From contig CAZBBX010000002.1 in NCBI GenBank assembly GCA_964490325.1, forward strand, positions 253 to 64,252: a stretch of 64,000 nt of DNA. Direction: 5' to 3'. Numbering within the stretch: position 1 is the first letter of the stretch; the number at the start of each line of letters is the position of its first letter. The notes under the pieces were generated by a model, which had not been told where the DNA came from, ran no database searches, and worked only from the letters and a program-made list of their open reading frames with translations. The stretch is from an uncultured Oscillospiraceae bacterium. GTDB lineage: Bacteria; Bacillota; Clostridia; Christensenellales; CAG-138. Positions 1 through 64,000 of the stretch are shown one piece after another. A program made the position numbers and the translations under genes.

Positions 1-520
1 AGTTGATGTAATCCTTGATGTACGCCTCGTACATGGGCTTGACCGTCTCCAAGTACTGGGTGGCAATGTTGTCGATGGTCCTGCCGCGCAGCTTGATGTC
101 GCGCTTGATGCGTCGCAGCAGGCAGATGTCCACGTCAACATGCATATATACCTTCAGGCTCATCATCTCGCACAGGCGCGGATCGTGGAACATATGGATG
201 CCCTCCATGATCAGCACCTCGGGCGGCTCGATCAGTTCGCTTGTATCTGCGCGCAGATGGTTGACATAGTCGTAGCCCTTACGCAGGATCGCCTTGCCCG
301 CCTGAAAGTTCTCCAGATCGGAAATGATCTCGTCGTAGTTGAAGATGTCGGGCTTATCGTAGTTGAGCAGCATGCGCTCCTCCAACGGAAGCTCGGGAAA
401 GCTTTTGTAGTAGCAATCCTGTCCGATGATGGCGCAGCTGCACGCCAGACTGTCTTTGATCCTCTTGGCAAGCGTACTTTTTCCGCTGCCGGAAGCGCCG
501 CAGATACCCACGATTATCAT
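1..520 (-). CDS. udk: Uridine kinase, partial (C-terminus lies outside the window)
   Basis: Own translation of the minus strand from the ATG at 518-520 gives MIIVGICGASGSGKSTLAKRIKDSL..GQDCYYKSF..NYDKPDIFNYDE..LIMEGIHMFHDPRL..RRIKRDIKLRGRTIDNIATQYLETVKPMY. It has the P-loop GxSGSGKST plus uridine-kinase-type motifs. It is missing from the ORF track only because it is open at the window edge. Confidence 0.85.
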   Translation of the reverse strand, partial: MIIVGICGASGSGKSTLAKRIKDSLACSCAIIGQDCYYKSFPELPLEERMLLNYDKPDIFNYDEIISDLENFQAGKAILRKGYDYVNHLRADTSELIEPPEVLIMEGIHMFHDPRLCEMMSLKVYMHVDVDICLLRRIKRDIKLRGRTIDNIATQYLETVKPMYEAYIKDYIN

Positions 521-548
521 TGTTTGTTGCCCCCCTATCTATACTGTA

Positions 549-1352
549 TTACAGTTCTTTCTCGAGTTTGACCGTCCAGCGAAGGATCTTTGCTGCGTCG
601 CTCGAATCCGGCAAGCCATTGCCGTTCAAATCGCCCAATTGGAGCTGCAGCTCGTTGAACACGGTCAGCTTGACAATATAGCGCAGGATCAGTGCGGCGT
701 CAGCAGTGGTTACGTCCTTGTCAAGGTTCACATCGCCTCGCGGATATTCGAGCTGCGGCTCATTCCCGTTGATGATATAGCCGTCCTCGATCGTTAGGGC
801 TTCGTTGCCGTAACGGAGCAGTCTTGTAACGCTGTCGGCGTCAGAGTAACCGATCTCCATTACCTCCGCACGGCCGCTCTTATGATCGCTGAACTTCAGC
901 TCGATCTGTTCATCGGCTGCAACGGTATCGGAGATGGTAAAGTACAGGGTCGCTACCAGGTCGTCCTTGTACCGAAACACCGTGCTGCCGCTTGCCGCCG
1001 AATACATGTAATACGGAACGCCGTCTATCGTGAAGACATTCCCGCCGGTGGTGGCTGACCCCAGCGCATAGCTGCCCAGCTTGCTGCCTTTATAACTGAG
1101 TTTTGCAGGGTCCCAGTAAACGCCAAACTGTAAAGAGGTGATCCCGGCAGGCGTCTCGCCGTTGATCTTGAAATAGATGCGAACGGCATACTGCGTTACG
1201 CCGTCCTTTACGCGGGTGGTCAGGGTGTCAAGATATCCCTGCTCCACGCTGATGGTAAATGTAGGTGTCGTTTCCGCATTGCCATTAACAGCGCTCAGAG
1301 GTAAGGCTGTAAGCAACAGGAGCGCTAAGGCGATGCACAGGAGCTTCTTCAT
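549..1352 (-). CDS. Secreted cohesin-like domain protein with C-terminal dockerin (single-cohesin adaptor)
   Basis: ORF 549..1361. GGGAGG lies 9 nt before the MKKLL ATG at 1352. Signal peptide MKKLLCIALALLLLTALPLSA. The central beta-rich block GITSLQFGVYWDPAKLSYKG..ATLYFTISDTV..IELKF resembles a cohesin. The C-terminal duplicated segments DVNLDKDVTTADAALILRYIVKL and GDLNGNGLPDSSDAAKILRWTVKL form a dockerin. Confidence 0.6.
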   Translation of the reverse strand: MKKLLCIALALLLLTALPLSAVNGNAETTPTFTISVEQGYLDTLTTRVKDGVTQYAVRIYFKINGETPAGITSLQFGVYWDPAKLSYKGSKLGSYALGSATTGGNVFTIDGVPYYMYSAASGSTVFRYKDDLVATLYFTISDTVAADEQIELKFSDHKSGRAEVMEIGYSDADSVTRLLRYGNEALTIEDGYIINGNEPQLEYPRGDVNLDKDVTTADAALILRYIVKLTVFNELQLQLGDLNGNGLPDSSDAAKILRWTVKLEKEL

Positions 1353-1560
1353 GATCCACATCCTCCCAATCCTATACTAACTTGCTAACAGTATAGCAGT
1401 CTTCCAAACGCTTTGCAAGAAAACAAACAAAGAAGTTTCCTCTGCGTGTACAAGATCTTTCCGCCCTTTGGGTCGGCCCAAATTTTATGATTTGTTCATG
1501 GGATTAACGCACAAAATATGATATATTGGTGCTATCCTATTGTTTGTACGAGGCTTCTGT

Positions 1561-2844
1561 ATGCGAACACGAATTTACAATGCACGAATTGCTCCCTTTG
1601 CCGACGAGCTGCCGACGCTGTTTGACGGCGAGCTGTGGGTGGAGGACAGCCGCGTGGCCTATGTTGGCCCCGCCATTCCGTCCGCGCTTCCCTTTGACCG
1701 CGAGATCGACGCCAAACGCAACCTTCTCCTCCCTGGCTTCAAGAATGCGCACACCCATTCCGCCATGACCTTTTTGCGCTCCTTTGCCGATGATAAGCCC
1801 CTGCAAAGCTGGCTTACGGAGGATGTTTTTCCCATGGAAAAATTCCTCGATCCCGAGAATGTCTACTGGTTCAACACCCTTGCCATCATGGAATACCTTT
1901 CGAGCGGCATCACAGCGGCCTTCGACATGTACTACCACAATGAGGCGGTGGCGCAAAGCGTCATTGACAGTGGCTTTCGCATGGTGCTTTGCGGCGCCAT
2001 CAATGATTTTGGCGGCACAGCACAGAGTGAGTATGACGAGTATCGCCGCTTCAACGGTCTCCACCCGCGCATGAGCAAGCAGCTTGGCTTTCACGCCGAA
2101 TACACATCCTCGCGCGCGCTTTTGGAGAGCCTTGCGGAGCTGTCGCACGCGCTGAAAGCTCCCGTTTATGCGCACAGCAGCGAGACAAGAGCCGAGGTGG
2201 AGGGCTGCATCAAGCGCTATGGCCTGACCCCGACCGAATTTTTTGACTCCATCGGCATGTTGGACTACGGCGGCGGCTATTTTCACTGCGTACACTTGAG
2301 CGAGCGGGATCATGCGCTGTTTTGCGAGCGCGGCCTGTACGCCGTGACCAACGGCGGTTCCAATGTCAAGCTTGCCAGCGGGATAGCTCCCGTTGCCCGC
2401 CTGCACGCGGAGGGTGTCCCCGTTGCCATAGGCACGGACGGCGCTGCAAGCAACAACTGCTTGGACTTCTTCCGTGAGATGTTCCTTGTGACGGGGCTGC
2501 AAAAGCTGCAGCAGGGTGCGGATTCCACGGACGCTATGCAGGTGTTGCGCTCTGCCTGCTGCGTGGGTGCGGACGCAATGGGTCTTACAAACTGCAATAG
2601 CCTTACAAAAGGCAAGCAGGCCGATCTGATCCTTCTTGACCTGCATCAGCCCAACATGCAGCCCGAAAACGATCTGCTTAAAAATGTCGTGTACAGCGGC
2701 AGCAAGTCAAACGTGGCGTTGACCATGATCGCAGGACAGATCCTTTACGAGAATGGGCAGTTCCACATTGGCATGGATCCGGAATTGGTCTATCAAAAGG
2801 CAAACGCGCATGTGCGCGACATCAAGAATAAAGCGGGGAGATGA
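1561..2844 (+). CDS. mtaD: 5-methylthioadenosine/S-adenosylhomocysteine deaminase (amidohydrolase superfamily)
   Basis: ORF 1540..2844. MRTRIYNARI..LLPGFKNAHTHSAMTFLRSFADDKPLQSWL..HSSET..GTDGAASNN are typical MtaD/amidohydrolase metal-binding motifs. The ATG at 1561 is preferred over the TTG at 1540. Confidence 0.8.
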   Translation: MRTRIYNARIAPFADELPTLFDGELWVEDSRVAYVGPAIPSALPFDREIDAKRNLLLPGFKNAHTHSAMTFLRSFADDKPLQSWLTEDVFPMEKFLDPENVYWFNTLAIMEYLSSGITAAFDMYYHNEAVAQSVIDSGFRMVLCGAINDFGGTAQSEYDEYRRFNGLHPRMSKQLGFHAEYTSSRALLESLAELSHALKAPVYAHSSETRAEVEGCIKRYGLTPTEFFDSIGMLDYGGGYFHCVHLSERDHALFCERGLYAVTNGGSNVKLASGIAPVARLHAEGVPVAIGTDGAASNNCLDFFREMFLVTGLQKLQQGADSTDAMQVLRSACCVGADAMGLTNCNSLTKGKQADLILLDLHQPNMQPENDLLKNVVYSGSKSNVALTMIAGQILYENGQFHIGMDPELVYQKANAHVRDIKNKAGR

Positions 2845-2849
2845 ACGGT

Positions 2850-3572
2850 ATGCGGGTGGATGTTCTGCTGGAGTACAACGATAAGGGCTGCTCCATCTTT
2901 GTGGAGAACCTCTGCGGCGCCTTTACGCGCGGCGCTGCCAAAGAGGAAGCGCTTGCTAAGCTGCCGCAGGAAGCGAAACGCTATCTTCTGTGGGCGGAGG
3001 GCGTCGATCCCGCCGACTGCGGCCAGATCGAGATCCGCATCGTAGGCGAGCAAAAGTGCGAGCTTGCCGTTGAGGATGCGGACGGCAACGCGCTGTTTCC
3101 CTCCGAACGTCTGCCGATGGATCTGACGGAGTATATCCGTAAAAAGTCGCTTGCGCTCAAGTCTGCAAAGGACTATACCCTGCTGTATCAGTCCATTCCG
3201 CAAAAGGATCGTGGACTGCGCAAGTCGCGCAGCTGCTTCTACGGCAAGATCCCCACAAGCGCCAATGAGATGCTCAAGCACACCAACGATACGCTTGCCT
3301 ACTATGCGGCGGGCGTCTGTCTGCCCTTTGACAACGAGGGCGATCTTGTGCAAAACCGAACGCGCCTGTTCAAGCAGCTGGAGGCCTCCCCAAACTTCCT
3401 AAAGCCCTTGGTCACCACCGCGTCCGACGGAGAACTTTGGACAGAAAAGAAGCTGCTTCGGCGCTTGCTGTGGCATGACCGCATTCATGCAAAGGCGCTC
3501 TATCGCCGTGCCATCACCTTCTGGCAAAAGGATCGGATCGCGGATCCCTTCTTCTTTGGAAAAGACCTGTAA
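2850..3572 (+). CDS. Hypothetical protein, co-transcribed with mtaD
   Basis: ORF 2841..3572 overlaps the mtaD stop (ATGA). GGGGAG lies 9 nt before the second ATG (MRVDVLLEYNDKG). I cannot place the family firmly; the C-terminal helical region LLRRLLWHDRIHAKALYRR is vaguely DinB-like. Confidence 0.5.
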   Translation: MRVDVLLEYNDKGCSIFVENLCGAFTRGAAKEEALAKLPQEAKRYLLWAEGVDPADCGQIEIRIVGEQKCELAVEDADGNALFPSERLPMDLTEYIRKKSLALKSAKDYTLLYQSIPQKDRGLRKSRSCFYGKIPTSANEMLKHTNDTLAYYAAGVCLPFDNEGDLVQNRTRLFKQLEASPNFLKPLVTTASDGELWTEKKLLRRLLWHDRIHAKALYRRAITFWQKDRIADPFFFGKDL

Positions 3573-3582
3573 ACAGGAAACA

Positions 3583-3609
3583 AAAGCGGCGCCGCGGCGT
3601 CGCTTTTAT
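3583..3609. terminator. Bidirectional GC-rich hairpin between convergent genes
   Basis: aaagcggcgccgcggcgtcgctttta has an AAGCGGCG/CGTCGCTT stem flanked by an A-run and a T-run. It sits between the stop at 3572 (+) and the stop at 3621 (-). Confidence 0.55.
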
Positions 3610-3620
3610 AGTTTGATCGA

Positions 3621-4982
3621 TCATTTTTTGATCTTTGAAAACAGGCCTGTTCTTTTGATCCGTTCCTGCGGCTCCAAGATCGGCAGCATGACAAGGAAGG
3701 TCGTTCCGTTTGCTTCACTGCTTTCCACGCTGATGCTTCCGTTGTGCGCAACGGCGATGCCCTGCGCGATGGACAGTCCCAAGCCGAAGCTCTCGACCTC
3801 GGTACGGCTCGGATCCGCCCGATAGAAGCGCTCGAACAGATGCGGCAGTTTGTCCGCTTCAATGACGCTGCCTGTGTTATGCACCGACAGAAAAAGCTTG
3901 CGGCGCACACGCTTGAGCGTGACCGTGACCGTCTTGCCCCGCGGTGTGTACTTGAACGCGTTGTCCATGAGCGTAGCCACCATCTGCCTTAACGGCGTTG
4001 CAACGCCCATCAGGTGCAGATCAGGCTCCACATCCTCCGTCAGCTCCACCCCCTGCTCGTAAGCCACGGGTTCGCAATTCATCAGAAGCGACTGCACAAG
4101 ATCCGAAAAGTCCACATCCTCTTTGACGTTTGCGCGGCCTTGAGAATCCACCCATGCAAGCCGCAGGAGCTGTTCGGTCAGCTCCTTCATGCGTCCCGCT
4201 TCATCGTGCAGCATCTCAACATGGCTTTCGTCCAGCAACGACGGCTCCGCAAGCATCATTTCCGTTCCCGACAGGATGACGGTCAGAGGCGTCTTCAGCT
4301 CGTGCGAGGCGTCCGCTACAAAGCGGCGCTGCGACTCGATGGTGGCCACGATGGGACGCACAAAAAAGCCCGACAGCAGGTAGCAGATCACCAAGAACAC
4401 AACAAGGACGCAGCTGCTGATCAGCAGGCTGTATTCCAAGACCTTGTCCATGGCGTTCCGTTGGCTGGAAAGATCCACAATGGCTACCCTTGTGTTGCCG
4501 TTAACATTGCTGCGTGCATAGCGGTAGGTGTCGCTTTCCAAGTAACCATCCGCCTTCTCGGCACGCAGCGCCTGCTGCACCAGATCATCGGAGGTGTCGT
4601 CGTTGTTAAAATACGAAGCGTCACCGCGCTCCAGCGAGACCTCGCCCTCGGGCAATACGTCATAGATGAAGCTTGGCAGTCCTGTCTGCGCTGAGTTGCG
4701 GTCGTCATGTCTCTGCTCGTTGTCGGGCTGCGCGGTGGGCTGCGGCGGCAAGTCGGGGCGGTTCAACTCCTCCAGCAGCACACGAGCGATCGCGCTGTCG
4801 CTGTCATGCTCGAAGCTGAGCTGCAGAAGCGTGATGATGACCCCGCAGGTGAGCGCCAAAAGCAGCGCAGCAATAATAAGGCTGATCGCCGTATAGCGCA
4901 GCCTTAATTTCATGGTCAGCGTAAGTCCGTGCTTTCCGCTGCCCTGCGTTTTTATATTTTCACCGCCGCGCTTGCGCTCCAT
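3621..4982 (-). CDS. Two-component sensor histidine kinase
   Basis: H-box FVADASHELKTPLTVI. ATPase G-boxes GLGLSIAQGIAVAHNGSISVESSEANGTTFLVMLP. Two TM segments flank an extracytoplasmic region. An alternative start MKLRLRY lies at 4913. Confidence 0.85.
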   Translation of the reverse strand: MERKRGGENIKTQGSGKHGLTLTMKLRLRYTAISLIIAALLLALTCGVIITLLQLSFEHDSDSAIARVLLEELNRPDLPPQPTAQPDNEQRHDDRNSAQTGLPSFIYDVLPEGEVSLERGDASYFNNDDTSDDLVQQALRAEKADGYLESDTYRYARSNVNGNTRVAIVDLSSQRNAMDKVLEYSLLISSCVLVVFLVICYLLSGFFVRPIVATIESQRRFVADASHELKTPLTVILSGTEMMLAEPSLLDESHVEMLHDEAGRMKELTEQLLRLAWVDSQGRANVKEDVDFSDLVQSLLMNCEPVAYEQGVELTEDVEPDLHLMGVATPLRQMVATLMDNAFKYTPRGKTVTVTLKRVRRKLFLSVHNTGSVIEADKLPHLFERFYRADPSRTEVESFGLGLSIAQGIAVAHNGSISVESSEANGTTFLVMLPILEPQERIKRTGLFSKIKK

Positions 4983-4994
4983 TGCCTTGTATGT

Positions 4995-5666
4995 TTATTC
5001 GGTCTCCAAGCGGTAGCCGAACTTACGGAGCGTGACGATATGCACGTTGGTCTTGAGGTAGGCAAGCTTCTTCCGAAGGAAGGAGATGTAGACCTCAACG
5101 TTGTTGTCCTCGGCGTCGGAATCGCAGCCCCAGACCTTGTTGAGCAGCAGCTCCTTGGACACGACCATGTTGCCGCTGGACATGAGGATACGCATGATGG
5201 AAAATTCCTTCTTGCCGATGCGTATGCTTCGATCGCCTGACTGCAGCTCACAGGCGGAAAGGTTCATCACCAAGTCGCCCATGCTCATGGTATCCATGAC
5301 GACCTCGCCCTGCCTGCGGGTGACGGCGCGTACGCAGGCCATCAGCTCGCTCATCTCAAAGGGCTTGGTCAGATAATAATCCGCCCCCGCGTCTAAGCCG
5401 CGCACGCGATCCTCGGTGTCCGTCCGCGCCGTGAGCATCAGGATGGGCGTGTCCACATGCGCCTTGCGCAGAGCCTCCGTAGCGGCAAAGCCGTTCATCT
5501 TGGGCAGCATCACGTCCATGATGATAAGATCGTAATCGTTGCTCAGAGCGTGATCCAGTCCCGCCTCGCCGTCATAGCAAACATCGCAGTCGTCTCTGTT
5601 GGTATGAAGCATCTCCTTCAAGGTACGCGCCAGCCGCACCTCGTCCTCTACGATCAAAATTCGCAT
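4995..5666 (-). CDS. OmpR/PhoB-family response regulator
   Basis: MRILIVEDE..DLIIMDVMLPKMNGF..LMLTA receiver domain plus a winged-helix C-terminus (VEVYISFLRKKL..IVTLRKFGYRL). GGAGG lies 8 nt before the ATG at 5666. Confidence 0.9.
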   Translation of the reverse strand: MRILIVEDEVRLARTLKEMLHTNRDDCDVCYDGEAGLDHALSNDYDLIIMDVMLPKMNGFAATEALRKAHVDTPILMLTARTDTEDRVRGLDAGADYYLTKPFEMSELMACVRAVTRRQGEVVMDTMSMGDLVMNLSACELQSGDRSIRIGKKEFSIMRILMSSGNMVVSKELLLNKVWGCDSDAEDNNVEVYISFLRKKLAYLKTNVHIVTLRKFGYRLETE

Positions 5667-5783
5667 CTGCTTATCCTCCGCGTCTGTTTCTTTAAGCATC
5701 GTACCCTTCGGAACTTTACTTAAACTGAAAGTATCGGCAAAAAGTCCCGAAATACCGCATTCTTCAAATGTTTTTCACAAGTC

Positions 5784-6452
5784 CTACATAATCATGCAGA
5801 CAAGGATCGGCAAAAAGATGGAGGGAATGTAATCCATCACCTTCAGCTTTGTTACGCCCAGCATGTTTAAGCCGACGCCGATGAGCAGCACGCCGCCCAC
5901 GGCTCCCATCTCGGTGATGGTGGCGTCGGGGATCAGCGGCACCAACACGCCTGCCAAAAGCGCAAACACACCCTGATAGACCAGCACGCTCACAGCGGAG
6001 AACAGCACGCCTGCTCCCAAGGTGGCAGCCAGCATCAGCGCCGAAATGCCGTCCAAGATGGCCTTGGTGAACAATGTCGTGTGATCGCCCGAGAAGCCGT
6101 CGTCCAGCGCGCCTGTTATCGCCATTGCCCCCGTGCAAAACAGCAGGGTCGCCGTAAGAAAGCCTTCGGCAAGGCGCTTGTCATCGCCATGCCCCATGAT
6201 CTTGTCGCTAAGGGCGCTGATGCCGTCCTGAATGCGGATTAGGCTGCCAAGCGCCGCGCCCGCGGCAATGGAGATCACCGGCACAAGCGCGTTGTTGGTG
6301 GTCAGACCGCCCTGTATGCCGAGCAGCACGACCATAAGACCCAAGGCGCGCATCACGCTGTCGGCAATGCGCGCTCCGATCACCTTATGCAGCAGCAGAC
6401 CCAAGGCGCCGCCAACCAGTATGGCGGCGCTGTTGACCAAGGTTCCGATCAT
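5784..6452 (-). CDS. DUF554 (YqgA-like) membrane protein
   Basis: MIGTLVNSAAILVGGALGLLLHK..LGLMVVLLGIQGG is a polytopic hydrophobic protein. The ATG at 6450-6452 overlaps the ileS stop (ATGA). Confidence 0.7.
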   Translation of the reverse strand: MIGTLVNSAAILVGGALGLLLHKVIGARIADSVMRALGLMVVLLGIQGGLTTNNALVPVISIAAGAALGSLIRIQDGISALSDKIMGHGDDKRLAEGFLTATLLFCTGAMAITGALDDGFSGDHTTLFTKAILDGISALMLAATLGAGVLFSAVSVLVYQGVFALLAGVLVPLIPDATITEMGAVGGVLLIGVGLNMLGVTKLKVMDYIPSIFLPILVCMIM

Positions 6453-9400
6453 TCCCGTGCAACGGACAGGGTCGCCGTTTCTCCGTTGATCGACCATTCC
6501 TTGACATAGCCCTCGGGAGCGTCGCTGATGGCGTCGGCAAGGGTGTCCGCCGCGATCTCCGTTCCGAAGCGGTCAAAGATCTCCTTGACGCGTTCGCTTC
6601 CCGTATAACCGATGCGAATGTGATCCGCCACCTCAAAGCCCGCCTCCTTGCGCATGGTCTGCAGCTTGGAGATCAGTTCGCGCACAAGTCCCTCGTCCAG
6701 TAAGTCCTGCGTGAGATTCGTGTCCATCACAACGGTCAGCTCGCTCTCGGACGCGCTCACCAGTCCTGCCTTCTGCTCAGTGGAGACCAATACGTCCTCC
6801 GCTGCAAGCTCGACCTCTACGCCCTCGATGGAGGTGCGGTACAGCTCGCCTGCGGCATGTGCCTTAACGACCGCATCGCCGATGCCCGCCGCCGCAAGAT
6901 ATGCGTTCAGCTTGGGCAAAAGCTTGCCGTAGCGCGGCCCCAGTGTACGAAGCTGCGGCTTGACGCGATAGCTGATAAAGTCGGACGCATCGCGGACAAA
7001 ATGCAGTGCCTTGACGTTCAGTTCGTCCAAGATGATGTTGACATAGGCGCTCTCCAGCTCCCTGCCCTGCACATACATGGCGCCAAGGGGCTGCCGCGTC
7101 TTGATGTTCGCCTCGTTGCGGATGCTGCGTCCCAGTACGACCAGCTCCAGCACCTCGTCCATCGTCTTCTCCAGCGCAGGATCGATCAGCGCTTCGTTCG
7201 CCGTGGGGAAATCGCAAAGATGCACACTTTGCGGCGCCTTTTTGTCCACGCTGCGCACGATGTTTTGATAGATCGCTTCGCTCATAAAGGGCACAAAGGG
7301 CGCGCAGAGCAAGGCTATTGTCTTAAGGACGGTGTACAGCGTCATGTACGCGGCTTCCTTGTCGGGCGTCATTTCACTGCCCCAATAGCGCTCACGGCAG
7401 CGGCGCAGATACCAGTTGCTCAGCTCATCGGTGAAGCGCTGCAGCTCGCGTCCCGCCTCGGTGATCTTGAGCGCGTCCAGATCTCGATCCACAGCGCATA
7501 CAAGGCTGTTGAGCCTTGAGAGCACCCACCGATCCATCGCGGTCAACGCCTCTTGGCGCAGGCTGTGGCAGGTGGGGTCGAAGCCGTCGATCTCGGCATA
7601 GAGCGCGTAGAAGGCATAGGTGTTCCACAGCGTACCCATGAACTTGCGCTGATACTCGGACACGTTCTCGCTTGAGAAGCGAGACGGCAGCCAAGGCATG
7701 GAGCCTGTATAGAAATACCAACGCACCGCATCCGCGCCCTGCTTGTCCAACACATCCCAAGGGTTGACGACATTGCCCAAGTGCTTGGACATCTTCTTGC
7801 CGTCCTTGTCGCACACAAGCCCCAGTACAACGCAGCTTTTGAACGGCGGTTCATCGAACAGGCAGGTAGCGATGGCCAGCAGGGTATAGAACCAGCCGCG
7901 GGTCTGATCGATCGCCTCGGAGATGAAATTCGCGGGATAGCGGCGCTCAAACTCTGCGCGGTTTTCAAACGGATAGTGCCACTGTGCAAAGGGCATGGAA
8001 CCGGAATCGAACCAGCAGTCGATGACCACAGGCTCGCGCTTCATCCGCTTGCCGCAGACGGGGCAGTACACGTTCACGCGATCGATGTACGGCTTATGCA
8101 GCTCGATGTCCTCGGGGCAGTTATCGCTCATATTGCGGAGCTCCTTCTTGCTGCCGATCACATGCACATGGCCGCAGGAGCAGGTCCATACGGGCAGTGG
8201 CGTTCCCCAGTAGCGTTCGCGGCTGATGCCCCAATCGATGACGTTCTCCAAGAAGTTGCCCATACGGCCGTCCTTGATCGTCTCAGGGATCCAGTTCACA
8301 CTGCGGTTGAAGGCAATGAGCTTATCCTTGACGGCGGTCATCTTGATGAACCAACTCTCGCGGGCATAGTAGATCAGCGGCGTATCGCAGCGCCAGCAAT
8401 GCGGATAGTCGTGCTCGAAGGGCAGGGTCTTGAACAGCTTGCCGTTCTCGCCAAGCGCCGCATTGATCAAAGGATCCGCATCCTTGACAAAGACGCTGTC
8501 CCAAGGCGTGCCGCCGCACAGATGGCCGCTTGCATCCACTAACTGCAAAAAGGGCAGATCCCACGCCTTACCGACGCGGTTGTCGTCCTCGCCAAAGGCA
8601 GGCGCGATATGCACGATGCCTGTGCCGTCCGTGAGCGTGACATAATCGTCCGCCACCACGCGATAGCCCTTCTTTGCGCCAAAGTCTACGGGCAGCTCGA
8701 ACAGCGGCTCGTATTCCGTACCTATGAGCGCCTTGCCCAAAAAACGTTCTTCGATCGTCACGTCCTCGCCCAAAACGGAGGGAACCAACGCCTCCGCAAG
8801 GATGAAGCGTTCACCATCCTTGTTGACGCGGACATAGCTTTCGTGCTCGTTGACGCAGAGCGCCACGTTGGAGGGCAGCGTCCAAGGCGTGGTCGTCCAA
8901 GCAAGCAGCGCCACGCCGCTTCCGTCCTTTAGATAGAAGCGAGCGATGGTGGAGACCTCCTTGACCGTCTTGTAGCCCTGCGCCACCTCGTGCGACGCCA
9001 ATGCCGTGCCGCAGCGCGGACAGTAGGGAACGATCTTGTAGCCCTTGTAGAGCAGACCCTTGTCGTAGATGGTCTTGAGCGCCCACCATTCGGACTCGAT
9101 GTAGTTGTCCTCATAGGTGATGTAGGGGTGCTCCATGTCCGCCCAGTAGCCCACGCGGTCAGACATTTGCTCCCACTCGCTCTTGTACTTCCAGACCGAC
9201 TTGCGGCACTCCTTGATGAACGGCTCTACGCCGTAGGCTTCAATCTGCTTTTTGCCGTCCAAGCCCAGCGACTTTTCGACCTCTAACTCCACAGGCAGGC
9301 CATGCGTGTCCCAGCCCGCTTTGCGCAGGACGTCGTAGCCCTTCATGGTCTTGTAGCGAGGGATGATGTCCTTGATGCTGCGCGTCAAAACATGGCCGAT

Positions 9401-9565
9401 ATGCGGCTTGCCGTTGGCCGTAGGCGGTCCGTCGTAAAAGGTATAGGTCGACTTGCCCTTGCGGAGCGCGACGCTTTTTTCAAAGATCTGCTCCTTCTTC
9501 CAAAACTCTAAAACTTCTTTTTCCCGATCCACAAAATTCAGATCGGTGGACACCTTTTGATACAT
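6449..9565 (-). CDS. ileS: Isoleucine--tRNA ligase (long, type-2-like form)
   Basis: MYQKVSTDLNFVDREKEVLEFWKKEQIFEKS..PPTANGKPHIGHVL (HIGH)..KMSKHLGN (KMSKS). The 27 codons upstream in the ORF track are T-box leader, not coding. Confidence 0.95.
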   Translation of the reverse strand: MYQKVSTDLNFVDREKEVLEFWKKEQIFEKSVALRKGKSTYTFYDGPPTANGKPHIGHVLTRSIKDIIPRYKTMKGYDVLRKAGWDTHGLPVELEVEKSLGLDGKKQIEAYGVEPFIKECRKSVWKYKSEWEQMSDRVGYWADMEHPYITYEDNYIESEWWALKTIYDKGLLYKGYKIVPYCPRCGTALASHEVAQGYKTVKEVSTIARFYLKDGSGVALLAWTTTPWTLPSNVALCVNEHESYVRVNKDGERFILAEALVPSVLGEDVTIEERFLGKALIGTEYEPLFELPVDFGAKKGYRVVADDYVTLTDGTGIVHIAPAFGEDDNRVGKAWDLPFLQLVDASGHLCGGTPWDSVFVKDADPLINAALGENGKLFKTLPFEHDYPHCWRCDTPLIYYARESWFIKMTAVKDKLIAFNRSVNWIPETIKDGRMGNFLENVIDWGISRERYWGTPLPVWTCSCGHVHVIGSKKELRNMSDNCPEDIELHKPYIDRVNVYCPVCGKRMKREPVVIDCWFDSGSMPFAQWHYPFENRAEFERRYPANFISEAIDQTRGWFYTLLAIATCLFDEPPFKSCVVLGLVCDKDGKKMSKHLGNVVNPWDVLDKQGADAVRWYFYTGSMPWLPSRFSSENVSEYQRKFMGTLWNTYAFYALYAEIDGFDPTCHSLRQEALTAMDRWVLSRLNSLVCAVDRDLDALKITEAGRELQRFTDELSNWYLRRCRERYWGSEMTPDKEAAYMTLYTVLKTIALLCAPFVPFMSEAIYQNIVRSVDKKAPQSVHLCDFPTANEALIDPALEKTMDEVLELVVLGRSIRNEANIKTRQPLGAMYVQGRELESAYVNIILDELNVKALHFVRDASDFISYRVKPQLRTLGPRYGKLLPKLNAYLAAAGIGDAVVKAHAAGELYRTSIEGVEVELAAEDVLVSTEQKAGLVSASESELTVVMDTNLTQDLLDEGLVRELISKLQTMRKEAGFEVADHIRIGYTGSERVKEIFDRFGTEIAADTLADAISDAPEGYVKEWSINGETATLSVARE

Positions 9566-9589
9566 GCGTACCTCCCATATACATTCGTT

Positions 9590-9827
9590 GAAAAGAAAAA
9601 AGCTCCCGTCCCGAAGGGACGAAAGCCTGTGCTTCCGCGGTACCACCCAAATTGGCGCATATACGCCCGCTTTGTTCCCTTAACGCGGGAAACGTGCAAG
9701 CTTATTGGATCGACCGATCGTTCGGCTCGCCGCTCGCGGGTGATCTTCAAAAAGGGCTTTGCACCGCCTTGCACCATGCGCGGCTCGCTTTCCAAAGGCT
9801 CCTTATTTACTCTCCCGTTCAACGCTT
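9590..9827 (-). promoter_or_regulatory. T-box leader (tRNA-Ile sensing) with intrinsic terminator
   Basis: The minus strand carries the canonical T-box AAUUUGGGUGGUACCGCGG (reverse complement of 9635-9653). It is followed by an 11-bp terminator stem GCUUUCGUCCC-UUC-GGGACGGGAGC and UUUUUUCUUUUC (about 9594-9630). The candidate specifier GAAG-AUC-A is the reverse complement of 9741-9748, with the AUC codon at 9742-9744. Confidence 0.85.
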
Positions 9828-9833
9828 TAGCCC

Positions 9834-9862
9834 ATTATAGCGGATGTTGCCCCGTTTGTAAA
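9834..9862 (-). promoter_or_regulatory. Sigma-A-type promoter for the ileS leader
   Basis: Minus strand TTTACA (9857-9862), 17 nt, TATAAT (9834-9839). Confidence 0.6.
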
Positions 9863-9897
9863 TGAATAATGTGAAACTTTTTGCGCAAAATCGTCGT

Positions 9898-10569
9898 ATG
9901 GATATTTTACAGGTACTTCTGACATCCTTGGGCTCGCTGGTCGTACTGTTCCTGTTGACCAAGCTGATGGGCAACAAGCAGCTCTCGCAGCTGTCCATGT
10001 TCGACTATATCGTTGGCATCACCATCGGTTCCATTGCCGCCGAGCTTGCGACCGAATTGGAGACGCCTCTGTACCCCCTTGTCGCGATGGCGCTGTACGG
10101 ACTTGCAGCGCTGACGATCTCCATCCTCACCAACAAGTCCCTAAAGATGCGCAGCTTCTTTGCGGGACGCCCCATCGTGCTGCTTGATAAGGGACGGCTT
10201 GACCGCAAGGGCTTCATCAAGGCGCGCTTGGATCTGGACGAGTTTTTGTCCATGGCGCGCAGCGCAGGTTACTTCGATGTGTCGCAGCTGGAGACGGCGC
10301 AGCTGGAGTGCAACGGTTCCGTGAGCTTCCTGCCAAAGGAGCAGAATCGTCCCGTGACGCCCAAGGATCTGTCCTTGAACCCTGCGCAGTCGCGCATCCC
10401 CTTCTCTCTTGTTTTGGACGGCGCTGTCAGCAGTGAGGCGCTGCGGCGTGCAGGCGTCAGCGAGGAGAAGCTGTTGGAGCAGCTTCGCGCCTTGGGCTAT
10501 GAAAACTGCCGTGCTGTCTTTCTTGCGTCCGTCAACGAGACGGGACAGCTGACTGTATACGGAAAATAA
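9898..10569 (+). CDS. DUF421 (YetF-like) membrane protein
   Basis: MDILQVLLTSLGSLVVLFLLTKLMGNKQLSQLSMFDYIVGITIGSIAAELA matches the YetF-family N-terminus. The ATG at 9862 would overlap the ileS -35, so 9898 is preferred. Confidence 0.7.
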   Translation: MDILQVLLTSLGSLVVLFLLTKLMGNKQLSQLSMFDYIVGITIGSIAAELATELETPLYPLVAMALYGLAALTISILTNKSLKMRSFFAGRPIVLLDKGRLDRKGFIKARLDLDEFLSMARSAGYFDVSQLETAQLECNGSVSFLPKEQNRPVTPKDLSLNPAQSRIPFSLVLDGAVSSEALRRAGVSEEKLLEQLRALGYENCRAVFLASVNETGQLTVYGK

Positions 10570-10591
10570 GGCGGATCCCGTTCGATCCGCC
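10570..10591. terminator. Hairpin between convergent genes
   Basis: GGCGGATC-ccgttc-GATCCGCC lies directly after the stop at 10569. The T-run is weak. Confidence 0.4.
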
Positions 10592-10618
10592 AAGAAGTTC
10601 TGTTCTTTTATGCTGCGG

Positions 10619-11530
10619 TCAGGCGCCCAGCTGCGCCTTTAGTACGTTGTAGATGCACTCCGCCATCGCAAGCTTCACAGCGTCGTCCTGCAGCTTGGCA
10701 CGGTCGGACTTGTTGTTCCAGTTGCCCATGATGAGCAGCACGCCCGGACAGTCGCTGCCGCTGATCATCGTGTCCTTAGCGGTCTCTACGCCGTTTCCCT
10801 TGCCCGCCTGTATGCCGATGCCTGTCGCCGTACTGTAAGCGGAGATGAGAGCCTTTGCATAGTCCTCATATTTGGAGGGGGTCTTGATGTAGCAACCGTG
10901 CGAACTGGAATCGATCTCGTTGCACATCAGTCGAATGACGATGTCGCTGTTTGCACTGCTTGCGGTCTTGGCACGGTCATCGTTGGAGACGGAGCTGCTG
11001 TTATCCGTGCGCGTCAGCACCACGGTCGCGCCCATGCTCTCCAAATATTCGCCTAAGTACTGTCCCATTTCCAAATTATAGGCGCATTCGGCGGAATACT
11101 TGGTGTTTCTGTCGCGGCAGGGATCCACGCAGATCGTGTAGCCATACAGCGGAAGGTTGGGATCGGGCGTGGGGGTTGACGTGGGAATGGGGCTGCCGTT
11201 CTCGTCCAAGGCAGGCGTAGCGGTACTGTCGATCGCAGGCGTGGCCGTCTCTAAGGAAGGCGTACCCATAGAAGGCGTATCCGCAGGATAATTGGACATA
11301 TTCGCCGTGGGGATGACGGTCGGCGTAACAACGGGTTCGGCCGTAGGCGTGGGCTGATCGTCCGCTACGACCGTTTGGAAAGCTGCGACCAGCTGCGGGC
11401 CGTTGTGCACAAGCCACGCTATACCCAAATACAGCAGGATGCCCACCGCAAGGCAGGCTATGCAAAACAGGGAAAATCCCAGCGGGTTGTTTATGCGAAG
11501 CCGCCGTCTTCTGTGCTTGATCCGCTTCAT
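10619..11530 (-). CDS. Membrane-anchored Amidase_3-like (N-acetylmuramoyl-L-alanine amidase fold) protein, probably catalytically degenerate
   Basis: N-terminal TM (FSLFCIACLAVGILLYLGIAWLV) followed by a Pro/Thr-rich linker. The C-terminal domain has Amidase_3-like landmarks ICVDP.., DIVIRLMCNE, PGVLLIMGNWNNKSDRAKL. The residues I would align to the Zn ligands and the catalytic Glu are not His/His/Glu (see finding). Confidence 0.5.
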   Translation of the reverse strand: MKRIKHRRRRLRINNPLGFSLFCIACLAVGILLYLGIAWLVHNGPQLVAAFQTVVADDQPTPTAEPVVTPTVIPTANMSNYPADTPSMGTPSLETATPAIDSTATPALDENGSPIPTSTPTPDPNLPLYGYTICVDPCRDRNTKYSAECAYNLEMGQYLGEYLESMGATVVLTRTDNSSSVSNDDRAKTASSANSDIVIRLMCNEIDSSSHGCYIKTPSKYEDYAKALISAYSTATGIGIQAGKGNGVETAKDTMISGSDCPGVLLIMGNWNNKSDRAKLQDDAVKLAMAECIYNVLKAQLGA

Positions 11531-11741
11531 TGTTACACCTCTTTTGGGGAGCGCTCCCCGATTCGATTCATTTTATCATGCCTTCCCAACAAGGGGCAGT
11601 GTTTTTGAAAAGGTTAACAAAAAGGTTAAAAATACGAGACGCTTAGAACGCATAATTTTAATAGATCCCCAAGTATTTCCAAAGCAAGAATTTTACCATT
11701 CGTTCACTTTCCTATCCGCGTTTCTATGATACACTAAATCC

Positions 11742-12599
11742 ATGCCGTACTTATTGACACACAGCTATTTTGGCTATACCGTAAGGGAAAAATTGCATGA
11801 TGCATTTGACGCGCAGCAGGCTTCACTGTTTTACCTTGGCTGCGTTGGTCCCGACGTCTTCTTTTTTGACCGCATCCCCCCCTCCCTGTTCCATGAGCAG
11901 CGCAAGGAGCTTGGCAATCGCCTGCACAATTTAGATGCGGGCAAGTTGTTTGACGCTCTTGTCTCGAACGAACGCACCGCGCAGGATAGCGCCTTTATCG
12001 ATGGATTTTTGTGTCACTTTGCTCTTGACGCCGCCGCACACCCCTATATTGAATCGCGCACCAAGGGTTGGGATCACACGCGCATGGAGGTCACCATCGA
12101 TATGCAGCTGTACCGCAGTCACAAGACGCAGCTGGGCAAGCCCGCCGCTCTGCAAAAAGCTGCGGACGCCGCAGTACCCGACGCACTTTTGACCGCCGCC
12201 TGCAAGAAGCTCTACGGTGAAGACTATGCGGGTGATTATCGGCGTGCGCTTGGCAAGTTTCGCTTCGTCCATCGCGTGACCTACGACCCGCACGGTGGCA
12301 AGCGCCGCTTTCTTTCGAGCGTGGAAGCGATCTTTCATAAACGCGGACTGTTGAGCGGCTTTTTGATGAGCGAGGATCTGCCCGATACGGAGGACGCCCT
12401 CAACGGGGCGCACAAAGCTTGGGCTGCGCCTTGGTTTCCCGAACGGATCCGCAGCGAAAGCTTTATGGAGCTGTTCGACCAAGGCGTATCAGACGCGGTA
12501 CAGCTGATCACACTGCATCGAAACGGCGACACAGCGGGTCTTTTGACGGCCTTGAACGGTCGATCCATGTCCCGTGGTCCCTTACCCCAGACCAAATAG
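11742..12599 (+). CDS. Zinc-dependent phospholipase C-like family protein
   Basis: MPYLLTHSYFGY..FYLGCVGPDVFFFD..FLCHFALDAAAHPYIE is the His/Asp-rich motif pattern of the PLC-like metal hydrolase family. Confidence 0.6.
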   Translation: MPYLLTHSYFGYTVREKLHDAFDAQQASLFYLGCVGPDVFFFDRIPPSLFHEQRKELGNRLHNLDAGKLFDALVSNERTAQDSAFIDGFLCHFALDAAAHPYIESRTKGWDHTRMEVTIDMQLYRSHKTQLGKPAALQKAADAAVPDALLTAACKKLYGEDYAGDYRRALGKFRFVHRVTYDPHGGKRRFLSSVEAIFHKRGLLSGFLMSEDLPDTEDALNGAHKAWAAPWFPERIRSESFMELFDQGVSDAVQLITLHRNGDTAGLLTALNGRSMSRGPLPQTK

Positions 12600-12612
12600 A
12601 GGAGCGTGTTCC

Positions 12613-13083
12613 ATGCCGTACAGCTGCTGTTTTACAGGACACAGAGACTTACCGCCTGACAACTCCCCCGCCTACGCAGCGCTGTATACCGCGCTGCAGG
12701 CAGCCATTGGCGAGCTTGCAGACGAGGGCTGCGTGGAGTTCATTGCCGGCGGCGCGCGTGGCTTTGATCTGTTGGCGGCAGCGCTGGTCTTGGAGGAAAA
12801 GCGGCTTCGCCCTTCCCTTCGACTGATCCTTATCCTGCCCTGTGCGGATCAGCCGCGTGACTATCCGATGAAGGATCGCAGGCTGTATCAGGCGCAGAAG
12901 CTTGCCGCAGACGAGTGCATCGTGCTCCATGAAAGCCACATCGCAGGCTGTATGCATGAGCGCAACCGCCTGATGGTCGATCGGGCAGAGCTGGTGGTCA
13001 GCTACCTGAGGGTGCCTCGCGGCGGCACGCAGTACACCGTTGACTATGCCCGACGCAAGGGCAAGCCCCTTCGCGCCCTGTAG
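12613..13083 (+). CDS. DUF1273 (YpsA-like SLOG) family protein
   Basis: MPYSCCFTGHRDLP..FIAGGARGFDLLAA..LILPC. GAGGAG lies 8 nt before the ATG. Confidence 0.7.
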   Translation: MPYSCCFTGHRDLPPDNSPAYAALYTALQAAIGELADEGCVEFIAGGARGFDLLAAALVLEEKRLRPSLRLILILPCADQPRDYPMKDRRLYQAQKLAADECIVLHESHIAGCMHERNRLMVDRAELVVSYLRVPRGGTQYTVDYARRKGKPLRAL

Positions 13084-13103
13084 GTTTCTCTTTTGCTCCA
13101 TCA

Positions 13104-13134
13104 AAAAGGTCGGGTTTTGCGCCCGACCTTTTCT
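13104..13134. terminator. Bidirectional intrinsic terminator
   Basis: AAAAGGTCGGG-ttttgcg-CCCGACCTTTT lies between the convergent stops at 13083 and 13158. Confidence 0.7.
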
Positions 13135-13157
13135 TGTGCTCGTATTCTTATGGAGCT

Positions 13158-15719
13158 TTACTGTGCTGCTGTGATGAAGCTTGCATCCATCACGCGGAAC
13201 TGCGTTGCATCATAGTAAGGTGAGATAACGCCTGTTACGATGACCGTGTTGCCCTCGCCAAGTCCCTGCAGCGTGGGGATCTTGTAGATGTTCATGGTGG
13301 CCGTGCTGTCATCCTCGTCGGTCAAAGGCGTGGTCCCGCTCGTGTTGATCGCTCCCAGAACGCCCTTTGTTTGAATGAGCTGACAGTCGATGGAATGTCC
13401 CGCCGCAACGATCTCGGCTATGGTCATCTCGGTCGCTGCAAGCGGCGTACCCGCAACCGCGCTTCCGACCATGGTGGCGCCGTTGATCTCGGGCATCTTG
13501 TTGTAGTACGCGATGGGACCTGAGATGGTGATGACGTCGCCCAGCGCTACCGTGGGCGACCCGCTCGGGAAATACAGGCAGATCGCGCTGCGCACACCTT
13601 CGATCTCCTCCTCGATGTACACGTTGGTGCCTGCATAGTAGGTCACGCTGCCTGTGAGCGTGTAGCTGCCGCTGCCGCCGTTAGCAAGCTTGTCCAGCAC
13701 GAAGGCGATGGTATGCACTTCGTTGGGATCCGCATCGGGATCGGTGGAGACCACCTGCCAGTCAAAGTCGATGCTCGGCGTAATGGTGCTGTCGGGCTGC
13801 GCCTTGATGTACTCGGCAAGGATGTTGCGGACCTGTCCCTCGTCCTCGTTGGCGCCAAAGTCGGAGCCGCTGTAGTAAAAGGTACGATCTGCCATGGTCG
13901 CCCACTTGTCCGTGCCCAAGACCGTTGTGTAGTTGCAGCCGCCTGCATAGCGATAGTTGTTGATCGCCACAAGGAAGACGTCCTCATCCTTAACGTCTGT
14001 GCCGTCTGGATACTTCAGCTCACTGACGCGTTCGCCGGAAGGCTTGTAGCTGAGCAAGGTGTAATCCAAGCCATACAGGGTGTCGAAGTACCAGCTCTGT
14101 CCCAGATAGCCCGCCGCCATATCCAGCCATGCGCGCACCTCGGCGCCTGTCATGGTTATGCCGTACAGCCAGTTCTCGTACTTGTAGAGCTTGAACATAT
14201 CCGTCATGGTGATGTCGCCTGCGTTCAGCATGTTGCTGCCGCTGACCGTGCTGGTGACAGGTCCCGCAATGGAGATGACCTTGTCGTATGCGCCTGTATC
14301 CTCGATCCAAGAGGCGACCTTATCGCCCTCCTCCTGCTCGATCGCCCAAATCTGCGCCTTATTGATCAGCTCCATCAGCGCGGTCGGCTCGGAGTCGAAG
14401 CTTGCCTTGGGGAAGGCCGCTGAGGCAGTGCCGATCTTCGTGTTCAGATAGCTGTTCCAAACCTCGTCCTCGTAGGGCTGCAGGATCGACTTGAGCTCCG
14501 TGTCCGCAGCCATGCCGCTCATGCCCTTGCTGAGGATGTCAAGCTTGGCTTCTCCCGTAATGGTGTTCACCGAGATGGTGATGTGTCCCACCAGAGACGC
14601 CTTGGTGCCCAAGGACACCACGGAAACGCTTGCGCCGCTCTTGTCGGTCAGGTAGGTCGTGCCGCTGCTGTGTGCGTGACCGGACAGCACCAGATCGATG
14701 CCCTCGCTGTTCTCCACAAGGCTGCGAACCTGATTCTCGCCAAGAGCATCCACTTCCGATTCGCTCTCGATGCCGCTGTGCACGGCCGCAATGATAAAGT
14801 CGCAGTTGATTGCCATCTCATCTGCATACCGCGCATAGGTCTCCGCCAACTCGCGGATCTCGATCCCCTCATAATTTGCGGGGGTCTCCCATTGCTCAAT
14901 GTTGGGGTTGGCAAGGCCGATGATACCGACTCTGTAGGCGTTGCCCAGCTCATCATAATAGGTGTTGACAACATAGGGCGCATAGCCGTTCCAAGTGTCG
15001 GACAGATCGATGGGATCCTCACGATCCGCATTCAGATAGTTCGCCGCCATGACGACAGCAGGAGTCTCTGATTCCGTGGCGTCCGACGTGAGGTAGCTAA
15101 GCTGACGGTTCAGCACGGACAGACCATAGTTGAACTCGTGATTGCCCAGAATATACGCATCGTAGCCGATGGTACGCAGCGTCTTCATGACGGGATCGTC
15201 GACCTCGCCGCGCTTGAGCGCATAGTAGGCGGTCAAAGGCGTACCCTGAATGGTGTCGCCCAAGTCCATCACATACACGTTTTTGTTGTCCTTGCGCACC
15301 TGCTTGACATAGCTTGCCACCTGCAGCATGCTTGTAGTCCCCGTGCCGCTGACGCCGGAGGTGTAGTCGGTGTTGTACAGAGCGCCGTGAACATCGCTGG
15401 TAGCAAGGATGTTGATCTTGATGGTGGACGCATCAAACCCATCTTGCAGCTTGACCGTGTAGCGCAGGATCAGTGCCGCATCCGCAGAGGTGACATGCTT
15501 GTCCGCGTTCACGTCCGCAATGGTTTTTTCCTCCTCGGTCAGCTCGTCCAGCTTGACCGTATAGCGCAGAATGACAGCTGCATCCGCAGAATCCGGCAGT
15601 CCGCTCTTGTTGAGGTCGCCTGCGATCACGCGCTCAGAAGCGCTTGAAAAGGCAGCAAGAGACAGGAGCATCATCATTGCCAGCAAAAGCGCCGACAACT
15701 TCTTCCAAGTTCTGTTCAT
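13158..15719 (-). CDS. Secreted 5'-nucleotidase/2',3'-cyclic phosphodiesterase-family metallophosphoesterase with N-terminal dockerin and C-terminal tandem OB-like module
   Basis: Signal peptide MNRTWKKLSALLLAMMMLLSLAAFSSA. Dockerin GDLNKSGLPDSADAAVILRYTVKL..DVNADKHVTSADAALILRYTVKL. Calcineurin-like motifs ILATSDVHG, DLGDTIQGT, GNHEFNYG, SGHAHS. A 5'-nucleotidase C-domain follows. GGAGG lies 6 nt before the ATG. Confidence 0.85.
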   Translation of the reverse strand: MNRTWKKLSALLLAMMMLLSLAAFSSASERVIAGDLNKSGLPDSADAAVILRYTVKLDELTEEEKTIADVNADKHVTSADAALILRYTVKLQDGFDASTIKINILATSDVHGALYNTDYTSGVSGTGTTSMLQVASYVKQVRKDNKNVYVMDLGDTIQGTPLTAYYALKRGEVDDPVMKTLRTIGYDAYILGNHEFNYGLSVLNRQLSYLTSDATESETPAVVMAANYLNADREDPIDLSDTWNGYAPYVVNTYYDELGNAYRVGIIGLANPNIEQWETPANYEGIEIRELAETYARYADEMAINCDFIIAAVHSGIESESEVDALGENQVRSLVENSEGIDLVLSGHAHSSGTTYLTDKSGASVSVVSLGTKASLVGHITISVNTITGEAKLDILSKGMSGMAADTELKSILQPYEDEVWNSYLNTKIGTASAAFPKASFDSEPTALMELINKAQIWAIEQEEGDKVASWIEDTGAYDKVISIAGPVTSTVSGSNMLNAGDITMTDMFKLYKYENWLYGITMTGAEVRAWLDMAAGYLGQSWYFDTLYGLDYTLLSYKPSGERVSELKYPDGTDVKDEDVFLVAINNYRYAGGCNYTTVLGTDKWATMADRTFYYSGSDFGANEDEGQVRNILAEYIKAQPDSTITPSIDFDWQVVSTDPDADPNEVHTIAFVLDKLANGGSGSYTLTGSVTYYAGTNVYIEEEIEGVRSAICLYFPSGSPTVALGDVITISGPIAYYNKMPEINGATMVGSAVAGTPLAATEMTIAEIVAAGHSIDCQLIQTKGVLGAINTSGTTPLTDEDDSTATMNIYKIPTLQGLGEGNTVIVTGVISPYYDATQFRVMDASFITAAQ

Positions 15720-15864
15720 CTTCTTCCTCCTTCAATGGAATACTTTTAGTATACAACAATTGTAGGATCCTGCCAACCATCTTTGCTCTGTCGGATCCGA
15801 ATTTTTACATTTTTCCATACCGTTGAGAAATTGTACACAACAAATGCGTGGCAGCAGGCTGCAA

Positions 15865-15900
15865 CAGAAAAGGGACGCCGCGGTTGCAGCGTCCCTTCTG
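15865..15900 (-). terminator. Intrinsic terminator after the S8 protease gene
   Basis: Minus strand GGGACGC-tgcaaccgcg-GCGTCCC followed by TTTTCTGTT, 16 nt after the stop at 15916. Confidence 0.7.
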
Positions 15901-15915
15901 TAGGGTCGTTTTCGG

Positions 15916-18900
15916 TTAGACGGGGTTCACCGCAGTGATGACCACGTTGAAGACGTAACCGGAACTTCCGTTGTTGGATTTTGCGTAAGCGCCCCAGCAA
16001 TTCGGATTGTTGTTGTTATCATACTTCATGGCGATCAAGCGCGTAGTGTAGGTTGTCGGCTCAATGGAGAAGACACCCGTGTCTGCATCCTTGGTGATCT
16101 TGAATTCCGCAGCGGTCTCCGAGATCGTCAGGTTCGTAGAGTTGGGAGCGCTGATGTAGCCCGCATTGGACTTGATGGTCCAAGTGCCTTCGGTCGCGCC
16201 TGCCGCGATCGTCCAAACCGTCGCTTCCGCTTCCGTGGTGGCGGAGGTCAGCTTGTTGCTGTTGACGGTGTCGGTCATGTAGTAGGTGGCGTCATTGTAG
16301 TCAACGGAGATCAGATACTGGCCTGCCGTGATGTCAGGTTCGGGTTCAGGCTCGGTAGCTTCCTCGGTCACCCACATGTCGCCTTCCATAACGCGCCACT
16401 GCAGCGTGTTATAGATGCCCAGCGTCAGGTATGCGCCGATCTTGTCGCCTGCACCCAGCTCTGCCATGTCATAATCGGCAATGGCGGGAGCCTTGTAGAT
16501 GGTCATCTCCTGCGTGCCATCGGTGACAACGATGTTGTAATAATCACCGTTGGCCGTGACGGAAACGACTTCCAGATCGAAGCTGGAATCCGTCTCGTCT
16601 TCGGGTGCGTCATACAACACCTGACTGCAGTACAGCATGCCAGCATACTCTTCGACGGACGCAAAGTCGATCGCGCCGAAGTTCCAGCTCTTGTCGTAGC
16701 TGTAGTCATCCTCGGAATTATCGAACTTGACCTCGTCGATGACTGCATTGCTCAGCTCCGGCAGTCCCTTATACCAAGCGGTGGTGCCCGTGACCTTGAT
16801 CACATCGCCCTGCTCCAGGTCCGTGGGGGTCTCCGCCATATAGGCGCAGATGCCGTAGTAGTCGTCCGTGCTGCTGCAATCAGTATAGGTGCAGCTCAGA
16901 TACACGTTCTTGCCATCGATGAAGGTGACGGCGCCAACGGTGGTGTAGGTTTCGGCCAGCGTTGCATCCTCCGCCATAGCGGTACGGATGTCGTTGATGG
17001 GCGTGTACTCAGGCGGGTTGACTTGGATCTCGTAAGCCGGGAAGTTGGATGCATAGTCCATCGGCGCTACATAAACGATCTCCTGCGTGTATCCGTCAAG
17101 ATCGAAATAGACGGTCGTGGAAGCACCCTTGTCCATGACAAACGCACGTCCCGTGATCCTCTTGCCAAGGCCGTCGTACAGGCCGATGTAATCCAAGTAC
17201 TGGTTATCGGACACGGTAACGCGCAGCATATGATCGGACAGAATCGGCAGCTCGTCCAAGCCGACCAAGTAACGCAGGATCTTTGCAGCATCCGCCGCAT
17301 TGATGGCTTCGTTCTCATTGACGTCGGCTTCGATCTTCTGATCGTCGGTCAGCTCATCCAGCTGGATGTCGTAACGAAGGATCGCTACGGCGTCGGCCGC
17401 GGTGATCATATCGTCTTGGTTGACGTCGCCCAGCATATCGACAAAGAGGTATGCGTCGTCAAGCTTCGGCGACTCGGTGTCAACGGTCAGACCGTACTCC
17501 CATACGATCTCATCGTCCCATTCCTCTGCGCTCATTGCGGCATAGTCGCCATTGAGCGCCCGGAACTTGCTCTCCAGCTCGGTCTCGTAGTCCAGCCAAG
17601 CATAGTACTTGATATCGACCTTCGTCTCGTTGGGCACATAGTTTCCATCCATGTCCGTGCCGTCCCAAATGAAGGTGCCCTGCGAGGAGAAGTAGCCGCT
17701 GTCATCAAGGTATGCCTTGCCTAGATACTCGGTATCGTCCACATAGTACAGCTCACCCGTTTCCTGATCAAAGACCAGCATGATCAGATGGCGTGCGTTG
17801 CGCAGCTGCATCGGGTAGGAGACCATAGCATCGTAGATGTAGCCATTGTTGCTGTCGCTCGTCTCGTTGGAAATGGCGTTGCGATCGGCCTCATAGTACA
17901 CATACGCCCAATAGCTGTCGCCCAGCAGACTAACAAGCTTGCCCTGATACAGCGATGCGGCATACGCTTCGTTGATGCCAATGTTCTGATCCAGGAAGCT
18001 GTTGTAGTCGTAGGTGCCGGAAAGACCATTCTTCACAATATAGGCGGTCACGTCGATCTCATCGCTGAAATCGTAGGTATCCAGCATCGCGCCGTCCGTC
18101 CAGTCGCCATAGAAGCCCAGATAGGTGGCGTGGATATCGGGAACACTTATATTATCGGTAATGCAGCTCAGCGTGATATAGCCCTCGAAATAGATACCAT
18201 TTGCATAGTAGTAATCGAGCGTGGCCTTGCCTTCTTCAGTCAGGGAGATAAAGATCTTGATCTTTTTCTCGCTTTGATTTGCATTGATCGTGAAGATATT
18301 ATCGACGCAGTTGCTGCTGCCGGTCGCCAAGCCTTCACTGATCATGTTCAAGGTCTGCAGCGTATCGAACTTATCCCCTCTGTACGAAATAGGATAATCG
18401 GTCAGGATCGAGAAGTCCACGGAATACGCAAGATTCTGATGATACGGATTCTTGATCGTCAGATCGAACACGTAGTCGCCGCTGCGCTCGGGATCGTCGC
18501 CCAGTTCCACCAAGGGTTCATCGATATAAATGGGCGTACCGCCGGCGTTTACAGCGTTGATGAGGCCTGCGCCCTGCTTGCGCGGGGAAACGGGATCGCC
18601 ATAGCTGTCTGTTTGAATGATGGCGGTGTTCTCAACGGTCGCCTCAAGAATATGAGCGCGCTCCGCCTTCGTTATGCCGGCATAAAGCGGGCTGCTGCTG
18701 ATCGCCTGAATGACCGTAGCGAACATGCCGGTCGCGTTAGGCGCAGCCATGGAGGTGCCGCTGTAGACTTCGTATGCGCTGTCGCTGGTGTTGACAGAGG
18801 AATACACCATGCCGCCGGGCGCCGTGATCATGGGCTTGATAGCCAGATCGGAGGTGGTGCCCCAGGAGCTGAAGTCGCTCATGGTGCCATAGGTGGGATT

Positions 18901-20631
18901 GCCGCAGATGGCGAGGTCTTCGTTGACATGCAGCGTTCCGATACCATTCTCGTCAGCAGCGGCGATCAATGCCGCACCTGCAGCCTGCGTGATGGAAACG
19001 GCAGGTGCATAGAACGTAGCAATGGACATGTTGATCTGCCCCGCTTGGTTGTTGTAGCAGATCATGCCGGCAGCGCCCGCGTTGTATGCGTTCTGCAGCT
19101 TCGTGGAGAAGTTCAGGTCGCCGCGCTTTACCAACGCGATCTTGCCCTCTACGTCGGCGGTGGCAGCGAAATCTGCTTCGGAGCCTAAGCCCGAACCGCC
19201 GATGACGATGTATTCAAGATCCTGTCCCGCGAAGCTCGTGCGGAAGCGCATGTCCTTCGTGGTTCCGTCGGCACTGACGTCGCTGCCCGTTGCCGTGTCG
19301 GAATATGCATAGTCTACATCCCCGACCTTAACGCCGTAGGAGGGATATGCGATGTTGTTCGTGCTGGCAACGGAGAGGTTGCCGCGATAGGTCGCAGGGC
19401 TGCCGGTCACGCCGTAATCCACATACTCGGCAAAGGTGTACTGTACGCCGAGGTAATAGTTGTTGATCCAGTCGCCATAGGCCATGCTGTACTCGTTGCC
19501 TGCGGAGCAGCAAACGATGATGCCCGCTTTGTCGAGCTTATCATAGATGTTGCCAAAAACGCCTTCCAGCTCGGAGTCGTAGGTCTTGCCGTTCTGTGCG
19601 CCGATGGACATGTTGACCACGTCAACGCCCAAACGATAGCAGTCTTCCAAAGCCGCAAAGTAGATGTCGCTGTTGGTGCCGCTGCCCACATCGTGGAAGA
19701 TCTTCATGGCGACCAGCTGCGCCGCGGGAGCCGCGCCGTAGAAGGTCATTGCGCCGTCATCTGCCATAACGCAGCCAACGGAGGTGCCCGAGGTGTGCGT
19801 GCCGTGACCATTTTTGTCGCTCACATCGGTGTCGAGGTCTGCATAGTCATATGCGAAGGGGATCTTTGCAGACAGATATGCGCCGGGAACCGTGGTCTCG
19901 ATGGAGGCAACGTCCTCCTCGGTCAGGACGGGGGTGTCGATGATGCCGTAATCCTGGAACGCTTCATGCGTTGTGCGAACGCCTGTATCCAAAACAGCAA
20001 CCAAGACGCCGTCGCCGTCGTAGCCCCAACGGACCATGTCGGCCGCACCCGTCATGATGGTGGAATACGCGTTGTCAGGATTCTGATCGGAGCTGATCTC
20101 CGACTCGGGGACGTCGTAGCTGTTGGAAAGATAGACCGCGGATACGCCTGCCATGGTTTCGATCTGCTTGATGTTCTTGTAAGCGGTCGTTATGGCCACG
20201 CCGTTTATAAGAGCCGTGTAGTCGAAGTTCATGGTGTAGTCGAAGCCCAGCTTACGCAGGAAGGTGTTGTGGGCGCTCGTTAAGCGTGCGCTCTCAGCCT
20301 TGGCGCTTTCGCTGTTGGCTTCCTCCACTTCGTAATTGTCGATCAGCGCGTCGCCTTCAAAGACGACGATGATCCGCACCTGCTCGTCTGCATCGACTTG
20401 ATACAGCTCGAACTTGGAGATAGCCCCCTTCGGGGACAGTTCCTCCAGTTTGGTCTTCAACATGGAGCGATCGCCGCTGTCTGCAGTTGCGGTCGTTCCC
20501 TTGTCGAAGGTGACTTCCGTGCCCTTGGACGCGTCGGTGACATTCTTGCTTGCCCATGCCGTCGGCATCACTGTCGTGAGGATCATGGCTACCGCAAGAA
20601 CCATCGCAAGAATATATCTTGCTTTCTTCAT
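15916..20631 (-). CDS. Cell-envelope-type subtilisin (S8) serine protease with PA-like insert, internal dockerin and C-terminal tandem OB-like module plus extra tail domain
   Basis: Catalytic triad motifs VAVLDTGV, HGTHTSGT, SGTSMAAPNATG. Signal peptide MKKARYILAMVLAVAMILTTVMPTAWA. Dockerin GDVNQDDMITAADAVAILRYDIQL..DVNENEAINAADAAKILRYLVGL (DNA about 17250-17440). AGGAGG lies 9 nt before the ATG at 20631. Confidence 0.9.
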   Translation of the reverse strand: MKKARYILAMVLAVAMILTTVMPTAWASKNVTDASKGTEVTFDKGTTATADSGDRSMLKTKLEELSPKGAISKFELYQVDADEQVRIIVVFEGDALIDNYEVEEANSESAKAESARLTSAHNTFLRKLGFDYTMNFDYTALINGVAITTAYKNIKQIETMAGVSAVYLSNSYDVPESEISSDQNPDNAYSTIMTGAADMVRWGYDGDGVLVAVLDTGVRTTHEAFQDYGIIDTPVLTEEDVASIETTVPGAYLSAKIPFAYDYADLDTDVSDKNGHGTHTSGTSVGCVMADDGAMTFYGAAPAAQLVAMKIFHDVGSGTNSDIYFAALEDCYRLGVDVVNMSIGAQNGKTYDSELEGVFGNIYDKLDKAGIIVCCSAGNEYSMAYGDWINNYYLGVQYTFAEYVDYGVTGSPATYRGNLSVASTNNIAYPSYGVKVGDVDYAYSDTATGSDVSADGTTKDMRFRTSFAGQDLEYIVIGGSGLGSEADFAATADVEGKIALVKRGDLNFSTKLQNAYNAGAAGMICYNNQAGQINMSIATFYAPAVSITQAAGAALIAAADENGIGTLHVNEDLAICGNPTYGTMSDFSSWGTTSDLAIKPMITAPGGMVYSSVNTSDSAYEVYSGTSMAAPNATGMFATVIQAISSSPLYAGITKAERAHILEATVENTAIIQTDSYGDPVSPRKQGAGLINAVNAGGTPIYIDEPLVELGDDPERSGDYVFDLTIKNPYHQNLAYSVDFSILTDYPISYRGDKFDTLQTLNMISEGLATGSSNCVDNIFTINANQSEKKIKIFISLTEEGKATLDYYYANGIYFEGYITLSCITDNISVPDIHATYLGFYGDWTDGAMLDTYDFSDEIDVTAYIVKNGLSGTYDYNSFLDQNIGINEAYAASLYQGKLVSLLGDSYWAYVYYEADRNAISNETSDSNNGYIYDAMVSYPMQLRNARHLIMLVFDQETGELYYVDDTEYLGKAYLDDSGYFSSQGTFIWDGTDMDGNYVPNETKVDIKYYAWLDYETELESKFRALNGDYAAMSAEEWDDEIVWEYGLTVDTESPKLDDAYLFVDMLGDVNQDDMITAADAVAILRYDIQLDELTDDQKIEADVNENEAINAADAAKILRYLVGLDELPILSDHMLRVTVSDNQYLDYIGLYDGLGKRITGRAFVMDKGASTTVYFDLDGYTQEIVYVAPMDYASNFPAYEIQVNPPEYTPINDIRTAMAEDATLAETYTTVGAVTFIDGKNVYLSCTYTDCSSTDDYYGICAYMAETPTDLEQGDVIKVTGTTAWYKGLPELSNAVIDEVKFDNSEDDYSYDKSWNFGAIDFASVEEYAGMLYCSQVLYDAPEDETDSSFDLEVVSVTANGDYYNIVVTDGTQEMTIYKAPAIADYDMAELGAGDKIGAYLTLGIYNTLQWRVMEGDMWVTEEATEPEPEPDITAGQYLISVDYNDATYYMTDTVNSNKLTSATTEAEATVWTIAAGATEGTWTIKSNAGYISAPNSTNLTISETAAEFKITKDADTGVFSIEPTTYTTRLIAMKYDNNNNPNCWGAYAKSNNGSSGYVFNVVITAVNPV

Positions 20632-20715
20632 GCTTTCTTTCCTCCTTACGTATTCTATATGACACATTCGTGTACAATACAGGTAAATATATTATACAGA
20701 GTGACCCAAGATTTG

Positions 20716-21531
20716 TCAACGGTTCTGCGTGCTGTTTTTGATATGTGAAACAAGTGGGATCATATGCGGCAGCGCGAGCAAAAAGCTCAGCGAAGCAAGC
20801 AGCCTGCAATACAGCGGATAGCGGGAAAACAGCGATAAAATCAACAAAATCCCGCCGATCGCAAGGTAACGCAAAGCGGCGTTTCCCCCACTCGGAAGCG
20901 AACGAGGGACCGCCTTCTTCCGCGCAACCTCATACTCTGCGCGTAAATATATTTTTACATCCCTTTCTGTATGCGTATACATTCCGTTCGGAAGGCGTTT
21001 TATCAGTTCCTCTCCCGTGCGGCATTCCGTTTCCGTCCCCCGCCTAAGCCCATCCCGCACCGCCGTCAGCAGCGCTGCGTCCGTAAATCCGCTCACGGAA
21101 AAGATGCGCTCCGTTTGTCCGCCCCGCAGCACGGGATAGAGCGCATCCTCATCTGCGGGGATGGTGGTGCGCAGTATGGCAAAATCTCCGCTTCCGAAGG
21201 CCTGCAAAAGAAGCGAGGTCAGCTCCGCCTCGCTCAACAGCAGCATTCGTTCCCGCACGAGCGCCATGGAGGCGCGCTTTTCTTCTTTTATAATGTATCG
21301 GCAGAGTCGTTTGCGGCGTATGAACGCAAGAAGCAGCACGCCGCCGCCCGCCAACGCCGCCGCAAGCAGGAAACGCGCATCATTCCTTGGCAGCAGCGCC
21401 GCGCCGCAAAGAAACAGCAAGCCGCCGAACGCAGCGGCGTCCAGGGCTCGCGCTGCGCGTCCTTTCCCGTGAAAACAGTTCTGTTCGATCCTTCGGCGCC
21501 AAGCGCCGTCAGAAAAATCCTCCGGTCTCAT
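20716..21531 (-). CDS. Hypothetical membrane protein
   Basis: 271-aa ORF with two N-terminal and two C-terminal hydrophobic segments around a soluble middle part. I recognise no family. Confidence 0.45.
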   Translation of the reverse strand: MRPEDFSDGAWRRRIEQNCFHGKGRAARALDAAAFGGLLFLCGAALLPRNDARFLLAAALAGGGVLLLAFIRRKRLCRYIIKEEKRASMALVRERMLLLSEAELTSLLLQAFGSGDFAILRTTIPADEDALYPVLRGGQTERIFSVSGFTDAALLTAVRDGLRRGTETECRTGEELIKRLPNGMYTHTERDVKIYLRAEYEVARKKAVPRSLPSGGNAALRYLAIGGILLILSLFSRYPLYCRLLASLSFLLALPHMIPLVSHIKNSTQNR

Positions 21532-21577
21532 AAAGTGAGTGTTGCCATTTTTTACAGCTTTATACTATAATGTAAGC

Positions 21578-22744
21578 ATGAATACTGCAAACAAGCAAAA
21601 GATCGTGCGCATTGGGGTCTTGGGCGGCTCCTTTCAACCCATACACAACGCGCATCTGAACGTTGCACGGGCTGCTGCCGATGCGCTTGCCTTGGATCAG
21701 CTGCGCTTTATGATCGCGGGTGTTCCGCCGCACAAGCAGCTTGCCGAGGGCGCAAGCTCCGCGCAGCGCCTTGCCATGCTCCGCTTGGCCATTATGGGCG
21801 AACCGCGCTTTGTTGCGGACGACCGCGAGCTGTACCGCGAGGGCAAGAGCTATACCGCCGACACCCTGCAGCAGCTGAAGGCGGAGCAGCCCGACGCGGA
21901 ACTGTATTTTATAATGGGCAGCGACATGCTGCGTACCTTTTTGCAATGGTATGCGCCGCAGCGCATCGCAGCGCTTGCGACCCTTGTCTGCATTCGCCGC
22001 GACGGACAGGCGGGCGGTGAGGAGGAAGCCGCCGCCGAGCTGGAACGCACGCTCTCTGCCAAGGTACTCTTTTTGGATGGCGTTGGCGTCTACTCCTCCC
22101 ACGAGATCCGCGACCGCGTGCGCGACGCCCTGCCTTTATGTGGGCTTGTGCCCCCCGCCGTGCAGAGCTACATCTACGAAAACCTGCTGTATCAGCCCGA
22201 AAAGATCGTATCCTTTGCCGAAAAGCTCAAAGCTTCCCTTTCCCCCGAGCGCTATGCGCACAGTCTGCGCACGATGGCCACCGCCATCGAACTGGCGCAG
22301 CGTTGGGGCGTGGACGGGCAGCAGGCGCGCTTGGCGGGGCTTCTGCACGACTGCGCCAAGGGTCTGCCGACCACAGAGCTTCAAAGGCTTGCCGACGATG
22401 GCTGCGGCGTACCCGCCGTTCTGCACGCTCCTGCGGGCGCGATCCTTGCCAAACGGGATTACGGCGTCACGGATGAAGCGGTGTTGAAGGCCATTCGGCT
22501 GCACACCACGGGTGACGCGGGCATGAGCAGCTTGGATAAGCTCATCTACCTGTCCGATCTGATCGAGCCCGGCCGCAGCTATCCCACCGCGGACAAGCTG
22601 CGCGCCCTCAGCTCTCCCGACGAGGCGATTTTGCTTGCTTTACAGGAGAATCTTTGCTATATTAGGAGGAGCGGAAAGCAAATGCATCCCGCTACGCTAA
22701 GAGCGTATCATGATTTGGGAGGTAACGATGGAGCGTTACGGTGA
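21578..22744 (+). CDS. nadD: Nicotinate-nucleotide adenylyltransferase fused to YqeK-type HD phosphohydrolase
   Basis: N-terminal half IGVLGGSFQPIHNAHL..FIMGSDML is NadD. C-terminal half RYAHSLRTMATAIELA..LAGLLHDCAKG..LHAPAGA..IRLHTTG is the YqeK HD domain. It is one uninterrupted ORF. rsfS follows, as in the Bacillus yqeJ-yqeK-yqeL order. Confidence 0.85.
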   Translation: MNTANKQKIVRIGVLGGSFQPIHNAHLNVARAAADALALDQLRFMIAGVPPHKQLAEGASSAQRLAMLRLAIMGEPRFVADDRELYREGKSYTADTLQQLKAEQPDAELYFIMGSDMLRTFLQWYAPQRIAALATLVCIRRDGQAGGEEEAAAELERTLSAKVLFLDGVGVYSSHEIRDRVRDALPLCGLVPPAVQSYIYENLLYQPEKIVSFAEKLKASLSPERYAHSLRTMATAIELAQRWGVDGQQARLAGLLHDCAKGLPTTELQRLADDGCGVPAVLHAPAGAILAKRDYGVTDEAVLKAIRLHTTGDAGMSSLDKLIYLSDLIEPGRSYPTADKLRALSSPDEAILLALQENLCYIRRSGKQMHPATLRAYHDLGGNDGALR

Positions 22745-23105
22745 AGCCGAAGTTTTGAAGCTCTGTGAGCTTCTGTACAACAAGAAAGCGGACGAGATCT
22801 ATGCCATCCATGTGGCGGATAAAACCACCATTGCGGATTGGTTCATACTGGCAAGCGGCAAGTCCGTCCAGCAGGTCAAATCCCTCTGCGACGAGATGGA
22901 GGATCGCGGCGTCGAGCTGGGTCTGGAGCTCAAGCGCAAGGAGGGCTATAACGAGGGCCGCTGGATCGTTTTGGATTTCGGCAGCGTCTTGGTGCATCTG
23001 TTCCATCCCGAGGAGCGCGCCTACTACAACATGGAACGCCTCTGGCAGGACGGCGACAACACCATCGTCTATCCCCTCACGGACGGCTCTGACGCGCAGG
23101 CTTAG
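22728..23105 (+). CDS. rsfS: Ribosome silencing factor RsfS
   Basis: MERYGEAEVLKLCELLYNKKADEIYAIHVADKTTIADWFILASGKS..WIVLDFGSVLVHLFHPEERAYYNMERLW. GGGAGG lies 5 nt before the ATG. Confidence 0.85.
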   Translation: MERYGEAEVLKLCELLYNKKADEIYAIHVADKTTIADWFILASGKSVQQVKSLCDEMEDRGVELGLELKRKEGYNEGRWIVLDFGSVLVHLFHPEERAYYNMERLWQDGDNTIVYPLTDGSDAQA

Positions 23106-23191
23106 TGCAGCACTGCCTGCGCTGCGGCGGCTGACTGACGCCATTGTGCGCTGCCCCCTGCAAAAAGCGCCTGCAGCGCGCCCTTGTTGCG

Positions 23192-23234
23192 GGAACGTTC
23201 CTTCCCATTTGTTCAAGGATTGAACGTTTGTTCA
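23192..23234. promoter_or_regulatory. Cluster of inverted repeats built from TGAAC/GTTCA half-sites (candidate operator)
   Basis: GGAACGTTCC (23192-23201), GTTCAA-gga-TTGAAC (23211-23225) and TGAAC-gttt-GTTCA (23221-23234), located 16-58 nt upstream of the -35 of the BMC operon promoter. Confidence 0.35.
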
Positions 23235-23249
23235 TTCACTATATATTTG

Positions 23250-23278
23250 TTGACATTTTTCCAACGTTGCCTTATCAT
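23250..23278 (+). promoter_or_regulatory. Sigma-A-type promoter of the BMC operon
   Basis: TTGACA (23250-23255), 17 nt, TATCAT (23273-23278), about 45 nt upstream of the deoC-like start. Confidence 0.6.
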
Positions 23279-23324
23279 TTAGGTGATAAGAAAGCAGTAC
23301 CAAGTTTTATGGGAGGCAGTAAAC

Positions 23325-24167
23325 ATGGATAATCAGCAGATGGAGGCATTGGTAGCCAGCATCGTCAAGGAAGTCATGCAGCAAATGGGCGGCGTGCAGC
23401 CCTCCGCTTGCGCAGGCGCTTCCACGGGAAACCTTGCCAAGTACATCGACCACACCCTGCTCAAGCCCGAATCGACGCGGCAGGACATCAAGCGTGTCTG
23501 CGACGAAGCCAAGAAGTACAACATGGCCAGCGTATGCGTCAATCCCTCGTGGATCGGGTATGTTGCCGAGCAGCTTCGCGGGACGAGCGTGACCCCCTGC
23601 GTGGTCATCGGCTTCCCTCTGGGCGCGACCCTGCCCGCCGTCAAGGCGGCGGAAGCCGCGGCCTGCATCGCCGTGGGCGCCCGTGAAGTGGACATGGTGA
23701 TGAACATCGGCGCAGCCAAGAGCGGCGAATGGGACACCGTCCTTTCGGACATCCAAGCCGTCGTGGAAGCCGCCAAGGGAAAGGCGCTGGTCAAGGTCAT
23801 CATTGAGACCTGCCTGCTGACGGACGCCGAAAAGGTCAAGGCCTGCCAAGTCAGCAAGCTTGCGGGCGCGGATTTTGTGAAGACCAGCACGGGTTTCTCT
23901 ACGGGCGGTGCAACGGTCGAGGATGTGCGCTTGATGCGGCAGACGGTCGGCCCGAACATGGGCGTGAAGGCCTCCGGCGGCGTGCGCACGCGTGATGACG
24001 CCGAAGCTTTGATCGCTGCGGGCGCGTCCCGTTTGGGCGCCAGCTCCAGCATCAAGATCATCGAGGGCAGCGCCGAGGAGCACAAGTGCATCCATTGCGG
24101 CAACTGCCAGCGCGGCGACTCTTCCTGCCCCACCGGCGCGGCTGTGCTGCGTAAAGTCCTGTATTGA
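23325..24167 (+). CDS. deoC: Deoxyribose-phosphate aldolase (DERA/DeoC family) with N-terminal encapsulation-peptide-like helix and C-terminal Cys-motif tail
   Basis: GGGAGG lies before the ATG at 23325. [23 protein letters not shown] is an amphipathic helix plus linker. DeoC core: [52 protein letters not shown] (Schiff-base Lys), [10 protein letters not shown]. Tail: [15 protein letters not shown]. Confidence 0.85.
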
Positions 24168-24199
24168 TGGATCTGCCGAAAGGCTTACGGGAGGCGAAC

Positions 24200-25153
24200 A
24201 TGGACGAGTCAACGATCCGCCAATGGGCCCAGACCCTCTTGTGCGAGCAATTCGCCAAGGAAGGGCAGTTTTTTGTACCCGTCTCGTCCTCCAATCGGCA
24301 CCTGCACCTGTCGCGTGCGGACTGTGACGCGCTCTTTGGCGCGGGGCACGAGCTGACTAAGCTGCGCGATCTAAGGCAGCCGGGGCAGTTTGCCTGCACC
24401 GAGCAGCTCACTGTGCGAACGGAAAAGGGCACGATGACGCTGCGCGTGGTGGGTCCCCTTCGCAGGGAGACGCAGGTGGAGCTTTCCGTTTCGGACTGCA
24501 TCAAGCTGGGTCTGCCTGCAGTCGTTCGGCTTTCGGGCGACACGGCGGCTACACCCGGCGCGGTGCTGGAGACGGCGCAGGGACGCGTAACGCTCACAAA
24601 GGGCGTGATCGTCGCGGCACGGCATCTGCATCTGTCCGTTGAGCAGGGAAGGATCTACGGCCTGAAGTCTGACGATACTGTCCGCCTGTTCGTGGAAGGC
24701 GAGCGAGCGACCGTATTTGATAATGTGATCGTCCGCTGCGGCGACGCGCATCTGCTGGAGGCGCATATCGACGTAGAGGAAGCAAACGCGGCGCTGCTGC
24801 CAAAGAACGCCATCTGTCGCATCGAGCGGCAGGGTGCGGCGGCGGCCTGCCCCATCGGCTCGCAAACTGCGGGCGGAAAGGCGGTACCCATCGTGATGGA
24901 CGGACAAAAGCGTGTATACGGCAACGTGATACCCGCCCCCGAAGCGCCCTTTTACGCAACGGCAGGCGGTGTGATGATGGATAAGATGCAGCGGGGGCCA
25001 ATGCCTGAGCTGCACCGCAAGGAGCTTATGACGGAGGCCGACGTATACGCCGCCTATCAGCGCGGGGTACGCAAGCTGACCTTGTCCACGGCTCTGGTGC
25101 TGACGCCGCTGGCGCGGGATCGCGCAAGGCAGCTCGGCATGGAAGTGGAGTAA
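24200..25153 (+). CDS. pduL: PduL-type phosphate acyltransferase with C-terminal extension
   Basis: GGGAGG lies before the ATG at 24200. Two PduL repeats: PVSSSNRHLHLSRADCDALFG..LRVVGPLRRETQVELSVSD and IVAARHLHLSVEQGRIYGL..VIVRCGDAHLLEAHIDVEEANA. About 110 extra C-terminal residues follow. Confidence 0.85.
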   Translation: MDESTIRQWAQTLLCEQFAKEGQFFVPVSSSNRHLHLSRADCDALFGAGHELTKLRDLRQPGQFACTEQLTVRTEKGTMTLRVVGPLRRETQVELSVSDCIKLGLPAVVRLSGDTAATPGAVLETAQGRVTLTKGVIVAARHLHLSVEQGRIYGLKSDDTVRLFVEGERATVFDNVIVRCGDAHLLEAHIDVEEANAALLPKNAICRIERQGAAAACPIGSQTAGGKAVPIVMDGQKRVYGNVIPAPEAPFYATAGGVMMDKMQRGPMPELHRKELMTEADVYAAYQRGVRKLTLSTALVLTPLARDRARQLGMEVE

Positions 25154-25157
25154 GGGT

Positions 25158-25463
25158 ATGGTCATCGGCAGAGTACACGGAACGGTCGTAAGCACCACCA
25201 AATGTCAAAAGCTTGATGGCATGAAGCTGCTTGTCGTCATGCCCATCGATCTGGATACCTTCACCGAAAAGGGGCAGCCCATCGTTGCGGTAGACGTAGT
25301 CGGCGCAGGCGAAGGCGAGGTCGTCATGTGCGTGTCGGGCAGTTCGGCGCGGCAGACGGATCGCACGGACGGCAGACCCGTAGATGGTTCGATCGTGGCC
25401 ATCATCGACCACATCGACTGGAAAGGCAAGCGCATCTTCGAGAAGTTTCCCACCAAGGAATGA
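25158..25463 (+). CDS. BMC pentamer vertex protein (EutN/CcmL family), paralog 1
   Basis: MVIGRVHGTVVSTTKCQKLDGMKLLVVMPIDL..IVAVDVVGAGEGEVVMCVSGSSARQ. Confidence 0.85.
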   Translation: MVIGRVHGTVVSTTKCQKLDGMKLLVVMPIDLDTFTEKGQPIVAVDVVGAGEGEVVMCVSGSSARQTDRTDGRPVDGSIVAIIDHIDWKGKRIFEKFPTKE

Positions 25464-25507
25464 ACGAACCGTCCAATACGGGCGGTCTGACGAAGTAAGA
25501 GGCGGAA

Positions 25508-26833
25508 ATGGCAGCGAAAAGCATCGTTAATCGGATCAAGGACGCGGGCGTCGTCGGAGCAGGCGGCGCAGGGTTCCCGACCCATGTCAAGCTGAAAGCC
25601 AAGGCCGACACGGTCATTGCAAACGGAGCCGAGTGCGAGCCCATCCTGCGCGTGGATCAGCAACTGATGGAACGCGAGGCGGAGCGCATCGTGCGCGGGC
25701 TTTCGTTAGCGATGGACGCAGTCGGCGCGGAGCATGGCGTCGTGGCCACCAAGAGCCATTATCAGGGCGCTGTGGCGGCTATGCAGGCGATCCTCCCCCG
25801 CTATCCCAAGATCGAGCTGCATTTGATGCAGAGCTATTATCCCGCAGGCGATGAAAAATCCCTCATCTATGAGGTGACGCGCCGCGTGGTCCCCTCCGGC
25901 AAGCTGCCTGCCGATGTAGGCGTGGTGGTGTCCAATGTCAACACGCTGCTGAACATTGCCCGTGCCGAGGAAGGCTTGCCCGTGACCCACAAGTACGTCA
26001 CCGTCTCGGGCGAGGTCAACAAGCCCGCCACCTACGAGGTGCCCATCGGCACAGACAGCTTTGAACTGCTGCGTTGGTGCGGTCTGCCCGATGATCTGTC
26101 CAAGTATATCCTGCTCATCGGCGGCCCCTGCATGGGACGCCTGAGCGAAGACTTTCATCAGCCCGTCACCAAGACGACGGGCGGCCTGATCCTTCTGCCA
26201 AAGGCGCACGCCTATGTACAAAAGCGGCAAATGCCCTTGGCTCGGCAGATCGTTCTGGCTCGCGCCTGCTGCTGCCAGTGCAGCCAATGCACGCAGCTTT
26301 GCCCCCGAAACGCGCTGGGACTGCATGTGCAGCCGCACAAGGCCATGCGCGCCATCGCACAGGCCAACGGTCTGCTGATCGGCGAACCCAACGGCATCCT
26401 TGCCTGCTGCTCCTGCGGACTTTGCACCAACTTTGCCTGTAACTTTGGCCTGAATCCCGCGAACATCATGGCGCAGCTCAAGGGCGAATTGGGCAAGCAA
26501 GGCGTTCGGCCGCAGCCCGAGACGGACATTCGTCCCGATCCCGCGCTGGCATTCAAAAAAGTCCCTGTTGCGCGTCTGATCGCCCGTATGGGGCTTGGCG
26601 CCTACGACATCCCCGCGCCTATGCTGGACGCACCCGCCGTCACACGGGTGAAGATCCCGCTCAGAATGCACATCGGCGCGCCGTCGGAGCCGATCGTCAG
26701 CGAAGGCATGAGCGTAAACGCAGGCGATCTGATCGCCATGATCCCTGAAAAAGCACTCGGCGCCAACATCCACGCATCGATCAGCGGTCGTGTGGTGCGC
26801 GTCAGCAGCGACAGTATCGAATTGGAGGCTTAA
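25508..26833 (+). CDS. PduS/RnfC-like flavin- and 2x[4Fe-4S]-binding oxidoreductase
   Basis: GVVGAGGAGFPTHVKL..ANGAECEPIL is an RnfC/PduS-type N-terminus. An SLBB-like middle part follows. CCQCSQCTQLCP and CCSCGLCTNFAC are ferredoxin motifs. The C-terminal ~70 aa (HIGAPSEPIVSEGMSVNAGDLIA..HASISGRVVRV) look like a barrel-sandwich hybrid. Confidence 0.75.
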   Translation: MAAKSIVNRIKDAGVVGAGGAGFPTHVKLKAKADTVIANGAECEPILRVDQQLMEREAERIVRGLSLAMDAVGAEHGVVATKSHYQGAVAAMQAILPRYPKIELHLMQSYYPAGDEKSLIYEVTRRVVPSGKLPADVGVVVSNVNTLLNIARAEEGLPVTHKYVTVSGEVNKPATYEVPIGTDSFELLRWCGLPDDLSKYILLIGGPCMGRLSEDFHQPVTKTTGGLILLPKAHAYVQKRQMPLARQIVLARACCCQCSQCTQLCPRNALGLHVQPHKAMRAIAQANGLLIGEPNGILACCSCGLCTNFACNFGLNPANIMAQLKGELGKQGVRPQPETDIRPDPALAFKKVPVARLIARMGLGAYDIPAPMLDAPAVTRVKIPLRMHIGAPSEPIVSEGMSVNAGDLIAMIPEKALGANIHASISGRVVRVSSDSIELEA

Positions 26834-26836
26834 CGC

Positions 26837-27382
26837 ATGTACGCATTAGGTATGGTCGAGTCCATCTCCATCCCCGCCGGCATCGAAGCGGGCGATGCGA
26901 TGCTCAAAGCGGCAGAGGTGGATCTGGTGCTTGCACAGGTCGTCTGTGCGGGCAAATACATCGTCTGCGTCAGCGGAGAAGTCGCGGCCGTGCGTCACGC
27001 CGTGGAGGCAGGTACGGTCGTCGCCGCCAACTGTCTGGTGGACAGCTTTGTCATTCCAAACGTCCACGAGAAGGTCATTGCAGCCATGAACGCCGCCTCC
27101 GTCATCGAGGAGGTCGCCGCCATCGGCATCATCGAGACCTTTTCCCTCTCCGCCGCCGTGCAGGTGGCCGATCACGCGGTCAAGGCCGCCGAGGTCGAAC
27201 TGATCGAAGTCCGTTTGGGCCGCGGCATGGGCGGCAAGTCCTTCGTCCTGTTGACAGGCGAGGTGGCAGCCGTGCGCGCAGCGGTACAGGCGGCACAAGC
27301 CCACGAGGAGTTAGCGGGTATGCTGGCAAGGAGCGTTGTGATCCCTTCGCCGCATCCCGATTTGATTCAAGCTCTGCTGTAA
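26837..27382 (+). CDS. Tandem-domain BMC-T shell protein, PduT-like
   Basis: Two BMC domains: LGMVESISIPAGIEAGDAMLKAA.. and AIGIIETFSLSAAVQVADHAVKAA... Cys37 in VVCAGKY aligns with the Fe-S ligand Cys in ICPGKF of PduT as I recall that sequence. Confidence 0.8.
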   Translation: MYALGMVESISIPAGIEAGDAMLKAAEVDLVLAQVVCAGKYIVCVSGEVAAVRHAVEAGTVVAANCLVDSFVIPNVHEKVIAAMNAASVIEEVAAIGIIETFSLSAAVQVADHAVKAAEVELIEVRLGRGMGGKSFVLLTGEVAAVRAAVQAAQAHEELAGMLARSVVIPSPHPDLIQALL

Positions 27383-27430
27383 GGCAGGATCTACCTTTCA
27401 AAATACAGAACAAAAATAAGGAGTACAGTC

Positions 27431-27721
27431 ATGAAAGAAGCATTGGGTATGGTTGAAACGCGTGGCCTGATCGGCGCCATCGAGGCGGCGGACGCCATGG
27501 TGAAAGCGGCAAACGTCCGTTTGGCCGGCAAGGAACAGATCGGCAGCGGCCTTGTCACCGTCATGGTGCGCGGCGACGTCGGCGCGGTCAAGGCAGCAGT
27601 CGAAGCAGGCAGCGCAGCGGCAAGCCGCGTGGGCGAGCTGTACGGCGCGCATGTCATTCCCCGTCCGCACAGCGATGTGGAATACATCATCCCGCAGGTG
27701 CCCGAGCAGGCACAGGCATAA
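27431..27721 (+). CDS. BMC-H hexamer shell protein (PduA/EutM-like), copy 1
   Basis: [67 protein letters not shown]. Confidence 0.92.
27536..27585 (+). repeat. 50-nt stretch identical to 28116-28165 (BMC-H paralogs)
   Basis: cagatcggcagcggccttgtcaccgtcatggtgcgcggcgacgtcggcgc reads the same in both BMC-H genes. Confidence 0.85.
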
Positions 27722-27724
27722 GGC

Positions 27725-27991
27725 ATGATCGTCGGCAGGATCGAGGGGAATGTCGTTGCGACCGTTAAGGATCGGCGACTGACGGGCGTCAAGCTGCTTT
27801 TGGTGCGCTTGATCGAGAATGGTACGCCCAAAAACCTCATCGTTGCGGCTGACATCACCCGCCAAGCGGGCATGAACGACTTTGTGACCTTGGAGACCTC
27901 CAAGGAAAGCTCGCTCATGTTCCGTGAGGAGCAGTGCGCCTGTGATTATGGGATCACCGGCTTTATCGACGATTTTCACGAAGAACTATAA
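27725..27991 (+). CDS. BMC pentamer vertex protein (EutN/CcmL family), divergent paralog 2
   Basis: [52 protein letters not shown]. The N-terminal half is EutN-like. The usual GAG..GS.AR region is diverged. Confidence 0.7.
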
Positions 27992-28007
27992 TTTTTGGAG
28001 GTTTATC

Positions 28008-28292
28008 ATGGAGAAGCAAGCTCTGGGTATGGTTGAGACCCGCGGACTGATCGGCGCCATCGAAGCGGCCGACGCAATGGTCAAAGCGGCAAACGTTCAC
28101 CTCATCGGCAAGCAGCAGATCGGCAGCGGCCTTGTCACCGTCATGGTGCGCGGCGACGTCGGCGCAGTCAAGGCTGCGGTCGAAGCAGGCGGTTCTGCGG
28201 CGAAGGTCGTGGGCGAGCTGTACGGCGTACATGTCATTCCCCGTCCGCATGACGACGTGGAGTACATCCTGCCGAACATCGACAAGAAGTAA
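28008..28292 (+). CDS. BMC-H hexamer shell protein (PduA/EutM-like), copy 2
   Basis: [73 protein letters not shown] lies before the ATG at 28008. The ORF-track start at 27924 overlaps the previous gene. Confidence 0.92.
28116..28165 (+). repeat. 50-nt stretch identical to 27536-27585 (BMC-H paralogs)
   Basis: Same 50-mer as in BMC-H copy 1. The flanking DNA is similar but not identical. Confidence 0.85.
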
Positions 28293-28298
28293 GCTCTT

Positions 28299-28592
28299 AT
28301 GAAGCTGGCGCGTGTCGTCGGAAATGTGGTCTCCACCATCAAGGAGAAGACCCATTACGGCAAAAAAATGCTGATCGTGCAGCCCATCGATACGGATGGC
28401 TCCCCTCTCGGCGCGCGCATTGTCGCTTTGGACGCGGTGGACGCGGGGATCGGCGACGTTGTGTTGCTCTGTGTCGAGGGCGGTTCTGCAAAGATCGCCC
28501 TCAACGACAAGGACGTCATCATCAACGCGGTGGTGACGGGCGTGGTGGATTACTACACCGTGGACGGCGTGACCCGCGACGTGCAGCACTGA
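28299..28592 (+). CDS. BMC pentamer vertex protein (EutN/CcmL family), paralog 3
   Basis: MKLARVVGNVVSTIKEKTHYGKKMLIVQPID..IVALDAVDAGIGDVVLLCVEGGSAKIAL. Confidence 0.85.
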   Translation: MKLARVVGNVVSTIKEKTHYGKKMLIVQPIDTDGSPLGARIVALDAVDAGIGDVVLLCVEGGSAKIALNDKDVIINAVVTGVVDYYTVDGVTRDVQH

Positions 28593-28682
28593 GCGATCCA
28601 AGTCCCCTTCCCTGCCCTTTTCTGTATGGAGGGGGCATTTTCCCGTGTAACTTTACCATGGCCTTAGGCCGAAGGGATACCC

Positions 28683-29507
28683 ATGACCAACGAAGAAATG
28701 AGCGAACTGATCCGCAAGCAGGTGGTCGATGCCATCACCGCCTCGCGCTGCGCCGCTTCGGGGATCGGCTGCAAGCCCCCGGTGGGGACGGGCTGCGAAC
28801 CCGTGCCTGTGGTGGGACAGACCGGCTGCCCCGGCGTCAATCCCGCCGCCGCACCCTGCGGCGAGCTGGCCGCCGTGCTGGAGCATTCCCTGCTGAACCC
28901 CGACATAAGCGAGCAAAAGGTGCTGAAGGGCTGCCAAGAGGCAATTCAGTACGGCTTTGCCAATGTCTGCGTCACGCCCTACCTCGTCAACGCCGCCGCA
29001 AAGCATTTGAGCGGCAGCAAGGTCTTGGTATCCGCCCCCGTAGGCTTTCCCCACGGCGCAGCATCGCTGTTTTCCAAGTGCGCCGAGATCCGCTACTGCA
29101 TCCAGTGCGGTGCCAAGGAGCTGGATCTTTCGCTGAACATCGTGGCAGCCAAGAGCGGACAATGGGACGTGGTATACCGCGAGCTGTGCGAGATGCTGAA
29201 CACCGCGGGTAATCGCGCCGTCTGTAAGGCTATCTATGAGCAGGGGCTGTATACGGACGAGGAAAAGACAAAGATCCTGCAGCTGATCGACAAGAGCCGT
29301 GCTCCCTACCTGAAGATCAGCAACGCCCTGACGGGAAAGAAGGCCGTCCCCGAGGATGTGCGCTTCGTGCGCTCAGTGGTGGGCGACCGCATCGGCATCA
29401 AGATCGACGGCGGCATCAAGACCGCCCAGACTGTGCGGGAGCTGCAGGCTGCGGGCGCGCAGCGCTTCGGCTGCTCCGCCTCCGTCGCAATCGTTACGGG
29501 CGCTTAG
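28683..29507 (+). CDS. Divergent DeoC/DERA-family aldolase paralog with N-terminal helix and Cys/Pro/Gly-rich linker
   Basis: MTNEEMSELIRKQVVDAITA helix. Linker SRCAASGIGCKPPVGTGCEPVPVVGQTGCPGVNPAAAPCG. Aldolase core LEHSLLNPD, VCVTP, PVGFPHGA, ELDLSLNIVAAKSGQW, CKAIYE, YLKISNAL, GIKIDGGIKT aligns block by block with the first copy. Confidence 0.75.
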   Translation: MTNEEMSELIRKQVVDAITASRCAASGIGCKPPVGTGCEPVPVVGQTGCPGVNPAAAPCGELAAVLEHSLLNPDISEQKVLKGCQEAIQYGFANVCVTPYLVNAAAKHLSGSKVLVSAPVGFPHGAASLFSKCAEIRYCIQCGAKELDLSLNIVAAKSGQWDVVYRELCEMLNTAGNRAVCKAIYEQGLYTDEEKTKILQLIDKSRAPYLKISNALTGKKAVPEDVRFVRSVVGDRIGIKIDGGIKTAQTVRELQAAGAQRFGCSASVAIVTGA

Positions 29508-29534
29508 AAACATCTTTATAAGAAGGCAACAGCA

Positions 29535-29568
29535 GATCACCCCGCCAAGCAGCGGGGTGATCCTTTTA
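29535..29568 (+). terminator. Intrinsic terminator closing the BMC operon
   Basis: GATCACCCCGC-caagca-GCGGGGTGATC followed by CTTTTAT, 28 nt after the stop at 29507. Confidence 0.75.
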
Positions 29569-29701
29569 TCCTATTCCTTTTATGTTTTTTGTCCGCGACG
29601 TCTTAAGTGGATTCATTCTGAATCCGTCATGTTTCCCTCATTTTCCGAAAAGCTTTTCACCTATATAAACAGCACCTGTCAAGAAAGATTACAGCTTTAA
29701 C

Positions 29702-29734
29702 AAAAAAAGGAACTGCTTACATAAGACAGTTCCT
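29702..29734 (-). terminator. Intrinsic terminator after the MFS gene
   Basis: Minus strand AGGAACTG-tcttatgtaag-CAGTTCCT followed by TTTTTTTG. Confidence 0.75.
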
Positions 29735-29750
29735 GCGTTCTATTTAAAAG

Positions 29751-31022
29751 CTATTGCTGCAGCGCTGTTTCCTTCTTTTGCCTTGCGGCGGAGATGAGAT
29801 ACAGCGGTATGGCGGCAAGCTGCGCCACGACCGACAGGGCGATCATGGCGGGCAAGCTCCACTCGTACAGCGCGCCCAAGAGCCAGCTTCCCAGAAACCA
29901 AAACACTCCAAAGGAGCATTCAAACACCCCATACCCCGTGGCTCTTGCGTGCTTGGGCACCATGCTTGTGACGGCCGCTTTCAATATGGATTCCTGCGCG
30001 CCCATGCCTATGCCCCACAGCGCCACGCCGATCAAAAGGAGCGGCACCGAATCGAAGCCGAAGATGAACAGCGCGAAGGGCGCTGTTATGAGCGTTGACC
30101 AAGCAAGCACGCGTACGCCCCGCTTGTCGTACCACAGGCCGAACAGCAGCGCTGCCACCGCGTCCACCAGCATGGCTCCCGCGTACAGCAGGGGCAGCGT
30201 CCCCGTGGTGATGAGTGCGGAACCCGTGCTGAGCGAGGGCGCCAGTTCGGTGTAGACTCTGGAAACGTGCATGACGATCAGCGAATAGTCGATAAAGCCG
30301 AACGCAAACAGGCTGATACCCGCAATGTAGAGGATGAAGCTCCCGCGCATACGAAACGGAACGTACTCCTTGGGTTCGGGCTCAAAGCGTTCGGGATTGG
30401 GAAACTTTTTACGCGTGACGATCAGGAGGATCAGCGTGATCGCCCCGGGTATGGCAAGCACGGCAAAACAGCCTGCGTAGATCTCGTAGGTCGTTCCCTC
30501 CGTGCGAAAGAGCATGACAAGGTACAAAAGCACGGGACCAAGGAACGCGCCGATCTGATCCAACAGCTCCTGTATGCCAAAGCTCTTGCCCACGCCCTCC
30601 TGCGAGGCTGCAAAGGACATGATGGCGTCCTTGGCGGGCTTCTTAATGGCCTTGCCCATGCGTTGGATGATGAGCAGACCGCAGGCCGCGATCCAGCCAT
30701 GCTCCCCCACCAACGCCAGCGCGGGAACGGCAAGGACGTCCAGCACATAGCCCACGATGGTCATGGGCCAGTAGCGCTTGGATCTGTCAGTCAGCTTGCC
30801 AAACAGGAAGCGCAGGGAGTAGCCGATCATCTCCCCCAAGCCCGATACGAAGCCTATGGTGGAGGCGGATGCGCCAAGCAAAGCAAGGTATGCGCCGCGT
30901 ATGCAGGTCGCGCCTTCATGCGTCATGTCCGAGAACAGGCTGACCACGCCAAAGAGGATGATGAACAGCATCGCCTGCGAAATGCGGTGCTTTTTTAGTT
31001 GCTTTTTCTCCTCAGTCTGCAT
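29751..31022 (-). CDS. MFS transporter
   Basis: 423 aa with about 12 hydrophobic segments and an MFS-like loop motif GKLTDRSKRYWPM between TM2 and TM3. Confidence 0.8.
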   Translation of the reverse strand: MQTEEKKQLKKHRISQAMLFIILFGVVSLFSDMTHEGATCIRGAYLALLGASASTIGFVSGLGEMIGYSLRFLFGKLTDRSKRYWPMTIVGYVLDVLAVPALALVGEHGWIAACGLLIIQRMGKAIKKPAKDAIMSFAASQEGVGKSFGIQELLDQIGAFLGPVLLYLVMLFRTEGTTYEIYAGCFAVLAIPGAITLILLIVTRKKFPNPERFEPEPKEYVPFRMRGSFILYIAGISLFAFGFIDYSLIVMHVSRVYTELAPSLSTGSALITTGTLPLLYAGAMLVDAVAALLFGLWYDKRGVRVLAWSTLITAPFALFIFGFDSVPLLLIGVALWGIGMGAQESILKAAVTSMVPKHARATGYGVFECSFGVFWFLGSWLLGALYEWSLPAMIALSVVAQLAAIPLYLISAARQKKETALQQ

Positions 31023-31509
31023 GGTCTTCCTGCCCTCTCTTGTTGGCGATCAGATCCGTAAGCGTGGGAAAGCCCGCTCGGCTCTCCTGCTTGGAGCGCC
31101 TGTACAGCTTGTCCAGCGTACTTGTAAAGGCGGCACGCTCCTTTGCTCCCAGCTCTGCTGTCAACCATTCATAGAACAAGCTCTCCGCCTGTACACGGGA
31201 AAGCTTCATCGATTCTGCGCGCTCCGTGGCGTACAGCTTGCAGCAGCGCTTGTCGGCAGCGTCCTCCTTGCGCGTCAAGTATCCCTTCGTCTCCAGCACG
31301 GCACAGCGGCGCGCAACGGCGGCGCGATCCATGCAAAGTGTGCGGCAAAGTTCCGCCTGTGAGCAGCCCGCATGATGACGGACCGTGTGGATCAAGTCCA
31401 TATCCGTTGCGCCCAAGCCGTCCTGCCTGCAGTTTTGCGCTGTAAAATGCGCCAACTCCCTGACGATCTTGCTCATCTGTCTTTCTGTAGGGTCCATGTT
31501 CGCTCCCAT
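31012..31509 (-). CDS. MarR-family transcriptional regulator
   Basis: Winged-HTH region GCSQAELCRTLCMDRAAVARRCAVLETKGYLTRKEDAADKR. It overlaps the MFS start by 11 nt, a typical MarR-efflux pairing. Confidence 0.8.
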   Translation of the reverse strand: MGANMDPTERQMSKIVRELAHFTAQNCRQDGLGATDMDLIHTVRHHAGCSQAELCRTLCMDRAAVARRCAVLETKGYLTRKEDAADKRCCKLYATERAESMKLSRVQAESLFYEWLTAELGAKERAAFTSTLDKLYRRSKQESRAGFPTLTDLIANKRGQEDHAD

Positions 31510-31801
31510 TCGTTTCGTTGATGAATCAACGGTATATGCCGAAGTATACCCCTCTGCTTTCCGCTTGTCAAGCGATAAAAAGGAGACATGCGTGGATCGA
31601 TTGCCGCTCTATGCTTCCCTTTGCAGTGCACACGGATGGCGAGAAGGAGGCAGCGGGTGTTTCATCTGTGCCCTCTTGCGTATCAGCACAAAGGTCGTCA
31701 GGCCGTCGGGATAAAGGCCACGATAGTCATGAAGAATATGAATTAGGAATATGCTGTGCTGCAGCTTTTGTCGGCAGGAATGAGCCGCCCCCTGCGGGCC
31801 T

Positions 31802-32797
31802 TTACTGTGTGCCCTTCTTTGTGACCCTTCTCGGCACAGCCGAAGGGTCTAAGCAGGTATCGTAATTGAGCGGCAGAGAGCAGAGCTTGCCGTTCGTGTC
31901 CATGTAGAAGAGATAGTCCTTGCTTGCTGTCGGCGCACAGCCTGCCGCAAGCTTCTTACGTCCCTTCCCGTTCAGATCGGTCACATATATTTCGTCCTTC
32001 TTATTCGCATAAATCAACAGATCCCCAATGATGGTGAAGGAATCCACACCGTGATCCACGATGCGATCCATGTCGCCATGCTCCATCGTCTTCGCGTTAT
32101 ACCTTTCAAGCGCGTAATCATCGTTGTAGCTGATGCTGTAGATGTACGAACCGTAAACGACAAGTCCAACGGAGTAGCCCGGAAAGCTTTTCCATTCGTT
32201 CGTATCGTAGTTGATCTTTGTTATGGATTCATGGCAGGAAAAGACAAAGGAATCCCCACAGGCATATAGGTTCTGTGCAACAAAAAGATTGGAGTTTTCC
32301 TCTTCCAATGCTTCGTTTTCGCTTCCGTCAAGGCGCATTCGGCAGCTTTGTGCAGGAGACAGGGTCTCGTAATAGATCCAATCGTCCTGTATCAGAAAGT
32401 CAATGATACTGCGTTCCGACAAGGCGCTCTCCGTATTGCTTTTAAGGTCATAGCAAAACAGCGAGTAACAAAAAGGCGTTTCTTCGTTATTCGTTCGTTC
32501 GCTCTGCAAGTAAAACAGTTTGTCGGCCGCCCCCTGTACGCGGATCCCCAACTTGGCGTTCGCGTGATCGCTCAGCTTTATGGGATTCTGCAGATCGAGA
32601 TCCATGCGGTACAGGCGGCACTCGTCATCGGGATTTGCATAGTAGTAAAAGCCGTCATACTGCGTGATATAGCTGCAGGTGGACAGCATGGAACCGTCCA
32701 AATCGGAATACGCAAGCGTCCCGACAGCCCGCCCCGTGCAGCCGCAAAGGCACAGTGCGGCAAGAAAAAGGATCGCGGCTCTAAAGAGTGCTTTCAT
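31802..32797 (-). CDS. Lipoprotein, DUF5050-like beta-propeller (tentative)
   Basis: MKALFRAAILFLAALCLCGC lipobox. Repeated F/WxYY..LYRMxLDG-type blades (DGFYYYANP..LYRMDLD, DDWIYYET..RMRLDG, SYIYSISY, DLLIYAN..IYVTDLNG, DYLFYMD). Confidence 0.6.
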   Translation of the reverse strand: MKALFRAAILFLAALCLCGCTGRAVGTLAYSDLDGSMLSTCSYITQYDGFYYYANPDDECRLYRMDLDLQNPIKLSDHANAKLGIRVQGAADKLFYLQSERTNNEETPFCYSLFCYDLKSNTESALSERSIIDFLIQDDWIYYETLSPAQSCRMRLDGSENEALEEENSNLFVAQNLYACGDSFVFSCHESITKINYDTNEWKSFPGYSVGLVVYGSYIYSISYNDDYALERYNAKTMEHGDMDRIVDHGVDSFTIIGDLLIYANKKDEIYVTDLNGKGRKKLAAGCAPTASKDYLFYMDTNGKLCSLPLNYDTCLDPSAVPRRVTKKGTQ

Positions 32798-33028
32798 CTG
32801 TTTTTCATCCCCCGATCGGAAGGTTCTGTAAAACTGCTTTTGCTCTTCCTGCGTTTCCTTTTGTCGTTCGTATGGAAGATATACGGGATGCTTTTCCTTT
32901 ATCTTATCCTGCGTTTGTTTCGGTTTTGTGTTATTTCCATAAACATCCTACCCGAAATCAAGAAAAGGTCATTAGCCCCGCATGCGCGGCAGAGCGGCCT
33001 TTTGAACTTTTGCATATGCTCCTTTGGC

Positions 33029-33679
33029 TTAGTCCTCGGCTGCAGGCAGCGCGGTGTCGCTCGGGGCATCCGTATAGTACTGATATCTGAGCGGTTCGGT
33101 TCCGCTTTTCAGGATCGCATCACCGGTACCAAATTTATATCTCCTTGTGCACCCCATATGATCCTCTTGCGCATCATAGGTATATAGCCACAAATCGTAG
33201 TATTGAAAAACATCATCTTCAAACTCCAGTGAGATCTGACCGCGATCAAGGTTGATGTCTTCACAGAACAGATCCAGGCCTTCCCGTGAAAGCGTAATAC
33301 ATATGGACTGTTCGGAAAGTCCGGAAGTGTCTGCAAGTATCTCGCTGAACAGCTCCGACTCAAAACAGCGTTGTACCTTCTGGTGCACCTCCCCGGCGAT
33401 CTTTCCAGCTTCTTCCTCTGTGTTGACGGTATACTTCCCGGTTCCGCAAGTGTATTGGTATTTCTTATCCATGAATACTATATATGTATTAGAATCGTAT
33501 TCATAGAATTGTATGTAGCAATTCTCCGTGCTTAGATCCGCAATGTCTTCGCGAGAAGCCGCATACAGCGTACTGACCTCCTCCTCTGAAAGCGGCTTGT
33601 ACTTGCAGGAAGCGGACAGGGTAATGATCGCGATAAGGACTACTGGAACACCAAATAAGCGTTTGATCCGTGAGAGCAT
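33029..33679 (-). CDS. Putative lipoprotein, no recognisable family
   Basis: GGAGG lies 5 nt before the ATG at 33679. MLSRIKRLFGVPVVLIAIITLSASC is a signal peptide plus lipobox. Confidence 0.6.
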   Translation of the reverse strand: MLSRIKRLFGVPVVLIAIITLSASCKYKPLSEEEVSTLYAASREDIADLSTENCYIQFYEYDSNTYIVFMDKKYQYTCGTGKYTVNTEEEAGKIAGEVHQKVQRCFESELFSEILADTSGLSEQSICITLSREGLDLFCEDINLDRGQISLEFEDDVFQYYDLWLYTYDAQEDHMGCTRRYKFGTGDAILKSGTEPLRYQYYTDAPSDTALPAAED

Positions 33680-33850
33680 ACTTACCTCCATAATAGAACC
33701 CTTAGTTGGCCGATTTCGTCAAAGGATGTTGCATATGCGCAAAAAGCGCCTTGGCTTTAAGTACAAGCTCCGCCGCTTCCTTTCCCGCTTCACGGCTTTC
33801 CCCTGCAGATAAGAACGGCCGCGCCACGCCGCAGGGCAGGCGCTCCTTTC

Positions 33851-34507
33851 TCAGCCTACGTCCTCGGTCTGTCGATATGTTCCCAGCCAAGCTTCAAAGG
33901 CTTCCGCCTGGATCCAAACCCGGCAGTCCACATTTTTCGATGCGTCCCGTATCCATGTTGCGGCTGCGCCATTTGTGTATCTGTTGACAATGAACGAGTA
34001 GTACACCTGCGGATAGGGAGTATACCACACGTCAATATAGCTGTCGCCGACATATCGGCAATCCTCTTTGAGCGCATCTGCAGCGGTTTGATCATAATAA
34101 ACAGTCCCTTGTTGCAGGATGGCGAACAGCTCGCGGATGGCTGCCGCATCGCTGATCGTTTGTGCGGTGTCAAGCCGAATGCAGTCCACCATACTTGCTG
34201 CGTTTTCGTCAAGAATACTCGGCAGCGTGATCTCCTTTTTGTGCATAAGGTTCAGTTCTCTGTCATGGCAGCCGATCTGTTCGGGCTGCACAAAATCGTG
34301 CTCTGTGTCGCCTGCAACTTCGTAAAGCAGTTTGCCTTCCTTGATACCGATGCATCTTGACAAGGCGCCGCATCTCCAATCGACCGCGTAGGTATACTCG
34401 TCCAAAGAGATCTTGCTGCAGGCGAGGCAAACAATGGGGATGAGCACACCAAGCAGTAGGATGGCTGTCGCTATAAGCACACTGCGCTTTTTGATGGGTT
34501 TCTTCAT
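33851..34507 (-). CDS. Putative lipoprotein, no recognisable family
   Basis: AAGGAGG lies 9 nt before the ATG. MKKPIKKRSVLIATAILLLGVLIPIVCLAC. Confidence 0.6.
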   Translation of the reverse strand: MKKPIKKRSVLIATAILLLGVLIPIVCLACSKISLDEYTYAVDWRCGALSRCIGIKEGKLLYEVAGDTEHDFVQPEQIGCHDRELNLMHKKEITLPSILDENAASMVDCIRLDTAQTISDAAAIRELFAILQQGTVYYDQTAADALKEDCRYVGDSYIDVWYTPYPQVYYSFIVNRYTNGAAATWIRDASKNVDCRVWIQAEAFEAWLGTYRQTEDVG

Positions 34508-34841
34508 TTTGTTGTTCCTCCTTATGCGGATCGATCAACGATCGCGTTTTGTCCGTTCGGTCAAGGATCGGCCTGTATTGACTCGGAAAGCTATTGAGGA
34601 TCGTCCTTTGGTCGGGGTAAGTGGGGCTGCTGCGTTGCGTTTTGCCTGGCCTCCAATTGAGAGATCTGATCGCGATAGTCGTCATGGATCGGGCGGCTAC
34701 GGTTTATACACGGCAGGCAGCATGGCCCTACAGGCATACCATCCTTCCGACAGATCCTCATAACCATATTCCCAAACCATATCCGACAGGTCATATTCTG
34801 TGTAGATCAGATCACACTCGTCAAACTCGCCTTCGTCAATT

Positions 34842-35291
34842 TCACTGGAATAGATCGCTGAGAAGAAAACGCCCATGCGTCCCCCCGTCTATATCGTGGA
34901 TCCACAGGATCATTCCGGGGAACTCACTTAAAATCAAGGCTGCGGCGTCCCCCGCTGCATCGGAGAGTCCAAATTCTTTTAGATCAACGTTGCTGCCACC
35001 AAGACTCCCAAGGAAAGAATTGGTTCCATCATTATAATAATCATAGATATACTGGTCGCAGGTTCCACTGTTTGCAATCAATATGCTTTCGTCGGCAACG
35101 CGTTGGAACAGGGAGCGAAGCTCTGCGTTCTCCCGAAAAACGTCAACAAAAGTAGTAACAGCAGCAGCAGCGGTATTTGTCGCGGCGACGGTTTGTGCGC
35201 TTGGCAGCGGATCGGTGCTGCCGCTCGGAGCAGAGCAGCCTATTGGGAACAAGATGGCTAATAGGAGAAGCAGCATCACGATCCTTTTCAT
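34842..35291 (-). CDS. Putative lipoprotein, apparently truncated by a frame change at a G6 run
   Basis: MKRIVMLLLLLAILFPIGC lipobox. The ORF stops 13 codons after a G6 tract (34882-34887). The +1 frame continues with protein-like sequence to 34697 (see finding). Confidence 0.55.
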   Translation of the reverse strand: MKRIVMLLLLLAILFPIGCSAPSGSTDPLPSAQTVAATNTAAAAVTTFVDVFRENAELRSLFQRVADESILIANSGTCDQYIYDYYNDGTNSFLGSLGGSNVDLKEFGLSDAAGDAAALILSEFPGMILWIHDIDGGTHGRFLLSDLFQ

Positions 35292-35452
35292 TTAGATCTA
35301 CCCCCTTTGCTATACAAAAATTTGGATCACGCGGGAATGCCTTCTTGTGCGTTTGATGCGCAGGCAGTTACAACAGTGGCCGCCAAGCCGTGTCCGTTTT
35401 GGAAAGTTCATCCTGCGGCGTCTCGATCACAGGATCCGGCGCGGCCTTCCTT

Positions 35453-36469
35453 CTACTTAAGAATCGGAAGATCGGTAAGGCTGTCGATGCCGATCAGGGG
35501 GATACCATTCCATTCGGTCTCTCCGCTTAACGCCCATTCGGATCGATAGTCGTTTAGATAGTATATTTGGAACCCGTCAGCAGCGTTTTGAAAGGCGGCG
35601 TCATCGAACAGGTTTGGCTTGCCGCAAAGGAAAACCGCCTGCTGCAGCCCCTGTGCAAGCCTAAAATCCTTGTATTGCACATTGACCCCGCTGCCGGTAA
35701 AAATAATGCGCTTGAGAGCTTCACCGAACATGCCGGAATCCTCGCTTTCCCCCGCATCCAGCTGTACGTTCGGCGGAAGGGTCAATTCCTCTATGGCGTT
35801 CAGATCAAAGACCAACTCATCGCAATACTTCAACCCCTTTGGTAAATGCAGCGTCTTCAGCTTGGAACAATGGTTGAATGCTCGATCCAATATGGACTGA
35901 AGAGAATCAGGCAGAAATATTTCCTCCACAACAGCATTGCCCATAAAAGCGCCGCTGACAGTTGTTATCCCTTCGGGCACATGAACAACAGCTGCGCTTG
36001 GTTCACAGTAGAGCAGAGTCTTCGTTGCGTTCTCGACCAAAAAGCCATCGCTATAGCTATACCAAGGGTTTCCCTCGTTCAGCAAAAGGCCTTGCGCTCC
36101 CTCCAGGGATCCGCTTGCAATGCTCTTTACGCTTTTGGGGATCGAAACGCTAAGAAGCAGGGCTTGTGTCGTCAGAAGCCCTTGAGCGGGGATCGCGCTG
36201 ACGCCTTCCTGCAGGACAATGGTAACGGGTTTTCCTTTGATCCATTCCAAACAGGAGAACTGTTCATCTGTCCACGCCTTTAGCCCCTCGTCGGAAAGGA
36301 TGGATAGGCTGCAGTCTTGGTATAGTGTCCAGTCCGTTCCCGCGCAAACAGCAGGGTTTGCCACCATGCTGTCAACGTCACTTGGTTTTGTTGAACTACA
36401 TGAGAGCAGCAGAACCGCCAATAGGAATACCGTAAGACACACAGTATCTCTTTTTATCATGATCATCAC
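35453..36469 (-). CDS. Lipoprotein with BspA-type leucine-rich repeats
   Basis: MMIMIKRDTVCLTVFLLAVLLLSC lipobox. Repeats of the type IPKSVKSIASGSLEG, VPEGITTVSGAFMGNAVVEEIFLPDSLQSILDRAFNHCSKLKTLHLPKGLKY. Confidence 0.65.
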   Translation of the reverse strand: MMIMIKRDTVCLTVFLLAVLLLSCSSTKPSDVDSMVANPAVCAGTDWTLYQDCSLSILSDEGLKAWTDEQFSCLEWIKGKPVTIVLQEGVSAIPAQGLLTTQALLLSVSIPKSVKSIASGSLEGAQGLLLNEGNPWYSYSDGFLVENATKTLLYCEPSAAVVHVPEGITTVSGAFMGNAVVEEIFLPDSLQSILDRAFNHCSKLKTLHLPKGLKYCDELVFDLNAIEELTLPPNVQLDAGESEDSGMFGEALKRIIFTGSGVNVQYKDFRLAQGLQQAVFLCGKPNLFDDAAFQNAADGFQIYYLNDYRSEWALSGETEWNGIPLIGIDSLTDLPILK

Positions 36470-36499
36470 CCCTTTCGATCTATCATGGAAAGGCTTTCG

Positions 36500-36565
36500 C
36501 TACTCGAACGTGATCGTTATCTTTGTGACCATAGCATATAGGGACGGTTCGTCTGTGTTGTACAT
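36500..36565 (-). CDS. Candidate 21-codon upstream ORF (MYNTDEPSLYAMVTKITITFE)
   Basis: GGGAGG lies exactly 10 nt before the ATG at 36565. The first eight codons resemble the sORF at 37597-37656. There is no other support. Confidence 0.3.
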   Translation of the reverse strand: MYNTDEPSLYAMVTKITITFE

Positions 36566-36575
36566 ACCTTTGTTT

Positions 36576-36650
36576 CCTCCCGTTTCTGTTCTCGCTTGAT
36601 AATAGCATTTCCCCTGCACCGCCGTTTTGTTGGCAGGGAGGAGCCGTCCC
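36576..36650 (-). repeat. Conserved cassette-junction module, copy A
   Basis: A block cccctgcaccgccg..tgttggcaggga..agc (with the CCCTGC/GCAGGG hairpin at 36612-36638) lies 30 nt from a GGGAGGAA SD. Copy B at 37667-37741 has the same layout. Confidence 0.55.
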
Positions 36651-36823
36651 GGTGTGCCTTAAGCAGGCTTGTCATCGGCTTTTCGGAGCGCAAGCAAAAA
36701 GTTGAAAGTCCCTATGTGTATTGTACAACATCCCGTCCTGATGCGTCAATGCGTTTTTAGGGGGCACCGCCTTGACTGTTGCAGCGCAGGCGGCGAAGGT
36801 GCTGCCGTTATCGGCGCTGCAGT

Positions 36824-37600
36824 TCACGGAAAAAGCGGCACCCCCTCGTCATTTGTGATGCTTTGTATGTTCGTCAATCCCTCCGTGGAAGCCAAATACA
36901 CCCGATACCCGCACGCATCGTCCGCCTCTGCCGTTAAGTACTCCTCGTCATCTTTCTGAACGGACAGAAAGTCCCGAAAAGAAATACATCCCACGGATAC
37001 GAGCATGTCGATCTCATCCATTAGGAACTGAGCATCCTCAAGTGATACCTCTAAGCACTCTGAAAGCGGCGCCGCACTGTTCGCTCGCATACGGGTACTG
37101 TAGCGATAGTCGCGTTGATCGGGAGCGGAAAGATAGATCGTTGTGCCCTGCCGCCTTATATACGTTATATGGATCCTGCTTTTGTCTTTTGTCAATGTGC
37201 CTGCAAGCTGATAGGTCTCTTTGGCGAAGTCAAGCTCCAATTTCCAGAGAAATTGCCGAACTTCACCATCCAATGTTACAGGCTCCAACTCACACAAGCC
37301 GAGCGTTTCAGCATCTTCCGGTTTGAACGGGATACTTCCCGCTTTTTGCAGGAGTTCCATCTCTAATTTTAGTTGCAGCATCACCCGATCACTAGCTTCC
37401 AAAGATTCCATAATAAGCGGAATTACAGTATCATTTTGCTTTGTTTCCGCATTGCTGCCCTGCCAGTCATCTGCAGATCCTTGTTCTGAATCGTTTGCAG
37501 TCGCAGGAGCAGTCGCTTTATCTATTGCGTCATCATCTGCTCTTGTGCAGCTGCAAGCAACGGTTGCCAAAATACAGATGGTCAGCAACAAGTATTTCAT
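36824..37600 (-). CDS. Putative lipoprotein, no recognisable family
   Basis: MKYLLLTICILATVACSC lipobox. The ATG at 37598-37600 overlaps the stop of the upstream sORF (ATGA). The ORF-track start at 37630 adds 10 residues. Confidence 0.6.
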   Translation of the reverse strand: MKYLLLTICILATVACSCTRADDDAIDKATAPATANDSEQGSADDWQGSNAETKQNDTVIPLIMESLEASDRVMLQLKLEMELLQKAGSIPFKPEDAETLGLCELEPVTLDGEVRQFLWKLELDFAKETYQLAGTLTKDKSRIHITYIRRQGTTIYLSAPDQRDYRYSTRMRANSAAPLSECLEVSLEDAQFLMDEIDMLVSVGCISFRDFLSVQKDDEEYLTAEADDACGYRVYLASTEGLTNIQSITNDEGVPLFP

Positions 37601-37656
37601 ACAGGTTTCATGGTATCCTTTGCCGTGCATGATGACGGTTTACTTGTGTTAAGCAT
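37597..37656 (-). CDS. Candidate 19-codon upstream ORF (MLNTSKPSSCTAKDTMKPV)
   Basis: GGGAGG lies exactly 10 nt before the ATG at 37656. Its stop overlaps the lipoprotein start codon (ATGA). Confidence 0.3.
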   Translation of the reverse strand: MLNTSKPSSCTAKDTMKPV

Positions 37657-37666
37657 TTTACCGCTT

Positions 37667-37741
37667 CCTCCCTTTTGTTGAATCTGGCCACAATGAACGT
37701 TCCCTGTACCGCCGCTCCTGTCGGCAAGGATAAGCTGCTCA
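37667..37741 (-). repeat. Conserved cassette-junction module, copy B
   Basis: tccctgtaccgccg..tgtcggcaagga..agc lies 30 nt from the GGGAGGAA SD. In the first 14 nt of the block, 12 match copy A. Confidence 0.55.
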
Positions 37742-37758
37742 CCTATGCTGTATACAGG

Positions 37759-38841
37759 TCACGGCTCATGAGTCTGCTCTGATCTTGGAGTGATTTTCGG
37801 GTTTGAAAGCAGTATTGCAAGAAGCAGTGCTGCAAGCGGAAGGACAGCCATAAGCAGCAGCGCCAACTTTTGATAGTTGTTTTGCACATAAAACAGCCCA
37901 TATCGGATGAGCTTTGCGCATTGGATACTTATCAGCGCCAATGCAAACACCGCCGTTGTGATCCCAAGGAAGATGCGCCTTGCTTTTGTCCTATCCCGCG
38001 CTGTCAGCAAGGCCGCAGCCACACTTACTATACAGCAAGCGCCCACCAGCCAGTATTCTTTTTCCTTTTCCATACAGGATATGGTAAGCATCCTGTAAAG
38101 TATGGTAACAAGACAGATTCCCAAAACAGTCATCCATACGATCCGAAGGGGCAACGCCGTTTTCTTTTCATGCTGTTTCCTTGTCCTCAGGTATATGCAC
38201 AAGGCCAACAGGGTCACAATGCCCGTACCCATAATTACGCCGAGTATCCAAAGGTCTCTTGCAAAAACAGCCTTTTCCAATTGTGTTTTTGTATTTACAG
38301 TGAGGGGATACACGCCTTTCCCTGTCTGCAAATTCGGTAAGTATATTCCTGTGCCCGGCAGGTAGGACAGATCAAAAATATAGGTCTTATCCGGCTGTGT
38401 CGAATACTTCATCTTGATCCAGAATACATCTGCATCATCGTGCATATCTCCAAAGTACACTACACAATTATCTGTTGGATCGAAAGCCCAAACTGCTCCG
38501 TTGCGTTCGCAATCCTCTGCGGCGCCCAGCATTAGCAGCTGAAGCTCCAAAAGCGTGTCAGTATCCTTGATCGAATGCCCATTTACCGTACAGCTGATCG
38601 GCACAGACACAGCGGTAATGCTGTCGGTCGGGGTGTCCCCTATGTCGTTGACCAAAACATCCGTCATAGGATCGAATACATCCTGTCCAATAGTTGTTGT
38701 TTTTCCCAACTGAGTTCCGTCATCACTCAAAACAACGGTGCTGCTGCAATCGTTGTCATAGAGAGTTTGCTCGTTCTTCGGTATACAGGAGCATAGGAAT
38801 GCCGCAAGTATACAACAGCTTATAAGCATCTGCCTGCGCAT
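37759..38841 (-). CDS. Lipoprotein-like N-terminal domain fused to a C-terminal polytopic membrane domain
   Basis: AGGAGG lies 9 nt before the ATG at 38841. MRRQMLISCCILAAFLCSC. The C-terminal third has 4-5 hydrophobic helices (ILGVIMGTGIVTLLALCIY.., IVWMTVLGICLVTILY.., LVGACCIVSVAAALL.., FLGITTAVFALALISI.., LALLLMAVLPLAALLLAILL). Confidence 0.6.
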   Translation of the reverse strand: MRRQMLISCCILAAFLCSCIPKNEQTLYDNDCSSTVVLSDDGTQLGKTTTIGQDVFDPMTDVLVNDIGDTPTDSITAVSVPISCTVNGHSIKDTDTLLELQLLMLGAAEDCERNGAVWAFDPTDNCVVYFGDMHDDADVFWIKMKYSTQPDKTYIFDLSYLPGTGIYLPNLQTGKGVYPLTVNTKTQLEKAVFARDLWILGVIMGTGIVTLLALCIYLRTRKQHEKKTALPLRIVWMTVLGICLVTILYRMLTISCMEKEKEYWLVGACCIVSVAAALLTARDRTKARRIFLGITTAVFALALISIQCAKLIRYGLFYVQNNYQKLALLLMAVLPLAALLLAILLSNPKITPRSEQTHEP

Positions 38842-38975
38842 TAGTCTTGCCCTCCTAAAATATGAGATCTTCACGTTTTCCACCGTATGCAAGCCCTCGC
38901 AGCATCCTTCGATCACAAGTGTCAAAGAGGGTGGGTTTGCTCTTCCCTGCATCCTGTCCGAAAGTACAGCCTCTT

Positions 38976-39577
38976 TCAGTCTGACGGCAATGTAAGCGAA
39001 TAGGCAGTATTCGCCAAGGTAAAGTTCACCGTCATGTCGGCGGCCTCATCGCAGCCGTCCAACAGCGCACCATATGCATAGATCGCCTCGGATCCGGTCA
39101 CAAGTCTCGGCATGCGGCCGCCCGAATAGTTGAGGCTGCTGTGCTCCAAAACCGTTGCCTCCCCCTCGAAGGGGCATCCGTCCGCCAACACTATACACCA
39201 ATAGCTTCCGGCCCGCTTCACAAGGCAGGTGCTAAGCTCCATCGTCTGCGGGACTGCTTCTTCCGTGATCGTCACGGACATTTCGCTTTTGCGGATCGTC
39301 CATGAAGCGGCGATCCCGCCACACATGATATAGTAGTCGTCTTTGTCCCACAGCAAATAGTTTAGATCGCTCCGCTTATCGGGAACCAAGCAGATTTGCT
39401 TATCACTGTTGGTATCGGCCTTTTCTTGATAGCTGCTCGGCAGCGCCTCGTAGCCTGAATGCTGCTTCGCAGTGACGCAGTTACCGTTAAGAAGATAGAA
39501 CGTGGCAACTCAACGATAATAACTATGGAAAAGAGGAGAAGAACTGCACGTAGTTTCTTGGGTTTTCTTTGATCCAT
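38976..39577 (-). pseudogene. Frame-disrupted secreted/lipoprotein gene (first gene of the array)
   Basis: AGGAGG plus ATG at 39577 gives MDQRKPKKLRAVLLLFSIVIIV, after which the reading becomes non-protein-like up to the stop at 39362. The other frame is open from about 39505 (..ATFYLLNGNCVTAKQHSGYEALPSSYQEK..) through to 38976, with no ATG or SD of its own. Confidence 0.5.
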
Positions 39578-39633
39578 GCTGCCTCCTTTTTGCGTTTGCA
39601 GATCGAATGCAGTCGATCATGTGATCTGACCAT

Positions 39634-39662
39634 ATTTTACAGTTTAAGTCTACATCTGTCAA
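39634..39662 (-). promoter_or_regulatory. Near-consensus sigma-A promoter of the lipoprotein array
   Basis: Minus strand TTGACA (39657-39662), 17 nt, TAAAAT (39634-39639), about 55 nt upstream of the ATG at 39577. Confidence 0.65.
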
Positions 39663-39791
39663 CAAAATGTAATGTTATATATAGCGATACGGCGGATGGC
39701 TTGCTGATCCGTCTCGATCTTCTTTCTCAATGTGGTTTTCCTTTGAATGTGTGGTACAATGGTTCAAACGGATGAACGAAAGGCGGCAGAT

Positions 39792-40145
39792 ATGGAGCAC
39801 GCGGAGATCGCCGCGCTTGCGGAGGAATTTAAAGCAGCGCAAAAGGTGCTTGTGGCGCTTGGCGATGAGAACCGTCAGCACCTGCTGTTGAAGATGATGC
39901 AGATGGGCGAATGCAGGGGCGTTCGCGTAGGCGAGATCACCAAGCGGACGCATCTATCCCGTCCCGCTGTGTCGCATCATTTGCAGATCCTCAAGGATGC
40001 GGGCGTTATCGAAATGCGCAAGGAAGGCACCAGGAACTACTATTATTTTGGATCCGAAGCTGCGTCGCTTGATGCGCTGTTACGTATGCTGCTGCATGTG
40101 CAGCACGTCATGGCGATGCTGCCGGATCGGAGCGACCCTTTATGA
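39792..40145 (+). CDS. ArsR/SmtB-family transcriptional regulator
   Basis: ENRQHLLLKMMQ..VRVGEITKRTHLSRPAVSHHLQILKDAGVIEMRKEGTRNYYY. The start is uncertain (39747, 39759 or 39792). Confidence 0.8.
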   Translation: MEHAEIAALAEEFKAAQKVLVALGDENRQHLLLKMMQMGECRGVRVGEITKRTHLSRPAVSHHLQILKDAGVIEMRKEGTRNYYYFGSEAASLDALLRMLLHVQHVMAMLPDRSDPL

Positions 40146-40951
40146 TACGGCTGCACATCTTTCATACGGGCAGCGTCAGGGTAGATCGCGCCATTCCCTG
40201 CCACGAAAGAAATCCGCTAGCGCTGACGGGCTTTTTGCGAGGCAAGGACAAGAAGCTGACGCTCCCCGTTTCCTGTTATCTGATCGAACATCCAAAGGGA
40301 AGACTGCTCCTTGACACGGGCTTCGACACGAAGTACGCCACGGAAAGGCCGCGCCGCTTTTGCGGACTGTTGGATCGCATCAGCGCCCCCGTTATAAGAG
40401 CCAATGAGGGTGTCGACGATAAGCTGCGGGCATTGGGTCTTTGTCCGTCCGACATCGACGCTGTGTACTTCAGCCATTTGGACTTTGACCATACGAGCGG
40501 CGTTCCCCTTGTGTCTGAGGCAAAGCGCTTCTTCGCCGCAGCAGAGGAGCTGAAGGACGCCGACCGTTACTTTTTCCGCTATGTAAAGTCGACTTGGCGA
40601 GGTGTAAACATCGAACCGTTTGTCTTTGAGCGCAGCGGGATAGGCCCCGTTGGAAGATCCTTCGATGTGTTTGGCGACGGCAGCGTGCTGTTGGTGAGCA
40701 CGCCCGGGCATTCCCATGGGCATTGCAGCGCAAAGATCACGGGAGCGGATGGCAGATATGTGCTCCTTACGGGCGACTGCGTGTATACAAAGCGCTCGAT
40801 CGAAGAAGGCGTCCTCCCCGGCCTCATGGTGGACGAGGAGCTTGCAAGAAAGTCTGTGGATTGGGTCTGTGCCTGTGCCAAGGATGCTGCCTGTCGGCTC
40901 ATCGCACCCAACCATGACCCACAAACGGCAGAACAAACGATAGAACTATAG
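40142..40951 (+). CDS. MBL-fold hydrolase, N-acyl-homoserine-lactonase-like
   Basis: YLIEHPKGRLLLDTG..FSHLDFDHTSG (an HxDxDH variant of HxHxDH)..STPGHSHGH..LTGD. It overlaps the arsR-like stop (ATGA). Confidence 0.7.
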   Translation: MIRLHIFHTGSVRVDRAIPCHERNPLALTGFLRGKDKKLTLPVSCYLIEHPKGRLLLDTGFDTKYATERPRRFCGLLDRISAPVIRANEGVDDKLRALGLCPSDIDAVYFSHLDFDHTSGVPLVSEAKRFFAAAEELKDADRYFFRYVKSTWRGVNIEPFVFERSGIGPVGRSFDVFGDGSVLLVSTPGHSHGHCSAKITGADGRYVLLTGDCVYTKRSIEEGVLPGLMVDEELARKSVDWVCACAKDAACRLIAPNHDPQTAEQTIEL

Positions 40952-40962
40952 GAGGTTCCATA

Positions 40963-41628
40963 ATGACTGTCATGGAAGCAATGGAAGCGCGCCACGCGGT
41001 GCGCAGTTACTCGGACAAAAGGATCGAAGGCGAAGTGCTTGCACAGCTGCAGGCGGCGATCGACGATGTAAATGCAAGAAGCGGCCTGCATTTTCAGCTC
41101 TGTACGGACGAGCCGGAGGCTTTTCAAGCGGGAAAGGCTCACTACGGCAGCTTTGAAAACTGCCGCAATTACATTGCAGTCGTTGCAAAGCCCGACACCG
41201 ATGAGGCCTGCGGCTATTTTGGCGAGGAACTGGTGCTGCTTGCGCAGAGCTTGGGGTTGAACTCCTGCTGGGTCGTGCTGACCTTCAAGAAGGGCAAGGC
41301 CAAGTATGTGTGCAGTGATGGTGAACGCCTGCGCTGCGTGATCGCGCTGGGCTACGGCACGACGCAGGGCACCCCGCACAAGAGCAAGCCCATGGAGACG
41401 CTCTGCAAGGTGGAGGGTGAAACGCCAAGCTGGTTTGTCAGCGGCATGAAGGCCGCCCTGCTTGCCCCCACCGCCGTCAACCAGCAGAAGTTCCTGTTCA
41501 CCCTTGCGGACGGCAAGGTCACGGCAAAACCGCTTGCATCGATCTTTGGCAATACAAAACTCGACCTGGGTATCGTAAAGTATCACTTTGAGCTGGGCGC
41601 GGGAACGGATAACTTCCGTTGGGCGTGA
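40963..41628 (+). CDS. Nitroreductase-family protein
   Basis: MEAMEARHAVRSYSDKRIEGEV..APTAVNQQKF. Confidence 0.75.
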   Translation: MTVMEAMEARHAVRSYSDKRIEGEVLAQLQAAIDDVNARSGLHFQLCTDEPEAFQAGKAHYGSFENCRNYIAVVAKPDTDEACGYFGEELVLLAQSLGLNSCWVVLTFKKGKAKYVCSDGERLRCVIALGYGTTQGTPHKSKPMETLCKVEGETPSWFVSGMKAALLAPTAVNQQKFLFTLADGKVTAKPLASIFGNTKLDLGIVKYHFELGAGTDNFRWA

Positions 41629-41732
41629 CGCGGCTAAAGGATCGAAAAGGGGCTGGGCCCCTGTTGGCTTAGTCCGTCAAAGGACTCGGACTTTTGAGGG
41701 AGGGTCTGTTTGCCGGCAATAAATATGTTGCC

Positions 41733-41771
41733 AAAAAATCGGAGCGCCTTGCAGCTTGTGCCAGGCGCTCC
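41733..41771 (-). terminator. Intrinsic terminator after the aminopeptidase gene
   Basis: Minus strand GGAGCGCC-tggcacaagctgcaa-GGCGCTCC followed by GATTTTTTGG. Confidence 0.7.
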
Positions 41772-41788
41772 GTTATCTCTATATGCGT

Positions 41789-43180
41789 TTACGCATTCAG
41801 CATGAACACGCGATACGCCTTGGCTGCCTCATACAGGTCAGCCTTGCTGATGATCTCATACGGCGCGTGCATGGACAGCACGGCTACGCCGCTGTCGATG
41901 ACCTCCATGCCGTAGCGCGCACAGATGTACGCGATGGTGCCGCCGCCGCCTTGATCGACCTTGCCAAGCTCCGCCGTTTGGAAGCAGACGCCTGCCTCGT
42001 CCAGTATCCCGCGCACCAGCGCCATGTATTCGGCGTTTGCATCGTTGGAGCCGGATTTGCCTCTGGCTCCCGTATACTTGTTGAAGCACACGCCGCGTCC
42101 CAAGAAGGCGCTGTTCTTTTTCTCGAAGGCGGAAGCAAAGTTGGGGTCGAAGCCTGCGCTCACATCGCAGGAGAGCATACGGCAGTTTGCCAGCGCACGC
42201 CTAAGCTTCAGCGCGCTCTCCTCCCCTGCCAGCGCCATCAGCTCCGCCACCGCGTTTTCAAAGTACACAGCCTGCATACCCGTAGCGCCTACGCTGCCGA
42301 TCTCCTCCTTGTCCGCAAAGACGCAGCAGCAGCTTTTACGCGGAACAGCTTGAATGCCGAACAATGCGTCCATGGCCGCAAATGCGCAGACGCGGTCGTC
42401 GTGTCCGTAGCCAAGGATCATGCTGCGATCCAGTCCAAGCTCCCGTGCACGACCCGCAGGGACCATTTCGATCTCGGCAGAAAGGAAATCTTCCTCGTCA
42501 AAGCCGTATTTCTCCTTGAGAAGCGCGGCGATGTTGGCACGGAAGGGCTCCTTTTCGCAGTCCTTGAGCGGCTTGCCGCCCACGATGACATTCAGCTCCT
42601 CGCCGCCGATGAACTCGACAGCTTTCTTTTGCAGCTGCTCTGCGGACAGATGCACCAATAGATCGCTGATGGTCAGCACAGGATCGCTTTCGTCCTCGCC
42701 GATTACGACGGAGATCTTCGTGCCGTCCTTTTTGACGATGACGCCATGCAGTGCCAGCGGAATGGTCACCCACTGATACTTCTTGATGCCGCCATAGTAA
42801 TGCGTGTCCAGATAGACAAGGTCGCCATCCTCGTACAAGGGGTTCTGCTTGAGATCCAAACGCGGAGAATCGATGTGTGCGCCAACGATGTTCATGCCGT
42901 TTTCCAACGGTTCACTGCCAATGATGAACAGCAGGATGGCCTTGCCCATGTGATCAAGATAGATCCGCTCACCCGCCGCAAGCGCCTTGCCGCTTGCAAT
43001 TCGGCTTTCAAGCGAAACATAGCCCAAGCTCTCTGCCTTTTGAACGGCTAAGGCCGTGCATTCCCGTTCGGTCTTTCCGCCGTCCAAAAAGCTGCGGTAC
43101 CGCTTGCTTAGCTCTTCCAGCTCCGTAAGCGCCGCAGCGTCATACTTTTTCCATGCGTTTTCACGTTCCATATCGCTCAT
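41789..43180 (-). CDS. M18-family aminopeptidase
   Basis: GGAAGG lies before the ATG at 43180. MSDMERENAWKKY..GAHIDSPRLDLKQNPLYEDGDLVYLDTHYYGGIKKYQW..GYGHDDRVC..FADKEEIGS..VLSMHAPYE. Confidence 0.8.
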   Translation of the reverse strand: MSDMERENAWKKYDAAALTELEELSKRYRSFLDGGKTERECTALAVQKAESLGYVSLESRIASGKALAAGERIYLDHMGKAILLFIIGSEPLENGMNIVGAHIDSPRLDLKQNPLYEDGDLVYLDTHYYGGIKKYQWVTIPLALHGVIVKKDGTKISVVIGEDESDPVLTISDLLVHLSAEQLQKKAVEFIGGEELNVIVGGKPLKDCEKEPFRANIAALLKEKYGFDEEDFLSAEIEMVPAGRARELGLDRSMILGYGHDDRVCAFAAMDALFGIQAVPRKSCCCVFADKEEIGSVGATGMQAVYFENAVAELMALAGEESALKLRRALANCRMLSCDVSAGFDPNFASAFEKKNSAFLGRGVCFNKYTGARGKSGSNDANAEYMALVRGILDEAGVCFQTAELGKVDQGGGGTIAYICARYGMEVIDSGVAVLSMHAPYEIISKADLYEAAKAYRVFMLNA

Positions 43181-43351
43181 CCTTCCGTTTTTCTTTTTTC
43201 CGCCTGCCTGCGGAACGGTCTTCCCCGATACTGTACCATGCCGCCAAAGATTTAGCAAGATACTTGCCAAAATGTCAAAAAAATAGTTGTGCCGTGATTT
43301 ACAAATGCACATTTATGCGCTATACTGTATAAAAAAAGGAGGCTCGCTTGC

Positions 43352-43882
43352 ATGGAGTTCACCGGTAGCTTTCGCGTTGATAAGGCGGATAACATTCGCT
43401 TCAACTATCATTTGGTACACAGGAAACATTGGATCACCTGTGCGGCAATCCTTGTTATCTTGACGGCTCTTGTTACCCTTATCGATGCGGCAAGATCGGG
43501 CGGCTTCAACGCAAACGCCCTGCTGCGCGGCGCTTTGTTTGGCCTCTTAGGCGCAGTTTTGTGGACGCTGTACATCCTGTACTTTAAGATCTGGGCTCCC
43601 ATCGGCAAGATGTATAAGACCGGAAGGCTGAAGCCCTTCACCCAACAGATCACCATGAGCGACAAAGGCATCCACGCCGTAACGGGCAGCGGAGAAAACG
43701 ACATTCGCTACAAGGACATTCTGAAGGTCGAGGAAACGCCGACGGATTTCTATTTGTACATGAACGATACCTTTGCCTACCTGATGAATAAAAAGCAGCT
43801 CCCCCACGCCGAGGACGTCGTTTTGATCCGCAAGCTGTTCCAGGCTCGCCTGCCGCAGGAGAAGCTGAAGCTTCGGGCATAA
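43352..43882 (+). CDS. YcxB-like membrane protein
   Basis: Two TM helices are followed by ITMSDKGIHAVTGSGENDIRYKDILKVEETPTDFYLYMNDTFAYLMNKKQL. Confidence 0.6.
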   Translation: MEFTGSFRVDKADNIRFNYHLVHRKHWITCAAILVILTALVTLIDAARSGGFNANALLRGALFGLLGAVLWTLYILYFKIWAPIGKMYKTGRLKPFTQQITMSDKGIHAVTGSGENDIRYKDILKVEETPTDFYLYMNDTFAYLMNKKQLPHAEDVVLIRKLFQARLPQEKLKLRA

Positions 43883-43905
43883 GCCAAGAACACGCAAAAT
43901 AAAAC

Positions 43906-43937
43906 ACACTTCCGTGTAAAAACGAAAGTGTGTTTTT
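43906..43937 (+). terminator. Intrinsic terminator (also usable from the tRNA side)
   Basis: ACACACTT-ccgtgtaaaaacga-AAGTGTGT followed by TTTTT. Confidence 0.65.
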
Positions 43938-44013
43938 TGGTGGGCCAACAGGGGCTCGAACCCGGGACACCCTGATTAAGAGTCAGGTGCTCTACCAACT
44001 GAGCTATTGGCCC
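43938..44013 (-). tRNA. tRNA-Lys (anticodon CUU), CCA encoded
   Basis: Reverse complement is GGGCCAA-TA-GCTC-AGTTGGTA-GAGC-A-CCTGA-CTCTTAA-TCAGG-GTGTC-CCGGG-TTCGAGC-CCCTG-TTGGCCC-ACCA. The cloverleaf folds with one C-U mismatch in the T stem. Confidence 0.9.
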
Positions 44014-44044
44014 ATGCTCTCGGAACTTCCGAACAGCGAAGTTT

Positions 44045-44072
44045 ATTATAGCACATTCTTTGTATTTGTCAA
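44045..44072 (-). promoter_or_regulatory. Sigma-A promoter of tRNA-Lys (extended -10)
   Basis: Minus strand TTGACA (44067-44072), 16 nt ending in TGc, TATAAT (44045-44050). Confidence 0.6.
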
Positions 44073-44349
44073 TGCGTTTTTTGAACTTTTTTTCGCAAGT
44101 GAATTCCCAAAGTAACTTCCACAGTGGAATTTGAAGTGGAATTTACCGTGGGAAAAATAAAGTAGAATTTAGTCTGGGAAAGAAGGTCCCCGAATAGGAA
44201 AACGAACGAAAATACCATCCGAAGCCAAAACTCCGCGCTCAAGGCCACACCATGATGCGCTTTTTTACCGGCGAGGCGGCGTGATCATCGCGACCAAATT
44301 CACCCATGCGCCAAGGTGAAGCATGGTTTTTGTCGACAGGCGACATACT

Positions 44350-45576
44350 ATGGGCGATATGAAAGCTTTACGATCCATAAAGATATTTCTTTTTGCAATA
44401 CTGTTGCTGTGCGGCTGCGGCGCAGGCGCTTCCTCCTCCCCCACCGCCTCGCCCAAAGCGACCGCCGTCGTTCGCGGCGTCCCCGATGAAAAGGCGCTGA
44501 AAAGCAGCTCCGTGTCGCTGGTGCTCAACGGGGAAACGGAGAACTACAGCCTTTGGGCGCTGGGGATACGGCTTGCGCAGGACGGCAGTCTTACCGCGGA
44601 CGAGGAAGCCGTGGCCTCGTTTGTGGCGTCCTACTGCGCCGCGCATGAAGCCCTCCCCGCCGACACGGCGCTTGTTTGTGAAGCGGGAGAGGACGGTTCG
44701 ATCCAAAGCATTAGCAACGGCGGGGAGGCGCGGGTGCGTCCCGCTGCGCTCACGGAAAAGATCGAAGCCTTGACCGAGCCGGAGGCCGTCCTGTATATCC
44801 TTGTGGATACCGCACCTAAGACGCGTGCAGAAGCTGTTGACGCTGCCGCAAGCGAGGTCTTATTGGCAAGCTATACGACCTCCTTTGAAGGCTCGAGTCT
44901 TGGCAAGAGCAACCGCGTCCACAACATCTGTCTTGCCGCCGAACGGATCAACGGCGTGGTCGTTGCGCCAAACGAGGTGTTCAGCATGAACGATACCATA
45001 GGGGATCGCAACCGCGCCAACGGTTGGAAAAAGGCGGCCGCCATCAGCGGCGGCAACTACACGCAGGAATACGGCGGCGGGGTTTGTCAGGTGTCCAGCA
45101 CGCTCTTTAACGCCGTATTGATGGCCGACCTGACCGTTGTGGAGCGCTACCACCACAGTTGGCCGATGCCCTATGTGCCCATCGGACGCGACGCCACCAT
45201 CAGTACAGGCAAGAAGGATTTTCGATTCAAAAACAGCAGCGGGGCGGCTGTGACCATCGTTGCCACCGTGGACGAGGAAAACAGCAGCCTGACCGTGGCG
45301 CTGTACGGCATTAAGTCGGGTGCTTACGACCATATCGAATTGGAATCGGAAAAGACCGGCTATCTGCCTGCGGCGGAGGATAAGCTGCTGTTGGATGAAA
45401 GTCTGCCGCAGGGCACGCGGGAGGTGGAGCGCAAGGCGCACCGCGGCAAGACCTCCGTGACCTATAAGCTGTACTATGCCGCCGACGGAACGCTGCAAAA
45501 ACGCGTGTTGGCCTTTCGCGACAGCTATCCCTCCATCGGCGCGATCATCTATGTGTCCGTTGACCTGTATGACTAA
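44350..45576 (+). CDS. VanW-family lipoprotein with C-terminal G5-like domain
   Basis: MGDMKALRSIKIFLFAILLLCGC lipobox. VanW core GGGVCQVSSTLFNAVLMADLTVVERYHHSWP. C-terminal LPQGTREVERKAHRGKTSVTYKLYY. Confidence 0.75.
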   Translation: MGDMKALRSIKIFLFAILLLCGCGAGASSSPTASPKATAVVRGVPDEKALKSSSVSLVLNGETENYSLWALGIRLAQDGSLTADEEAVASFVASYCAAHEALPADTALVCEAGEDGSIQSISNGGEARVRPAALTEKIEALTEPEAVLYILVDTAPKTRAEAVDAAASEVLLASYTTSFEGSSLGKSNRVHNICLAAERINGVVVAPNEVFSMNDTIGDRNRANGWKKAAAISGGNYTQEYGGGVCQVSSTLFNAVLMADLTVVERYHHSWPMPYVPIGRDATISTGKKDFRFKNSSGAAVTIVATVDEENSSLTVALYGIKSGAYDHIELESEKTGYLPAAEDKLLLDESLPQGTREVERKAHRGKTSVTYKLYYAADGTLQKRVLAFRDSYPSIGAIIYVSVDLYD

Positions 45577-45579
45577 AGC

Positions 45580-46485
45580 TCAATACTCCTCGGCGCAGTA
45601 ACACGCTTTCTTTTGCCCTGTTATACCGAACACCGCCGCAGCAAGGGCGTCAGGCTCGTCAAATGGCAGCTCCCGTGCAGCAGGCAGCAAGGTCTTCAAA
45701 AGCTTGCCATCCGTCACGGCGATCACCTGCCAAGGCTTCCTTTCCCCCGGCAAGGGAAGGTCGGCGGGAAGCTTGACGGTAAGTTTGCGACCTGCCGCCA
45801 AGTGCTTGAGCTTGGCAATAAGCGGAAGCGGCGAGCCGATGGACAGGGTCTCCTCTGCGCGCAGCTCCTGCTCGTCCAGATAGTACAGGCTATAGCCCTG
45901 CTCCGTCATAAGGCAGCGTCCGCCGTCGGAAAAATGATCCGCCAAGCGGCGCTCCATATCCCTTTCACTTCGATAAATGCAGCCCTGATATGCCTTGGTC
46001 GCCGCTTGATAGATGGTAAGCAGGCGCTTTGCGCTGATCGGCTCCCGCGCCAAGGGGACGTCCATTGGATCTGCTCCCTCGCCGTGCCAAAGCAGCAGCT
46101 CGGTAAAGGGCACGAAGCCCAGCTTCTCGTAGGCGTCCAAGCGCACGGGATGGTTGAAGGCAAGAGGCACGCCGTCCTCTGCGCCTGCATACAGCAACTT
46201 CTGCATGACAAGATGCATGTAACCCCGCTTCTCATAACCCGGTTTTGTTGACACGCCGCTGACCATCCAAACGGGCAAAGCCCGCTCGTACAGGCGCATC
46301 TTCATCAGGCGGCCATGCGCCATGGAGAGCAACTCCTCCTCATCGAACAGACCGATGCTTGTTTGGGGGCAAAAATAGGTCGAATAATACCAATCGATAA
46401 AGGCGTCGTTATCGTCGAAACGCAGGCGCCAAAGCTGTTTTGCGGCGGGGACGTCCGCCGTTGTCAATCGTCTCAGTTCGATCAC
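45580..46485 (-). CDS. GNAT-family N-acetyltransferase (Eis-like architecture)
   Basis: VSGVSTKPGYEKRGYMHLVMQKLL is an acetyl-CoA-binding motif. It is followed by a C-terminal non-GNAT domain. Confidence 0.65.
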   Translation of the reverse strand: MIELRRLTTADVPAAKQLWRLRFDDNDAFIDWYYSTYFCPQTSIGLFDEEELLSMAHGRLMKMRLYERALPVWMVSGVSTKPGYEKRGYMHLVMQKLLYAGAEDGVPLAFNHPVRLDAYEKLGFVPFTELLLWHGEGADPMDVPLAREPISAKRLLTIYQAATKAYQGCIYRSERDMERRLADHFSDGGRCLMTEQGYSLYYLDEQELRAEETLSIGSPLPLIAKLKHLAAGRKLTVKLPADLPLPGERKPWQVIAVTDGKLLKTLLPAARELPFDEPDALAAAVFGITGQKKACYCAEEY

Positions 46486-47648
46486 AGGCGTGTTCCCTCC
46501 TGCGTTCTATAGTGGACGCTCAGCACGATGGAGACCGCCGCCAGCGAAGCGAGCATGTTGGATCCGCCGTAGCTGATGAAGGGCAGCGGTATGCCCGTGA
46601 CGGGCATCAGGCCAAGGTTCATGCCGATGTTTTCAAACACATGCGCCGCCATCATCGCCATGCAGCCCATGGCCAAGCAACGCCCGAACAGATCCCTTGC
46701 ATTGATCGCGATCAGCACCCAACGGATCAGCAGCGTACAGTACGCCGCTATCAGCGCCGCGCAGCCTGCAAAGCCCAAGCTCTCCCCGATGGTGGAGAAG
46801 ATAAAGTCCGTGTGCCACTCGGGTACATACCCCGTCTGCGCCAAGGTCCCCTTTGTGAACAGTCCCTTCCCCCACAGGCCGCCCGAACCGATGATCTCCT
46901 TGGCGTGCAGGACGTTGTAGCCCGCCCCCTCGGGATCCAAGGTGGGGTCGAGGAACACGCGGATGCGCAGCTTTTGATCGCTGTTTAACGCAAACTTGTA
47001 CACGAAGGGCAGGCTGCCGCCCACCACCACTGCGCCGCCAAGAATGTAGCGCCAACCGATCCGCGCTGAGAATACGATGACCACAAAGATGACCGCATAG
47101 ACCATCGCCGTGCCGAAATCTCCCTGCAAAAGCACGAGCACGAAGGGCACGGCAAAGTAAAGGAATGCCCACAGCACATCCGTAAAGCGGTTCAGATCGC
47201 CGTGCCGCTCCACGGATTCGGCGCAGGACTTGGACAGCATGACGATCATGGTGATCTTACAGATCTCGGAGGGCTGAAAGGCGCGGCTCGTGCCCAGTTT
47301 GTACCAGCCCAACACGCCGCGGGTGTTGTCGCCTGCTATGACCAGCACGATCAATAGGATGCAGCTGATGAAGTACACCGTCTTGATGAGCGGCTTGTAC
47401 TTGTGATAGTCAAACAGTGCCAAGGGCAGGCAGATCAGAAGGGAGATCAAGATGTTGGCGACCTGCCGATCAAAGTATTCAAAATTGAGCCTTGCCCAAA
47501 ACGACGCAAAGTCGCTCTCCGTCCCGTCGAAGGGATCGGAGAGCGCATTGAGCAGTATGACAAGGCCAAACAGCAGCAGCGCCGCGACCAACACAAGCGT
47601 CAGTACGTCGGGCCGCGCCTTTTTTTCCAGTCGCCCGTGCGACTTCAT
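46482..47648 (-). CDS. SEDS-family peptidoglycan glycosyltransferase (FtsW/RodA/SpoVE)
   Basis: LQGDFGTAMVY.., GLWGKGLFKGT-like GGLWGKGLFTKGT, PEWHTDFIFSTIGESLGFAG, PVTGIPLPFISYGGSN. Confidence 0.88.
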   Translation of the reverse strand: MKSHGRLEKKARPDVLTLVLVAALLLFGLVILLNALSDPFDGTESDFASFWARLNFEYFDRQVANILISLLICLPLALFDYHKYKPLIKTVYFISCILLIVLVIAGDNTRGVLGWYKLGTSRAFQPSEICKITMIVMLSKSCAESVERHGDLNRFTDVLWAFLYFAVPFVLVLLQGDFGTAMVYAVIFVVIVFSARIGWRYILGGAVVVGGSLPFVYKFALNSDQKLRIRVFLDPTLDPEGAGYNVLHAKEIIGSGGLWGKGLFTKGTLAQTGYVPEWHTDFIFSTIGESLGFAGCAALIAAYCTLLIRWVLIAINARDLFGRCLAMGCMAMMAAHVFENIGMNLGLMPVTGIPLPFISYGGSNMLASLAAVSIVLSVHYRTQEGTRL

Positions 47649-49066
47649 TCGATGCGGTACGCCGCGTCGCTTGCGGGCGCCGCAGCAAGCTCCGCCCGCT
47701 TGTCGTCAAAGCCCGGCTTGCCAAGCAGCGCATAGGTGGCCTTCTTGCCCTCCTCCACGCCGGGTTGGTCGAAGGCGTCGATATTAAGCAGCTCGCCCGC
47801 ATAGGCCGTTGCGATCTCAAACAGATACAGAAGCTCGCCGATCGTAAACGCGTTGACGGCGGGAAGGGTGATACGATCGGACAGGTGGCCGCTCTTCATG
47901 ACGGCGTACTGCGTTGCCTCCAGCTCCGCCGCGATCAGCTCGTTTTGCGTGTGTCCGCACAGGAAGGCCACATCGGGAATGTCGGTATAGCCCTGCGGGA
48001 TCTCCGTGACGGTGCGGAAGCGCTCCACGCCCAAGAAGGTGATGACCTTATCGAAGGGACCTTCGGTATACAGCTGCACCTGCGAATGCTGATCCGTCAC
48101 GCCCAACGCCTTGACGGGCGTCTGTCCCGCGTTGACCGTGCGGCCGCTGCGATCGACCCGCTTGCCCAGCGACTCTGCCCAAAGTTGGGCGTACCAGTCT
48201 GCAATGTACTTGAGCGAATCGGCATAGGGCATCATTACATGGATGTTGCAGCCGCGGCGCATAGCCGCCACCTGCAGCGCTGCCAGCATGTAGGCGGGAT
48301 TTTTGAAGCAATCCTTCTCCTGCGTCAGCTCGTCCATGTACGCGGCTCCTGCCAGCAGCTCGCGGATGTCCACGCCTGCAACGGCTGCCGCCAACAGTCC
48401 GACGGGGCAAAGCTCGGAGAAGCGTCCGCCCACGCCATCGGGCACGATAAAGCTTGTAAGCCCTTCCTTTGCGGCGATCTTGACAAGGTTGCCCTTTTCA
48501 CGATCCGTCGTTGCAATGAGATTGTCGGAGATGTCCTCGCCCAAGGCGCGGTGCAGCTCGTCCGTGATGATGAGCAGCTGCGACATCGTCTCGGAGGTGC
48601 TGCCCGACTTGGTGACGACGTTGAACATGGTATCGTGTACGTCGATCACGTCCAGCAGCGCTTCCATGCGCTCGGGGTCGATGTTGTCCTCAACATAGAT
48701 GCGCGGTCCCTTGCGCATGAAGGCGGGAAGCTCGTTATAGTGCGAATGGCAAAGCGCCTGCTGCACCGCGATGGGGCCTAAGGCGCTGCCGCCTATGCCC
48801 AGTACGACAAAGGCGTCAAACTTCTGGCGGATCGCGGCAGCGGCAGCCTCGATCTTGTCCACCACCTCGGCTTGGTTGTGCGGCAGCTCACGCCACTTCA
48901 TGCGCTCACGTCCGTCGATCATGCCCTGCGCGGCCTTTTCAAGCGGCAAGGCGTATAATTCCTCCCGCGTCAAGCCCTTTTCGCCCAAGCGTTCGCTCAT
49001 CATATTGTTGTAATCCAAGGTCAGGCGCATCGATTCACGCCAGCTTTGATCCAAATAGCGTTTCAT
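47645..49066 (-). CDS. pgi: Glucose-6-phosphate isomerase
   Basis: FVVLGIGGSALGP.., TKSGSTSETM.., DGVGGRFSE.., DQHSQVQLYTEGP. AGGAGG lies 8 nt before the ATG at 49066. Confidence 0.88.
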   Translation of the reverse strand: MKRYLDQSWRESMRLTLDYNNMMSERLGEKGLTREELYALPLEKAAQGMIDGRERMKWRELPHNQAEVVDKIEAAAAAIRQKFDAFVVLGIGGSALGPIAVQQALCHSHYNELPAFMRKGPRIYVEDNIDPERMEALLDVIDVHDTMFNVVTKSGSTSETMSQLLIITDELHRALGEDISDNLIATTDREKGNLVKIAAKEGLTSFIVPDGVGGRFSELCPVGLLAAAVAGVDIRELLAGAAYMDELTQEKDCFKNPAYMLAALQVAAMRRGCNIHVMMPYADSLKYIADWYAQLWAESLGKRVDRSGRTVNAGQTPVKALGVTDQHSQVQLYTEGPFDKVITFLGVERFRTVTEIPQGYTDIPDVAFLCGHTQNELIAAELEATQYAVMKSGHLSDRITLPAVNAFTIGELLYLFEIATAYAGELLNIDAFDQPGVEEGKKATYALLGKPGFDDKRAELAAAPASDAAYRIE

Positions 49067-49096
49067 TTCTTTGTTCCTCCTGCTTTTGTAGCTGTA

Positions 49097-49927
49097 TTAT
49101 ACCATTGTGCCGCCGCTTTGGGAAGTAAGTAAATCCAATACGTTTCGATAGCAGGCGGCCAATTCGTCAAGTCCTGCGTACATGTCGCTGTACAGCTCCA
49201 GTATGGCGGGGCCTTGATAGCCTGCGTCAAGCAGCGCCCGCGCCGTGCCCGCAATGTCCGCTTCGCCGTTTGGCGGCAGGACGGGTCGAAAGTCGCTGCC
49301 CTTGCCGCGATAGTCGCAGATATGCCAGTTGACGACATCGCTGCCCACAGCGTTTACAAAGTCGATGGGCGAATAGCCGCTGCGTCCCGCCTGCTTGCTG
49401 TCCAAGACAAACTTCATTTTTCCCTCGCCGCCCAACGCGTCCCGCAGCGCCGCGCCGAAGGACGGCTTGTTGAAAAAGCACCAACTGACGTTCTCCAGCG
49501 CCAAGGTCAGGCCGAAGGAGCGCGCCCTCTCGTTAAGCTCGGCAAAGATCGGCACCAAGCGCTCCGTTTGAAGGTTCTTGGCAGCTCCGTTGAGATGTGG
49601 CGAGCCGTGCATGACATAGACCTGCGCACCCAAGCGCGCCCCCGCCTCCAAAACGGTCGAATAGATCTCCGCTGCATCGGCGCGCTGCCGATCATGAATG
49701 GAGAAAAGCTGCGCCTCGAACTGGGCGCTCATGGGATGCACGCTGTACACCCTGATCCCCGCATCGCGCACCCGCTTTGCAAGAAGCGTGATGTAGTCCC
49801 GTTTGTATTCGCAAAAGCTGTTGAGAAACAGCTCCGCCAGCCCCGCGCCCATGCTGCGTATCACTTGCGGCGCTTCCTCCGTTTGACAGCGGGTGAACAG
49901 GCTGGCTGTGGAGATGCCCAATTCCAT
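49097..49927 (-). CDS. Sugar phosphate isomerase/epimerase (xylose-isomerase-like TIM barrel)
   Basis: MELGISTASLF..LELF..VYSVHP..YVMHG..LALENV..DSKQA. The spacing of these acid/His motifs is typical of the AP_endonuc_2 family. Confidence 0.65.
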   Translation of the reverse strand: MELGISTASLFTRCQTEEAPQVIRSMGAGLAELFLNSFCEYKRDYITLLAKRVRDAGIRVYSVHPMSAQFEAQLFSIHDRQRADAAEIYSTVLEAGARLGAQVYVMHGSPHLNGAAKNLQTERLVPIFAELNERARSFGLTLALENVSWCFFNKPSFGAALRDALGGEGKMKFVLDSKQAGRSGYSPIDFVNAVGSDVVNWHICDYRGKGSDFRPVLPPNGEADIAGTARALLDAGYQGPAILELYSDMYAGLDELAACYRNVLDLLTSQSGGTMV

Positions 49928-50043
49928 ACTCGAACCTCATTTCTTTTTCTATTCTATCACCGAAGCCGTCTAAACGCCACAGAAACGAGAATGAAAATTA
50001 TTTTGCCTACATAAAATATTTTCAATTTTTCTTGCTTTAGGTG

Positions 50044-50072
50044 TTTACAAACCGCGTGGAAGCGTGTATGAT
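50044..50072 (+). promoter_or_regulatory. Sigma-A-type promoter
   Basis: TTTACA (50044-50049), 17 nt, TATGAT (50067-50072). Confidence 0.55.
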
Positions 50073-50125
50073 AAAGACAGCTTGAACATGGGCAAAAAAT
50101 AGTATGAAAAGGGAGTTTATCGACA

Positions 50126-51604
50126 ATGATCGACCTGACAGTAAACAAAGAAAATCGCAAGCACGCGATCGACAGGGCGCGTGAAAAGGGTATCATCATC
50201 CCGACCTTTGCGCAGATGCAGAACCCCGATCTGATCCCTGCCGCCATCCAAGAAAAGCTGACCAAGGTGGGTCTGTGGGACATCAACCCGCTGAACCTGT
50301 TCCGCATCACTTGGCGCAATAACCCCGTGGAAAAGGGCGGCGACGGCAAGTACGGCTTTGTCAACTACATTGAAGTCCCCTCGCAGCTGAGCGGCGTGAA
50401 GGCTCGCATCATCATCCTTGTGGGCAAGTGGTTTCCCACCGGCTGCCACAAGGTCGGCGCTTCCTTCGGCTGTCTCGTACCGCGTCTGGTGACGGGTCAG
50501 TTCGACCCCACCTATCATAAGGCTGTTTGGCCCTCCACCGGCAACTACTGCCGCGGCGGTGCTTACAACTCGGCTCTGCTGGCCTGCGATTCCATCGCCA
50601 TCCTCCCCGCCGAGATGAGCAAGGAACGTTTTGACTGGCTCAAGGAGGTCGCAGGCGAAGTGATCGCCACCCCCGGCTGCGAATCCAACGTCAAGGAGAT
50701 CTTCGACAAGACTTGGGAGCTGCGCCGTACCCGCAAGGACGTCGTCATCTTCAACCAGTTCGAGGAGATGGGCAATCCCCTGTGGCACTATCAGGTGACC
50801 GGCAAGGCCATCTATGACGTGGTCGAAGCCATCCGCGGCGAGAATGGCCGCTTTGCGGGCGCTTGCTTCACCAGCGGTTCCGCAGGCACCATGAGCGCAG
50901 GCGACTACCTAAAGGAAAAGTATCCTGAGAGCAAGCTGGCCGTGGGCGAAGCGCTGCAATGCCCCACCCTGCTTGAGAACGGCTTTGGCGGCCACCGCAT
51001 CGAGGGCATCGGCGACAAGCATGTGCCATGGATCCATAACGTTCGCAACACCGACATGGTCATCGACATCGACGACGAGGACAGCCAGCGCCTGCTGCGC
51101 CTGTTCAACGAGCCGGAAGGCCGCGCTTACCTCATCAACGAGATGGGCGTTCCCGCCGAGTTCGTGGAGAATCTGTCCCTGCTGGGCATCTCCGGTATCG
51201 CCAACATGCTTTGCTGCATCAAGATGGCCAAGTACTACGAGCTGACCGAGGACGACATCGTTGCAACCGTCGGCACGGATTCCGCCGTCATGTACCAGAG
51301 CCGCATCCAAGAGCTGCAGGACGCAGACGGCGCTTACACCCCCGTGATGGCAGCCGCCGATTTTGCGGAGCACCTCCACGGACTGCGCACCGACTCGATG
51401 GAGGAGCTGACCTACGCAGCACGCAAGCGCGTGCACAACCTCAAGTACTACACTTGGGTCGAGCAGCAGGGCAAGACCGTTGGCGAGCTGAACGCGCAGT
51501 GGTATGATCGTCACTACTGGACGGACGTCCACGAGCAGATGGGTCAGATCGACGAGCTGATCAACGAGTTCAACGAGGACACCGGCCTTCTTAAGAAGCT
51601 GTAA
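50126..51604 (+). CDS. Fold-type-II PLP-dependent enzyme (tryptophan-synthase-beta/cysteine-synthase superfamily), long form
   Basis: GKWFPTGCHKVGASFG (candidate PLP Lys), STGNYCRGGAYNSA, FTSGSAGT. At 492 aa it is longer than CysK/CysM. I cannot assign a reaction. Confidence 0.6.
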   Translation: MIDLTVNKENRKHAIDRAREKGIIIPTFAQMQNPDLIPAAIQEKLTKVGLWDINPLNLFRITWRNNPVEKGGDGKYGFVNYIEVPSQLSGVKARIIILVGKWFPTGCHKVGASFGCLVPRLVTGQFDPTYHKAVWPSTGNYCRGGAYNSALLACDSIAILPAEMSKERFDWLKEVAGEVIATPGCESNVKEIFDKTWELRRTRKDVVIFNQFEEMGNPLWHYQVTGKAIYDVVEAIRGENGRFAGACFTSGSAGTMSAGDYLKEKYPESKLAVGEALQCPTLLENGFGGHRIEGIGDKHVPWIHNVRNTDMVIDIDDEDSQRLLRLFNEPEGRAYLINEMGVPAEFVENLSLLGISGIANMLCCIKMAKYYELTEDDIVATVGTDSAVMYQSRIQELQDADGAYTPVMAAADFAEHLHGLRTDSMEELTYAARKRVHNLKYYTWVEQQGKTVGELNAQWYDRHYWTDVHEQMGQIDELINEFNEDTGLLKKL

Positions 51605-51630
51605 GCTTCGATCCAATACTCTGTACAGCA

Positions 51631-51662
51631 AAACTCCCGTTCCAAATGAGCGGGAGTTTTTC
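51631..51662 (+). terminator. Intrinsic terminator
   Basis: AAAACTCCCG-ttccaaatgag-CGGGAGTTTT followed by TCGTT. Confidence 0.7.
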
Positions 51663-51751
51663 GTTCGTCAATTCTTAAGACGCAAGCCTGTGCCGCGGGT
51701 GCGGCAAGGATAAAAGCGGGGAACGGCCAAGCGATCGAAAGCGGTTGCCGT

Positions 51752-53389
51752 CTAATGTGCGGGCAGCTCCTTTTTATGATGCTCGTCGCGGATGGCGGCC
51801 TGCGCGATGTTGAGCGCATGGTCGGATACGCGCTCCAGATCGGTGAGGATCTCCACGTACATCATGCCGACCTCCGCCTTACACAGTCCCTGCTCCAGGC
51901 GCTTGATATGCTCGTTCTCCAAGCGTTCGACCGTCACATCGACCTCCTCCTCCCGATCCTCGATGTCCTTGAGGGGATGATCTATGGGACTTGTCATGGT
52001 CGCATACGCGTCGCGCACGATACCGCAGACCTTTTCAAACAGCTGCGTCAGTTCGCTTGCGGCGATCTCGGAAAAGTTCAGATCCGCCTCGCGGCAATGC
52101 TCGATGTAGCCCGCAATGTTGTCCGCATGGTCGCCGATGCGTTCAAAGTCCACGATGACGTGGTGCATCTGATCGATGAGCCTTGCATCCCCCGCGCCAA
52201 GGCCGCTGGAGTTGATCTCCACCAAGGCCACGGTGATCTCGCGATTCAAATAGTTGATGGTCTCCTCATCGCGCCGCAAGCGCTCGATGTCGCCCTTCTC
52301 CGGGTGGAACATCGCCTTCCATGCGCCCTCCAAGTTGGACTGCGCCAGCTCGTACATGCGCTTGACCTCCGCCTGCACCTGCGCGATGGCGATGGAGCTC
52401 ATGCCGAAATCCACCTTGTTGATGTGCAGCAGCCGCTGCCCCGACAGCTCGTCCTCGCCGGGAATGAGCAGCTTGGTCAGCTTGATGATGAGCGATGCGC
52501 AGGGGAATTGGATGATGGTAGCCGCCACCTTGAGCAGCGTGTTGGCGTCCGCGATCTGCCGTACGGGATCGTCGGGATGCAGGGAGATGATCCAGTCCAC
52601 GCAGGGCAGCAGCGAACAGAGCGCCACGCAGATAAGCGAGGCGAACACGTTAAACAGTACATGGAACAGCGCCGTGCGCTTGGCCTGCTTGGTGCCGCCC
52701 ACCGCAGCGGTCACGGCGGCGACCGTACAGCCGATGTTCTGTCCGCAGATGATATAGATCGCCTGATGCAGACCGATGACCCCCGCCCCCGCCATAGCCT
52801 GCAGAATGCCCACGGAAGCGGAGACAGACTGGAAGATGAGCGTAAAGAGCGTGCCCGCAAGGATGCCCAAGAAGGGATTCTCCATGCCCGCCATCAGGTC
52901 GATGAACCATTGCTCCCGAGCAAGCGGCTGCATGTTGTCCGTCATCAGCCCCATGCCCATGAACAGTACGCCCAAGCCCACGATGGTCTGTGCAAAGCTG
53001 ACCATGCGGTTCTTCTTGGAAAACATCAGCAACGCCACGCCCACAAAGGTGATGATGGGCGCGATGCTGTCGATCTTGAACGCGATGAGCTGTCCTGTGA
53101 TGGTGGTGCCGATGTTCGCGCCCATGATGACCCCTACGGCATTGCCAAGATCCATCAGCCCCGCGTTGACAAAGCCCACCGTCATGGCGGAGGTCGCGTT
53201 GGAGCTTTGGATGATCGCCGTGATGCCGACGCCTACGAGCAGACCCAAAAAGCGGTTGCGCGTCAGCTTTTCCAAGATGGACTTGAGCTTGGAACCGGCC
53301 ATGCGCTCGATCCCGTCCCCCATGATCCGTATGCCGTATATGAACAGGGCAAGCCCGCCCGCAATGCCGATCCAGTTGCTTACTTCCAT
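51752..53389 (-). CDS. Na/Pi cotransporter family protein with C-terminal PhoU-like domains
   Basis: AAGGAG lies 5 nt before the ATG at 53389. MEVSNWIGIAGGLALFIYGIRIMGDGIE..QSSNATSAMTVGF..QSVSASVGILQA. C-terminal repeats end in ERIGDHADNIA and ERVSDHALNIA. Confidence 0.85.
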   Translation of the reverse strand: MEVSNWIGIAGGLALFIYGIRIMGDGIERMAGSKLKSILEKLTRNRFLGLLVGVGITAIIQSSNATSAMTVGFVNAGLMDLGNAVGVIMGANIGTTITGQLIAFKIDSIAPIITFVGVALLMFSKKNRMVSFAQTIVGLGVLFMGMGLMTDNMQPLAREQWFIDLMAGMENPFLGILAGTLFTLIFQSVSASVGILQAMAGAGVIGLHQAIYIICGQNIGCTVAAVTAAVGGTKQAKRTALFHVLFNVFASLICVALCSLLPCVDWIISLHPDDPVRQIADANTLLKVAATIIQFPCASLIIKLTKLLIPGEDELSGQRLLHINKVDFGMSSIAIAQVQAEVKRMYELAQSNLEGAWKAMFHPEKGDIERLRRDEETINYLNREITVALVEINSSGLGAGDARLIDQMHHVIVDFERIGDHADNIAGYIEHCREADLNFSEIAASELTQLFEKVCGIVRDAYATMTSPIDHPLKDIEDREEEVDVTVERLENEHIKRLEQGLCKAEVGMMYVEILTDLERVSDHALNIAQAAIRDEHHKKELPAH

Positions 53390-53558
53390 GCCTTCTCCTT
53401 TGTGATCCTTCGACATTGTACCGCATCCTTGGATCGTTCACAAGGTTTTTACGAAAATTATTTGCGCTAACGTTTGCGTACAAAATGCGGATTCTTCACG
53501 CTTTTCAACCGGATTTAGGCAAAGTGTGTTATACTCTGTGTATGGAGAGGAGCTTGCT

Positions 53559-54479
53559 ATGAACATCGATCGGATCGCCAAGCTTATGTGCCTGTCTGCC
53601 GCGCTGCTGCTGCCCCTGCTTGGCTGCGGTGGCGGGGATACTGCGCCGTCGCCCTCCCCCGCCGCTTCCAAGGATGACGGGGGGAAGGCGGTCGTGACAG
53701 CTTTGCCCACGCCTACGCCCACGGCAGAGCCGCTGTACGGCGAGCCGAACGATTCGGGCGACATCACCATCAGCAGCGAGATCCTCCGTGAGCTGACGCC
53801 TCTGACCCTGACCCTGACAACAGAGGATGTGATCCTCATTTATCACACCCATGCACGCGAGGCCTATCGGCAGGACGAAACGTACAGCTACACGGAGACC
53901 GAGGAAGGCTCCTACCGCACCACGGAGTACGACAAAAGCGTGGTCGCCGCGGGCGATGCGCTTACGGAAGCGCTGACAAACCTTGGCTACACGGTGATCC
54001 ACGATCCCACGGATGTGGAGGAGCCGGAGCTGCGCTCCGCCTATTCGCGCTCCCTTGTTGTGATGGAAAGTCACCCCGAAGCGACGGTCTTTATCGATCT
54101 GCACCGCAATGCAGCTCGTGTGCCGCAAAAGAACGACGATGTGGTCATCCTAAACAGCGAACGCTGCGCCAAGCTGTTCTTTGTGGTCGGCACAGGCATA
54201 GGTACCTATTTTGGAGAATACGACAAAGCGCCCGCTTGGTGGGATAACTACCGCGTGGCGCTGGCTTTGACAGAAAAGCTGCAGACATACGACCCCGACT
54301 TGGCGCTGCCCATTCGCACCAAGGCGGGACGCTACAACCAGCAGCTTGGTAAGCTCTGTCTGCTTATTGAATTGGGGCACAATGCCAACACGTTTTCCGA
54401 CGTGCTGCACAGCATCCCGTGGCTTGTAAAGGCCTTTACCGCCGTGCTGCCCTTGGACGGCGAAGCGGAATTGAGCTGA
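53559..54479 (+). CDS. spoIIP: Stage II sporulation protein P
   Basis: MNIDRIAKLMCLSAALLLPLLGCGGG. ILIYHTHAREAY..VIHDPTD..FIDLHRNA..IELGHNANT is the SpoIIP amidase/endopeptidase family pattern. Confidence 0.8.
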   Translation: MNIDRIAKLMCLSAALLLPLLGCGGGDTAPSPSPAASKDDGGKAVVTALPTPTPTAEPLYGEPNDSGDITISSEILRELTPLTLTLTTEDVILIYHTHAREAYRQDETYSYTETEEGSYRTTEYDKSVVAAGDALTEALTNLGYTVIHDPTDVEEPELRSAYSRSLVVMESHPEATVFIDLHRNAARVPQKNDDVVILNSERCAKLFFVVGTGIGTYFGEYDKAPAWWDNYRVALALTEKLQTYDPDLALPIRTKAGRYNQQLGKLCLLIELGHNANTFSDVLHSIPWLVKAFTAVLPLDGEAELS

Positions 54480-54482
54480 CGG

Positions 54483-54746
54483 CTACTCTAACAGCTCTAA
54501 CTTTTCAAGCTGTGCAAGGAAGTCGTCGATGTCCTTGGAGGCGGTCTCTTTGTTCACATCGTACTCGCCCAGTACCGTTTCGAGCAGCTTCTCCTTACTC
54601 GTATCCGTCTCCAGCAGCTCCCACAGCCGCTCCCCCACGCCCTCCAGCGTGATCATACCGTTGAAATCCAAGGCTGCTTCCTTGGTGGAAAGCACAACGC
54701 TTTCGTCTCCAACCTTGCGCTTGACAAGACCCTTCTTCAGCTTCAT
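54483..54746 (-). CDS. PqqD-family protein (RiPP-recognition-element-like small chaperone)
   Basis: 87 aa: MKLKKGLVKRKVGDESVVLSTKEAALDFNGMITLEGVGERLWELLETDTSKEKLLETVLGEYDVNKETASKDIDDFLAQLEKLELLE. The pattern (beta strands, then a three-helix bundle, ending in D..F...L....L) is typical of PqqD. The ATG overlaps the upstream stop (ATGA). Confidence 0.7.
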   Translation of the reverse strand: MKLKKGLVKRKVGDESVVLSTKEAALDFNGMITLEGVGERLWELLETDTSKEKLLETVLGEYDVNKETASKDIDDFLAQLEKLELLE

Positions 54747-55465
54747 GGCGTACTTCCTTTCGTAAGAGCAGCGTAGCTCAGCTCCGCCGCCTCTCGTGAG
54801 ATATTGCATTTGAGCAGATAGGCGGGCACCGTGCGGATCAGCCCGTCTATCAGATCCAGTAAACTTACCACGCTCTCGCGTTCCTTGGGGATGAGCAGCT
54901 GTTGGAACAGCAGCCCCACCGCCTCGCTGCAGCTCAGCCTGCGGATGGAGTTCTTCTCCGCCTGCTCCAAAAAGCACAGTCCCTTGAGCGGGACACGCGT
55001 ATTTTGCTGCAAGCCCTCCTTGCCCGCCCAAGGCGTGCCATAGGCGTAGAACAGGGTTTGACCGTCCATCGTGCGCTCCCTGCGCACGATGGGCTTGTCC
55101 CCGTTGACGACCTGCACTGCATTTGGAAAGCTGTCCAGCCAAAGCTGCATATGCGTGGACTTGCCCGTGCCGCTCCTTCCCAGGAAGGCATAGCCGCTGC
55201 CGTCCGACTCCACGACAGCCGCGTGCAGCAGAAAGGCGTCAAAGTGCGCCAGTGACAGGCACAGGCGACGATAGAGGCAAACGGACTCGCAGTAGGCTTT
55301 TGAAAAGCCGCCCAAGCTCAGCTCGCGGTCGATCTCCTCCTGCGTGACGGAAACTTCCAGATCCGCCTGCTGCGCATCGCAAAGGTAGGGAGCGCAGAGC
55401 TTGTCCGTGTAGGAATAGCGATTGTTCAGTTGGATCGCAAGATCAGCTATGCGGCACAGCGGCAT
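54743..55465 (-). CDS. HPr-kinase-like P-loop protein (HprK-related kinase family, tentative)
   Basis: LLHAAVVESDGSGYAFLGRSGTGKSTHMQLW..VVNGDKPIVRR..YAYGTPWAGKEG is an HprK C-domain-like Walker A context. GGAGG lies 5 nt before the ATG at 55465. The gene overlaps the dapB 3' end by 23 nt. Confidence 0.55.
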   Translation of the reverse strand: MPLCRIADLAIQLNNRYSYTDKLCAPYLCDAQQADLEVSVTQEEIDRELSLGGFSKAYCESVCLYRRLCLSLAHFDAFLLHAAVVESDGSGYAFLGRSGTGKSTHMQLWLDSFPNAVQVVNGDKPIVRRERTMDGQTLFYAYGTPWAGKEGLQQNTRVPLKGLCFLEQAEKNSIRRLSCSEAVGLLFQQLLIPKERESVVSLLDLIDGLIRTVPAYLLKCNISREAAELSYAALTKGSTP

Positions 55466-56240
55466 CGGCTCCTCCGTTCGCGCAGGCATTGATTAGATCC
55501 TGCATCCCGTACAGCCCTGCCTCCTTGTCCGCAAGGAACACCGCAGCCCGCAGCGCTCCTGTTGCAAACACCCGTCTTGAAAAGGCTTGGTGCTTGATGA
55601 CGACGGCCTCGTCCTCGCCCATGAACCAGACCTCATGCTCGCCCGTCATGGTGCCGCCGCGCAGGGAATGGATGCCGATCTCGTCATGGCTGCGGCGCTT
55701 TGCCGCGTCCTGCCTGCCGCAGACATAGGTCTGCTCCCGATCGGTGCAGGACGCCACGGCGTCCGCCAGCATCAATGCGGTGCCGCTGGGGGCGTCAAGC
55801 TTGCGGTTGTGGTGCATCTCAACGATCTCCACGTCAAAATCGTCGCCCAAGAAGCGCTTGGCCTGCTTGACAAGCTCCACAAGCAGGTTCACGCCCAAGG
55901 ACATGTTGCGGGAACGAAAGACGGGGATGCGCTTTGCCGCTTCGTCAATGGCAAGGAGCAAGTCCTCGCCAAGACCCGTGGTGGCAATGACAAGGGGCTT
56001 GTCGTGTTCGACGCAGAACTTTAGGATGCGCTCGGTCGCCGCGGGAACGGAGAAGTCCACCACCACGTCAAACGGCACGTCCACCGCCTCCGCCTTCGTC
56101 CAAACGCGATAGGGCTCGCTGCGCTGCATAAGATCCACGCCGCCTGCAATGTCCGTACCACAGTCGCGGCTTTCGACAGCGCGCAGCAGCGCCTGCCCCA
56201 TCTGTCCCTCTATGCCGTTGATGAGAATTTTTGGACGCAT
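55443..56240 (-). CDS. dapB: 4-hydroxy-tetrahydrodipicolinate reductase
   Basis: MRPKILINGIEGQMGQ..VVDFSVPAA..VIATTG..NMSLGVNL..DVEIVEMHHNRKLDAPSGTA..IHSLRGG. Confidence 0.9.
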   Translation of the reverse strand: MRPKILINGIEGQMGQALLRAVESRDCGTDIAGGVDLMQRSEPYRVWTKAEAVDVPFDVVVDFSVPAATERILKFCVEHDKPLVIATTGLGEDLLLAIDEAAKRIPVFRSRNMSLGVNLLVELVKQAKRFLGDDFDVEIVEMHHNRKLDAPSGTALMLADAVASCTDREQTYVCGRQDAAKRRSHDEIGIHSLRGGTMTGEHEVWFMGEDEAVVIKHQAFSRRVFATGALRAAVFLADKEAGLYGMQDLINACANGGADAAVPHS

Positions 56241-56247
56241 GTGCGCC

Positions 56248-57126
56248 TCACAGCATACCATGCTCATGCAGCACGCGCTGCATCATGGCATAGTTCTCAC
56301 GGGAGGGCGGTACCAGCGGCAGCCGCAGCTCGTCGCTGCAAAGCTTGAGCATCCCGCACATGGCCTTGATGGGGATGGGGTTGACCTCACAGAAGGCGGC
56401 CTTCCAGAAGGGGAGGGCTCGGAATTGGAGGTTCCTTGCCTCCGCGATGTTTCCGTCAAAGAACGCCTTGCACAGGCCGTGCATCAGCTCGGGAACGATG
56501 TTGGCGACGGTAGAGATGACGCCCTTGCCGCCGATGCTCAAAATGGGCAGGACATGGTCGTCGTTGCCTGCGTAGATCTCGCATTTGGGACAGAGCGCGG
56601 CAAGGTTGACGATCTGCTCGATGTTGCCGCTGGCCTCCTTGACGCCCACGATGTTGTCATGTTCGTCCATCATGCGGCGCAGGGTCTCGGGCAGGATGTT
56701 CAGCCCCGTGCGCGAGGGCACGTTGTAGGCGATGATGGGCAGGCGCACCTGCTCGGCAATGGCGCCGTAATGCGCCACCAGTCCCGCCTGCGTGGTCTTG
56801 TTGTAGTAGGGCGTGACGACGAGCAGCGCGTCCGCGCCGATGGCCTCGGCGGTACGGCTCAGTTCGATGACCTGCTCGGTGTTGTTGCCGCCTGTGGATG
56901 CAATGACGGGCTTGCGCCCATCGACCCGCTCGACGACATGCTGAATGACCTTGACCTTCTCCTCCGCCGAAAGCGTGCTGCCCTCTCCCGTGGTCGCCAC
57001 GGGCACGATGGCGTCCGTACCTGCCGCAAGCTGCAGCTCGATCAAACGCGTCAGGGCTACATAATCCACCTCACCGTCGCGGAACGGGGTTATCAGCGCG
57101 ACGGCGGAACCCGAAAATACGCTCAT
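56248..57126 (-). CDS. dapA: 4-hydroxy-tetrahydrodipicolinate synthase
   Basis: MSVFSGSAVALITPF..TTGEGSTLS..VVTPYYNK..YNVPSRTG..GVKEASGN. The ATG overlaps the asd stop. Confidence 0.92.
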   Translation of the reverse strand: MSVFSGSAVALITPFRDGEVDYVALTRLIELQLAAGTDAIVPVATTGEGSTLSAEEKVKVIQHVVERVDGRKPVIASTGGNNTEQVIELSRTAEAIGADALLVVTPYYNKTTQAGLVAHYGAIAEQVRLPIIAYNVPSRTGLNILPETLRRMMDEHDNIVGVKEASGNIEQIVNLAALCPKCEIYAGNDDHVLPILSIGGKGVISTVANIVPELMHGLCKAFFDGNIAEARNLQFRALPFWKAAFCEVNPIPIKAMCGMLKLCSDELRLPLVPPSRENYAMMQRVLHEHGML

Positions 57127-58133
57127 GCTTTCTCCTCCCAATAGTGGAACAGGGTCTCCATGATCTGCACCGCGTTCGTTGCGGCGCCCTTACGGATGTT
57201 GTCGGATACGCACCAAATGTTCAGGCCGTTCTCCACGGAAAAATCACGCCGCACGCGGCCGACGTAGACGGCGTCCGTGCCCGCTGCCGTCAGCGGCATG
57301 GGGTAAAGCTCGTGCTTGGGATCGTCCGCAAGGATCATGCCGGGCTTGCCCGTCAGTACGGCGCGCACCTCGTCCATGTCGAACGGACGCTTGAGTTCGA
57401 TGTTGATGCTCTCGCTGTGACCGTAGTAGACGGGAACGCGCACCGCCGTGGCCGTCACGCGAAGCGTTGGAAGGCCCAAGATCTTGCGCGATTCGTCCAC
57501 CATCTTCTGCTCCTCCTTGGTGTAACCGTTGTCGAGGAACACATCGATGTGCGGCAGGCAGTTGCCTGCGATGGGATAGGGAAATTTCTTGGGCGGGGCG
57601 CCCTTGACGCCCTGCGCCAGATCCTCATAGCCCTGCTTGCCCGCCCCCGATACCGCCTGATAGGTGGAATAGATCACGCGCTCCAGCCCGAACGCGTCGG
57701 ACAGCGCCTTGAGGGGCAGCATGGCTTGGATGGTGGAGCAGTTTGGGTTTGCAATGATGTTCTTTTTTTGATACAGCAAGACATCCTGCGGGTTCACCTC
57801 AGGTACGACAAGGGGAACGTCGGGGTCCATGCGCCAGCAGCTTGAATTGTCGATGACCACCGTTCCCGCCTCGGCAGCAAGCGGTGCAAAGTGCTTTGAC
57901 GTATCGCCGCCTGCCGAAAAAAGCGCCACATCAAAGCTGCGGCCGCGGAAGGAGTCGTCCGTCAGTTCCTCCACGGTATAGTCCGCGTCCATGAAGTTCT
58001 GCTTGCTCCCCGCGCTGCGCGCCGAAGCGAACAGCGTATAGTCCGCGTCGATCCCTCTCTCCGCAAGCACCTGACGGAACATGCGTCCGACCATGCCTGT
58101 TGCGCCCACGATCGCTATTCGATACCGTTTCAT
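57123..58133 (-). CDS. asd: Aspartate-semialdehyde dehydrogenase
   Basis: MKRYRIAIVGATGMVGR..NPNCSTIQ (active-site Cys)..STYQAVSGAG..RVPV..GHS. The 83 upstream codons in the ORF track are promoter and leader. Confidence 0.92.
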   Translation of the reverse strand: MKRYRIAIVGATGMVGRMFRQVLAERGIDADYTLFASARSAGSKQNFMDADYTVEELTDDSFRGRSFDVALFSAGGDTSKHFAPLAAEAGTVVIDNSSCWRMDPDVPLVVPEVNPQDVLLYQKKNIIANPNCSTIQAMLPLKALSDAFGLERVIYSTYQAVSGAGKQGYEDLAQGVKGAPPKKFPYPIAGNCLPHIDVFLDNGYTKEEQKMVDESRKILGLPTLRVTATAVRVPVYYGHSESINIELKRPFDMDEVRAVLTGKPGMILADDPKHELYPMPLTAAGTDAVYVGRVRRDFSVENGLNIWCVSDNIRKGAATNAVQIMETLFHYWEEKA

Positions 58134-58241
58134 TGTCTTCGCCCCCTTGGTGCGCGCTGCGATCTCCCTTTGTTTTGCGGTGTTCCGAGCGGGCAAAAGC
58201 CCTGCCTTTTCGGTTGAATCGAAGCGCTTCCTTTTTCTCTG

Positions 58242-58270
58242 TATTGTAATGAAATACGCTGTGTTTGTCA
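58242..58270 (-). promoter_or_regulatory. Sigma-A promoter of the asd-dapA-dapB operon
   Basis: Minus strand TTGACA (58265-58270), 17 nt, TACAAT (58242-58247). This leaves a leader of about 100 nt. Confidence 0.6.
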
Positions 58271-58272
58271 AA

Positions 58273-59124
58273 TCATTCGTCGTTTTCTTCGTCTTTTTTT
58301 GTTTGGGTTTTGTCCTGCTTCCGTCCGCGCTTGTCCCCCTGCGCCGCAAGCCATGCCTTGAGCTGACGGAAGGCGTCCTCATGCCGCGTTGCGCTCAGGT
58401 CGGGGAACGCGGCAAGGTAGCGCTTGTACTCCTTTGCAAGCCGTTTCATCAGAGCCTCGCGGCGGCGGATGAGCGCCTCCGTCTTCTGCTCCGCGTCCGC
58501 CTTGACCGACTGCCCCGCCTTCTTGATGCGGATAGCGCCCTTGGCAACGCCCTCGCCGATGCCGTCCGAGGGTACGCGCAGCAGCGCCGCAAGCCTGTCG
58601 ATCTCGGCAAGGCGGCGGTCTAAGCCCGCGGTCTTTAGGATGGTCAAGATGAGGTCGGCAAGGAATGTGACGGCAAAGACGATCAGCAGGATCGTGCCCA
58701 CCGTGTGCGGAATCCAATCGATGAAGCTTTGGATGAGGGGATGGATGACGTCCACCACCAGTACGCAGGCAACGCCCCACAGCAGGGAGAATTGTAGGCA
58801 GACATAGCCGCCGATGTTCAGCGGCATCTTGGAATAGTCCCACCAGCGATGGTGAAAGGCCTTTTCCATCACAAAGCCCGTCACAAGCTCCACCACCGTG
58901 GTCAGCAGCACGGAGCCGACATACAGCAGCAGCAGGTTGTCCTTGACGGGGCCAAGCAGCAGTACGACCAAGAGGATGCCAACGCCGTAGATGGGGCAAA
59001 CGGGGCCGTTGAGAAAACCTCTGTTGACAAAGCGACCCTTGTTGACCGCGGCAAAAACGACCTCGGTACACCAGCCCAAGAACGCATAGATCGCTGCGAT
59101 CCAGCCCATTTCATAGATGCTCAT
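58273..59124 (-). CDS. DUF1113-type membrane protein (putative ABC-transporter type IV family) with C-terminal coiled-coil
   Basis: MSIYEMGWIAAIYAFLGWCTEVVFAAVNKGRFVNRGFLNGPVCPIYGVG. GGAGG lies before the ATG at 59124. Confidence 0.65.
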   Translation of the reverse strand: MSIYEMGWIAAIYAFLGWCTEVVFAAVNKGRFVNRGFLNGPVCPIYGVGILLVVLLLGPVKDNLLLLYVGSVLLTTVVELVTGFVMEKAFHHRWWDYSKMPLNIGGYVCLQFSLLWGVACVLVVDVIHPLIQSFIDWIPHTVGTILLIVFAVTFLADLILTILKTAGLDRRLAEIDRLAALLRVPSDGIGEGVAKGAIRIKKAGQSVKADAEQKTEALIRRREALMKRLAKEYKRYLAAFPDLSATRHEDAFRQLKAWLAAQGDKRGRKQDKTQTKKDEENDE

Positions 59125-59227
59125 TGCCTGCCTCCGTTCCTTAACGAGTATAGCATATTGCGTCCGCCGCGTAAAGGATGACGAACAAATGCTTGACGGT
59201 TCGCGGCGATGCGCGTAATATATAGAT

Positions 59228-60226
59228 ATGGAAAAAAAGTTAGAGGATACAGCGAGGGTCGCTCCGTCGGAGACGATCGCGGCGGGCAAAAAGCCGCAGG
59301 GAGGCAGCCTTCTCTATTACGCCTTGGCGCTTGCCGCAGCCGCAGCAGCGCCCTTCTTTCCCCTGCTTCTTTGTATCGCGCCGGCGCTGATCGTATATGT
59401 CGCTTGGCGCAATAAGCCCTATATCCTCGGTGCCTGCACGCTCGTCTCCTTGGCCGCCTGCTATCTTGCCGCAGGCAGCGTTGTGGGTGCGCTGTTGAAC
59501 GCGGCGCTCATACTGCCCGCCTTTTTGCTTCCCTACCTGCTGATACGACTGCGCTACTCCAACTTTGAGTTAGTGTTCTACTGTGCACTGGTCGGCGCGA
59601 TCGGCCTGTTTCTTGTGTGCTGCGTACCCTCGCTGCTTTCGGGCGGCTCCGCCTTTGCCTTCTTCGACACCTTCTTGGATGAGTACGGCACGCTTGTGGC
59701 AAGCATGGAAACGCTGTTGACGAGCATGGGCTACGGCGAACTACTGACAAGCTTCAACGAGACCTTGGAGCTGCTGCGCATGAACGCGGCGGAGATCTGC
59801 GTATCCGCGTTCTTTTTTATAGGCGCCATCGCCTCGCTTGCAAACCGCCTGCTTATTGCCGCCTTTGACCGCCGCACCCGCCTTGTGCCGCTCCGTCTGC
59901 CGCCTTTTGGCAAATGGCAGGTCAAGAGAAGTTATGTATACGTCATGCTGGGGCTTTGCATTTTGGGCTTTATTCTGGGCTACGCCAACGTCTCCTACGG
60001 GACGGTGCTGGCGGCGCTTGCCTCGTCCATGTTCATGCTGTCCATGTCCCTGATGGGGCTGTGCGCACTCTATGACATGACGAAAAAGGGGCATCGCGGC
60101 GTCTTTATAGGCGCCTGTATCCTCACCCCGCTGCTGTTCCCCTACAGTCTGTATGTGCTGGTGTTTCTGTCCATGGTCGCCACCCTGCGCAGCCAGCGCC
60201 AAGCATCGAAGGGAGGCGAACAATGA
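59228..60226 (+). CDS. yybS: YybS-family (DUF2232) membrane protein
   Basis: Polytopic membrane ORF immediately upstream of, and overlapping, gdpP, as in the Bacillus yybS-yybT-rplI-dnaC order. Confidence 0.7.
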   Translation: MEKKLEDTARVAPSETIAAGKKPQGGSLLYYALALAAAAAAPFFPLLLCIAPALIVYVAWRNKPYILGACTLVSLAACYLAAGSVVGALLNAALILPAFLLPYLLIRLRYSNFELVFYCALVGAIGLFLVCCVPSLLSGGSAFAFFDTFLDEYGTLVASMETLLTSMGYGELLTSFNETLELLRMNAAEICVSAFFFIGAIASLANRLLIAAFDRRTRLVPLRLPPFGKWQVKRSYVYVMLGLCILGFILGYANVSYGTVLAALASSMFMLSMSLMGLCALYDMTKKGHRGVFIGACILTPLLFPYSLYVLVFLSMVATLRSQRQASKGGEQ

Positions 60227-62163
60227 AGGCCTATCGCGGTGTGATCGCCATTCTGTGTACGGCGTTTGCCTGTGCGGACGTCTGCTTCTTCCTCTACCAC
60301 TGGACTTGGGGCCTTGGCGCTTTGGCGCTGTCCCTTGTGGTGCTGCTCGTTATCATCCTGTGGCTCAGCGCCATTCGCCGCCGCGACCAAGAGCATATGG
60401 ACGCAGTGTTCGGCGAGAATCAGACCGCCTCCTCGCAGGTGATCGACAGCATTGCCATCCCCTCCGTCTTGACCGATGCGGACGGACGCATCGTTTGGCG
60501 CAACGCCGCGTTCCAAGCGCTCTTTGCAGGCAAGCAGCTCAAGGAGCTGCTGCCGCAGTACAGTGAGCGAACGCCCTTGGCCGTCCTGCAGCAGGAGATC
60601 TCCGGCAGCAGCTTTCAGGTGATGAGCATGAACGTCCGCCGCAAGAACGCGGCGCGGCAGCTCTTTTTCCGCTACTTCATCGACCGCACGGAAGCGGCGC
60701 ATTACCAGCGCCTGTACACCGAGCAGATGCCCTACGTCATGCTCATCTATGTGGACAACTACGACGAGCTGGCAGGCGATCTGCAATTCCACCGCAACGC
60801 GGTCTTGGCCGAGGTGGAACGGCTCATCTCGGAGAGCTGCAAACGCTTGGGCGGTCTGTACACGCGCTATGAAAGCGGAAAGTTCCTCTGCGTCCTTGAG
60901 GCGGAGGCGCTGCGCAGCTTGGAAAAGGAAGGTTTTCAGCTTCTGGAGGCCGCGCACCGCATCGATACGGGCACCGCAAACGCTGTGTCCCTCTCCGTAG
61001 CCGTGGGTGCAGCGCCGCGTATCGCCCAGTCGGAGGAGAGCGCTCGCCTTGCCATGGAGCTTGCCTTGGGTCGCGGCGGCGATCAGGTGGTCGTTCGCGA
61101 CGGCGCAGCCTATCGCTTCTACGGCGGCAAACGACAGGCCGAAACGCGGCAGTCCCGTGTGAAGGCGCGGCTGTTCTCCAAGGCGCTTCGGCAGCTGATG
61201 GAGAACAACGGCGACGTGTTCGTCATGGGACACAAGAACGCCGACATGGATTGCCTCGGCTCGATGCTGGGCATCATCAGCTGCGCAAAGTGCGTGGGCA
61301 GGCGAGGCTACATGGTGCTGGAGCATTCCAACCCCACCATCAGCGACGCCTATGCGCGCATGAAGCAGGACGGCAGCGCCGACCAGCTCATCATCACCCC
61401 CGATCAGGCCGTGGGGATGCTGCGTCCCAACAGCGTCCTTGTGATCGTGGATACGCAGCGCGCAAGCACGGTCGAGGCGCCTATTTTGCTGGAGAATGCG
61501 CAGCGGCTCGTGCTGATCGACCATCACCGCCGCAGTGCCGACTATATCGACAATGCAACGCTGCATTACTTGGAGTCGCGTGCCTCCTCCGCCTGTGAGA
61601 TGGTGACGGAGATCATTCAGTATTTCGACGAAGCCGTCCGTCCAAGCGCCTTTGTGTGCAGCACGCTGTTGGCGGGCATCACCGTGGACACCAAGCAGTT
61701 TGCCTTCAACGTCGGCTCCCGCACCTTTGACGCGGCGGGCTACCTAAGGCGCAACGGCGCCGACCTGAGCGCTGTCAAGCTGATGTTCCAAAACGACTAC
61801 GCCACCTACGTCAACTGCGCCAAGACCGTGGAACGGGCGGAGCTTCGCAAGAGCGGCATTGCTATCTCCTATGTGGAGACGAACACCGACAACAGCAAGC
61901 TCATCGCGGCGCGCTCCGCCGACGAGCTGCTGGGCATTCGCGGCGTGATGGCGGCCTTTGTACTGGGTGAAGATGGGGACAGCATCGCCATCTCCGGCCG
62001 CAGCTATGGGCGGATCAACGTACAGCTCGTGCTGGAAAAGTTAGGCGGCGGCGGTCATTTGACGATCGCAGGCGCACAGCTCAAGGGCGTGAGTATGGAC
62101 GAGGCTCGGAAACTGTTGGAAGACTGCGTAGCGGGCTTTGAGTCCGCAAACGCAGCAGAATAA
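60223..62163 (+). CDS. gdpP: Cyclic-di-AMP phosphodiesterase GdpP (TM-PAS-degenerate GGDEF-DHH/DHHA1)
   Basis: Two N-terminal TM helices, a PAS-like region (PSVLTDADGRIVWRN), DHH motifs VMGHKNADMDCLGS, VIVDTQR, IDHH, and the DHHA1 motif GGGGH. Confidence 0.88.
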   Translation: MKAYRGVIAILCTAFACADVCFFLYHWTWGLGALALSLVVLLVIILWLSAIRRRDQEHMDAVFGENQTASSQVIDSIAIPSVLTDADGRIVWRNAAFQALFAGKQLKELLPQYSERTPLAVLQQEISGSSFQVMSMNVRRKNAARQLFFRYFIDRTEAAHYQRLYTEQMPYVMLIYVDNYDELAGDLQFHRNAVLAEVERLISESCKRLGGLYTRYESGKFLCVLEAEALRSLEKEGFQLLEAAHRIDTGTANAVSLSVAVGAAPRIAQSEESARLAMELALGRGGDQVVVRDGAAYRFYGGKRQAETRQSRVKARLFSKALRQLMENNGDVFVMGHKNADMDCLGSMLGIISCAKCVGRRGYMVLEHSNPTISDAYARMKQDGSADQLIITPDQAVGMLRPNSVLVIVDTQRASTVEAPILLENAQRLVLIDHHRRSADYIDNATLHYLESRASSACEMVTEIIQYFDEAVRPSAFVCSTLLAGITVDTKQFAFNVGSRTFDAAGYLRRNGADLSAVKLMFQNDYATYVNCAKTVERAELRKSGIAISYVETNTDNSKLIAARSADELLGIRGVMAAFVLGEDGDSIAISGRSYGRINVQLVLEKLGGGGHLTIAGAQLKGVSMDEARKLLEDCVAGFESANAAE

Positions 62164-62211
62164 GATCAGACGGCGTGCCGCAGCGCCGCCGTTAGCAAGG
62201 AGGATCGTATC

Positions 62212-62652
62212 ATGCAGGTACTATTGGAGCAGGATGTAAAAGGAACGGGCAAAAAGGGCGACATCGTTAACGTGTCCGATGGCTTTGCGCGCAACTATCT
62301 GTTGCCGCGCAAGCTTGCTTCCCCCGCAGACGCAGCCGCCGTCAATGCCATGAACATTCAAAAGAGCGCCGCGCAGCACAGGCGTTTTCAGGCGGGTCTG
62401 AAGGCGCAGGAGGATGTGAAGCGTTTGGAGAACACCGTTGTGACCATCCACGCACGTGTGGGCGAAGGCGGAAAGCTCTTTGGCGCTGTGACAGGCAAAG
62501 AGATCGCCGCCGCTCTGTCGGAGCAGAAGGGCATCGAACTGGACAAGAAAAAGATCCAGACCGCGCCCATCCGCGCCACGGGCGAGTACAGCGTCAAGGC
62601 AAGCCTGTTTGAAGGCGTCGCCACGACCTTCCGCGTCATCGTCAAGGAATAG
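62212..62652 (+). CDS. rplI: 50S ribosomal protein L9
   Basis: MQVLLEQDVKGTGKKGDIVNVSDGFARNYLLPRKLA. Confidence 0.95.
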   Translation: MQVLLEQDVKGTGKKGDIVNVSDGFARNYLLPRKLASPADAAAVNAMNIQKSAAQHRRFQAGLKAQEDVKRLENTVVTIHARVGEGGKLFGAVTGKEIAAALSEQKGIELDKKKIQTAPIRATGEYSVKASLFEGVATTFRVIVKE

Positions 62653-62654
62653 CA

Positions 62655-63992
62655 ATGGAAGCGTCTCCCGAAAGAGTCCTTCCCCATAACGCAGAGGCCG
62701 AGCGCTCCGTCTTGGGCGCCATGCTTTTGGAACTCGACGCGCTGGAGCAGATGCTTGAGCAGCTGCGCGCCGAGGACTTTTATGTGGCCGCCAACCGCGA
62801 GATCTTTGCCGCCATGCGCGACATCCGTGTCCGCGGCAGCGCGGTCGATCTTGTGACGCTCACAAACGAACTGGCAAGCCACGGCAAACTGGACATGGCG
62901 GGAGGTTCCGTCTACCTGACCGAGCTGATCGGCAGCGTGCCAACCGCCGCGAACGTGGCGTATTACGGCAGCATCGTCGAAAGCCGCAGCGTACAGCGCG
63001 GGCTGATCGCCGCAGGCAACGAGATGATACGCGACGGCATGAGCGACGACAAGGAGGTCGAGGATTCCCTAAACGCCGCGGAACGCCGCATCTACGACAT
63101 CTCCATGCGCAAGACGGAGGATTCCCTCTCCCCCATCAGCGAGATCATCCCCGATGCCATCAACGAGATTGGCGCTTTAGCCGCAAGGCAGGGCAAGCTG
63201 ACAGGCGTGGCTACGGGCTTCCGCGAATTTGACCGCATCACGAACGGCCTGCAAAAGAGCGACCTGATCATCGTGGCGGGACGTCCCGCTATGGGCAAGT
63301 CCGCCTTTGCCATGAACATCGCCCAGTACGCCGCGCTGCACAACGACCGCCGCGTGGTCTACTTCAGCTTGGAGATGAGCAAGGAGCAGTTGGTGATGCG
63401 CGCTCTTTGCACGGAGGCCGCCGTCGAATCGCAGAAGATCAAGGAAGGGCGCATGACCGATGAGGAGATGACCCGCATCTTGGAGGCGGCCGATCCCATG
63501 CAGCAAAGCAAGATCCATATCGACGACACAGGCGGCGTGACCGTCGCCTCGATCCGCTCCAAATGCCGCCGCCTGAAGGCTCGCGAGGGGCTGGATCTGA
63601 TCGTCATCGACTACATGCAGTTGATGCAGGGCACGGGCATGGCGCAGCGCAAGAACGACAACCGTCAGCAGGAGATCTCCGACATGACCCGCGCCATGAA
63701 GCTGCTTGCGCGTGAGTTGGACGTCCCCATCATTCTGTTGGCCCAGCTCAACCGCGGACCCGAAACGCGTACCGACCACCGCCCCATCATCGCCGACCTG
63801 CGCGAGAGCGGATCCATTGAGCAGGACGCCGACATGGTGGTGCTGCTCTACCGCGAGCAGGTCTACGATCCCACTGCCGACAACACGGCGGAAGCCATCA
63901 TCGCCAAGCATCGGCACGGACCCATCGGCACCGTGGAGCTGGCATGGCAGGGTGAGTATACCCGCTTTATGAACTTGGCTCGCGAGAATTAG
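62655..63992 (+). CDS. dnaB: Replicative DNA helicase
   Basis: LPHNAEAERSVLGAMLL..GFREFDRITNGLQKSDLIIVAGRPAMGKSAFAMNIA..YFSLEMS..IVIDYMQLM..ISDMTRAMKLLARELDVPIILLAQLNR..LRESGSIEQDADMV. Confidence 0.95.
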   Translation: MEASPERVLPHNAEAERSVLGAMLLELDALEQMLEQLRAEDFYVAANREIFAAMRDIRVRGSAVDLVTLTNELASHGKLDMAGGSVYLTELIGSVPTAANVAYYGSIVESRSVQRGLIAAGNEMIRDGMSDDKEVEDSLNAAERRIYDISMRKTEDSLSPISEIIPDAINEIGALAARQGKLTGVATGFREFDRITNGLQKSDLIIVAGRPAMGKSAFAMNIAQYAALHNDRRVVYFSLEMSKEQLVMRALCTEAAVESQKIKEGRMTDEEMTRILEAADPMQQSKIHIDDTGGVTVASIRSKCRRLKAREGLDLIVIDYMQLMQGTGMAQRKNDNRQQEISDMTRAMKLLARELDVPIILLAQLNRGPETRTDHRPIIADLRESGSIEQDADMVVLLYREQVYDPTADNTAEAIIAKHRHGPIGTVELAWQGEYTRFMNLAREN

Positions 63993-64000
63993 TTGACCGC

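Follow-up and report, generated by a model that had tools for sequence, protein, structure and literature searches.

In microcompartments with a BMC-T(SE) shell protein, the NADH dehydrogenase MNdh and the phosphotransacylase serve, respectively, the NADH and the acyl-CoA generated by an aldehyde dehydrogenase (AldDH) (PMC11275729). How can an operon work that encodes both enzymes and no AldDH? The locus considered here lies in a 64-kb window, the whole stretch of DNA that was analysed. Ten ORFs, all on the + strand, were reproduced at 23325–29507, and profile searches (Pfam/TIGRFAM) supported every gene assignment of the initial annotation: two BMC-H, one PduT-type BMC-T, three BMC-P, a DERA, a divergent DERA paralogue, PduL and a PduS/MNdh flavo-Fe-S protein. 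The ten-gene microcompartment operon is real. Its intergenic gaps measure, from 5' to 3', -4 or 32, 4, 44, 3, 48, 3, 16, 6 and 90 nt. The features are:

23221..23234, + strand: operator-like perfect palindrome TGAACGTTTGTTCA (TGAAC-N4-GTTCA), 14 bp, ending 15 nt upstream of the -35 element
23250..23278, + strand: sigma-70-type promoter TTGACA-17-TATCAT, 11 of 12 consensus matches
23325..24167, + strand: DeoC1, a DERA; TIGR00126 (deoC) 293.9 bits (cutoff 117.3), PF01791 E = 5e-21
24164..25153, + strand: PduL phosphotransacylase; PF06130 E = 4e-62, N-terminal helix resembling an encapsulation peptide (EP)
25158..25463, + strand: BMC-P 1, EutN/CcmL pentamer; PF03319 E = 3e-27
25464..25507, + strand: 44-nt spacer from BMC-P 1 to MNdh, slot of the missing AldDH gene
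25508..26833, + strand: MNdh, PduS-like NADH dehydrogenase; PF01512 (Complex1_51K), SLBB, Fer4_17 (2x[4Fe-4S]), C-terminal RnfC_N
26837..27382, + strand: PduT-type tandem BMC-T, BMC-T(SE); two PF00936 domains, E = 4e-47
27431..27721, + strand: BMC-H 1; PF00936 E = 1.5e-29, IPRPH motif in the translation
27725..27991, + strand: BMC-P 2; PF03319 E = 4e-14
28008..28292, + strand: BMC-H 2; PF00936 E = 1.5e-28
28299..28592, + strand: BMC-P 3; PF03319 E = 2.4e-23
28683..29507, + strand: DeoC2, divergent DERA paralogue with EP-like N-terminus; TIGR00126 172 bits, above the cutoff
29535..29572, + strand: intrinsic terminator; 11-bp stem with 8 GC pairs, then a T-rich tail

The promoter and the GC-hairpin/T-run terminator proposed earlier were both located, the latter with its hairpin and T-run at 29535–29562. 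About two promoter matches of such quality are expected by chance in a region of comparable size. TTGAC and TAnnAT are conserved blocks in an alignment of eight related loci; the rest of the intergenic region has diverged. The palindrome stands at equal distance to TTGACA in L009/L048, L010 and L013 and also precedes the distant SPU4-like operons L021, L024, L025, L033, L034 and L037. Its core occurs just twice within the window. The earlier statement that the operon has neither regulator nor transporter holds for the ten genes themselves. It does not extend to control of the operon: the conserved palindrome upstream of the -35 element points to a regulator encoded elsewhere.

DeoC1 matches DERAs in the PDB with E = 2e-84 and conserves the catalytic Asp (EVDMV) and both Lys (FVKTSTG, GVKASGG). 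Its AF2 model comprises a helix (residues 3–21), a disordered linker (22–34) and a barrel (37–247) with pLDDT > 90; helix and linker support the EP-like N-termini proposed for the aldolases. By residues and predicted fold, DeoC1 is a catalytically intact DERA with an EP-like N-terminus. Its C-terminal tail reads CxxCxxCx6CP...Y, and this four-Cys tail is found in 76 of 81 long homologues. DeoC2 matches a PDB DERA with E = 1e-50 and keeps the catalytic Asp/Lys/Lys. Its substrate-loop motifs are altered (KTSTGF to KISNAL, KASGG to KIDGG) and its Pfam DeoC score of 22.2 bits is slightly under the gathering score of 23.8. It is the last gene in 36 related loci, with a dN/dS of about 0.06. For PduL, a start at the ATG at 24200 is more likely than at the TTG at 24164. 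The motifs SNRHLHLS, ETQVELS, ARHLHLS and EAHIDVEEAN align with Rhodopseudomonas palustris PduL (5CUO) and mark the enzyme as intact at the sequence level. The last 42 aa of its C-terminal extension of about 110 aa are derived from eut_hyp: the tail matches TIGR02536 and, at E = 9e-6, the C-terminus of the eut_hyp of locus L001.

The predicted shell set is complete, with two BMC-H, a BMC-P triplet and a PduT-type BMC-T whose pore cysteine C37 aligns to PduT Cys38 of 3PAC and 3NWG. In the alignment of MNdh to RnfC (7ZC6), the RnfC_N domain is permuted; the protein has the GAGGAGFPT motif and both Cys motifs. These features identify MNdh and BMC-T(SE) as a predicted electron-export pair. The role of the Fe-S proteins, left open by the initial annotation, is largely explained, because earlier work on the PduS/PduT pair established it as an MNdh/BMC-T(SE) module that regenerates NAD+ (PMC11275729). 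The locus shares with this module the domain order Complex1_51K-SLBB-2x[4Fe-4S]-RnfC_N, a neighbouring PduT-type trimer that carries a Cys in its pore, and the lack of an alcohol dehydrogenase. It differs in that the pair persists under constraint although the locus encodes no AldDH.

The locus shows gene-by-gene collinearity with 36 loci in species-representative genomes, among them HGW-Firmicutes-9 (L023), catalogued as SPU4 (Sutter et al. 2021). This gene order places it in the SPU4 (sugar-phosphate utilisation) family of metabolosome operons, in an uncultured Christensenellales-like Clostridium. The initial annotation was right to link it to catalogued SPU-type loci. Its remark that experimental characterisation was lacking is outdated: beside the PduS/PduT module, an SPU6 DERA was purified, is active on deoxyribose-5-phosphate and associates with an RPI that is itself inactive (Dwyer et al. 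2024, PMC11585597). Like SPU4 loci (Sutter et al. 2021, PMC8217296; Dwyer et al. 2024, PMC11585597), the operon has a DERA (PF01791) with an N-terminal EP, a PduL-type phosphotransacylase with an EP, the PduS/PduT pair (in 14 of 33 catalogued SPU4 loci) and a trace of eut_hyp, here only the 42-aa tail fused to PduL. In contrast, it has no AldDH, which is present in every curated SPU locus and with which all seven SPU subtypes were defined (PMC8217296; PMC11585597), no RPI (PF02502; in 18 of 29 SPU4 loci) and no TPI (PF00121). The second DERA and the four-Cys tail are further differences; term searches of PMC8217296 and PMC11585597 gave neither. One relative has three paralogous loci within the same genome. 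The organelle is not of a new kind: the SPU type is already published, and the AldDH-less form is a variant.

The ten-gene locus lacks AldDH, ADH, RpiB and TPI. The absence of AldDH and ADH, noted earlier for the operon, was confirmed for the whole 64-kb window by tblastn (queries AldDH, two Zn-ADHs, DeoR and eut_hyp, all from one related locus) and by Pfam on the other large ORFs. Sister 11-gene operons of uncultured Christensenellales (L009/L048, L010, L013, L014, L020/L045) share gene order, promoter, palindrome and PduL tail fusion, at 57–97% protein identity; L048 also has the same upstream neighbours, nadD-rsfS. Unlike the window, they encode a 465–508-aa EutE-type AldDH with EP and catalytic Cys in the slot between intact orthologues of BMC-P 1 and MNdh. 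An AldDH of this type occupies this position in 31 of the 32 assessable species-representative loci. The locus is a deletion derivative rather than the distinct aldolase-centred design first proposed. On this comparative evidence, it descends from an 11-gene ancestor with a EutE-type AldDH between BMC-P 1 and MNdh, and the AldDH gene was precisely excised.

The AldDH-less ten-gene order occurs in at least 12 independent assemblies (L002–L008, L011, L049–L051) and is found again in a second lineage, which comprises at least five protein clusters. Junction spacers of AldDH-less loci differ (44, 12 and 3 nt), and these loci were monophyletic in 0.3% of 300 bootstraps. AldDH was probably lost twice, independently. 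No AldDH lies within 10 kb of any AldDH-less relative. A search of 5.8 billion proteins gave no orphan translocated AldDH among the checked close homologues (at least 72% identity) of the sister-clade AldDH; every one of these sits in a BMC operon. A genome scan of the AldDH-less MAG CAYRQM01 gave one DeoC2-bearing locus only.

Between the window and L002, dN/dS was 0.04–0.29 for all ten genes, with dS > 1. Between L002 and L011, sister species that both lack AldDH, PduL had a value of 0.15, MNdh of 0.10 and BMC-T of 0.12. Over comparisons including two species both without AldDH, the values spanned 0.02–0.29 and are rough because synonymous sites are saturated. They indicate purifying selection on all ten genes after the AldDH loss. 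For PduL, pN/pS was 0.24–0.31 in AldDH-less pairs versus 0.28–0.34 in AldDH-containing pairs; for MNdh, 0.16–0.23 versus 0.21–0.30. Since neither is higher without AldDH, the CoA- and NAD+-recycling enzymes are evidently still needed.

We favour, with moderate confidence, a working deoxyribose-5-phosphate metabolosome with an acylating AldDH encoded elsewhere in the genome. Against it speak the negative searches: no AldDH in the window or within 10 kb of AldDH-less relatives, no translocated copy among the checked close homologues and the single DeoC2-bearing locus of CAYRQM01. Deoxyribose-5-phosphate, the substrate that we infer from homology, or a close 2-deoxy sugar phosphate would enter the shell. 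An EP-tagged acylating AldDH, from a satellite gene or a second BMC locus, would convert acetaldehyde, CoA and NAD+ to acetyl-CoA and NADH. PduL would recycle CoA and form acetyl-phosphate, which would exit the shell for ATP synthesis. NADH electrons would travel through the two [4Fe-4S] clusters of MNdh to the cluster in the BMC-T pore and from there out of the shell. Related loci carry SDRs, Zn-ADHs, a ribulose-P epimerase and DeoR; for this reason, the sugar phosphate used in the cell may come from a source other than DNA. ACI-type BMCs offer a precedent: their main locus has an aldolase and a BMC-P triplet, and it is a satellite locus that consistently holds the AldDH (Sutter et al. 2021). 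They differ by a class II aldolase (PF00596), occurrence in Acidobacteria, other accessory genes and the identified satellite AldDH, whereas none was found here in the 64-kb window. Among the SPU subtypes, only SPU4 is found together with other types of BMC (EUT2, GRM1 and BUF3), which, like the ACI precedent, is consistent with an AldDH supplied in trans.

The compartment may instead be truly AldDH-independent, the DERA-family pair, PduL and MNdh doing other encapsulated chemistry. Acetaldehyde might be disposed of in a different way, or the compartment might recruit another NADH- and acyl-CoA-producing enzyme that bears no obvious tag, with the Fe-S tail and the DERA paralogue active. The probable double loss, the unrelaxed constraint on the other nine or ten genes and the lack of an orphan AldDH among the checked close homologues suit this explanation, as do the conserved ferredoxin-like DERA tail and the Schiff-base lysine kept in DeoC2 beside altered substrate loops. 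However, tail and DeoC2 are equally present in 31 AldDH-containing loci and are therefore not AldDH replacements. DERA, PduL and NuoF/RnfC-type flavoproteins have no known aldehyde to acyl-CoA reaction, and MNdh is reported almost exclusively with AldDH (PMC11275729). AldDH-independence is unlikely.

Distinctly unlikely is an accessory role, in which shell and DERA would form a module supplying a second, complete metabolosome of a different type in the same cell; the organelle would then be mixed or shared and not stand by itself. The SPU4 partner loci would allow this, published 'EUT module' satellites extend other BMCs, and in related Clostridia (L052, L058) closely related AldDH/PTAC/MNdh/BMC-T cores accompany very different signature enzymes, which shows that modules are exchanged. 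Yet a full shell set with its own PduL and MNdh/BMC-T exceeds the needs of a module, and the window shows no second BMC locus.

A decaying, non-functional remnant would explain the absence of the central metabolosome enzyme, and published curation discarded such AldDH-less loci as incomplete. This is very improbable: all ten ORFs have stayed intact across at least 12 assemblies from at least six 90%-identity protein clusters, the low dN/dS extends to a pair in which both lack AldDH, and there is conservation of the promoter as well as of catalytic and cofactor residues. An assembly or binning artefact can practically be dismissed, although most relatives are metagenome assemblies, because the AldDH-less order recurs in independent assemblies, with an identical junction in four of the window's strain (L005–L008), a different, equally clean junction in seven of the second lineage, and flanking ORFs complete to stop and start codons.

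Strong selection on an operon without AldDH leads back to the favoured metabolosome: another part of the genome probably supplies the AldDH. The puzzle that remains is a narrower one: selection maintains PduL and MNdh in a locus that has no AldDH gene of its own.

The operon comprises ten co-directional genes on the plus strand, which were assigned from an ORF listing of the window followed by Pfam and NCBIfam profiles.

Genes of the microcompartment operon
23325-24167, plus strand: DeoC1, a deoxyribose-phosphate aldolase (DERA; TIGR00126, 293.9 bits, cutoff 117.3)
24164 or 24200 to 25153, plus strand: PduL, a PduL-type phosphotransacylase (PTAC; PF06130, E = 4e-62)
25158-25463, plus strand: BMC-P1 (PF03319)
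25508-26833, plus strand: PduS/RnfC-like NADH dehydrogenase (MNdh; Complex1_51K, SLBB, Fer4_17, RnfC_N)
26837-27382, plus strand: tandem BMC-T (two PF00936 domains)
27431-27721, plus strand: BMC-H1 (PF00936)
27725-27991, plus strand: BMC-P2 (PF03319)
28008-28292, plus strand: BMC-H2 (PF00936)
28299-28592, plus strand: BMC-P3 (PF03319)
28683-29507, plus strand: DeoC2, a divergent DERA paralogue (TIGR00126, 172 bits; slightly under the Pfam DeoC gathering score)

The families named in the initial annotation were all recovered in this order and orientation, and its shell and aldolase assignments held when all ten proteins were searched with profiles. The shell set is formed by two BMC-H, one tandem BMC-T and three BMC-P proteins, all above Pfam gathering scores; as in other BMC loci, PF00936 and PF03319 genes are clustered with enzymes. 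The three BMC-P proteins are distinct (30-53% identity between an orthologue of one and the other two) and constitute the triplet of sugar-phosphate utilisation (SPU) loci. The MNdh has an FMN/NADH-binding motif, two [4Fe-4S] cysteine motifs in the alignment with RnfC and a C-terminally permuted RnfC_N domain, as described for MNdh (PMC11275729). Its domain order matches the published module. The BMC-T gene adjoins it with a 3-nt gap, and C37 of BMC-T aligns with the pore cysteine Cys38 of PduT. The flavo-Fe-S protein thus stands beside a pore-cysteine PduT-type trimer, BMC-T(SE). The role of the Fe-S proteins had been considered open; the pair is already characterised as MNdh/BMC-T(SE) (PMC11275729).

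Organelles of this type are known and appear in the catalogue as SPU4. The operon is collinear with L023, the locus of HGW-Firmicutes-9, and with 35 other loci. HGW-Firmicutes-9 is labelled SPU4 in the shell-protein trees of the catalogue (PMC8217296), in agreement with the statement in the initial annotation that catalogues list SPU-type loci. SPU4 is further defined by a PduL-type PTAC, present here (PF06130), by eut_hyp, found in the operon only as a C-terminal remnant on PduL, and by the lack of BMC-T(dp). The operon shares with the SPU family the DERA with a putative encapsulation peptide (EP), the BMC-P triplet, PduL, the MNdh/BMC-T pair and the synteny with a catalogued member. It differs in having neither an acylating aldehyde dehydrogenase (AldDH, PF00171) in the locus, as required by the 2024 curation, nor a ribose-5-phosphate isomerase (RPI) beside the DERA; the latter is optional in SPU4 and present in 18 of 29 loci (PMC8217296; PMC11585597). 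Dwyer et al. removed loci without AldDH (PMC11585597), so conserved AldDH-less SPU operons were not analysed in that SPU literature.

DeoC1 aligns with solved Gram-positive DERAs with E = 2e-84, and its catalytic residues are intact: the aspartate (EVDMV), the Schiff-base lysine (FVKTSTG) and the second lysine (GVKASGG). Homologues number in the thousands, the closest coming from uncultured Clostridia and Christensenellales. Relative to 214-aa housekeeping homologues (start MNLAKYIDH), DeoC1 is longer by 35 N-terminal residues, the extension of a PF01791-type DERA that is the SPU signature. An AlphaFold2 model (53 homologues) has a helix spanning residues 3-21, disorder in the linker (22-34) and a barrel predicted with confidence (37-247), together the architecture of an encapsulation peptide. 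A hydrophobic-moment test of the putative EPs discriminates weakly (shuffle fractions 0.03, 0.17 and 0.17); the EP assignment is based on the extension relative to housekeeping DERA, the modelled helix and linker, and published SPU descriptions. For DeoC1, the suggestion of an N-terminal helix and linker serving as an encapsulation peptide is borne out to this extent. An SPU DERA has also been assayed, although none was known to the initial annotation: activity on deoxyribose-5-phosphate was demonstrated in 2024 for an SPU6 DERA only (PMC11585597). At the other end, residues 254-280 (24084-24167) carry a ferredoxin-like CxxCxxCx6CP motif, after which comes a conserved C-terminal tyrosine. Of 81 long homologues, 76 have a CxxCxxCx(3-8)CP tail ending in tyrosine; the 214-aa housekeeping DERAs lack it. 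AlphaFold2 confidence is low over this tail, which may be an Fe-S or redox-sensitive element carrying the catalytic-tail tyrosine. Term searches of PMC8217296 and PMC11585597 returned no 4-Cys DERA tail in the parts searched.

DeoC2 scores 172 bits with TIGR00126 against a cutoff of 117, yet stays below the Pfam gathering score. It retains Asp/Lys/Lys with altered loops (KTSTGF to KISNAL, KASGG to KIDGG, GASS to GCSA) and may be a non-catalytic partner or an aldolase whose specificity has changed. Its linker (28746-28862, residues ~22-60) has five cysteines (CAASGIGCKPPVGTGCEPVPVVGQTGCPGVNPAAAPC) and includes a 20-residue insertion lacking in the orthologue of L002, a locus of a second AldDH-less lineage; in the L001 orthologue the linker is short and free of cysteine. 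An Fe-S site in this five-Cys segment (residues about 23-59) was rejected because the segment is absent in the L002 and L001 orthologues. It is lineage-specific and in all likelihood no more than linker.

PduL keeps the His/Glu metal-site motifs of structure 5CUO. Its C-terminal extension of ~110 aa (24824-25153, residues ~221-329) consists of a variable linker and a conserved 42-aa end, LMTEADV...VLTPLARDRARQLGMEVE. This 42-residue end matches eut_hyp (TIGR02536) at its C-terminus. More distantly related SPU4 loci have eut_hyp as a separate protein after PduL, and the tail resembles the remnant of a gene fusion. AldDH-containing sister loci share it, as do the ~302-aa PTACs of another BMC type (L052, L058).

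The operon is flanked, as initially described, by a promoter (TTGACA-17-TATCAT at 23250-23278) and a terminator (GC hairpin and T-run at 29535-29562). A promoter consensus match by itself is weak evidence. In an alignment of 220 nt upstream of eight related loci, conservation is almost confined to the -35 and -10 elements, the ribosome binding site and one palindrome. This perfect 14-bp palindrome, TGAAC-N4-GTTCA, is located at 23221-23234, 15-16 nt upstream of the -35 TTGACA. It precedes many Christensenellales SPU4-like operons, very divergent loci included: L009 (3214), L010 (3304), L013 (3306), L048 (9891), L021 (155-168), L024 (1945), L025 (32), L033 (192), L034 (97) and L037 (476). It is absent in the AldDH-less L002/L011 group. 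Its core is identical to the Firmicutes LexA (Cheo) box, GAAC-N4-GTTC, and a LexA site fits in this respect. The fixed position upstream of the -35 element and the specific recurrence before SPU4-like operons rather suggest a dedicated regulator encoded elsewhere. AACGTT elements occur at 23194-23199 and 23262-23267. Rfam gave no riboswitch or leader match near the operon.

The AldDH is missing from the operon and from the whole 64 kb. Pfam found no PF00171 domain among the ten operon proteins, and tblastn with proteins of a related locus detected no homologues of AldDH, ADH, DeoR or eut_hyp in the window. This confirms and extends the initial observation that the operon has no AldDH or ADH. 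Pfam analysis of about 40 other ORFs returned only housekeeping genes (ileS with a T-box, dnaB, dapA/B, asd, spoIIP, pgi), dockerin proteins and an MFS/MarR pair. An RpiB-type RPI (PF02502) was absent from the operon and the other ORFs scanned. From the canonical metabolosome core, PTAC and MNdh/BMC-T are therefore present, and AldDH and alcohol dehydrogenase are absent.

One genome per GTDB species was scanned with an alignment of the BMC-specific DeoC2, and gene order was mapped by tblastn. The scan yielded 36 loci, all from Christensenellaceae-like or unclassified Clostridia MAGs. In 31 loci an AldDH is the immediate neighbour of BMC-P1, separating it from MNdh or, where MNdh/BMC-T are absent, from the next shell gene. 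Four are truncated and not assessable, and only L011 is without AldDH. The nearest relatives (L009/L048, L010, L013, L014 and L020/L045) have the window's gene order plus AldDH, and the upstream neighbours nadD-rsfS are common to the window and L048. These sisters encode a 465-508-aa EutE-type AldDH, with EP and catalytic cysteine, where the window has a 44-nt gap. The window junction is intact: BMC-P1 ends normally (…RIFEKFPTKE-stop), and after 44 nt MNdh has a normal start. The window operon accordingly derives from an 11-gene SPU4-type operon by precise deletion of the AldDH gene.

The AldDH-less state is found in four other assemblies of the window's strain (L005-L008) and in a second lineage of seven assemblies (L002-L004, L050, L051, L049, L011) with five DeoC1 clusters at 90% identity. 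Trees of ten or five concatenated proteins gave a near-trichotomy of the window, the L002 group and the AldDH-containing L009/L010/L013 group. A single origin is not supported, with monophyly of the AldDH-less loci in 0.3% of 300 bootstraps (simple NJ). The AldDH-less junction spacers differ (44, 12 and 3 nt). Two independent losses are probable, though not proven given the near-trichotomy in simple NJ trees.

The AldDH-less operon is not decaying, and both cofactor-recycling functions are still under selection. Between the window and L002, dN/dS is 0.04-0.29 for all ten genes, with dS >1. L002 and L011, both AldDH-less, are sisters (100% bootstrap), so their divergence most simply postdates the loss; their dN/dS is 0.15 for PduL, 0.10 for MNdh and 0.12 for BMC-T. 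PduL and MNdh show the same pN/pS in pairs with and without AldDH.

In the published SPU scheme, DERA cleaves deoxyribose-5-phosphate to give glyceraldehyde-3-phosphate plus acetaldehyde, AldDH converts acetaldehyde to acetyl-CoA and NADH, PTAC forms acetyl phosphate from acetyl-CoA, and MNdh/BMC-T(SE) reoxidises NADH (PMC8217296, PMC11585597, PMC11275729). All these steps except AldDH are encoded in the operon with intact catalytic residues. We know of no substrate source for PduL and MNdh besides an acylating AldDH. Since both are still constrained, the best-supported and likeliest model is an AldDH that would be supplied in trans, from elsewhere in the genome. Precedents are the ACI type, which keeps AldDH on a satellite locus (PMC8217296), the co-occurrence of SPU4, among the SPU subtypes, with other BMC types (PMC8217296; PMC11585597), and one relative with three paralogous loci in one genome. 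The gene set and the AldDH gap noted initially stand, and the initial interpretation is borne out in part; the gap itself would most likely reflect a trans-encoded enzyme in a known SPU4 type. The alternative is a self-sufficient AldDH-free metabolosome, arising after repeated AldDH loss and combining the 4-Cys-tail DERA, the DERA paralogue, PduL and MNdh/BMC-T. In its favour, close homologues of the sister-clade enzyme included no orphan copy of the lost AldDH: every checked match with at least 72% identity was in-operon, as judged from contig-length matches and look-ups. The Fe-S-like tail and DeoC2 are equally present in AldDH-containing loci, so neither substitutes for AldDH, and we regard this alternative as unlikely. 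As translocated copies, P0184 and P0140 (70% AldDH matches of similar prevalence) were discarded because they belong to a different BMC locus type.

That type was reached via the 70%-identical AldDH at L052 1800-17300 and L058 1266-15258. It encodes a class II aldolase, a pyridine-nucleotide-disulfide oxidoreductase, CoA-transferase A/B, an APH-family kinase (MtnK-like), an IF-2B-family isomerase (MtnA-like), PTAC, AldDH, MNdh/BMC-T, two BMC-H, LacI and a row of four EutN genes; some copies also have Dak1/Dak2 and RbsD. Its gene content is reminiscent of a 5-deoxyribose/methylthioribose 'DHAP shunt' joined to a metabolosome. A Christensenellaceae genome has three SPU4-like loci, L041, L042 (= L001) and L043, all on contig CAXXTQ010000001.1 (3.09 Mb). 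L042 and L043 have 100% identical proteins from eut_hyp through DeoC2 and different upstream genes, which points to a BMC core that was recently duplicated as a ~6-kb segment.

Other features of the window
549-1361, minus strand: small secreted cohesin and dockerin protein (type I dockerin)
6449-9646, minus strand: isoleucyl-tRNA synthetase gene (ileS)
9612-9831, minus strand: T-box leader (111.6 bits) upstream of ileS
13158-15719, minus strand: secreted metallophosphatase/5'-nucleotidase, 853 aa (type I dockerin)
15916-20667, minus strand: secreted S8 subtilisin with PA domain, 1583 aa (type I dockerin)
29751-31509, minus strand: MFS transporter and MarR-family regulator, convergent to the operon 3' end
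43941-44013, minus strand: tRNA gene

The dockerin proteins point to a cellulosome-like display of nucleotidase and protease. The nucleotidase is located 7.6 kb from the DERA operon. As a nucleic-acid-scavenging partner it was dismissed: in the L002 group this proximity is not kept, and such a link is at best circumstantial. The MFS/MarR pair is kept in the strain assemblies (L005), TrkA/TrkH occupy this place in the L002 group, and no conserved BMC link was evident from this comparison. At ~31800-40000, G+C is 0.49-0.51 versus 0.56-0.61 on either side, and GC3 is also lower. The minus-strand genes of this stretch encode small secreted or lipoprotein-like proteins, mostly without Pfam match, including one DUF5050 and one BspA-type LRR protein. 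The stretch, possibly an acquired island, sits between the operon and PGI/AP_endonuc_2/PALP genes, which directly precede the operon in the L002 group.

In the current metabolosome model, the acylating AldDH is central, and PduL (CoA recycling) and MNdh/BMC-T (NAD+ recycling) are only helpers. Curated SPU datasets treat AldDH-less loci as incomplete and drop them (PMC11585597). As the window and its relatives demonstrate, an SPU4 operon without AldDH can be complete, conserved and under selection; this form arose by clean deletion, probably more than once. The likeliest explanation, a trans-encoded AldDH, is an ordinary one. If AldDH is routinely shared between loci, this bears on the prediction of BMC function from single loci and on the counts of 'incomplete' loci in catalogues. 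In the alternative outcome, PduL and MNdh would have an AldDH-independent role. The ten-gene operon is a compact source for engineering DERA-containing shells, and the Fe-S-like DERA tail, the DERA paralogue and the conserved operator are handles on SPU4 biology. Pairs of 10-gene and 11-gene operons, such as the window and L009/L048, provide a natural experiment, and repeated clean loss with maintained constraint on PduL and MNdh is a testable exception to the AldDH-centred model.
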